32,000 bases of DNA from Acutalibacteraceae bacterium (GCA_045536305.1 JAZSNH010000086.1:1-32000); one strand, 5' to 3'; shown: positions 1-32,000, counted from the first letter of the stretch. Numbers and translations: made by a program. Notes: generated by a model from the sequence alone, not told the origin.

Positions 1-9
1 AGCATCAAA

Positions 10-76
10 TTTCACAATGACCGCAGGTCATTATTTCACATTTGCTGCAAGGCAAATATTTCACCAAAAACGGTGA
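10..76. repeat. Three ~24-25-nt periodic units, each TTTCAC plus a short hairpin
   Basis: TTTCAC occurs at 10-15, 34-39 and 59-64. Each copy is followed by a hairpin: 16-22/26-32, 40-45/52-57 and 61-65/72-76. Frames 1 and 2 are open from the window edge to stops at 82-84 and 74-76, so the tail of an upstream gene cannot be excluded. Confidence 0.4.
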
Positions 77-135
77 GAGTTTGAATTTATACGCAAAATT
101 GCCGAATATATCTTTTTTTGCAGCCCATAGACAGT

Positions 136-177
136 AAAGAACCCACATTTCTCGTAGGCAAGTGTGGGTTCTTTTTA
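136..177 (+). terminator. Intrinsic terminator, presumably for a gene or RNA upstream of the window
   Basis: The stem AAAGAACCCACAT (136-148) pairs with GTGTGGGTTCTTT (162-174) and runs into a T-tract (172-176). Confidence 0.6.
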
Positions 178-358
178 ACTAAATCCACCCTATCGGATAG
201 GTGAAATCATCTTCGATGATGAAATTCGGCTCGACGCCGGATATGTGGATTTAATTTCATCTGATATCCTCTATAAATACTACAAATGAGAACTTATGAA
301 AAAAGTCAAACTATCAAGATGTGTTTCCTTATAGAATAATAATCACGGGTGAAAACAA

Positions 359-772
359 ATGAACATATCGAAAAACAGAACAAAAAAAGCAGCTACGAAA
401 AAACAACGTGTTTTTATAGCTGCTTTGGTGACCGCAGGCATATTTGCCGCAGGTCTGGTATATGCTTTTTTTGCTATGAATGGATTGGCGATCCCATGCT
501 TTATTAAGGCTTTGACAGGATTCGATTGCCCGAGCTGCGGAATATCACGAACAGCCCTTGCATTACTGACCTTCCGTTTCGATGAGCTTTTTTCATATAA
601 TCTTATATGGCCGGTGATTCTGTTTTATTTTATGTGGGTATATTTCTTTTCTGTTAAAAGCTATATAAAAAAGGGCGTATTAAATTACGATGCACCAACT
701 GTGCTTGTGGATATTGCTGTTCTTGTGACAGCAATTGTGTGGTGGATAGTCCGCAATATTATGGGAATATAA
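359..772 (+). CDS. DUF2752-like integral membrane protein
   Basis: This is a 137-aa ORF with several hydrophobic helices. The CPxCG motif (FDCPSCGISRT) after the first TM helix is typical of DUF2752. A hairpin terminator overlaps the stop codon. Confidence 0.7.
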   Translation: MNISKNRTKKAATKKQRVFIAALVTAGIFAAGLVYAFFAMNGLAIPCFIKALTGFDCPSCGISRTALALLTFRFDELFSYNLIWPVILFYFMWVYFFSVKSYIKKGVLNYDAPTVLVDIAVLVTAIVWWIVRNIMGI

Positions 773-800
773 AAAAGCAGTCATTATTGACTGCTTTTTT
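771..800. terminator. Bidirectional hairpin terminator between convergent genes
   Basis: The hairpin is AAAAAAGCAGTCA / loop / GACTGCTTTTTT, with an A-tract on one side and a T-tract on the other. Confidence 0.7.
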
Positions 801-810
801 ATAAAGAAAT

Positions 811-1077
811 TTACTGAGCGACTGTATCGGTGGGCATAGCGGGAATACCGCTGTCGATCTTACCGAATGCATTTGCATATTCCTCATCGGTCATCTTAAG
901 AACATTGATGCCGAGGATGATACCCTTGACCATGTTTATGATTGCAAGGACACCGCAGGTAAGAATCCCGAAAATGATTCTCTTAACACCTGTTGCCACC
1001 TGTTTCTGCATAAAGCAGGGAACACCGTAGCTGTTAAATATGATGGTAAGAATGCCGAATGTAGTTTTGTTGACCAT
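811..1077 (-). CDS. Small two-TM membrane protein (TM2-domain-like, tentative)
   Basis: The ORF is 88 aa, with AGGAGG 8 nt upstream of the ATG. Two hydrophobic helices are followed by an acidic tail (MTDEEY). The family assignment is by resemblance only. Confidence 0.55.
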   Translation of the reverse strand: MVNKTTFGILTIIFNSYGVPCFMQKQVATGVKRIIFGILTCGVLAIINMVKGIILGINVLKMTDEEYANAFGKIDSGIPAMPTDTVAQ

Positions 1078-1152
1078 AAAACAACCTCCTGATAAAAATT
1101 ACGCTTATTGCGCTTTATCACTTTAATTATATTCATCACTATAGTGGCTGTC

Positions 1153-1210
1153 AACCTAATAAAAAGAAAAATCAAGGTGTAAATACCTTGATTTTTCTTT
1201 TTATTAGGTT
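1153..1210. terminator. 58-nt perfect palindrome (26-bp stem, 6-nt loop) downstream of the ABC exporter gene
   Basis: AACCTAATAAAAAGAAAAATCAAGGT (1153-1178) is the exact reverse complement of 1185-1210. It begins 6 nt after the ABC gene stop. The U-runs lie inside the stem rather than after it. Confidence 0.5.
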
Positions 1211-1215
1211 AATTA

Positions 1216-3060
1216 TCACTTGTGCTCTGATTCATATTCAAGTATCTGCCTGAATTGAGTCTCGTACAGTTCGCGGTAGGTGCCGTCCTTTGCGAGCAGT
1301 TCCTCATGACTGCCCTGCTCTGCTATAACGCCGTCCTTGACGACCAGTATTCTGTCTGCCTTGAGAATGGTTGAAAGTCTGTGTGCGATCACTATACTGG
1401 TGCGTCCCTCCATAAGTACTTCCAAAGCGTCCTGAATTGCATTTTCGGAAATAGAATCAAGGGCAGAGGTAGCTTCATCAAGAATAAGTATTTCAGGGTT
1501 CTTTAAAATAACACGGGCGATGGAAAGCCGCTGCTTTTCGCCGCCGGAGAGCTTAAGACCGCGGTTTCCGACAACAGTGTCATATCCGTCTGGCTGTGAG
1601 ACGATAAAGTCATGTATGCTTGCTGTGCGGCATGCTTCCTCGATCTCTTCCTGTGTGGCGTCATCCTTGGCGTAGAGAAGATTTTCGCGAATAGTACCGT
1701 TGAACAGGTATGTGTCCTGTGTGACTACACCTATATGCTCGCGAAGATATGTAAGATCAAAGTCGCGGACATCTATGCCGCCGACCGTCACACTTCCGCC
1801 GCAAACATCGTAAAGACGCGGTATAAGGTTGACAACGGTTGACTTGCCCGAGCCGGAAGGTCCGACTATGGCGAACATCTGACCGCCGGGAACGGTAAAG
1901 TCAATATCTGTCAGTAAGGGGATATCGGGAGAATATGAAAAGCTTACATGATCGAAATCGATATCCGCACAGGCAACATCGGGCTTTACACCGTCGGGTT
2001 TTGAAACGATAGTGTTTTCCTTGTCAAAATAATCAAAGATTCTTGTAAACAGTGCAAGTGAGCGTGTAAAATCAACCTGAATGTTAAGCAGTGACTGAAC
2101 AGGACGGTACAGTCGGTTTATAAGAGCGACTGTTGCGGTGATAACACCGACCGTCAGGGTCGGATCTATATTTTTTATAATGAAAAGACCGCCTGCAAAA
2201 TAGATGAGAAGAGGGCCTATCTGAGTGAACATACCCATAATGACCATAAACCATTTGCCGCTTCGCTGTTCCTTGAGAGCGAGCTGCGTGACCTCTTCAT
2301 TGACATCTACAAAGCGTTCATATTCCTTCTTTTCGCGGGTGAAAAGCTTTACGAGAATAGAGCCGCTGACGCTGAGAGTCTCATTTACAAGCTGGTTCAT
2401 CTCGTCATTTTTAGCCTGACTTTCCGTAAGCAGCTTCCAACGGGTCTTACCCACGCTTTTGGTGGGAAGTATCAAAAGCGGAATGACAATAATACCGACA
2501 ATGGCAAGCTCCCAGCTCATGGTAAACAACGCAACGAGAGTTGTGATAACGGTTGCGACATTGCTTACTATACTGGAAAGAGTTCCCGAAATAACCGAGC
2601 TTACGCCGCTGATATCGGTGTTCATTCGTGTGATAATATCGCCCTGCTTTTCCGAGGTGAAAAAAGAGTGCGGCATGTGCTGCAGATGGTCATACATCTG
2701 ATTTTTCATATCGAAGATTATACGCTGTGATATCCAGGCATTGATATAATTTTCAAGTACACCGATTACCTGAGATATGGTCAGAGTTGCAAATGCCATA
2801 AGCAACAACCTTATAAGCAGCTTAAGATCGTTGCCGATCAAAGCCTCGTCAACTATACGCCCTGTGATAATGGAGGGCAGAAGTCCTACACCTGCTGATA
2901 GAAGTATAGCGACAAAAACAAAAATAAATTGCAGCCAATAGGGCTTAAGGTAGCTGAGTATTCTAACAAGCAATCCTTTTGTGACCTTTGGTATATTTTC
3001 CTTTTCTTCATCGGTGAGAAAACCGCGCGGGCCGAGTCCCCGTCCCATTCCTCCTGCCAT
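1216..3060 (-). CDS. ABC transporter, fused permease/ATPase half-transporter (MsbA/multidrug-exporter type)
   Basis: The 614-aa product has an N-terminal six-helix TMD. It carries Walker A GPSGSGKST, the signature LSGGEKQR, Walker B ILILDEATSALD and an H-loop IAHRLST. An AAGGAG SD precedes the ATG. Confidence 0.95.
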   Translation of the reverse strand: MAGGMGRGLGPRGFLTDEEKENIPKVTKGLLVRILSYLKPYWLQFIFVFVAILLSAGVGLLPSIITGRIVDEALIGNDLKLLIRLLLMAFATLTISQVIGVLENYINAWISQRIIFDMKNQMYDHLQHMPHSFFTSEKQGDIITRMNTDISGVSSVISGTLSSIVSNVATVITTLVALFTMSWELAIVGIIVIPLLILPTKSVGKTRWKLLTESQAKNDEMNQLVNETLSVSGSILVKLFTREKKEYERFVDVNEEVTQLALKEQRSGKWFMVIMGMFTQIGPLLIYFAGGLFIIKNIDPTLTVGVITATVALINRLYRPVQSLLNIQVDFTRSLALFTRIFDYFDKENTIVSKPDGVKPDVACADIDFDHVSFSYSPDIPLLTDIDFTVPGGQMFAIVGPSGSGKSTVVNLIPRLYDVCGGSVTVGGIDVRDFDLTYLREHIGVVTQDTYLFNGTIRENLLYAKDDATQEEIEEACRTASIHDFIVSQPDGYDTVVGNRGLKLSGGEKQRLSIARVILKNPEILILDEATSALDSISENAIQDALEVLMEGRTSIVIAHRLSTILKADRILVVKDGVIAEQGSHEELLAKDGTYRELYETQFRQILEYESEHK

Positions 3061-3093
3061 AAAAGCGCACTCCTTGTTTTTTGGAATAATTAC

Positions 3094-3122
3094 ATTATAT
3101 GATTAAATTACTCATAATTCAA
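3094..3122 (-). promoter_or_regulatory. Candidate sigma-A promoter of the ABC exporter gene
   Basis: The minus strand reads TTGAAT-17 nt-TATAAT, about 35 nt upstream of the ATG. It is overlapped by a 10-bp inverted repeat (3095-3104 / 3121-3130). Confidence 0.45.
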
Positions 3123-3174
3123 TCATATAACGAAATATAAATCAACAAAAGAGGATAATAAAGCGGAGATAATG

Positions 3175-3203
3175 TTGACACATAACGGATAAAAACATAT
3201 AAT
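3175..3203 (+). promoter_or_regulatory. Consensus sigma-A promoter for the YczE-like gene
   Basis: The sequence is TTGACA (3175-3180), a 17-nt spacer, then TATAAT (3198-3203), a perfect match to consensus. Confidence 0.6.
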
Positions 3204-3238
3204 ACATTGGTCAATAAATTCGGAAAGAGGAAACTGAT

Positions 3239-3892
3239 TTGAAAACTATGGTCAAAAGAATAATAATGTCTGCCGCAGGCGTCATAATATGCGCGATAAG
3301 TGTAGCGGTGTTCAAAATTGCAGCCTTCGGTGTTGATCCGTTTCAATCGCTTATGAGCGGACTTGATAAGCTTATCCCCATATCCTTTGGTACACTGTAT
3401 GTTATTGTCAATGCTGTTCTTTTGCTGTTCAGTCTTGTCTTTGACAGACACTGCATCGGAATTGCCACATTTATCAATCTTTTTCTTTTGGGGTATATAA
3501 CAGAATTTACACACTCTCTTCTGCTCAAGGTCTTCGATCAGCCCTCACTGCCGCTGAGAATAGTGTGCCTTGCAGTCGGTATAGTTGTAATATGCATCGG
3601 CGCATCTCTTTATATGACTGCAGATCTGGGCGTTTCCACCTACGATGCAATAGCGATTATCTGTGCAAATAAATGGAAGCTGTGGAAATTCAAGTATATA
3701 CGCATCTGCACAGATCTCGTGTGTGTCATATCAGGCGCGCTGCTGTTTGTGCTTGGCGGCGGAGAATGGAAGGCTATACCGACTATTATAGGTATTGGTA
3801 CAATAATAACAGCCTTCTTTATGGGTCCGCTTATTGAGCTGTTCAATGAAAAAATTTCACGACCTATGCTTAGGGAGAAAAAAGCATCTTAA
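3239..3892 (+). CDS. YczE/DUF6198-like integral membrane protein
   Basis: The ORF is 217 aa and polytopic. Its N-terminus (RIIMSAAGVIICAISVAVFKIAAFGVDPFQS) is typical of the YczE family. The TTG at 3239 lies 7 nt after AGAGGA. The ATG at 3248 is an alternative start. Confidence 0.7.
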   Translation: MKTMVKRIIMSAAGVIICAISVAVFKIAAFGVDPFQSLMSGLDKLIPISFGTLYVIVNAVLLLFSLVFDRHCIGIATFINLFLLGYITEFTHSLLLKVFDQPSLPLRIVCLAVGIVVICIGASLYMTADLGVSTYDAIAIICANKWKLWKFKYIRICTDLVCVISGALLFVLGGGEWKAIPTIIGIGTIITAFFMGPLIELFNEKISRPMLREKKAS

Positions 3893-3925
3893 AATCGAAT
3901 TTACAGCAGGAAAGGCTGTGCTGAT

Positions 3926-4771
3926 ATGATAACTCAGTTTCGAATGCGTTTTCCGAATGGGAAAGCAAAAGCTCTTACATTAAGCTACGACGATGGAGTT
4001 GAGCAGGATGTAAGGCTCATTGAAATAATGCGTAAAAACGGCATAAAGGGCACTTTCAATATAAATTCGGGTGAATATCCGCCCGAAGGCCGCAAATGGC
4101 CGCAGGGACAGATACACCGAAGAATGAGTCTTCATCAAAGCCTTAAGGTGTATGAGGGAGAAGATATTGAGATAGCGGTACACGGCACAAACCACCCATT
4201 TTGGGATTCTCAGCCTGCAGCAGCTGCCATGTGGGATATAATCAATGACAGAAGAGCGCTGGAAGAGCAGTTTGGAGGGATCATACGAGGTGCCGCATAT
4301 CCTTACGGAGTCTTTTCCGATAACATTACGGAGATACTCAGATTAGCGGGTATCGTGTACTGCAGAACGGTTGTATCGAGTCATAATTTCGATATGCCCA
4401 AGGATTGGCTGAGACTCGAATCGACTTGTCACCACAATGATGAAGAGCTGTCTGCGCTTATTGATGAGTTTATTGCCGATAAGGAGCCTCAGAGGGAAGC
4501 AAAGCTGTTTTACCTATGGGGACACTCGTATGAGTTTGAAAGGGATAATAACTGGTATGTTATAGAAGAAGCTCTTGAAAAGCTCGGCAGACGAAATGAT
4601 GTATGGTACGCGACGAATATTGAGATATGCAATTATGCTCATGCTTTTTCAGAGCTTGTTTTTTCTGCTGATGCAGGTGTAGTGCATAACCCGACAGCAA
4701 CCGATCTTTGGGGCTATGACGGCGAAAAAACAATAAAAATCGAGGCAGGAGCAACTGTTAGACTTAAATAA
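3926..4771 (+). CDS. Polysaccharide deacetylase (NodB-homology, CE4-like) family protein
   Basis: The 281-aa product has LTLSYDDG (the Asp-Asp metal/catalytic motif), HGTNH and a later WGHSYEF His motif. No signal peptide is evident. Confidence 0.8.
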   Translation: MITQFRMRFPNGKAKALTLSYDDGVEQDVRLIEIMRKNGIKGTFNINSGEYPPEGRKWPQGQIHRRMSLHQSLKVYEGEDIEIAVHGTNHPFWDSQPAAAAMWDIINDRRALEEQFGGIIRGAAYPYGVFSDNITEILRLAGIVYCRTVVSSHNFDMPKDWLRLESTCHHNDEELSALIDEFIADKEPQREAKLFYLWGHSYEFERDNNWYVIEEALEKLGRRNDVWYATNIEICNYAHAFSELVFSADAGVVHNPTATDLWGYDGEKTIKIEAGATVRLK

Positions 4772-4805
4772 AAAATGCCTGTGTAAAAACACAGGCATTT
4801 TTTAT
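4769..4805. terminator. Bidirectional terminator between convergent genes
   Basis: The stem AATGCCTGTG (4774-4783) pairs with CACAGGCATT (4790-4799). It is flanked by an A-run and a T-run. Confidence 0.75.
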
Positions 4806-4814
4806 TTAAGGTCC

Positions 4815-5291
4815 TCACTCTGCAAGCTTATGAAGAGTATCTCCCATAATGCGATATACGGTCCATTCATCCATCGGTACAGCGCCAAGAGAAATATAAA
4901 AATCAATGCTCGGTTTGTTCCAATCGAGACAAGACCATTCAAGTCTGCCGCAGCCTCGCTCAACAGCGATCTGAGCAAGCTTTTTCAAAAGACCTTTGCC
5001 AAAGCCGCGGCCGCGGTATTCGGGTCTGACATAAAGATCCTCAAGGTATATTCCCGCGCGTCCGAGAAATGTGGAGAAGTTGTGAAAGAATAAGGCAAAA
5101 CCAACTTCTCTTTCTCCGTCCAAAGCAAAAATAACCTCTGCTTTTTGCTTTTCGAAGATCCATTCGCTAAGAAGCTCTTTGGTAGCAATAACTTCATCGA
5201 GCATCTTTTCATATTCCGCAAGCTCTTTGATAAAGGATAATATCAAAGCGGTGTCCTTTTCCTCGGCATATCGAAATGTTATTTGTTCCAT
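4815..5291 (-). CDS. GNAT family N-acetyltransferase (diamine/SSAT-like)
   Basis: The 158-aa product has the acetyl-CoA motif A, RPEYRGRGFGKGLL. Its overall layout resembles spermidine/spermine-type acetyltransferases. A GAGG SD precedes the start. Confidence 0.88.
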   Translation of the reverse strand: MEQITFRYAEEKDTALILSFIKELAEYEKMLDEVIATKELLSEWIFEKQKAEVIFALDGEREVGFALFFHNFSTFLGRAGIYLEDLYVRPEYRGRGFGKGLLKKLAQIAVERGCGRLEWSCLDWNKPSIDFYISLGAVPMDEWTVYRIMGDTLHKLAE

Positions 5292-5320
5292 AGTGTACCT
5301 CGCAAGTAGTTTCTTGAAAA

Positions 5321-5349
5321 ATTATGCCTTTTTTGTATCGAAAAGTCAA
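5321..5349 (-). promoter_or_regulatory. Candidate sigma-A promoter of the GNAT gene
   Basis: The minus strand reads TTGACT-17 nt-CATAAT, about 30 nt upstream of the ATG at 5291. Confidence 0.45.
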
Positions 5350-5367
5350 GATAAGTGTTTTAATACA

Positions 5368-5400
5368 ATAAATGCAGGCAGAAACTGCCTGCATTTAAAA
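5368..5400 (-). terminator. Intrinsic terminator of the NuoE/NuoF/GltD-like operon
   Basis: The stem AAATGCAGGCAG / CTGCCTGCATTT (5370-5381 / 5385-5396) is followed on the minus strand by a T-rich tract. Confidence 0.7.
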
Positions 5401-5442
5401 GCAATATGAGTTGGGGCGATTTTAAAAGGTTATAGAAAATTC

Positions 5443-7473
5443 TTATTTCAGAATCTTCAGCGCGCCTGTGGGACAGATATCTGCACACTTATGGCAGTCT
5501 CTGCATGCAGCTATTGCATCACTGCTCTCAAATTCAGGCTTGATAACGGTAGCAAAGCCTCTGTCAACAAGACCTAACAGACCTAAACCAACCTCTTCAC
5601 GGCAGGTACGAACACAGAGATTGCACAGTATACATTTGCCCTGATCACGCTCGATGGAGATAAGTCGCTGTTCCTTGAATGATTTGTGCTTTGCACCTGC
5701 AAAACGCTCAGGTGCAATAGGCTCAAGATTGGCATAGCGAATAAGCTTACAGTCAGCAAAATCATGACAGCCGCACTCAAGACATCTTGCAGCCTCCTTG
5801 CGAGCCTGCTCCTCGGTAAATCCGTTGATAACAGAGTCAAAGCTTGTGCGTCTTGTTTCGGGAGCCTTAACAGACATAACTGCTCTTTGAATCTTTTCTC
5901 TGTCAGACAGCATCTCGGCTGTTACGTTTTTCTTTGAGTAATAGGGCTCAGGGAATACCATAGGCTTGTTATTTAGGTAAGCATCTATTGCCATAGCGGC
6001 ACGATCGCCCTCTGCGATAGCATCAATAGCGATGGAGGCACCGCGGTTGGTTGCATCGCCTGCGGCAAAAACTCCTTCAAGGTTCGTTGTGCAGTTGTTT
6101 TCGTTTGCAGTAACAGTACCTCTGCGTGAAAGCTCAACATCTGCAAGCCCTATGGGGTCACATTTCTGACCGATAGCAGAAATGAGAGTATCAATAGGCA
6201 AGGTTTCAAACTTACCCTCGACAGGCACAGGGGAACGTCTGCCCGATGCGTCCGGTTCGCCGAGCTCCATGATCTGAAGCTTGACAGCCGTTACTCTGCC
6301 GTTTTCACCGATTATTTCGGCAGGATTGGTGAGGAATTTAAATTCGACACCTTCTTCGATAGCCTCGGTGATCTCGATATCCTCAGCAGGTGCCTCTGCT
6401 CTGGTTCTGCGGTAAATAACGTAAACATTTTTAGCGCCGCAGCGAACAGCGGTACGGCAGGCATCCATAGCAGTGTTGCCTCCTCCGACAACAGCGACAT
6501 TCTCTCCGATGTCGGGAATATTGCCCATATTGACTTCTCTGAGGAAATCAATACCGCCGAGTACTCCGTCGAGATCCTCACCGGGACAACCGACATTACT
6601 GCTCTTCCACGCGCCGACAGCAATCAGCACAGCGTCATATTCAGCTCTCAGCTTTTCAATGGTAATCTCTCTGCCAAGCTTTACTCCGTTTTTCATTTCT
6701 ACGCCGACAGAAGCGATAGCGGCAACTTCTTTGGCGAGCACAGCCTTAGGCAGACGATATTCGGGAATGCCGTAACGAAGCATACCGCCCATTTCGGGCA
6801 TGGCATCATAAATGGTAACGGCATGGCCGGCAAGACGCAGATAGTATGCCGCGCTGAGACCTGCAGGACCACCTCCGACAACAGCGACCTTTTTGCCTGT
6901 ATCGTTGGCAGGTACAGACTTATACGGGTCATCGGAGGAGAGATCGTTGTCTGCGGCAAAAGCTTTTAAGTAAGCAATTGAGACAGGTTCTTCGACCAAT
7001 GCTCTGCGGCAGTTTGCTTCGCAGGGGTGAGGACAAACTCTGCCGATAGATGCAGGAATGGGGATTTTTTCCTTAATAATGCGAACGGCCTCTTTGTCAT
7101 TGCCGAGAGCTATCTGTTTTAAATATCCCTGAACGTCGGTACGTGCAGGACAATTAAGGGAGCATGGACCTTTGCAGTCACCTTCGTGGTCACTCATAAT
7201 AAGCTCAAGAGCAATGTTTCGAGCATTTTTTGCTCTACTGCCCTCGGTGCTGATAATCATACCGTCTGTTGCAACGGTAGAGCATGCGCGAAGAAGCTTT
7301 GGCGTACCCTCGGCCTCAACAAGGCACAGTCCGCATGCACCATAGAGCTTTAGGTTGCTGTTATAGCAAAGATTAGGGATCTCTACTCCGTTTTCGGCGG
7401 CGATATTAAGAATGGTGTCGCCCTTTTTTCCGGTCATTTCTATGCCGTTAACAGTAATTTTGATCTGTTCCAT
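5443..7473 (-). CDS. Fe-S/FAD NAD(P)H oxidoreductase subunit: 2Fe-2S domain, GltD/NfnB-like module and C-terminal 2x[4Fe-4S] domain (StnC/Bfu-type)
   Basis: The 676-aa product starts with a NuoG/HydA-type 2Fe-2S Cys pattern (CYNSNLKLYGACGLC...RAC). A GltD-type Fe-S region follows (CSLNCPARTD, CPHPCEANCRR). Two dinucleotide folds are present (VAVVGGGPAGLSAA, VAVVGGGNTAMDAC). The C-terminus has CILCNLCVRTC and CRDCHKCADICP. There is no H-cluster domain. Confidence 0.88.
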   Translation of the reverse strand: MEQIKITVNGIEMTGKKGDTILNIAAENGVEIPNLCYNSNLKLYGACGLCLVEAEGTPKLLRACSTVATDGMIISTEGSRAKNARNIALELIMSDHEGDCKGPCSLNCPARTDVQGYLKQIALGNDKEAVRIIKEKIPIPASIGRVCPHPCEANCRRALVEEPVSIAYLKAFAADNDLSSDDPYKSVPANDTGKKVAVVGGGPAGLSAAYYLRLAGHAVTIYDAMPEMGGMLRYGIPEYRLPKAVLAKEVAAIASVGVEMKNGVKLGREITIEKLRAEYDAVLIAVGAWKSSNVGCPGEDLDGVLGGIDFLREVNMGNIPDIGENVAVVGGGNTAMDACRTAVRCGAKNVYVIYRRTRAEAPAEDIEITEAIEEGVEFKFLTNPAEIIGENGRVTAVKLQIMELGEPDASGRRSPVPVEGKFETLPIDTLISAIGQKCDPIGLADVELSRRGTVTANENNCTTNLEGVFAAGDATNRGASIAIDAIAEGDRAAMAIDAYLNNKPMVFPEPYYSKKNVTAEMLSDREKIQRAVMSVKAPETRRTSFDSVINGFTEEQARKEAARCLECGCHDFADCKLIRYANLEPIAPERFAGAKHKSFKEQRLISIERDQGKCILCNLCVRTCREEVGLGLLGLVDRGFATVIKPEFESSDAIAACRDCHKCADICPTGALKILK

Positions 7474-7488
7474 TTTAAATACGCCTCC

Positions 7489-9243
7489 TTATTCCATTAT
7501 AATTGCGTCAAATCGGCAGGACTTGCGGCACTGATCGCAGCGTATGCATAGCTTGGGGTCAATGACGTGCGCTTCCTTGACGTTGCCCGTAATAGCTCTC
7601 GCCGGACAGTTCCTGGCACAGAGAGTACAACCGCGGCATTTGTCTGCATCGATAATATAGGTGCGAAGAGCAGGACATTCCTTGGTGGGACATTTTTTGT
7701 GGACGATATGAGCAACATATTCATCTCTGAAATATCGTATAGTTGTAAGGACAGGGTTGGGAGCAGTCTGACCGAGACCGCAGAGAGCGCCGTCCTTAAC
7801 AGCATTGCAAAGCTCCTCTAAAAGCTCAATGTCGCCGTCCTTGCCTTCGCCCTCAACAATACGTGTGAGTATCTCCTGCATACGCTTTGTGCCGATACGG
7901 CAGTGTGTGCATTTGCCGCAGGATTCAAGAGCGGTGAAGTCAAGGAAAAACTTAGCCATGCCGACCATACAGGTGGATTCGTCCATAACGACCATACCGC
8001 CTGAGCCCATGATAGCGCCTGTTGCGCCGAGAGCCTTGTAGTCGATTACCGTATCAAGCAGCTCGGCAGGAATACAGCCGCCCGAGGGACCTCCCATCTG
8101 AACTGCCTTAAATTCCTTATTGTCGCGAATACCGCCGCCGATACCGAAAATAACATCTCGCAAGGTCTTGCCCATAGGTATCTCGACAAGACCACCCTTG
8201 CGTATCTTGCCGGTAAGGGCAAAAACCTTTGTGCCTTTGCTGTTTTCTGTTCCCATTGCCGCAAAGGCTGCGCCGCCGTTGTTGATTATCCATGAAACGT
8301 TGGCAAAGGTCTCAACATTGTTTATATTGGATGGTGCATCCATATATCCGCGCTGAGCGGGGAAGGGGGGTTTAAGGCGCGGCATGCCGCGTTTGCCCTC
8401 GAGTGATTCTATAAGAGCAGTTTCCTCTCCGCAGACAAATGCTCCTGCACCTGCCTTTATTCTCATGTCACAAGAGAAATCGGTGCCAAGAATGTTATTG
8501 CCCAAAAGATTGGCTTCTCTTGCCTGACGTATGGCTTCTTCGAGATGAACGATTGCCAGAGGATATTCGGCGCGAACATAAACTATCATTTCACATGCTC
8601 CTATAGCGTAAGCACCTATGAGCATGCCCTCGATAAGGGTGTGCGGATCAGATTCAATAACAGCTCTGTCCATAAACGCGCCGGGATCACCTTCATCGGC
8701 GTTGCAGATGAGGTATTTGTTTTCGCCTGTGCTCTGACGAGCGGCGTTCCATTTGAACCAGGTTGGAAAACCGGCACCGCCGCGTCCGGCAAGACCTGAA
8801 AGCTTTATTTCTTCTATAACCTCCTCAGGGGTCATGGAGGTAAGAACCTTCTTTAATGCTTCGTATCCGTCTGCAGCACAGTAATCCTCAAGAGAAGTTG
8901 GGTCGATAAGGCCACAGTGGCGCAGTGCTATTCGGGTCTGCTTTGTGAGAAATTCTTCATCTTCAGAGGAAATAAAAAGCTTCTCTACATGAGAGAGATC
9001 ACCCGTGCGAGCGGTCTCGACAATAGCGTCAGCATCATCGGGAGAGACACGAACAAGTCTTTTAAGAAGATTTTTATTATCATCATAGAGATCAACAATA
9101 GGCTCTAAAAAGCACATTCCGATACAGCCTGTACTGCCGAGGGTAAAGCCTTCGTTTTCCTTCATCAGAGCTTCGATGGCAGAGTGTACCTTAGCGGCAC
9201 CCGCAGCAACACCGCAGGAGCCTTCACCGATAACAATTCTCAT
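7489..9243 (-). CDS. NuoF/HydB-like NADH-binding FMN/Fe-S subunit
   Basis: The 584-aa product has an N-terminal thioredoxin-like 2Fe-2S domain and the GRGGAGFPT FMN/NADH motif. It also has the ESCGKCTHCR N3-type cluster and a C-terminal 2x[4Fe-4S] ferredoxin (CRGCTLCARNCP, CIRCDQCRKSC). Its start overlaps the upstream stop as ATGA. Confidence 0.95.
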   Translation of the reverse strand: MRIVIGEGSCGVAAGAAKVHSAIEALMKENEGFTLGSTGCIGMCFLEPIVDLYDDNKNLLKRLVRVSPDDADAIVETARTGDLSHVEKLFISSEDEEFLTKQTRIALRHCGLIDPTSLEDYCAADGYEALKKVLTSMTPEEVIEEIKLSGLAGRGGAGFPTWFKWNAARQSTGENKYLICNADEGDPGAFMDRAVIESDPHTLIEGMLIGAYAIGACEMIVYVRAEYPLAIVHLEEAIRQAREANLLGNNILGTDFSCDMRIKAGAGAFVCGEETALIESLEGKRGMPRLKPPFPAQRGYMDAPSNINNVETFANVSWIINNGGAAFAAMGTENSKGTKVFALTGKIRKGGLVEIPMGKTLRDVIFGIGGGIRDNKEFKAVQMGGPSGGCIPAELLDTVIDYKALGATGAIMGSGGMVVMDESTCMVGMAKFFLDFTALESCGKCTHCRIGTKRMQEILTRIVEGEGKDGDIELLEELCNAVKDGALCGLGQTAPNPVLTTIRYFRDEYVAHIVHKKCPTKECPALRTYIIDADKCRGCTLCARNCPARAITGNVKEAHVIDPKLCIRCDQCRKSCRFDAIIME

Positions 9244-9737
9244 TTCCCTGCCTCCTTTGCCTTAATATCTTTGATTATAGCGATAGCACTTTCTGGGGTA
9301 AGATTGCCATAAGCTTCGCCGTTTATCATAATTACGGGGGCGAGAGAACAGCAGCCGAGACAAGCGACATTTTCAAGAGTAAAAAGTCCGTCCTTTGTGG
9401 TCTCACCGTTTTCGATTTCAAGGTATTTAGCGACAGCTTCGCCGACACGCTTACTGCCGTTTACATGACATGCAGTGCCCTGACAAGCCATAATAAGATA
9501 TTTTCCGATAGGAGTAAGACGAAACTGAGAATAGAAGGTAGCGACACCAACAACCTCAGCAGGTGAAGTGCCGATACGTTCTGCGATATGATACATCACA
9601 TCACGGGGAAGATAGCCATATATCTCCTGAGCCTTCTGCAAAATAGCAATAAGGCTTCCTGGAATATGGGCGTATTCGTCAAGCACACCCTTGAGCAGGG
9701 AAAGATCGCTCGAAGGTCCTTTGCAATTACTGCACAT
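9240..9737 (-). CDS. NuoE/HydC-like [2Fe-2S] subunit
   Basis: The Cys motifs are CQGTACHV and CLGCCSLAPV. I chose the ATG at 9737 (MCSNCKG...) because GGAGG lies 9 nt upstream. The ORF-track extension to 9803 has no SD. Confidence 0.9.
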   Translation of the reverse strand: MCSNCKGPSSDLSLLKGVLDEYAHIPGSLIAILQKAQEIYGYLPRDVMYHIAERIGTSPAEVVGVATFYSQFRLTPIGKYLIMACQGTACHVNGSKRVGEAVAKYLEIENGETTKDGLFTLENVACLGCCSLAPVIMINGEAYGNLTPESAIAIIKDIKAKEAGK

Positions 9738-9764
9738 AATAAATTTCCTCCAAAAGAGTTGATT

Positions 9765-9798
9765 TGTCAAAGCGTCGGCATTATGCACGGCTTTGACA
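9765..9798 (-). promoter_or_regulatory. Inverted repeat TGTCAAAGC-N16-GCTTTGACA in the leader/promoter of the redox operon
   Basis: The 9-bp arms are perfect (9765-9773 / 9790-9798). The element ends 27 nt upstream of the nuoE-like ATG. It could be an operator or a 5-prime-UTR hairpin. Confidence 0.35.
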
Positions 9799-9961
9799 CA
9801 CAAAACAATTTAACAGATTATTATATAATCTTATAACGTAACAAAGGAAAAATCAACGCTTTACAGCATTAAAAAATAAATTTCCATGGAAAAGTTAGAA
9901 AGAACGAAGTATGGATATGTCTTTGAGTATGTTTTATTGTAAAAAACAGATATTTTATAGC

Positions 9962-10000
9962 AAAGAAGCCTCCGTTCTATCTTTGAACGGAGGCTTCTTT
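9962..10000 (-). terminator. Intrinsic terminator of the RyR cassette
   Basis: A 16-bp perfect stem, AAAGAAGCCTCCGTTC (9962-9977) / GAACGGAGGCTTCTTT (9985-10000), starts 2 nt after the stop codon at 10002-10004. Confidence 0.75.
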
Positions 10001-10001
10001 G

Positions 10002-10289
10002 CTATTTCTTTATGTCGTAACCGAGCTTGATGATGAGCTTGAGAGTTTCAACCGAAGTGTTGCGGTCATATTCCTTCTCGCTTTCGGGAAGCTCTTCGTA
10101 TGGGATAAGACAAGGGTGATGCTTAAGCTCATCATTTCTGACCGGGCCGTAGGTCCAGCCCTGTTTGATTCTGGTCAGAGCCCATACCTCATGCGTGTTT
10201 TTTGCCATATACTCAACAAGCTCCTGAAGATCCTCCGGTAATGTAACATCGGAAGTATCGATGGGTGAAGGCTTATAATTTTCGTACAT
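10002..10289 (-). CDS. Stand-alone RyR (ryanodine-receptor repeat) domain protein, 95 aa
   Basis: It carries the RyR-domain motifs PIDTSDVTLP, HEVWA, GWTYG, PYEELPESEK and SVETLKLIIKLGYDI. It is clearly paralogous to the N-terminus of the upstream gene. The ATG at 10289 has GGAGG 8 nt upstream. The ORF-track extension to 10358 would overlap the upstream gene and has no SD. Confidence 0.8.
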   Translation of the reverse strand: MYENYKPSPIDTSDVTLPEDLQELVEYMAKNTHEVWALTRIKQGWTYGPVRNDELKHHPCLIPYEELPESEKEYDRNTSVETLKLIIKLGYDIKK

Positions 10290-10312
10290 AGTATATTCCT
10301 CCTTCGTTATTA

Positions 10313-12817
10313 TCAGAACGGTAAGCTGATCTCGCTTCCGGCAGTAAGAAGAGTCCATTCGCCGATCTCTTCGACAGCGGCACGAGCGGCATCTATAAAT
10401 ATCTTTTGCGCGGCCTTGGTCTCTGCTTCGGTGGGGAGAGCATCATCCGAGACAAGAACGCCGTCGAGGCAAGCGGTGAGCTTCTGATATTTAACTGCCA
10501 TCCATTTATATCGCAGAGCGTTATCGGAATACAGCTGGCTTTCATGGAAAATTAGCAAGCATCCGATAATGGCAGGTATAATACCGATGAAGAAAATAAA
10601 GAGTGACTCGCCTATGGTGTAATATATGCCGGTATCAAACTGATCTGTAAAAAGATCGCGCCAATTTTCGTGAGATATTCCGTTGGTATTTGCAAAAAAA
10701 ACTATAAAAGCGGCGATAGTAACAGCCAGAGTTAATACAACAGCGGATATGGTGGAGATTTTTCTGAAGATTAAAAGTCCCTTTGCCTTTTTGAAATACT
10801 CACTGCCTCTTCCTCTGTCAAAGTCCATCTGTGCTTTATCGGAGGACGGAATATAAACCTTTGCGTTGCTCTGACCGTCAAGCAGACTGTCCGCGGAGCC
10901 TATCCACATCCTGCGTATGGTATCAAGAGGTATATAAGCCTGACGGCTGCTGTCATAATAGCCTGCGGCCGCATCGACAATATTCCAGCCTCTGTATATA
11001 TACTGAGCCCACTCAAGTTCCTGCTGCTGGCGTTCGCTGAGAAATTCGCTCGCATCGATTTCGTGAATACCTGCTGCGTTGAGGTATGTCTTGACTCTGA
11101 GCATCTCGGAAAGCAGACGCATATTGAGGTGGACGCTGTGGTAATTCTTATGCTGAGTGATAAAGAAAATGACAAGTGCGGCAATTATGCCGAGAGCCGA
11201 GAGCGAGCCGCCGATAATACCGATGAGTGAGCGAGAGGAAGCAAGATCGGAAAAGATACCGTAAGATGCGAGACCTATGCCCGCAAATACAGAAACAAGA
11301 ACAGTCTGAACTTTTTTGGCATTTTGGAAAAGAGTAGCAACAGTATCAAGTCTCAGATGACGCATATTAACAGCATCGGCAGAAAGGCTTTTGCCGTGTG
11401 TGCTGTCGTTCAGGAGATCGTATTCCTGAGTGGTTCTTTTCGAGTTTTCAATTTTTATTATTGAACGATTGATATTGTCGTACATGCCGATGTTTAGGAA
11501 ATAACGATTCTTTTTGGATTGCTCCAGCGCATCGTTATAATCCTTCTTGTTTTTGGCTCGTTTAATATTTTTCCGGAGATCTGTGCGGAGTTTTTTCTTA
11601 GCCTTTGAAAATTCCTCGTCAGAATACTTTATAAGACGTCTGATATGGGCTTTTTCACCATCGGAAAGCTGTTTGTTTGCGGCCTCTGCAATAAGCTTTT
11701 TGTGAGTAATTCTGTCGTGCTGTGAGATAAGCTTTTTCTTATCATCCTTATATTTTTCCCTTAATTTCTTGATTTCCTTGCGTATGATAGGTTTGATCGA
11801 GCCTGTTGCAACAGTGGCCTCAGTTTCGCCCATAATGACATTGCACTTTTTCTTTTTATCATATACAAGCTGAACATTATTGAGTGTATACCAGTTTTTG
11901 CCTGATTCAAGTATATACGGAAGCAGCAGGCGGCTCATCCAATGAAGCTCGCTCCTGACCTCTCCGGGGAGGACAATATGATAAACAGCGTGAGAATCAT
12001 TGATAGCAGTGCGTTGAGGATCGGGCGATGCTGCATCAAATTCAAGAAGCGATCTGCGTACGGCAGAGCCTGCGCGGCTATTTTTATCTATACCCTTCCA
12101 GAGTGCAAGGAGAAGAAAAGAGTTGTTTGCGATATACTCTTCTGCGCTGCAGGGAACGGTTATATGTTTGAGGTCATAATCCATAAGTTGTGCGGCATCA
12201 TTGTTTACACAGATAATCTCAATGCCGTATTTTTCTGCGGCGTAGTAGGCGGCAGAAATTTCAGTGTTATTGGCAAGCTCCGAAATTATATAAATCGGAG
12301 TTTTTCTTTCGCTGTTAGCGGTTTTTTCACAGGTCATATCAAGCGATTCGAAGATGTGACAGGCAAAAGCGTCAATTGATTTCTGCAGAGAATTCATACA
12401 CAGCTCACTGCAGTCATCACCAGATAATCCGATTATAAAGGGCGCGTGATAAAGAGGTGCGGCTTTGTCGTTATGATATTTCTTGAAATAGCTGCGCTCT
12501 ATCTGACCCCAATATGTGTTGTCTTTCTTTTCGATTTTGTAGCCTCTGCTGATTATCAGCTTGACTGTCTCCTCTACAGAGTTGATGTCCGCCAGCTTTT
12601 CGGCAGGATTGAGGCAGTCATAGGGTTTAAGAAAAGAGTTCTTTTTGTAAGTATTGTCATCCGATTCCCCATAAGTATAGCCGGCCTTCATTCTTTTTTC
12701 GGCCCATCCTTCGTGAGCATTGCAGGCGAGGTCATCAATAAGCAGGTTCAGCTCATCGGGAACAGTGACCTGTGTCGTATCCACCGGATGAGGAACATAA
12801 ATTTTATTTTCGTCCAA
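10313..12817 (-). CDS. 834-aa multidomain membrane protein: N-terminal RyR domain, Rossmann-like domain, basic coiled coil, two 2TM hairpins
   Basis: The start is TTG (12815-12817), 7 nt after GGAGGG. RyR motifs lie at aa 10-97 (PVDTTQVTVP, HEGWA, GYTYG, PYDCLNPAEK, SVEETVKLIISRGYKI). A beta-alpha-beta pattern spans aa ~125-245 (PFIIGLSG ... PIYIISE ... IEIICV ... FLLLALWKG). A Lys/Arg-rich helix covers aa ~340-440. Hydrophobic hairpins lie at aa ~503-555 and ~685-757. Confidence 0.85.
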   Translation of the reverse strand: MDENKIYVPHPVDTTQVTVPDELNLLIDDLACNAHEGWAEKRMKAGYTYGESDDNTYKKNSFLKPYDCLNPAEKLADINSVEETVKLIISRGYKIEKKDNTYWGQIERSYFKKYHNDKAAPLYHAPFIIGLSGDDCSELCMNSLQKSIDAFACHIFESLDMTCEKTANSERKTPIYIISELANNTEISAAYYAAEKYGIEIICVNNDAAQLMDYDLKHITVPCSAEEYIANNSFLLLALWKGIDKNSRAGSAVRRSLLEFDAASPDPQRTAINDSHAVYHIVLPGEVRSELHWMSRLLLPYILESGKNWYTLNNVQLVYDKKKKCNVIMGETEATVATGSIKPIIRKEIKKLREKYKDDKKKLISQHDRITHKKLIAEAANKQLSDGEKAHIRRLIKYSDEEFSKAKKKLRTDLRKNIKRAKNKKDYNDALEQSKKNRYFLNIGMYDNINRSIIKIENSKRTTQEYDLLNDSTHGKSLSADAVNMRHLRLDTVATLFQNAKKVQTVLVSVFAGIGLASYGIFSDLASSRSLIGIIGGSLSALGIIAALVIFFITQHKNYHSVHLNMRLLSEMLRVKTYLNAAGIHEIDASEFLSERQQQELEWAQYIYRGWNIVDAAAGYYDSSRQAYIPLDTIRRMWIGSADSLLDGQSNAKVYIPSSDKAQMDFDRGRGSEYFKKAKGLLIFRKISTISAVVLTLAVTIAAFIVFFANTNGISHENWRDLFTDQFDTGIYYTIGESLFIFFIGIIPAIIGCLLIFHESQLYSDNALRYKWMAVKYQKLTACLDGVLVSDDALPTEAETKAAQKIFIDAARAAVEEIGEWTLLTAGSEISLPF

Positions 12818-12848
12818 ATTTCTTCCCTCCTAAGTATACTTTATTAAA

Positions 12849-12876
12849 ATTATATCAGAAAAAAAGGAATAATCAA
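12849..12876 (-). promoter_or_regulatory. Candidate sigma-A promoter of the RyR cassette
   Basis: The minus strand reads TTGATT-16 nt-TATAAT. The -10 element ends about 31 nt upstream of the TTG start. Confidence 0.45.
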
Positions 12877-12921
12877 GTGTGATAAATAATAATGCATCTG
12901 TGCTGAATGTGTGATGTGATG

Positions 12922-12950
12922 TTGACTAAAAAGACGGCATGAGGTAAAAT
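12922..12950 (+). promoter_or_regulatory. Candidate sigma-A promoter of the beta-helix protein gene
   Basis: The sequence is TTGACT (12922-12927), a 17-nt spacer, then TAAAAT (12945-12950), 35 nt upstream of the ATG. Confidence 0.45.
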
Positions 12951-12985
12951 AACAAAGTTATTGAACGCAAAAGGAATGTAGTAAA

Positions 12986-13840
12986 ATGAAATTTGAAAAT
13001 CTCTTTCTTGACGAGGAACGGGCACTTTATGCGGTGAAAAATGCTGAGGTCGTAAACTGCCGCTTTGACGGACCTGCCGACGGTGAATCGGCACTTAAGG
13101 AATGTGCTGATATATCATTGAGGGATTGCTGTTTTAACCTGCGTTATCCGTTGTGGCATGTGACAAGAGCAACTGTTGATTTATGCGAAATGACAGAAAA
13201 TTGCCGTGCCGCATTATGGTATGATAAAGAGATATATATTAAAAACTGTGTTTTGAACGGTATAAAGGCAGTTCGCGAGTGTGAAGGTGTTGTGCTTGAT
13301 AGGTGCAGCATAGCTTCGCCTGAGTTTGGGTGGTTCAGCAGCGATGTTAAACTGACCGACTGCACCGTTGAGGGAGAATACCCGTTTTTAAAAGCAAACG
13401 ATCTGGAGCTTAAAAGAGTGAAACTCAAGGGCAAATATTCCTTTCAATACGTAGAAAATATGGTTATAAGGGAGTCGGTGCTCGATACAAAGGATGCATT
13501 CTGGCACAGCAGGAATGTTACAGTGTATGACAGTGTGATTAAAGGTGAATACCTTGCATGGTACTCCGAAAATCTTCGCCTTGTCAGGTGTAAGATAATA
13601 GGAACTCAGCCGCTTTGCTATGCAAAAGGTCTTGTTCTCGAGGACTGTGAAATGGAAGATACCGACCTTTCCTTTGAGCGCAGCGAGGTAGATGCTGTAG
13701 TCAGGGGAGATATTTTAAGTGTGAAAAACCCAATAAGGGGATACATAAAGGCAGACTCGATAGGTGAAGTGATAATGGACGATACACTGCCAAAACCGTC
13801 TGTCTGCAGGATCGAAATCTCAGACCGCATTGTTGTATGA
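12986..13840 (+). CDS. DUF3737-like parallel beta-helix repeat protein
   Basis: The 284-aa cytoplasmic product has repeated segments such as V.NC.F, L.DC.F, I.NCVL, LDRCSI, LTDCTV, IRESVL and LVRCKI, typical of right-handed beta-helix coils. The N-terminus (EERALY...DGESALKE) resembles DUF3737. Confidence 0.65.
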   Translation: MKFENLFLDEERALYAVKNAEVVNCRFDGPADGESALKECADISLRDCCFNLRYPLWHVTRATVDLCEMTENCRAALWYDKEIYIKNCVLNGIKAVRECEGVVLDRCSIASPEFGWFSSDVKLTDCTVEGEYPFLKANDLELKRVKLKGKYSFQYVENMVIRESVLDTKDAFWHSRNVTVYDSVIKGEYLAWYSENLRLVRCKIIGTQPLCYAKGLVLEDCEMEDTDLSFERSEVDAVVRGDILSVKNPIRGYIKADSIGEVIMDDTLPKPSVCRIEISDRIVV

Positions 13841-13884
13841 GACTTTGATGAATCAAACCGATACAGCAGATAAATTTAAATACA

Positions 13885-13930
13885 TAGCAAAACAACCTGT
13901 GGGAATGATTTCCCACAGGTTGTTTTGCTA
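13885..13930. terminator. Bidirectional terminator with a 20-bp perfect stem
   Basis: TAGCAAAACAACCTGTGGGA (13885-13904) pairs with TCCCACAGGTTGTTTTGCTA (13911-13930) across a 6-nt loop. It sits between convergent genes. Confidence 0.75.
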
Positions 13931-13953
13931 TGTAAAGAACATTATTCTTCTGC

Positions 13954-15408
13954 TTAGTTGATTTCTTCGGTGTTTTCACTGCGCTCCTTAAGCTCATCGA
14001 GTATCTGTGCATACATCTTTTCATCTATCTTGAATTTTTTCGAATAAATAATAAAACCAAGAAGTATGCAAAGGAGGGGGAACAACATCATAGCACCCTT
14101 CATTATCCAAAGAGGAGTGCCGGTGACTGCGTTGATGAGAGCATCTATCTCGGCCTGCGCCGAAGCAATTGCGGCAGGGTCAGTAAGAGTCTCTATTTTT
14201 TCTTCTATCTGAGTGATTTTAAGAGATTCACTGTTGATTCCCGAGATAATAAGTGTGATAGTGACAACACCTGTTCCGATTGCACCGCCAAGCTTATTGA
14301 TAAAGGGCTGAACGGCAAAGCTTACAGACTCGTTTCTTTTCCCGAGCTTCCACTGACCGTATTCAACAGCATCAGCAAGGAAGAGGAGCATAAGCAGCTG
14401 AATAAATGCCTGAGCAAAGAACAGTGCAAGCCCTGCTGCGATTATCATGGGAAGCTTCTCAAAAGAGAAGAAGAACAGCAGATAAGCGGCAACTACAACG
14501 ATCATAGAGCCGGTATATAACTGACGTCTGGTGAATTTTTTACTAAAGAGAGGGAAGATGGAGAGTGCTGTAAGCTGAGCGACACCAAGGACTGCCGCAA
14601 AAATCATATAGGTTCCCTCGTCTTTATAGGCGTACTTGAAATAGTAAACACCAAATGAGGTTGTAGTGCAGTAACCGATCATGAAAAGTGCCATTGCAAC
14701 AGCAGTAACCATAAGCTGATCATTTTTGACAAGAGCCTTGAGCATGCCCTTGAGAGTGGTTCTTTCCTGGCTTTTAAGCTCTGAACGATCTTCCTTTACT
14801 CCGATAATTGTAACAAGCTGGAAAATCCACATGAGAGCAACAATTATAACAGTAAAGAGGAAATAGCTCTTTTTTGCCGGCATACCGAAAAGGTCGGGCA
14901 CCATAGTATAAAGAACAACAACAGCAAACATACCGACATTTGCACATATTCTTGCTATTGCGCCAACTCCCTCGCGAACCTTCTGATCTTTTGAGATAGC
15001 AGGCATAAGGGACCAATAGGAGATGTCGTTTGTAGTATATGTCATACCCCAAAGCAGGTAAATTACAGCAAAGAATATGATGTAGCCCTTATCAGAAAGG
15101 TTGAAATCTGTAAACAGCAGTATAGTAAGGATTCCCGATGCAAAGGCACCGAATACGATCCACGGCTTGAATTTACCCCAGTGTGTTTTTGTGTTGTCAA
15201 CGATAGTGCCCATGATAGGATCGTTTAAGGCATCAAATACGCGGAATATCACCATTAGTGTACCTATGACAGCAAGCTGATTATCGGAAAGACCTACCAC
15301 CTCTGTCAGATAAGTAATAAGGTACATGCTGATGAGGGTATATACGGCATCTCTGCCTATAGTACCCAAACCGAAGCAAAATTTATTTCTTCGCATTGAT
15401 TTTTCCAT
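13954..15408 (-). CDS. Glycoside-pentoside-hexuronide (GPH):cation symporter family sugar transporter
   Basis: The 484-aa product has about 12 TM helices. MelB/YicJ-type motifs are present near the N-terminus (GLGTIGRD, DALNDPIMGTIVDNT, GKFKPW). Confidence 0.88.
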   Translation of the reverse strand: MEKSMRRNKFCFGLGTIGRDAVYTLISMYLITYLTEVVGLSDNQLAVIGTLMVIFRVFDALNDPIMGTIVDNTKTHWGKFKPWIVFGAFASGILTILLFTDFNLSDKGYIIFFAVIYLLWGMTYTTNDISYWSLMPAISKDQKVREGVGAIARICANVGMFAVVVLYTMVPDLFGMPAKKSYFLFTVIIVALMWIFQLVTIIGVKEDRSELKSQERTTLKGMLKALVKNDQLMVTAVAMALFMIGYCTTTSFGVYYFKYAYKDEGTYMIFAAVLGVAQLTALSIFPLFSKKFTRRQLYTGSMIVVVAAYLLFFFSFEKLPMIIAAGLALFFAQAFIQLLMLLFLADAVEYGQWKLGKRNESVSFAVQPFINKLGGAIGTGVVTITLIISGINSESLKITQIEEKIETLTDPAAIASAQAEIDALINAVTGTPLWIMKGAMMLFPLLCILLGFIIYSKKFKIDEKMYAQILDELKERSENTEEIN

Positions 15409-15468
15409 TTTTTCCTTTCCTTTCCATGTCTCTGTGTTTTTAACAAAGTCCTATAATAAGTGAAGCGT

Positions 15469-17109
15469 CTAATGAATATCACCGCACTCATCTATAAGGC
15501 GAAACTCGAAGGGCAAAAGGTGTTTTTCGGAGCAGCTCGTATAATTGTCAGCAAGTATATTTCCGCGCATTCTCAGCTTCTTCGGCAGATTAACTTTTTT
15601 GCCTGTCATGTTAAATACTGAAAGCAATTTTTGGCCGTTTAGCTCTCGTTCAAAGGCATATATTGCGCGGCTTCGGCAAACAGGAACAAAAGCACCGGAA
15701 CAAAGGATCTCGTTTGTTTTTCTAAGCTCTGTCATCTTCTTCCAAAAAGCAAACACACCGTCCTTGTTTTCCTTGTCTTTTTCTGCGCTTACTTCTTTGT
15801 AATTGCTGTTTATTTTAAGCCACGGCGTTCCGTCGGTAAAGCCTGCATTATCTTCGCTGCTCCACTGTACGGGCGTACGTGCATGATCTCTTGATGCGTG
15901 CTTTATCATTTTCCATCGCATGCCCTTTGGAATACCGAGCTTTTTTGCCATGGCGTATATATTGTGGCTTTCTATATCCATGATCTCATCAAGACTTGCA
16001 AAATCACCGTTCGTCATGCCTATTTCCTGACCTTCATAGATGAAAGGGGTTCCTCTGAGGGTCATGATAAGACCTGCCATCATTTTGGAGCATTCAGCAC
16101 GGAAGTTTTCGGAATCGTTAAAACGGGAAATAAATCTCGGCTGATCGTGATTTTCAAAATAAACAGTGTTCCAGTAAAGTCCCGTATGCCATTCGGTAAG
16201 AGTATTCATAAGCTTTTTGAGGCTGAATTTTGCAGGGAACCACTTAAGCCCTATCTGGTCACATTCCATGTGCTTGAAGGAAAATACCATGTCAAGCTCT
16301 CCGCGCTCCTCGTCGCACAGATCCTTTGCCTTAGGAATATCAACAAATACTGTTTCGCCAATTGCAAAAGCACCGTAAGGCTCAAGCACATCTCTTCGAA
16401 GCTCGGCTAAAATATCATGACAGCCCTGAGTTGAAAGATAATGCTCCTGACCTGTCAAAGCAAGCCTCTTTTTACCGTTTTTTAATGTGTTTTTATATAT
16501 GACGTTTATCACATCACACCTGAATCCGACCACACCCTTGTCGAGCCAGAAGCGCATTATATCTTTTACTTCTGCCATAACATCGGGATTGTGCCAGTTT
16601 AAATCAGGCTGTTTTTTGGAAAAAAGATGAAGATAGTATTCATTCTCTGAATTCCCGAACGGAGTCCACGGGCATTCAGCAAAAAAGTTGCCCCAGTTGT
16701 TTGGTACCTTGTTCTTTTTACCCTTGCGTATTATGTAGTAATTTTTATATTTCTCATCGCCTGCAAGGGCTTTTTTAAACCATTCGTGCTCGTCTGAGGT
16801 GTGATTGATAACAAGATCCATGACGATGCCTATGCCGCGTTCCTTTGCCTTGAAAAGCAGCTCATCAAAATCATCCATTGTACCGAACTGAGGCTGAATG
16901 GCCTTGTAGTCTGCAATATCGTAGCCGTTGTCGTCGTTTGGGCTGACATATACAGGAGAAAGCCATATAGTATTGACACCAAGCTCGGCGATATGGTCAA
17001 GCTTTGAGATTATTCCTCGGATATCGCCTACACCATCACCGTCGGAATCCATAAAGGAACGGGGATAGATCTGATAAACAACAGTATCCTTGCGGTAATT
17101 TGCGCCCAT
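15469..17109 (-). CDS. GH13 alpha-glucosidase / oligo-1,6-glucosidase family enzyme
   Basis: All four GH13 conserved regions are present: DLVINHTS, GFRCDVINVI, AIGETV and FENHDQPR. The N-terminus reads YQIYPRSF. The ATG at 17109 (MGANYRK) has GGAGG upstream. The ORF-track extension to 17196 is rejected. Confidence 0.93.
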   Translation of the reverse strand: MGANYRKDTVVYQIYPRSFMDSDGDGVGDIRGIISKLDHIAELGVNTIWLSPVYVSPNDDNGYDIADYKAIQPQFGTMDDFDELLFKAKERGIGIVMDLVINHTSDEHEWFKKALAGDEKYKNYYIIRKGKKNKVPNNWGNFFAECPWTPFGNSENEYYLHLFSKKQPDLNWHNPDVMAEVKDIMRFWLDKGVVGFRCDVINVIYKNTLKNGKKRLALTGQEHYLSTQGCHDILAELRRDVLEPYGAFAIGETVFVDIPKAKDLCDEERGELDMVFSFKHMECDQIGLKWFPAKFSLKKLMNTLTEWHTGLYWNTVYFENHDQPRFISRFNDSENFRAECSKMMAGLIMTLRGTPFIYEGQEIGMTNGDFASLDEIMDIESHNIYAMAKKLGIPKGMRWKMIKHASRDHARTPVQWSSEDNAGFTDGTPWLKINSNYKEVSAEKDKENKDGVFAFWKKMTELRKTNEILCSGAFVPVCRSRAIYAFERELNGQKLLSVFNMTGKKVNLPKKLRMRGNILADNYTSCSEKHLLPFEFRLIDECGDIH

Positions 17110-17181
17110 AAAAATACCTCCAAACCGTAGGACGGCTATAAAAAATAAGATAATGAATGCACAGTGTTTGCATACATTATC

Positions 17182-17209
17182 ATTATAACATAACAAACAA
17201 TTATTTCAA
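17182..17209 (-). promoter_or_regulatory. Candidate sigma-A promoter of the glucosidase-symporter operon
   Basis: The minus strand reads TTGAAA-16 nt-TATAAT, about 70 nt upstream of the ATG. An imperfect palindrome, ATGCACAGTGTTTGCAT (17157-17173), sits at or near the predicted transcription start. Confidence 0.4.
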
Positions 17210-17391
17210 TATAAGAATAACGGTAATTTGTTCCTCACCAACAAACAAAATACACATTTGTTGGTAAATAGCAACAAATACATTCTGCAAAATTTTTTAT
17301 GTCTGTGCAAAAGACGAGTAGAATATCGGACAAAAAATCACTATAATCCTCTTGAAAAACAAACGCACAAAAGCTGTTTCGGAGGACAAAA

Positions 17392-18753
17392 ATGAGTAAA
17401 AATTTTACCACCGATATGACTTTAGGCAGTCCTATAAAGCACATTCTGAAATTTACTCTGCCGCTTCTTATCGGAAATCTTTTTCAGCAGTTTTATAATA
17501 TGGTAGATTCTATTGTGGTAGGGCAGTACGTCGGTAAGGATGCCCTCGCGGCGGTAGGCTCCTGTTCGTCGTCGAATTTTCTGTTTTTCTCTCTCGGCAA
17601 CGGACTGGGACTTGGCGTAGGTGTTATTGTAGCGCAGTATTTCGGGGCGAAGGAATATAAGAATGTACGTAAAACCATCGCCAATTCATACTACGTACTG
17701 ATAAGTGTATCACTGCTTGTAAGTGCCATAGGAATAATCGTAGCGCCGTGGCTTCTTCATCTTCTTGATACGCCCGATAAAATATTCAATGATACACTTG
17801 TATATCTGCGTACAACATGCCTTGGACTTATTGCGATATCCATGTATAACGGTATAGCGGCAATACTTCGAGCTCTGGGAGATTCGAAAACACCTTTGAT
17901 ATTCCTTATCGTTGCGTGCGTGATAAATGTAGTGCTCGACCTTTTGTTTGTTCTTGTGTTCAATTGGGCGGTTCTGGGTGTTGCACTGGCAACGATAATA
18001 TCTCAGGCAATATCGGCGATAACCTGCTATATCTATGCATACAGAAAAATATCCTATTTCCGAGTGAACAGAGAAGAGAAGAAGATGGATATGTCCATAA
18101 TAGGCAGATCCTTCAAGATCGGTATTCCTCTCGCACTTCAGAACGGTACCATAGCGGTGTCGTGTATGGTCCTGCAGGGAGTTGTCAACGGCTTCGGAGA
18201 AAATGTAATGGCAGCATACACTATAACCATACGTATAGAATCCATCGTGCAGCAGCCTTACAGCTCTCTTGCCGCAGCGATGACCACCTTCGCAGGTCAG
18301 AATGCCGGAGCAGGACAGATTGAAAGGATAAAGAAGGGCTTCAGACAATCTGCCGTTGTCGTTCTGATTTTCAGCCTTTGCTTAATACCTCTGTTTTATA
18401 TTTTCGGCAGTCAGATCGCAGGCATTTTTGTAGAAGATCCTGCTGTTATAGATATAGCGGCAAGAGCGCTCAGAATAACAAGTCTTTTCTACTTCTCGCT
18501 TGGAATGATATATGTTCCGAGAGCCTTGCTCAACGGCTGTGGAGATGCTGCATTTGCAGTTTTGAACGGTTTTGTGGAGGTAGGCGGCAGAGTAGTATTT
18601 TCTCAGCTTTTCCTTCTCATCCCGGCTCTCGGCTGGTGGGCAGTATGGATGACCACAGGCGCAACATGGGCGGTTACGGGAATGTTTTGCCTCATCCGCT
18701 ACTGGACGGGAAATTGGAAAAAACGCGTTAAGCTTCAAAATGCAATAAAATAG
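17392..18753 (+). CDS. MATE family efflux transporter
   Basis: The 453-aa product has 12 TM helices. Its N-terminus is typical of MATE/NorM (PLLIGNLFQQFYNMVDSIVVGQYVG). GGAGG lies 6 nt upstream of the ATG. Confidence 0.93.
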   Translation: MSKNFTTDMTLGSPIKHILKFTLPLLIGNLFQQFYNMVDSIVVGQYVGKDALAAVGSCSSSNFLFFSLGNGLGLGVGVIVAQYFGAKEYKNVRKTIANSYYVLISVSLLVSAIGIIVAPWLLHLLDTPDKIFNDTLVYLRTTCLGLIAISMYNGIAAILRALGDSKTPLIFLIVACVINVVLDLLFVLVFNWAVLGVALATIISQAISAITCYIYAYRKISYFRVNREEKKMDMSIIGRSFKIGIPLALQNGTIAVSCMVLQGVVNGFGENVMAAYTITIRIESIVQQPYSSLAAAMTTFAGQNAGAGQIERIKKGFRQSAVVVLIFSLCLIPLFYIFGSQIAGIFVEDPAVIDIAARALRITSLFYFSLGMIYVPRALLNGCGDAAFAVLNGFVEVGGRVVFSQLFLLIPALGWWAVWMTTGATWAVTGMFCLIRYWTGNWKKRVKLQNAIK

Positions 18754-18759
18754 AAAGCG

Positions 18760-18813
18760 AAAAGCATTGTATTAAAGGCGCTCCACAAAAACCGTCCTCA
18801 ATACAATGCTTTT
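18760..18813 (+). terminator. Possible terminator of the MATE gene (13-bp stem, long loop)
   Basis: AAAAGCATTGTAT (18760-18772) pairs with ATACAATGCTTTT (18801-18813). The 28-nt loop is atypical for a terminator. Confidence 0.3.
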
Positions 18814-18931
18814 AATTGTTTAGTTTCTTTTTGAATTGACTTCATTATACAACGTGTTTCGGAATGTGTCAAGAATCTTTTGGGATTTTTTTGAGAAAGT
18901 TTTGGGATTTTTTGGTACTGATATTGATACA

Positions 18932-18959
18932 TTGACAATAAAGAAAAATAATATATAAT
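18932..18959 (+). promoter_or_regulatory. Candidate sigma-A promoter of the HTH regulator gene
   Basis: The sequence is TTGACA (18932-18937), a 16-nt spacer, then TATAAT (18954-18959). It is preceded by two TTTTGGGATTTTTT direct repeats (18878-18914). Confidence 0.5.
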
Positions 18960-19004
18960 ATAAATGTATTGTGAAATAAAGAAAGAAAAAGGAGGAGATT
19001 TAAG

Positions 19005-20501
19005 GTGTTAGAGTCTTTAGGTGGATTTCTTAAGGATAAGCTCAAGGATCGATCTATGAGAGTTGATGAGTTCTTATACAGGTCAAAAATAAGTCGATCA
19101 AGCTTTTACCGAATGCTAAACGGTATACAGTATCCATCTCAGGAGGCTGTTAACGCAATAATCTCAACACTTAATTTTACAGCCAAGGAAATAATCGAGC
19201 TTGATTATTATATGAGCCTTTTGAATGTGGATAAAAACACTCTGTCAGCACGTGATGAGATAACAGACATGCTTTTCGGCTCACAGAAGGATAATGTGGA
19301 ATTTAATTGTGATGTAATTCTTTATGATGGAGATAGGTACTTAAGAACTATTCAGGATATTTTTGCAATAGTAAATGAAGCATCCAGGAAAGATGGATTT
19401 AGTTGTTCGGTCAGTATAGTGAATTGCTGCCGCCATGCGATTATTTCGAGAATTAGGGAAGCGCTGCTTGACATTGAAAGCAAGGGCGTTGCCTGTAACA
19501 TTGAGCATCTGATCGGTTTTTCCGAATCAAATCTCAAGGAAAGCGTTAATGCGCTTCATGAGCTGCTTCCGCTGCTGACATTCAAAAGCTACAGTGTCAG
19601 ATGCGGCGAAACAACAGCCGCGACCTCGGAAGGAATAATGAAGAATTTCGCAATGATAGATTTCGAGTGGGAAGAGAATGGAAAAAAAGAGAAAAAGCTT
19701 CTTTGCATAAATTTTATCGATGACGGCGCATCTGTTTGTGCTGCGATTTCTGATCCCGGATTTGCTGATTTCTTCAGAAGAAGCTATGATAATCTGAGAA
19801 GGTTCTATATAAATGGTCTTATAGTAAAAAAGCAGCTGCAAACCTTCAGTGCTCACATAATAGATATGGAAGCACATTACGATCTGGTGTTGTTCAAGCC
19901 CGATCCTTGTGACAGCAGAGTTCCCTATGCCGCTTTCAAGCATCTGCGAGAACGTGTTTCCATGGAGGATAAAGCAAAGTTTGTCCGCACGTTTGTAGGA
20001 ATTGAACCCAGAAACGATGAAGAGACAGAATTTTTCATGGAGCAGACATTTGTTTTCCTGAAGGAAAGGGAAGATAATTCAAATAAACATGCCCAGACTG
20101 ATATATGTACCTCGGATGGCCTGCGTCGATTTGCACAGACGGGAAATCTTTCTGACCATGTAGATTTCATTCCGCCGTTTGATAAGACAGAACGCAGACT
20201 GATCCTTGAGAAAATGATAAGCCGTGCTTCCGATCCCGAGGACAAATATAATTTGTATATACTTAAAAATAATTATTCAAATCCTGATATGCTTATGGTG
20301 GTCTATAAGAATAGCGGAGTTTTGATCGAAAACATCAATCCGAAGCATACAACAAGTGAAATGCCGCACTGTTTTATTGAAAATTCAGGACTTGCCAATG
20401 CATTTATAAGCTATGCGGAAAGGGAGATACCAAATAAATATGCCATACCGCATGAAGAAGCAATGGCATTTCTGCAGGGCTTGATCGATGAGTTTTGCTG
20501 A
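19005..20501 (+). CDS. XRE-type HTH regulator with a large uncharacterised C-terminal region (498 aa)
   Basis: The GTG start lies 6 nt after AAAGGAGGAG. The N-terminus LGGFLKDKLKDRSMRVDEFLYRSKISRSSFYRMLNG fits the XRE HTH pattern. I recognise no motifs in the remaining ~430 aa. Confidence 0.75.
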   Translation: MLESLGGFLKDKLKDRSMRVDEFLYRSKISRSSFYRMLNGIQYPSQEAVNAIISTLNFTAKEIIELDYYMSLLNVDKNTLSARDEITDMLFGSQKDNVEFNCDVILYDGDRYLRTIQDIFAIVNEASRKDGFSCSVSIVNCCRHAIISRIREALLDIESKGVACNIEHLIGFSESNLKESVNALHELLPLLTFKSYSVRCGETTAATSEGIMKNFAMIDFEWEENGKKEKKLLCINFIDDGASVCAAISDPGFADFFRRSYDNLRRFYINGLIVKKQLQTFSAHIIDMEAHYDLVLFKPDPCDSRVPYAAFKHLRERVSMEDKAKFVRTFVGIEPRNDEETEFFMEQTFVFLKEREDNSNKHAQTDICTSDGLRRFAQTGNLSDHVDFIPPFDKTERRLILEKMISRASDPEDKYNLYILKNNYSNPDMLMVVYKNSGVLIENINPKHTTSEMPHCFIENSGLANAFISYAEREIPNKYAIPHEEAMAFLQGLIDEFC

Positions 20502-20550
20502 CAGAAAACCGATTTATCAATATATTATTTCGAAAAGCTTATGAATGTTA

Positions 20551-20577
20551 AAAGAGGCTGCCAAAGGCAGCCTCTTT
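20551..20577. terminator. Bidirectional terminator between the HTH gene and gpmI
   Basis: The stem AAAGAGGCTGCC / GGCAGCCTCTTT encloses a 3-nt loop. Confidence 0.75.
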
Positions 20578-20589
20578 AGTTTATATTAT

Positions 20590-22119
20590 TTACAGTATAA
20601 TACTTTCTCCGTCCATCTCAGCAGGCTGAGTCAGACCGAGTATCTTGAGCATAGTAGGAGCGATGTCGGCAAGTCTGCCGCCTTCGCGCAGCTTGCAGTC
20701 ATAACCTACAACACAGAAAGGCACAGGGTTTGTGGAGTGAGCGGTAAAGGGAGAACCATCCGGCTCCATCATCTGATCGGCGTTGCCGTGATCGGCAGTA
20801 ATCAAAACAGAACCGCCCATCTTAAGAGCAGCCTCAACAACCTTGCCGACGCATGCATCAACAGTTTCAACAGCAGCCTTTGCAGCATCAAAAATTCCGG
20901 TATGACCGACCATATCGCAGTTAGCGAAGTTGAGAATGATAACATCATACATGCCGCTCTCGATGCGTGCAACTGTTTCTGCAGCGACCTCAATAGCGCT
21001 CATCTCAGGCTGAAGATCATAGGTAGCGACCTTCGGAGAGGGGATAAGGCATCTGTCCTCATTCTCGTACTGCTTTTCAACACCGCCGTTGAAGAAGAAG
21101 GTTACATGAGCATATTTTTCTGTCTCTGCGATTCTCAGCTGAGACAAGCCGTTCTGAGAAATATATTCGCCAAAGGTGTTGTCAAGGCTCTGCGGCTTGA
21201 ATGCAACCTGCACATTGGGCATTGTTGCATCATACTGAGTCATGCAGACGTAGCAGAGAGGGAAGAAGCCAAAGCGTCTTTCAAATCCGGAGAAATCGGG
21301 ATCGACAAATGTACGGGTGATCTCTCTGGCGCGGTCGGGGCGGAAGTTGAAGAAAATAACAGAGTCGTTTGCCTTAAGAGCAGCATCATCAAGACATACA
21401 ACAGGCAGAACGAACTCATCGGTAACATGTTTGCCTTCTTCGTCGATCGTCTCATAGGATTTACGAATAGCATCAACAGGGTCGGAATTCTTTACTCCCT
21501 CACCGTAAACAACAGCAGAATAAGCCTTTTCGACTCTTTCCCAACGGTTGTCACGATCCATAGCGTAGTAGCGTCCCATAACAGTGGCTACCTTGCCAAC
21601 ACCAATCTCATTGAGCTTTTCAACACATTCTGCAACGAAATCCGCACCGGAAGAAGGGGGAACATCACGGCCGTCGAGGAGGCAGTGAACGTATACCTTG
21701 GAAAGACCTGCACGTTTTGCCATCTCAACAAGAGCATAGAGGTGAGTGTTGTGGCTGTGAACACCGCCGTCACTCATAAGTCCCATGAGATGCAGGGCAG
21801 AATCATTATCAATGCAGTTTTTCATAGCGGCAAGAAGTGCTTCGTTTTCAAAGAAAACACCGTCGGAAATAGACTTGGTTATTCTTGTCAGCTCCTGATA
21901 AACAACACGACCTGCACCGATATTTGTATGTCCTACCTCGCTGTTGCCCATCTGACCGTCAGGCAGACCGACATCCATACCGGAAGCACCGATCTGAGTG
22001 CAGGGATTTTCGGCAAATATTTTATCGAGATTCTTCGTATCTGCAGCGGTAATGGCGTTGCCATACTCATCCTTGATTCCGAAGCCGTCCATTATGCAAA
22101 GTACAAGAGGTTTTTTCAT
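20590..22119 (-). CDS. gpmI: 2,3-bisphosphoglycerate-independent phosphoglycerate mutase
   Basis: The motifs are MDGFG, SDGGVHSH, DGRD, NFANCDMVGHTG and ADHGNAD. The ATG at 22119 (MKKPLVLCIMDG) follows AAGGAG. Confidence 0.95.
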   Translation of the reverse strand: MKKPLVLCIMDGFGIKDEYGNAITAADTKNLDKIFAENPCTQIGASGMDVGLPDGQMGNSEVGHTNIGAGRVVYQELTRITKSISDGVFFENEALLAAMKNCIDNDSALHLMGLMSDGGVHSHNTHLYALVEMAKRAGLSKVYVHCLLDGRDVPPSSGADFVAECVEKLNEIGVGKVATVMGRYYAMDRDNRWERVEKAYSAVVYGEGVKNSDPVDAIRKSYETIDEEGKHVTDEFVLPVVCLDDAALKANDSVIFFNFRPDRAREITRTFVDPDFSGFERRFGFFPLCYVCMTQYDATMPNVQVAFKPQSLDNTFGEYISQNGLSQLRIAETEKYAHVTFFFNGGVEKQYENEDRCLIPSPKVATYDLQPEMSAIEVAAETVARIESGMYDVIILNFANCDMVGHTGIFDAAKAAVETVDACVGKVVEAALKMGGSVLITADHGNADQMMEPDGSPFTAHSTNPVPFCVVGYDCKLREGGRLADIAPTMLKILGLTQPAEMDGESIIL

Positions 22120-22129
22120 TTTAATCTCC

Positions 22130-22897
22130 TTATCTGCCAGCTGCCTTAACAATAGCGGCAAACTTCTCTGCAACAAGGGATGCACCGCCGATAAGACCGC
22201 CGTCAACATCGACCTGATCGAGAAGACCTTCGGCGTTCTTTTCGTTCATGGAACCGCCGTACTGAATAGTGAAAGCCTCTGCGGCCTCTGCGGAATAGAG
22301 CTCTGCGAGAAGCTCACGGATGATGCCGCAAACTTCATTTGCCTGTTCATCGGTAGCGGTAAGACCGGTGCCGATAGCCCAGACAGGCTCATAAGCGATG
22401 ATAACGTTCTTAAGCTCGTCCTCGGCGATCTGCTCGAAAGCCTTGACGACCTGATGTTTTACGATCTGAGCGGTAATGCCTTCCTGACGCTGTTCGAGAA
22501 CTTCGCCGACACAAATAATGGGCTTAAGACCGTTGTCGAGTGCAGCGCGTGCGCGCATTGCGACAGTTTCATCGGTCTCACCGAAGTACTGGCGACGCTC
22601 GGAGTGACCGAGGACTACATATTCTACGCCGATACTCTTGAGCATAGGTGCGGAGACTTCGCCTGTGAAAGCACCCTTTTCTGCCCAGTGGCAGTTCTCG
22701 GCACCGATTTTGATGTTTGTGCCCTTGGCAGCATCAAGAGCTGCATGAAGATCGATAAAAGGTACACAGCAGATAACAGTGCAGTCAGCATCCTTTACAA
22801 GAGGAGCTATCTCGTTGATAAGAGCAGTGCTCTGCTCAGGATTGTTGTTCATTTTCCAGTTGCCTGCGATAACAGCAGCGCGCTTAGCTTTGTTCAT
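22130..22897 (-). CDS. tpiA: Triosephosphate isomerase
   Basis: The motifs are AGNWKMN, GHSERR, AYEPVWAIGTG and YGGS. The ATG at 22897 follows GGAGG. Confidence 0.95.
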   Translation of the reverse strand: MNKAKRAAVIAGNWKMNNNPEQSTALINEIAPLVKDADCTVICCVPFIDLHAALDAAKGTNIKIGAENCHWAEKGAFTGEVSAPMLKSIGVEYVVLGHSERRQYFGETDETVAMRARAALDNGLKPIICVGEVLEQRQEGITAQIVKHQVVKAFEQIAEDELKNVIIAYEPVWAIGTGLTATDEQANEVCGIIRELLAELYSAEAAEAFTIQYGGSMNEKNAEGLLDQVDVDGGLIGGASLVAEKFAAIVKAAGR

Positions 22898-22973
22898 TAT
22901 TTTTTCCTCCCAAAAATTATTATCCAATATATACGGCGGACGCCGAATACAACGCCCGCCGCAAAAATTTATC

Positions 22974-24167
22974 TTATTTCTCGTTGAGGCAAGCGATGCC
23001 GGGGAGTACAAGGCCTTCGAGGAATTCGAGGGAAGCACCGCCGCCGGTGGAGATGTGGGTCATCTTGTCTGCAAAGCCGAGCTTCTCACAAGCTGCAGCG
23101 GAATCGCCGCCGCCGATGATAGAAACTGCGCCGCTCTCAGCAACAGCAGTAGCTACAGCGATGGTACCCTTGGCAAAATTCTCCCACTCGGAAACGCCCA
23201 TAGGTCCGTTCCATACAACAGTACCTGCGCCCTTGATAGCCTCAGCGAAGATAGCAGAGGTCTTGGGGCCGATATCAAGACCCTGCCAGCCTGCGGGGAT
23301 CTTGTCGGAGTCAACGGTCTGGAAGTCAGCATCAGGAGCAAAAGCGGTAGCGACAACATTATCCTGAGGGATAAGGAAGTTAACATTCTTCTCCTTGGCC
23401 TTAGCCATCATATCCTTAGCAAGCTCGACCTTATCGTCTTCGCAGATGGAATCGCCGATGGAATAGCCGAGAGCCTTCATGAAGGTGTATGCCATACCGC
23501 CGCCGATGATTATGGTGTCAACCTTCTCAAGGAGATTGTTGATAACACCGATCTTATCGGAAACCTTAGCGCCGCCGAGGATAGCAACGAAAGGACGAGC
23601 AGGATCGGCAAGAGCCTTACCCATGATGGAGATTTCTTTCTGAATAAGGTATCCGCATACTGCGGGAAGATAATCAGCAACACCTGCGGTAGAAGCGTGG
23701 GCTCTGTGAGCGGTGCCGAAAGCATCGTTTACATAGATCTCTGCGAGTGAAGCGAGAGCCTTGGAAAATTCGGGATCGTTCTTCTCTTCTTCCTTGTGGA
23801 AGCGAACATTCTCGATCATAACAGCTTTGCCTTCCTCAACCTCAGCAGCAAGAGCCTTAGCGCTGTCGCCGATAACGTCAGAAGCGATCTTTACCTCAAA
23901 GCCGAGCTGCTCGGTAAGATATGCAGCAACGGGAGCGAGGGAGTACTTCATATTGAACTCACCCTTAGGACGACCGAGGTGAGAGCAAAGGATGACCTTA
24001 GCGTTGTTCTCAAGGAGGTAACGGATTGTTTTAAGAGCTTCGTCGATTCTCTTGGTATCGGAGATATTGCCTTCGCCGTCAAACGGTACGTTGAAATCGC
24101 AGCGAACCAAAACCTTCTTGCCGGAGACGTTTATGTCTTCGACGCTCTTTTTGTTGAGATAATTCAT
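22974..24167 (-). CDS. pgk: Phosphoglycerate kinase
   Basis: The motifs are [31 protein letters not shown] and GGGDS. The start is the ATG at 24167 (MNYLNKK). Confidence 0.95.
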
Positions 24168-24529
24168 GTCAAAAGCTTCCTTTCTTACGACATTAGCTTT
24201 AACGCTAAGTCTGACAATAGTCGGCGGGTAAATTGCACCGCACATCGTTAAGATTGTAACATAATCGTTAAAGAAATACAAGTATAATTATTGTCACGAC
24301 AAGGCATATATACTCGAAAAAAACAGTACAAATTGTATAAATCGGAAAAACTATGCACGGAATACGGAGATTTTGATTAGTCAGATATGCGGAAAGGTTA
24401 CAAATGTTTGAGCATGTTTAGTTATATTGATACCTCACTGTAATATTTTGTAGTAGTTTTTTTGTTGAAAGTATAAGATGAAATAGGGAAAATAAAATAA
24501 AGGGAACTATTTCGGAAAGGGGTAAATTT

Positions 24530-26092
24530 ATGGAGAAGAACAACGGTATCAATGAGAACATCACAAAGAAAAATAGGGGAAAGCTTAGCAGGTTTGCTGC
24601 GGCAGTATTTATTTTTCTTCTTTTGACCCTGCTTTTCATAGTAACCTGTGTGGGAATCGCTGTGGCAAAACAGGTGTACGTCAGCAATTACTTTATCGTT
24701 GACGGTAAAGTTTATCAGAAAGATAAACACTTTAAGGTGGGCGATGAAGTATACAGCCATGAAGAATATTTTATTGCAAACGGAGAGGTATATGATTACA
24801 GATCGTATATAAACTATGATGGCACCGCTTATGATCGTAGCGATTATTTTGAAGCGGAAAACGGAGTGTTTAGCAAAAATACCCACATTGAATATGAAGG
24901 ATACGGATATTCAAAAGAATACAATTTTGAGGCAGACGGCGAGGTGTATTGCTTGCTCGATTACATAAATCATAACGGCAAAGCATACAGCAGGGAAAAG
25001 TATTACGAATACAAGGGCGAATGCTATGAGATAAAGGAAATAACACTTGCAGGCAAGACATTCAAAAGCAACGCCAAAGAAATACATCTGATCGGGGAGG
25101 AGTGTGAGGTATCGCTTACCGATATTTCCGCTCTTGAGGAATGCAGGCTGCTTGAAATGCTCGGTATCATAGGTTTTGACGGATTTAAGGATATTTCGCC
25201 TATAAAAAGTCTTGAAAATCTAACATACCTTACTCTCGAAGGGAATGATATTTCCGATATACAGCCGTTATCGGGGCTCAGTAACCTTGTGAGCATAGAT
25301 CTGGAAGGAAATAATATATCAGACATAACCCCTCTGGCAGGGCTTGACAGAGTGAAATGGCTGTATCTGAGTTATAACTATATAGATGATATAAGCCTAT
25401 TGAAGGGTATGAAGGCCCTTGAAAATCTGTATATGAGCAATAATTGTGTTTCTGATATCGGTGCAGTGGCAGAAATGGGCGAGCTTACGGTGTTATATGC
25501 AGACAATAATCTGATTGCAGATATATCTCATCTTGGAAAACTCAGTAAGCTCTGCAAGCTCGATTTAAACAACAACAGGATAACCGATATTTCCGCGCTG
25601 AAAGGAAAAACTGAGCTTATCGAGCTGTGGCTTGAAAATAATCAGATAGAGGACATAACACCCATTGCAGAAAGTACAAAAATCAGTGCAATGAGCATTA
25701 TGAATAATAGAATTAAGGATATAAGCGCTTTGCGTGATATGAAAGAGCTGTGTGTGTTGTATGCGGACAATAATGAAATTGACGACATTTCTTCGCTTGC
25801 TGATAAGAATAAGCTTCACACACTTGAAATTTGCTATAATAAGATAAGTGATATAAGCCCCTTGCAAAATAATATGAAAATCAGAAGGCTTATGATAGCC
25901 GTCAATGATATTTCCGATCTTTCTCCCCTGTATGAGCACAGCAAGCTGAGAATGATAAATCTTATGGATAACAGCAGACTTACGGAAAATGATATTGACG
26001 AACTTAAAAAAACGCTTAGCCCTGAATGTACAGTTTTCTTTGTGGATAATGTTTTCGATTATGAGTGTGAGTGTGGAGACTACTGGCCTTAA
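24530..26092 (+). CDS. N-terminally membrane-anchored surface protein with Tyr-rich repeats and internalin-like leucine-rich repeats
   Basis: The 520-aa product has a basic N-terminus (KKNRGKLSR) and one TM helix (aa ~22-46). About nine ~13-aa G-x-x-Y repeats follow, then about twelve 22-aa LRRs (LxxLxLxxNxIxDIxxLxx). Confidence 0.85.
   Translation: MEKNNGINENITKKNRGKLSRFAAAVFIFLLLTLLFIVTCVGIAVAKQVYVSNYFIVDGKVYQKDKHFKVGDEVYSHEEYFIANGEVYDYRSYINYDGTAYDRSDYFEAENGVFSKNTHIEYEGYGYSKEYNFEADGEVYCLLDYINHNGKAYSREKYYEYKGECYEIKEITLAGKTFKSNAKEIHLIGEECEVSLTDISALEECRLLEMLGIIGFDGFKDISPIKSLENLTYLTLEGNDISDIQPLSGLSNLVSIDLEGNNISDITPLAGLDRVKWLYLSYNYIDDISLLKGMKALENLYMSNNCVSDIGAVAEMGELTVLYADNNLIADISHLGKLSKLCKLDLNNNRITDISALKGKTELIELWLENNQIEDITPIAESTKISAMSIMNNRIKDISALRDMKELCVLYADNNEIDDISSLADKNKLHTLEICYNKISDISPLQNNMKIRRLMIAVNDISDLSPLYEHSKLRMINLMDNSRLTENDIDELKKTLSPECTVFFVDNVFDYECECGDYWP
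24701..25039 (+). repeat. About 9 tandem ~13-residue Tyr-rich repeats (protein level)
   Basis: The units read DGKVYQKDKHFKV, GDEVYSHEEYFIA, NGEVYDYRSYINY, DGTAYDRSDYFEAE, NGVFSKNTHIEYE, GYGYSKEYNFEA, DGEVYCLLDYINH, NGKAYSREKYYEYK and GECYEIKEI. Confidence 0.7.
25082..25984 (+). repeat. About 12 tandem 22-residue leucine-rich repeats (protein level, diverged at the DNA level)
   Basis: Examples are LTYLTLEGNDISDIQPLSGLSN, LVSIDLEGNNISDITPLAGLDR and LCKLDLNNNRITDISALKGKTE. Confidence 0.85.
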
Positions 26093-26104
26093 CTTAATAA
26101 TATC

Positions 26105-26138
26105 AGCTCAGCCGTGCAGATTCCTGCACGGCTGAGCT
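26105..26138 (+). terminator. Hairpin terminator after the LRR gene
   Basis: A 15-bp perfect stem, AGCTCAGCCGTGCAG / CTGCACGGCTGAGCT, encloses a 4-nt loop. The T-tail is weak (TGTT). Confidence 0.55.
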
Positions 26139-26341
26139 TGTTAAAAAAGTCTACTCTTTGCTTCCATTATAAAAGGGGGGCTTTAAAGAGGTTCTTTGAC
26201 ACTTTGAGCAAATACAGCAGCCGCCTGAAATCGGCTGCTGTAAAGTTTCTGCGATTGGCAGTTTGTTTCATAGCGCGTTAAGCGCCGCCGGTACCGGGCT
26301 CTTATAGGGTTTAATCAAGCTACCGGCTTTACCGATGGTAC

Positions 26342-27379
26342 TTAACCGTTTTCGCCTATAACGGTACCCCATTTGGTGATACCTTCAAAATTCTCGGCAG
26401 GTAATTCGTTGCCTTCGCTATCGTATATATGCAGTGTTCCGTCAACTTCGCATGCGAGCGAATAACGTTCTACATTTTCGTTTACAAAGATTATTTCGTC
26501 AACCGAATTTTCAATGGAAGCTGCTGTGGTTGCACCTGATGCATCTTCAGAAAAAGCAAAATCATCGTCAGAAGCTGTGGTGCTGTCTTCGCCTGCACAT
26601 TCTGCCTCCCATTTTGCAACCAGCTCAGCTGCGGCGGCAGGATCGGCCTTTGCAGTGTCAAGCGGCAGATCAAACATAGCTTTTGTGCCGTTGTAGCTGT
26701 CGCTGTAGCCTACAACGCCGTCTTCATTCATAGCAAATACGCTCGTTGACGGGGCAATTCCGTCAAAAACAGCAATGCAGACACCTCGGTCAGCAAAAAT
26801 CTCCAGCGAATCAGTCGAAATAAGGCAGTATCTTATACCCTCTGCCGTAGTATCCATTCGGTATGCATCAAGCGAGTAGATGCTCATTCGCCACGGCTCG
26901 AAGCCGTTTATAAGCGGCGTGATTGTCACCGGACACTCGTCCTCAGGTGCAAAGGGTGTTCCGTCTGTTTGCTCGATGGAAAGAACAAGGTAGCTTCTCT
27001 CTTCGCCATCGGCTCTGATGCCCTCAAGTCCCTCGCCGCTTACAATGCCCATAAGAGTAAAATTGTAGCCGTTTGATCGGATGCTTCGGTTGATAACGAC
27101 AGCATCCTCAGAACGAAAGGCCTCGGCTACAGCTGTTTCACCGAAAGTATCCGCAACCTCATCGGGGCGCAGAAAAGCAACAGCAGCAAATACGGTCGAT
27201 GTCATCAGGAACACGGCAGCTATAACAGCTATCAAGACCGCTGAACGTTTTTTTATCACAGTTTTTTCCTCCCTGTTTTGAGGACCCACAGCCTGAATAA
27301 GAAAGGCAACAGTATCTTCCTCAAAGCCGGAATGGGGAACGATGTTTTCCATTTCTCGTTTATACTGTGATTTAATCAT
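26342..27379 (-). CDS. Putative membrane-anchored anti-sigma factor (single TM, large extracytoplasmic domain)
   Basis: The ORF is 345 aa. Its start overlaps the sigma gene stop by 8 nt, and a GGAGG SD lies inside the sigma gene. A short cytoplasmic N-terminus is followed by one TM helix (AVLIAVIAAVFLMTSTVFAAVAFL). No zinc-finger anti-sigma motif is present. Confidence 0.6.
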   Translation of the reverse strand: MIKSQYKREMENIVPHSGFEEDTVAFLIQAVGPQNREEKTVIKKRSAVLIAVIAAVFLMTSTVFAAVAFLRPDEVADTFGETAVAEAFRSEDAVVINRSIRSNGYNFTLMGIVSGEGLEGIRADGEERSYLVLSIEQTDGTPFAPEDECPVTITPLINGFEPWRMSIYSLDAYRMDTTAEGIRYCLISTDSLEIFADRGVCIAVFDGIAPSTSVFAMNEDGVVGYSDSYNGTKAMFDLPLDTAKADPAAAAELVAKWEAECAGEDSTTASDDDFAFSEDASGATTAASIENSVDEIIFVNENVERYSLACEVDGTLHIYDSEGNELPAENFEGITKWGTVIGENG

Positions 27380-27866
27380 CGTAAATACCTCCTTCCAGCA
27401 TTTTACGCAGCAGAGCCCTGCCTCGTGCCAGCCTTGTGCCGACTGTAGCCGATGGAAGTGCTGCTATCTGCGCTATTTCTTTGATTGTGTAATCCTCGTA
27501 GTAGTAAAGATGAATAATGGTGCGGTATTTTTCCGGCAGTTTCAGAACAGCCTGCAGTATTCCGCTGTTGCTCTTTCTTAAATCACCCTGAGCAAGCTCA
27601 TTACACAGCTCAAGCGGAAGTTCGTTTCTGGAAGAATGACGCAGTCTGTTACGCGAAAGATTTATCGTTACCCGTATCAGCCACGCTTTTCGGTGCTCCT
27701 GAGAATCAAACCGCGGTTTTGCTTTCAGCAGCCGCAGAAAAACCTCCTGCACGATGTCCTCACTGTCCGGAGCATTGTGAAGGATCGTGAAAGCGATACG
27801 ATAGAGAGTTTTGCTAAATTGTGCCACTGTCTGTCTGATGTATTCATCGGTACCAAATGAATCCAT
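27372..27866 (-). CDS. ECF-type RNA polymerase sigma-70 family factor
   Basis: The 164-aa product has region 2 (DIVQEVFLRLL, AWLIRVTINLSRNRLR). Its region 4 HTH reads YYEDYTIKEIAQIAALPSATVGTRLARGRALL. Confidence 0.9.
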   Translation of the reverse strand: MDSFGTDEYIRQTVAQFSKTLYRIAFTILHNAPDSEDIVQEVFLRLLKAKPRFDSQEHRKAWLIRVTINLSRNRLRHSSRNELPLELCNELAQGDLRKSNSGILQAVLKLPEKYRTIIHLYYYEDYTIKEIAQIAALPSATVGTRLARGRALLRKMLEGGIYDD

Positions 27867-27936
27867 GTGCTTTCACTTCCTTTCACTAAATAATACAACC
27901 GAGATTGTGTTTATTTTTCAAATTATGCAATTTTTT

Positions 27937-27964
27937 TATTTTATCTCTTTTATTTTATCTCTTT
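27937..27964. repeat. Perfect 14-nt tandem duplication (TATTTTATCTCTTT x2) upstream of the ECF sigma gene
   Basis: The two units were read directly at 27937-27950 and 27951-27964 and are identical. Confidence 0.8.
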
Positions 27965-28020
27965 TATAACAATAGGTAAGAGCATCTGTATTTTATTACA
28001 CATCGTACCGATCTGATGAA

Positions 28021-28054
28021 AAAAACCGCCTGTACGAAAAACAGGCGGTTTTAA
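28021..28054 (-). terminator. Intrinsic terminator after the small membrane HTH gene
   Basis: The stem AACCGCCTGT / ACAGGCGGTT (28024-28033 / 28041-28050) is followed on the minus strand by a run of T. Confidence 0.75.
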
Positions 28055-28056
28055 AA

Positions 28057-28473
28057 TTATCTGAGATTTATTGTTTTGCCGTCTTTTAAAAGCTCGTTCA
28101 TTCGAGAATCTAAAAGCTCTCTGGAATAGAAATAACGTACTGCATCCACAGCAACAGGACGGGTGCGGACAATTTCACGTCCGGTGGAGTCCACATCATA
28201 ATATTCCTCAACACCGTTGGGGTCTGTGGTAAGGAGTGTCGAGTAGGTTCCGTCGAGTATGCCCTGATTTCGGAGAGCCTCAAGCTCTGCAACAGTGACA
28301 CCGAGGTAATCGGCAGTTTCAAAATCACTGAAGTATTTCATTTCAGGCTGACGAAGGGAGCCTGAGCTTTTCTGATTTCCGGAAGCTGTAATTGCACCGG
28401 CAATAATAAATGCAGACACAAGAGTGAAAATTCCCAGAATAAGCATACCGATAATGAAAGAGATTGTTGACAT
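28057..28473 (-). CDS. Membrane-anchored protein with an excisionase/MerR-like HTH segment
   Basis: The ORF is 138 aa from the ATG at 28473, with GGAGG 6 nt upstream. An N-terminal TM helix is followed by FETADYLGVTVAELEALRNQGIL ... RYFYSRELLDSRMNELL, which resembles an HTH_17-type domain. Confidence 0.55.
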   Translation of the reverse strand: MSTISFIIGMLILGIFTLVSAFIIAGAITASGNQKSSGSLRQPEMKYFSDFETADYLGVTVAELEALRNQGILDGTYSTLLTTDPNGVEEYYDVDSTGREIVRTRPVAVDAVRYFYSRELLDSRMNELLKDGKTINLR

Positions 28474-28591
28474 AATATTCCTCCGTATCATGGCTTTGCG
28501 CCGTAAAATATCAAGCTGTCCGCAGTATTAAAAAGCGGTGTATTCGCAAAGTATTTTAACATGCTTGTAATTTCTGTCAATAGATATATTG

Positions 28592-29122
28592 TTAATTTAT
28601 CTGACTGATGTTTTTTATGTATCGGAAAGCCGCCTTTTCACCCTTTTCGGCAAGCAGAGTGAGCATTGATTCCAAAAGGTCGCTTGTTGCAGGGTGTATG
28701 ACCCTGCGTTCCTTTCCTCTTAAAAAGTAATCCAGAGGCATTCTGTCATTATAATTTTTACCGTTGTAAATCTTACTGGCAGCAATTCGGTCACAGAACA
28801 TTTCTTTTACATATTTAAGAGGCATTTCAACAGGCTCTAACCGCTTGGTCGCGGGATTATAGTCGGACCAGTACTCAAAATGGTGTCGGTTGCGTCCCTT
28901 GTGGTGCATCCAGGCAAGTGAATAACCGAAGGTCTCTCGTTCCTTTTCGTTTGGGCTTCGTGTGCCCTGATAATAGCGCGCGCCTGCGGAAAATTCCGTA
29001 TAGGAATACTTTGAAAGATCATGAAACAGTCCCTGAAAGCCGATTCCTGCCTTGAAGCAGTGGGCTATGACACAGTGACGATGCTTTGTTATTGTATGGA
29101 AATGTCTGAATGCATTAAACAT
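28592..29122 (-). CDS. Conserved hypothetical protein (DUF5662-like, His-rich HD-like motifs)
   Basis: The 176-aa product carries HFHTITKHRH, HDLSKY and MHHKGRNRHHFEYW. A GGAGG SD precedes the start, which lies 32 nt downstream of the kinase gene. Confidence 0.6.
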   Translation of the reverse strand: MFNAFRHFHTITKHRHCVIAHCFKAGIGFQGLFHDLSKYSYTEFSAGARYYQGTRSPNEKERETFGYSLAWMHHKGRNRHHFEYWSDYNPATKRLEPVEMPLKYVKEMFCDRIAASKIYNGKNYNDRMPLDYFLRGKERRVIHPATSDLLESMLTLLAEKGEKAAFRYIKNISQIN

Positions 29123-29154
29123 ATTTAACCTCCGGAGGCAGCAGAGAGCAAAGG

Positions 29155-30495
29155 TCAGGGAAATATGACCGTAATCTTTGTTCCTACTCCGACCTCGCTT
29201 TCAATGGAAATATCGGCATTATGATAGGCGACAGCATGCTTTACGATGGAGAGCCCCAGTCCCGTTCCGCCTATTGCCTTTGAACGGCTTTTATCCACTC
29301 GGTAAAAGCGTTCGAAAATTCTGTCCGTCTGATCGTGAGGGATGCCTATGCCTGTATCTGTAATTTCGAGAACGGGGTGTGAATTTTCGTACCTGACAGA
29401 TACCGATACACTGCCGCCGTCCTTGTTATACTTTACGGCGTTATCGGCTAAGTTGTAAACAAGATCCTCCAGAAAGACTTCCGAACCTCGAACAATTGCG
29501 GGACAGCCGTCTATGCTGAAGGTAACCTTCTTTTTTTCCGCAACATGAGAAAGACGGGATATTACCGAACGGCAGAGAGCAAACAGATCGATATCGTTGT
29601 ATTCTTCCGTAAGCTTCCCTTCATCTATTTGAGATATTCTCAGAATATCCTGAACAAGAGAGATAAGCCTGCCCGATTCATCAAAGATCATCGCGGCAAA
29701 ATGCTCTGTGTCCTCAGGCTTTACCATGCCGCTTTTTAGCATTTCTGCAACTCCGTGTATGCTTGTGAGAGGAGTTTTCAGCTCATGAGATATATTTGAG
29801 GAAAATTCACGCCTCATTGATTCGCGTTCGGCACGCTCGGTGACATCGAGCACAATAGCAACAGCCGCACCGTAATCGCCGTTTCGTGCAGGACTCGCAA
29901 ATATTCTGTAGTGCTTTTTTTCAAGCTTAAATTCATGCTCGCAGGAATAGCCCTGCAGTGCGTAACAAAGGGCAGCATAAGCCTCTTTGCAGGATGAGAT
30001 ACCCTTATCGGGATCATTGAATCCGAAAATTTCATGTGCGGCGCTGTTGTAGGAGGTGATATTCATATCCTTATCAACAATAATGAAGCCTTCGCTCATG
30101 CCTTCGGTAATTGAATTAAACTCATCGTGCCGCCTTGTAAGCTCGGTCATCTGGTTTTTAATAAGTGCATTCTGACGGCGCAGTTTAGTGATAAGAGGAT
30201 CAAGCTCCGGATAATCGGCAACAGGATCAGGCTCGGAAACAGAAAGCTCATTTATCGGCTGTACGATTTTCTTCGACATATATCTTGCGAAGAAAACAGA
30301 AAGAACAAGCACAGAAATGCATAGAAAAATAATAAGAGGTATAACAGCGGCAAGAAGCTCCCGGAAAGATCCGGGAGCTTCTGTATTTGTATCGCGTGAA
30401 TAAAGGACAAAGTATGCTGCGATGAAAAACACAGAGCTGAGAGACAAGGTTACAAGCGAGGCTGAAAGGATACACTTGAATATTCGCTTTGTCAT
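29155..30495 (-). CDS. Sensor histidine kinase, PhoR-like (2 TM, PAS, HisKA, HATPase)
   Basis: The product has the H-box SHELKTPLTSI, N-box NLADNAVKY, G1 DTGIGI and G2 GGTGLGLSIV. Two N-terminal TM helices and a PAS-like region (EGFIIVDKDMNITSYNSAA) are present. Confidence 0.9.
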   Translation of the reverse strand: MTKRIFKCILSASLVTLSLSSVFFIAAYFVLYSRDTNTEAPGSFRELLAAVIPLIIFLCISVLVLSVFFARYMSKKIVQPINELSVSEPDPVADYPELDPLITKLRRQNALIKNQMTELTRRHDEFNSITEGMSEGFIIVDKDMNITSYNSAAHEIFGFNDPDKGISSCKEAYAALCYALQGYSCEHEFKLEKKHYRIFASPARNGDYGAAVAIVLDVTERAERESMRREFSSNISHELKTPLTSIHGVAEMLKSGMVKPEDTEHFAAMIFDESGRLISLVQDILRISQIDEGKLTEEYNDIDLFALCRSVISRLSHVAEKKKVTFSIDGCPAIVRGSEVFLEDLVYNLADNAVKYNKDGGSVSVSVRYENSHPVLEITDTGIGIPHDQTDRIFERFYRVDKSRSKAIGGTGLGLSIVKHAVAYHNADISIESEVGVGTKITVIFP

Positions 30496-30506
30496 TATAT
30501 CACGTC

Positions 30507-32000
30507 CTATTTGTCGGAAAGTGCGTACTTAATACTGAAGAGCTGATAATTGTTGTTAAAGTCGTCCTGTGATCCGTCCTTAAGATTATCGAGATATTCG
30601 TGCATGCCAAGACGATCGTGTGCGATCTCCAGCATACATGCAGCAATATTGGAGCAGTGATCTGCCACGCGCTCAAGGTTGACAACAAGATCGGAATATA
30701 CGAAGCCGAGCTCGATGGTGCAGTCATTTTTCTGCAGTCTGAGAGTGTGTCTGCGGCGCATTTCCTTTTTAAGATTATCGATTACCTCTTCAAGAGGCTC
30801 TACCAATGCGGCTGAATCAAGATTGCCTTCATCAAAGGAAATCAGTGCAAGATCAAGGATCTCGGTAACAGCATTGAGGAGAATGTTGAGCTCCTGCTTT
30901 GCCTCAGCTGAGAAGGCAAGCTTTTTGTCGTGGATCTCCTCTGCGGATTCGACAATGTTGACAGCATGATCGGAAATACGCTCAAAATCTCCGATAAGGT
31001 GGAGCAGCTTGGTGGCTTCTTCGCTGTCTTTTTCGTTCATTCGCTGACTGCTCAGCTTTACAAGGTAGGAACCGAGCATGTCCTCATAACGGTCAACCTC
31101 AGATTCCTGCTCTCTGATAAGCTCGCAGGTTTTCTCATTATATTCGGTGAGAAGCGAGAAGGATGTTTTAAGAGAATCAACAGCCACCTTTGCCATGGAT
31201 GCTGTGACAACGCGGCAGCGCTCAACAGCAACAGAAGGTGTGGCGAGAAGTCTTTCGTCAAGAAGCTCAAATTCCTTGCCCTTCTTCTTGTCGGGAACAA
31301 GAAAACATGCTAACTTTGTAAGCTGCTTAGAGAAGGGAGTGATGATGAGCAGTGCAAGGATTTTAAAGCCTGTGTGTACGACAGCGATGCCGAGAGGAGA
31401 GGCTTTATCGGCAAGAATGGGCAGGGAATCACCGACAAAGTAGATAACGAGATAGAATATCGGAAGAAGAATAAGAGTTGCAATAACGTTGAAAAGAAGG
31501 TGAATGGTGGAAGCGCGCTTTGCGTTGGGTGTAGCACCGATCGAAGATATAGCCGCACTTACACAGGTACCTATATTCTGACCCATGATAATGGGGATCG
31601 CAGCATAGTAAGGGACAAGTCCGGCGTTGGCAAGAGCCTGAAGAATACCGACAGATGCAGAAGAAGACTGGAGCACTGCGGTGACAATGGTGCCGACAAG
31701 AACTCCGAGAATGGGGGTATCGCCGAAAGCGGTAAAAACATTTCTGAATGCTTCGTTTTCCTCAAGACCGGAAACAGAGCCCGACATGGTTTCCATACCG
31801 AACATAAGAACAGCAAAGCCGAGAAGCACCATGCCCGTGTCCTTTGTCTTTATCTTCTTCATGAACATAAACATAACAATGCCTATGAACGCAAGAACAG
31901 GTACAAAGGTAGACGGCTTGCAAAGCTGCAGCCAGATGGGAGCTTCCTCTCCAATACCTGTAAGACTTAAGATCCACGCTGTAATGGAGGTTCCGAGATT
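30507..32000 (-). CDS. Na+/phosphate cotransporter family protein with C-terminal PhoU-like domains (5-prime end outside the window)
   Basis: The frame stays open past the listed Met to the window edge (...NLGTSITAWILSLTGIGEEAPIWL...). A second NIGT motif (GQNIGTCVSA) is present. PhoU-type repeats occur in the C-terminus (ERISDHAVNIVE, LERVADHCSNIA). Confidence 0.88.
   Translation of the reverse strand, partial: NLGTSITAWILSLTGIGEEAPIWLQLCKPSTFVPVLAFIGIVMFMFMKKIKTKDTGMVLLGFAVLMFGMETMSGSVSGLEENEAFRNVFTAFGDTPILGVLVGTIVTAVLQSSSASVGILQALANAGLVPYYAAIPIIMGQNIGTCVSAAISSIGATPNAKRASTIHLLFNVIATLILLPIFYLVIYFVGDSLPILADKASPLGIAVVHTGFKILALLIITPFSKQLTKLACFLVPDKKKGKEFELLDERLLATPSVAVERCRVVTASMAKVAVDSLKTSFSLLTEYNEKTCELIREQESEVDRYEDMLGSYLVKLSSQRMNEKDSEEATKLLHLIGDFERISDHAVNIVESAEEIHDKKLAFSAEAKQELNILLNAVTEILDLALISFDEGNLDSAALVEPLEEVIDNLKKEMRRRHTLRLQKNDCTIELGFVYSDLVVNLERVADHCSNIAACMLEIAHDRLGMHEYLDNLKDGSQDDFNNNYQLFSIKYALSDK

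Follow-up and report, generated by a model that had tools for sequence, protein, structure and literature searches.

Two adjacent genes of an Acutalibacteraceae bacterium each encode a ryanodine-receptor repeat (RyR) domain, in one case on a protein that also carries membrane segments, which raises the question of what such a pair might do in a bacterial cell. The genes lie in a 32,000-nucleotide stretch of DNA, hereafter the window, and all features described below are on its minus strand. The large gene (10313–12817) is an ORF of 834 aa with a TTG start, and homologues of its product likewise start with M-D; the small gene (10002–10289) is an ORF of 95 aa with an ATG start. The TGA codon of the former (10315–10313) and the ATG of the latter (10289) leave a gap of 23 nt, and the two-gene layout proposed in the initial annotation is confirmed by the ORFs and their spacing.

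The pair had been credited with its own near-consensus promoter, and reading of the sequence and a consensus scan place it as claimed, with a −35 box TTGATT at 12876–12871 and a −10 box TATAAT at 12854–12849. The 16-nt spacer includes a TG extended −10, and 10 of 12 consensus positions match. By itself, a consensus match is weak evidence for a promoter, although its position is right; the region holds 12 promoter-like sites, where shuffled sequence gives 7.2 ± 2.3. The strong Shine-Dalgarno motifs, also read from the sequence, are where they were described: GGAGGG (12825–12830), 7 nt before the TTG of the large gene, and GGAGG (10298–10302) for the small gene. The folding energy reveals a terminator-like hairpin at 9958–10004 (−37.7 kcal/mol, z = −11) with a perfect stem of 20–21 bp, stronger than the 16 bp first reported; the stem begins within the stop codon of the small gene and not beyond it, and the coding-strand U-tract that follows is interrupted (UUUGCUAUAAAAU).

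RyR domains and the ligand pocket

Both products contain a RyR domain, as the initial annotation had it, with Pfam PF02026 scores far above the cutoff of 27.4 bits: 88.2 bits for residues 7–97 of the large protein (12527–12799) and 130.8 bits for residues 5–95 of the small one. In a model of pLDDT 90, the fused domain, which was characterized by Pfam, Foldseek, and residue mapping, matches PDB entries 6UAG, 3NRT, and 4N05 (TMt 0.75–0.83, 39–43% identity) and superimposes in Foldseek onto Repeat12 of human RyR3 bound to ATP with an rmsd of 1.2–3 Å on ~90 residues. The small protein matches 3NRT with E=3e-33. The closest solved structure is the "putative ryanodine receptor" of Bacteroides thetaiotaomicron (3NRT, 4N05, 6UAG, 6UAM, 6UG4, 6UG5), which was crystallized as open and closed dimers and to which the depositors gave no function; in contrast to the small protein of the cassette, it stands alone, and these data show no membrane partner for it.

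Bacterial RyR domains had been described as devoid of an assigned function, a view that is now outdated, since RyR domains of bacteria and phages received a biochemical function in 2026 preprints. RyR-domain proteins from phages bind or cleave 2'/3'cADPR via H75/W78/H100/D117 (PMC13232231), residues H129/W132/K147/H154/D171 of RyR Tad act on 2'/3'cADPR (bioRxiv 10.64898/2026.06.04.730250), and the animal Repeat12 shuts like a clamshell on the adenine nucleotides ATP and ADP (PMC12627627). Residues H33, W36, R51, H58, and D75 of the small protein align to the five RyR Tad residues, in this order, and are invariant in 12 of 12 small proteins except for H58, found in 11. By this alignment, the small protein keeps all residues of the cADPR/adenine-nucleotide pocket defined in RyDEP and RyR Tad. 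The pocket of the fused domain is degenerate: it retains H35 and W38 but has Asn60 in place of the second His and lacks the basic residue. The same His-to-Asn replacement occurs in eight of the nine fused RyR domains, whose pocket falls short of that of a cADPR binder.

The small protein shares with the RyDEP/RyR Tad family, whose members form dimers, the PF02026 fold and the pocket residues (His/Trp, a basic residue, the second His, and Asp). These relatives are phage-encoded anti-defence sponges or glycosidases, whereas the small gene is chromosomal and host-encoded and, unlike them, always coupled to a gene for a RyR-bearing membrane protein. Altogether, 255 phage records match the small RyR protein. 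A search for phage-encoded relatives in IMG/VR found none, and two close records labeled "Bacteriophage sp." were rejected as phage homologues because their DNA looks like that of Bacteroidota. The RyR cassette itself is not phage-encoded, the window and all homologous loci being chromosomal contexts.

The SLOG-like α/β domain and the basic stalk

We modeled the large protein with AlphaFold2 from an alignment of 131 sequences (pLDDT 90.4, pTM 0.85). The RyR domain is followed by a Rossmann-like α/β domain (residues ~118–335; 11813–12466), delimited by the secondary structure of the model and the family alignment, and by a Lys/Arg-rich helical stalk (residues ~336–470; 11408–11812), defined by the model, per-domain identity, and the alignment. 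Both regions had been anticipated from the sequence, and the model displays them as an α/β core at residues 127–330 and helices at residues 341–456. Judged by secondary-structure order only, the core seems to be a five-strand β-α-β Rossmannoid arrangement, with strands 127–133, 175–179, 200–204, 235–240, and 277–282 and helices 141–158, 184–197, 225–232, and 248–257 (pLDDT 92–98). The stalk consists of helices 341–366, 369–380, and 386–456; it is the least conserved part of the large protein and differs in length among homologues.

The α/β domain of the window protein matches no SLOG family profile in Pfam. When 22 α/β domains of the family were isolated, YAcAr matched four (best E=4.3e-5), DprA three, and YpsA one, all of them from non-RyR members, and precomputed PF10686 labels are merely sporadic among >1500 homologues. 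The search for PDB sequence relatives of this domain found none, and in the Foldseek search the RyR domain masked the α/β fold. The ligand loops of the broad family, GHR, LAEGAD, and GGT, are replaced in every RyR-bearing member; the window protein has GDD, LANNTE, and RAGS in their place, which speaks against a nucleotide-gated reading, and is missing a ~60-aa insert of the broad SLOG-like family.

Transmembrane modules and probable kinship with the SLATT class

The rest of the protein forms two 2TM modules. Hydropathy, invariant columns, and the consensus profile define module 1 (residues ~471–625; 10943–11407), which is DUF4231/SLATT_3-like, and hydropathy, alignment, consensus, and the model define module 2 (residues ~660–834; 10316–10840), which is DUF2207_C/SLATT_1-like. 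The predicted TM pairs are ~505–525/531–557 and ~685–710/731–760, with hydropathy peaks at 505–523/534–552 and 690–708/739–757 and model helices at 478–525/531–557, 559–581, 663–710/731–760, and 763–787, which bears out the two hairpins of the initial annotation. In module 1, R567, E571, and R574 of the juxtamembrane helix RLLSEMLRVKT are invariant in the 131-sequence alignment; the C-terminal helices of module 2 bear the invariant E817 and W821. No duplication is detectable between the two modules. The closely spaced TM pairs, the conserved cytoplasmic helix, and the predicted cytoplasmic termini correspond to the SLATT-type layout.

An exhaustive profile search with the non-RyR part of the large protein matched 602 cluster representatives, 98 of them at E<=1e-10; the C-terminal 400 aa are homologous to ~600 clusters, and HMMER links the window protein to this broad family at E=1e-20 to 1e-75. 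The family consensus comprises a SLOG-like α/β domain and two 2TM modules, the first of them of the DUF4231/SLATT type, the same architecture as displayed by the AlphaFold model of the window protein. This consensus scores 33.8 bits against DUF4231 (Pfam cutoff 24.7) and, below the respective cutoffs, 20.5 bits against SLATT_1 and 17.6 bits against SLATT_3; the consensus of the RyR subfamily reaches SLATT_1 at E=0.017. Among 71 members, 30 match DUF4231 and 15 match SLATT_1/3/5 at E<=0.01, and DUF2207_C also occurs among the matches of relatives or consensus. The window protein is below every SLOG and SLATT threshold and has no direct Pfam match outside the RyR domain. Its tie to these families is supported by transitive sequence homology, and so is the SLOG/SLATT design proposed initially: the relatives match DUF4231 above the cutoff, SLATT_1/3/5, and YAcAr/YpsA/DprA, while the window protein itself stays under the thresholds and its SLOG-like loops are degenerate.

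The large protein is thus a RyR-bearing, putative SLOG/SLATT-class membrane protein, encoded together with a free RyR protein whose pocket is complete, and the pair is therefore probably a nucleotide-gated membrane effector. For the specific reading of a two-component, SLATT-type effector that is gated by a nucleotide and regulated by a RyR-RyR clamshell, we see about an even chance.

Genomic neighbourhood

The neighbours in the window encode an ABC transporter, a GNAT protein, an NADH oxidoreductase, a DUF3737 protein, a sugar MFS transporter, an amylase, and a MatE protein. The cassette does lie between a redox operon and a sugar cluster, as first noted, but it is no arbitrary insertion: in five loci, four of them besides the window (59–67% identity), it is located between DUF3737 and a NuoE/NuoF/GltD-like NADH oxidoreductase operon, directly upstream of the latter and on the same strand. 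Its GC content is that of the neighbours, which, together with the conserved chromosomal position, makes it unlike a mobile defence island. DUF3737 is still near in the 28%-identical locus L019, and the cassettes of L015, L019, and L023 are also found among housekeeping genes. A search by tblastn and Pfam detected no cyclase, SMODS, or TIR gene in the 32-kb window, in agreement with the initial annotation, nor did any occur within ±10 kb of the cassette in the syntenic MAG L001.

These observations favour a housekeeping sensor or channel, in which the RyR pair would respond to the state of adenine nucleotides or NAD(H)-derived metabolites (ATP/ADP/ADPR), in the way proposed for the animal Repeat12, which binds ATP and ADP, and gate a conductance, for example under energy or redox stress, as a physiological adaptation and not as phage defence. 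Several findings weigh against it. In 185,579 reference genomes, the RyR-fused family occurs in two species, unusually rare for such a function; its neighbours change much more slowly than the large protein, whose relatives fall into SLATT/DUF4231, a class linked to conflict systems. Between the cassette and the redox operon there is also the strong hairpin. Two non-syntenic loci have defence-related neighbours: in the distant homologue L017, the only case of TIR adjacency, the large gene directly follows a gene with a TIR domain, the TIR and effector genes being apparently separate transcription units, and the surrounding 10 kb of L002 include a WYL gene and a Macro gene of the ThsA type (PADLOC 3.6e-14). 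We consider the housekeeping role possible, if on the unlikely side.

No defence island was found in the window; WYL and ThsA-Macro genes are near the cassette solely in L002. PADLOC gave a single weak match to the cassette, LeoBC (E=1.8e-4, 18.8 bits), which covers the K-rich coil and TM1–2, and none to the small protein. The absence of a named system that combines a RyR domain, a Rossmann domain, a double 2TM, and a RyR partner, stated in the initial annotation, holds for PADLOC, NCBIfam, and the searchable literature. The same annotation considered that homologues that were core and syntenic, with no conserved partner gene, would tell against it; the cassette is indeed syntenic and chromosomal in its own lineage, but conservation of the partner gene is clear.

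The partner gene

The RyR-fused subfamily is rare, with ~10 distinct loci, mostly in MAGs of gut Clostridia. Whether a small RyR gene is always downstream was a question raised at the outset, and it is: a gene of 94–100 aa directly follows the large one in 10 of 10 RyR-bearing loci, in the same order and on the same strand, with gaps of 12–78 nt, and a further locus in which the N-terminus of the large gene is cut also has it. Relatives that lack the RyR domain (P0011, the decayed P0006, L012–14) also lack the partner, and in the decayed copy in L020 partner and RyR domain have been lost together. The small proteins are 65–89% identical across loci where the large proteins are 27–67% identical, except for the outlier L018 (48% and 32%, respectively). 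No syntenic neighbour evolves as fast as the large protein, and the partner is highly conserved.

That fused domain and free partner occur strictly together would also fit a toxin-antitoxin-like or guard arrangement, in which the small RyR protein inhibits a membrane toxin via the bait-like fused RyR domain and loss or displacement of the partner frees the toxin. A phage sponge of the RyDEP or RyR Tad type could heterodimerize with either RyR domain, so that an anti-Thoeris protein, and not a nucleotide, is sensed. Such a guard needs no signal synthase, consistent with the window, and the degenerate fused pocket that still keeps its His and Trp would suit it; RyR domains are obligate dimers, phages encode many RyR anti-defence proteins, as illustrated by the 255 records above, and Panoptes offers a precedent for guards that sense phage sponges (PMC12657218). 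On the other hand, the complete pocket of the small partner is under strong purifying selection, which argues that ligand binding matters. Moreover, the small gene is downstream of the putative toxin gene, whereas it would be upstream in most type II toxin-antitoxin pairs, and the hosts in question have no known phage RyR protein. We judge the arrangement improbable.

Finally, that the genes are independent, the small one being a 3NRT-type stand-alone RyR gene common in gut bacteria and a chance neighbour of the RyR-fused one, is scarcely credible: stand-alone RyR proteins that are 66–68% identical do occur on Bacteroidota-like contigs without the large gene, but adjacency, order, and strand are kept in 10–11 loci while the large protein falls to ~27% identity, the intergenic gaps are short, and the partner disappeared along with the RyR domain in L020.

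Proposed mechanism and comparison with known systems

For the nucleotide-gated effector, we propose the following mechanism. The 834-aa protein would be held in the cytoplasmic membrane by its two DUF4231/SLATT-class 2TM hairpins, with the N-terminus, the inter-hairpin region, and the C-terminus all predicted to be cytoplasmic. Its cytoplasmic head would consist of the RyR domain followed by the SLOG-superfamily α/β domain, and the basic helical stalk would link the head to the membrane modules. RyR domains act as two-fold dimers and clamp a ligand in clamshell fashion, from which we infer a Repeat12-like heterodimer of the free RyR protein and the pocket-degenerate fused domain. An ADP-ribose-derived or adenine nucleotide made elsewhere, e.g. 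by a TIR enzyme, may bind and alter this pairing, and the change would travel via the stalk to the SLATT-type modules. These could then oligomerize or open and depolarize the membrane, so that growth stops or infection aborts. In addition, the small protein may set the activation threshold by buffering or hydrolyzing the signal. The role of the cassette would probably be an immune one.

A bolder reading, in which a host-encoded RyR-RyR clamshell gates a bacterial membrane-permeabilizing protein in response to cyclic-ADP-ribose-type signals, strikes us as doubtful. If true, RyR repeats would for the first time be seen to regulate membrane conductance in a cell other than an animal one, and the ryanodine receptor Repeat12 and the SLOG-bearing TRPM2 would both have a counterpart in prokaryotes. 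In its more pointed form, the degenerate fused repeat would be a bait for phage RyR anti-Thoeris sponges and the cassette an anti-anti-defence guard.

Burroughs, Zhang, Schaffer, Iyer and Aravind, in NAR in 2015, are said to have predicted SLOG-SLATT fusions to be nucleotide-activated membrane effectors. The window family resembles these fusions, and with them the Pfam families DUF4231 and SLATT_1–6, in having a cytoplasmic Rossmannoid domain ahead of 2TM modules. The window protein differs from them by an additional N-terminal RyR domain, the obligatory free RyR partner, and the long basic stalk, as well as by the replaced GHR, AEGAD, and GGT loops and the missing insert. Burroughs et al. reportedly also described the relationship between TRPM and SLOG.

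Type VII Thoeris consists of a TIR protein and the SLATT effector ThsH, with canonical cADPR as the signal, and SLOG is the 3'cADPR sensor of ThsA (bioRxiv 10.64898/2025.12.03.692087). The cassette is similar by class, with a SLATT membrane effector and a presumed ADP-ribose-derived signal, and the TIR gene beside the homologue in L017 is a further shared trait. In contrast to type VII Thoeris, no TIR gene adjoins the cassette in the window or in its syntenic relatives, the effector, which combines RyR and SLOG-like domains with two 2TM modules, is much larger than ThsH, and the small RyR protein is a third component.

The animal RyR Repeat12 (ATP/ADP) and TRPM2 MHR1/2 (ADPR) are cytosolic nucleotide-binding modules on a membrane channel, and the window protein unites both module types, RyR and SLOG-like, in a single chain that spans the membrane. 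There is no kinship between the membrane parts, which are 2TM SLATT-type modules here and six-TM cation channels in RyR and TRPM2. The animal RyR repeats are arranged in tandem in one chain, whereas in the cassette one repeat is fused and the other is free.

The cassette and its expression signals

The cassette comprises two minus-strand ORFs separated by 23 nt, a large one (10313–12817) that starts with TTG and encodes an 834-aa protein and a small one (10002–10289) that starts with ATG and encodes a 95-aa protein; positions, starts, and gap are exactly those of the initial annotation. The promoter and Shine-Dalgarno sites assigned to the cassette were also recovered. The promoter (12876–12849, minus strand) has TTGATT and TATAAT boxes 16 nt apart, with a TG extended −10, and scores 10/12; promoter-like sites show only a mild enrichment in this region (12 versus 7.2 ± 2.3 in shuffles). 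Shine-Dalgarno sites precede both genes. On the 3′ side of the small gene, a hairpin (9958–10004, minus strand) starts within the stop codon and has a perfect stem of 20–21 bp (−37.7 kcal/mol, z = −11). Its stem is stronger than that of the terminator initially proposed here, and the U-tract of the coding strand is interrupted. The GC content of the cassette (0.41–0.45) is the same as that of its neighbors.

Domain organization and predicted structure

Both proteins carry an RyR domain (PF02026), which scores 88 bits over residues 7–97 of the large protein and 131 bits over residues 5–95 of the small one, against a Pfam cutoff of 27.4, and neither has any other significant match in Pfam or NCBIfam. 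The only PADLOC hit, a weak one to LeoBC over the first TM pair and the preceding basic coil, was discounted as reflecting coiled-coil/TM composition. Hydropathy analysis of the large protein indicates four TM helices arranged in two hairpins. We modeled this protein with AlphaFold2 from a 131-sequence alignment (pLDDT 90.4, pTM 0.85); a model from only the six close homologues was, as a whole, too poor to use (pLDDT 48.8). The predicted structure is composed of a helical RyR domain at the N-terminal end, a five-stranded β-α-β core (residues 127–282) with further strands up to about residue 330, long helices (residues 341–456), a first TM hairpin (478–525/531–557) and its juxtamembrane helix, a cytoplasmic stretch between the hairpins, and a second TM hairpin (663–710/731–760) followed by two C-terminal helices. 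The RyR domains, the Rossmann-like α/β region, and the two 2TM hairpins first read from the sequence are thus all borne out. Comparison of the two 2TM modules with each other gives no support for an internal duplication (hhalign probability 2.5%).

When compared with the PDB by Foldseek, the full model matches RyR domains only, namely the open and closed dimers from Bacteroides thetaiotaomicron (TMt ~0.8) and the human RyR3 Repeat12 with ATP or dantrolene. A BFVD fold search with the full model gave no significant match, and profiles of the non-RyR part, the broad family, and the α/β domain (alignments A2, A5, and A6, respectively) gave no meaningful match to PDB sequences.

A broad SLOG-like/DUF4231 family

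A word-indexed search of 5.8 billion clusters returned only five full-length relatives of the large protein, and a second one with the RyR-subfamily alignment retrieved the same five proteins and added none. Exhaustive HMMER searching with the RyR domain removed gave 602 cluster representatives at E ≤ 1e-3, including 98 at E ≤ 1e-10. Most of these relatives are 560–720 aa long and align over the C-terminal 400 residues, the α/β domain being also aligned in several. The family consensus starts with IGVTGHR...LSPLAEGADRLVA...LIALWDG...GGT...PVYHIVTPR and continues with two 2TM modules; it scores above the Pfam cutoffs for DUF4231 (module 1) and DUF2207_C (module 2) and just under those for SLATT_1 and SLATT_3. 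Among 71 members compared with Pfam, 30 match DUF4231, 15 SLATT_1/3/5, 11 DUF2207_C, and seven YAcAr, YpsA, or DprA. The isolated α/β domains have recurrent matches in the SLOG/DprA superfamily only (YAcAr four times, with a best value of 4e-5, DprA three times, and YpsA once). Judged by sequence, the large protein is a divergent member of this SLOG-like/DUF4231/second-2TM family. The SLOG/SLATT analogy of the initial annotation reflects a real though transitive homology, because it is the relatives and the family consensus that match the DUF4231, SLATT, and SLOG-family models.

The analysis also defines a large and almost unannotated family, with about 600 clusters of SLOG-like/DUF4231 two-module proteins. 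At 90% identity, the α/β domain (A6; P0154–P0273) accounts for over 1500 clusters, almost all of which are "hypothetical" and devoid of a Pfam domain. Many proteins of the α/β family are stand-alone, 200–450 aa long, and come from Acidobacteriota and similar MAGs of soils and sediments.

The RyR-bearing subfamily and its partner gene

Members with a fused RyR domain are few: the clade of the window protein (P0001–P0004, 59–67% identity), P0005 (41%), and P0007, P0008, P0009, and P0012 (25–34%). Among 185,579 species genomes, close relatives occur in two Acutalibacteraceae MAGs only; an IMG/VR scan retrieved zero relatives and a JGI metagenome scan three, all distant and RyR-less. In every RyR-bearing locus (the window, L001–L006, L015/16, L017, L018, and L019), an RyR gene of 94–100 aa is located downstream of the large gene in the same orientation, and it is also present in L022, where the contig ends within the large gene. 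This small gene is absent beside the RyR-less relatives, namely P0011 (L023), the three metagenome loci, and a split copy in L020, so that the pairing of the two genes initially noticed in the window holds throughout the RyR-bearing loci. In L020 (2386–4520), the large gene is decayed into a 70-aa ORF matching residues 96–150 of the window protein and a 636-aa ORF; neither the RyR domain nor the small partner gene remains. P0006, the protein of this copy, resembled an RyR-less close relative at first, but its decayed and split state makes it weak evidence. In L023, a 551-aa protein (8321–9976) without Pfam or PADLOC match is encoded 25 bp upstream of P0011 on the same strand and is a possible alternative partner.

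Ligand residues have been mapped experimentally in RyR Tad, a phage anti-Thoeris protein, which we used as the pocket reference. The His, Trp, basic residue, and Asp are kept in 12 of 12 small proteins and the second His in 11 of 12. Fused RyR domains keep only the His and Trp, with the second His replaced by Asn in 8 of 9 and the basic residue lost. The ligand pocket of the phage proteins RyDEP and RyR Tad is therefore complete in the small protein of the cassette, whereas it is degenerate in the fused domain. Moreover, every RyR-bearing member has other residues in place of each of the three conserved SLOG-like loops and lacks a ~60-aa insert. Across loci, the small protein is 48–89% identical and the rest of the large protein 27–67%. 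Compared with L001, identities are 78% for DUF3737, 87% for NuoE, 93% for NuoF, 86% for the small, and 62% for the large protein; compared with L019, they are 55% for DUF3737, 65% for the small, and 28% for the large protein. The large protein also diverges faster than all of its syntenic neighbors.

The closest stand-alone RyR genes, 66–68% identical to the small protein of the window, are found in L007 (MT837259.1) and L008 (MT836850.1), two GenBank records labeled "UNVERIFIED Bacteriophage sp." from human faeces. A phage origin was rejected in view of the glycosyltransferase, FecR, and BT4734-like primase genes on these contigs; their content, which also includes WecG, a second FecR anti-sigma factor, and a Schlafen/AlbA_2 ATPase, looks like Bacteroidota chromosomal or mobile-element DNA.

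Proposed function of the RyR pair

[quoted passage not shown] In human RyR3 Repeat12, ATP or ADP is bound in a pseudosymmetric cleft with clamshell-like closure (PMC12627627). The 3′cADPR sensor of ThsA is a SLOG domain, and the effectors of cADPR-signaling type VII Thoeris are SLATT proteins (bioRxiv 10.64898/2025.12.03.692087). No cellular role is described for bacterial RyR domains, and neither an RyR domain combined with SLOG or SLATT nor a bacterial RyR-domain effector was found in the searchable literature.

The best-supported reading, on which we would place about even confidence, is that of a nucleotide-regulated SLATT-class membrane effector with the RyR–RyR pair as its sensor. The free, pocket-intact RyR protein would dock on the fused, pocket-degenerate domain in a Repeat12-like manner, and ligand binding would be passed via the basic stalk to the 2TM modules, whose gating core is probably formed by the conserved juxtamembrane helix carrying R567/E571/R574 together with the C-terminal helix carrying E817/W821. 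As ligand, an ADP-ribose-derived signal produced in trans is the most likely, and the small protein may also serve as a buffer or hydrolase. Heterodimer formation, the ligand, damage to the membrane, and an immune role are all inferences. The finding itself is real, and the membrane effector with an RyR partner put forward in the initial annotation appears largely right. The cassette differs from the SLOG/SLATT effector class by its RyR sensor and obligatory RyR partner and is best filed as a rare variant of that class, undescribed in the literature searched.

Genomic neighborhoods and alternative functions

In the window, L001, L003, L004, and L006 (the latter as far as its short contig reaches), the cassette is flanked by a divergent DUF3737 gene on one side and by a NuoE/NuoF/GltD-like NADH oxidoreductase operon on the other; in L019, DUF3737 is still three genes off. 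TIR, cyclase, and SMODS genes, first remarked to be missing next to the cassette, are absent from the whole 32-kb window. Both the conserved synteny and the lack of a nearby synthase favor the main rival, a physiological sensor of an adenine nucleotide or NAD metabolite, which we regard as possible yet distinctly less probable than the membrane effector. The context differs in two non-syntenic loci, L017 and L002, while L015 and L019 have housekeeping surroundings. In L017, a TIR_2 gene (163–1635) is directly upstream of the RyR-SLOG-like-2TM gene and its RyR partner, with a terminator-like hairpin and a separate promoter in between; its product is an unusual TIR protein, in which the TIR_2 domain, N-terminal and with a candidate catalytic Glu (SYVIHEY), is followed by a coiled coil, a single TM helix, and a DUF6273 domain at the C terminus. 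In L002, WYL, AAA, and ThsA-type Macro genes are found within 10 kb of the cassette, the last of these (13345–13884, Thoeris type II-like, PADLOC 3.6e-14) about 9.5 kb from the P0005 cassette; the contig runs on for about 3.4 kb past this gene and might hold a ThsB TIR gene there. A third reading, with the fused domain baiting phage RyR sponges in a guard or toxin-antitoxin arrangement, seems unlikely.

The cassette places an RyR domain at the sensor end of a SLATT-class membrane effector and couples this effector invariably to another RyR protein, whose pocket is intact. If the membrane-effector model is true, bacterial RyR domains would gain a host-side function, and nucleotide-signaling immunity would gain a sensor of a new type together with a logic in three parts (sensor, partner, and pore). 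The cassette would then also be a tractable bacterial system in which to follow the transmission of nucleotide binding from RyR repeats to a membrane protein; for animal ryanodine receptors, both the role of Repeat12 and regulation by cADPR are still debated. Owing to the 2026 RyR-domain biochemistry, the cassette is now directly testable.

Other features of the window

Long overlapping ORFs occupy both strands at 19005–24281 (19005–20501 and 20545–22149 on the plus strand, the latter against 20590–22209 on the minus strand, plus 22974–24281 on the minus strand). They have a GC content of 0.48–0.53, versus ~0.40–0.43 in the flanks, and zero Pfam or PHROG matches. Next to each other, at 24530–26092 (plus strand) and 26342–27866 (minus strand), are encoded a 520-aa leucine-rich-repeat protein and an ECF sigma factor with an overlapping 345-aa protein, which has no matches and is possibly an anti-sigma factor.
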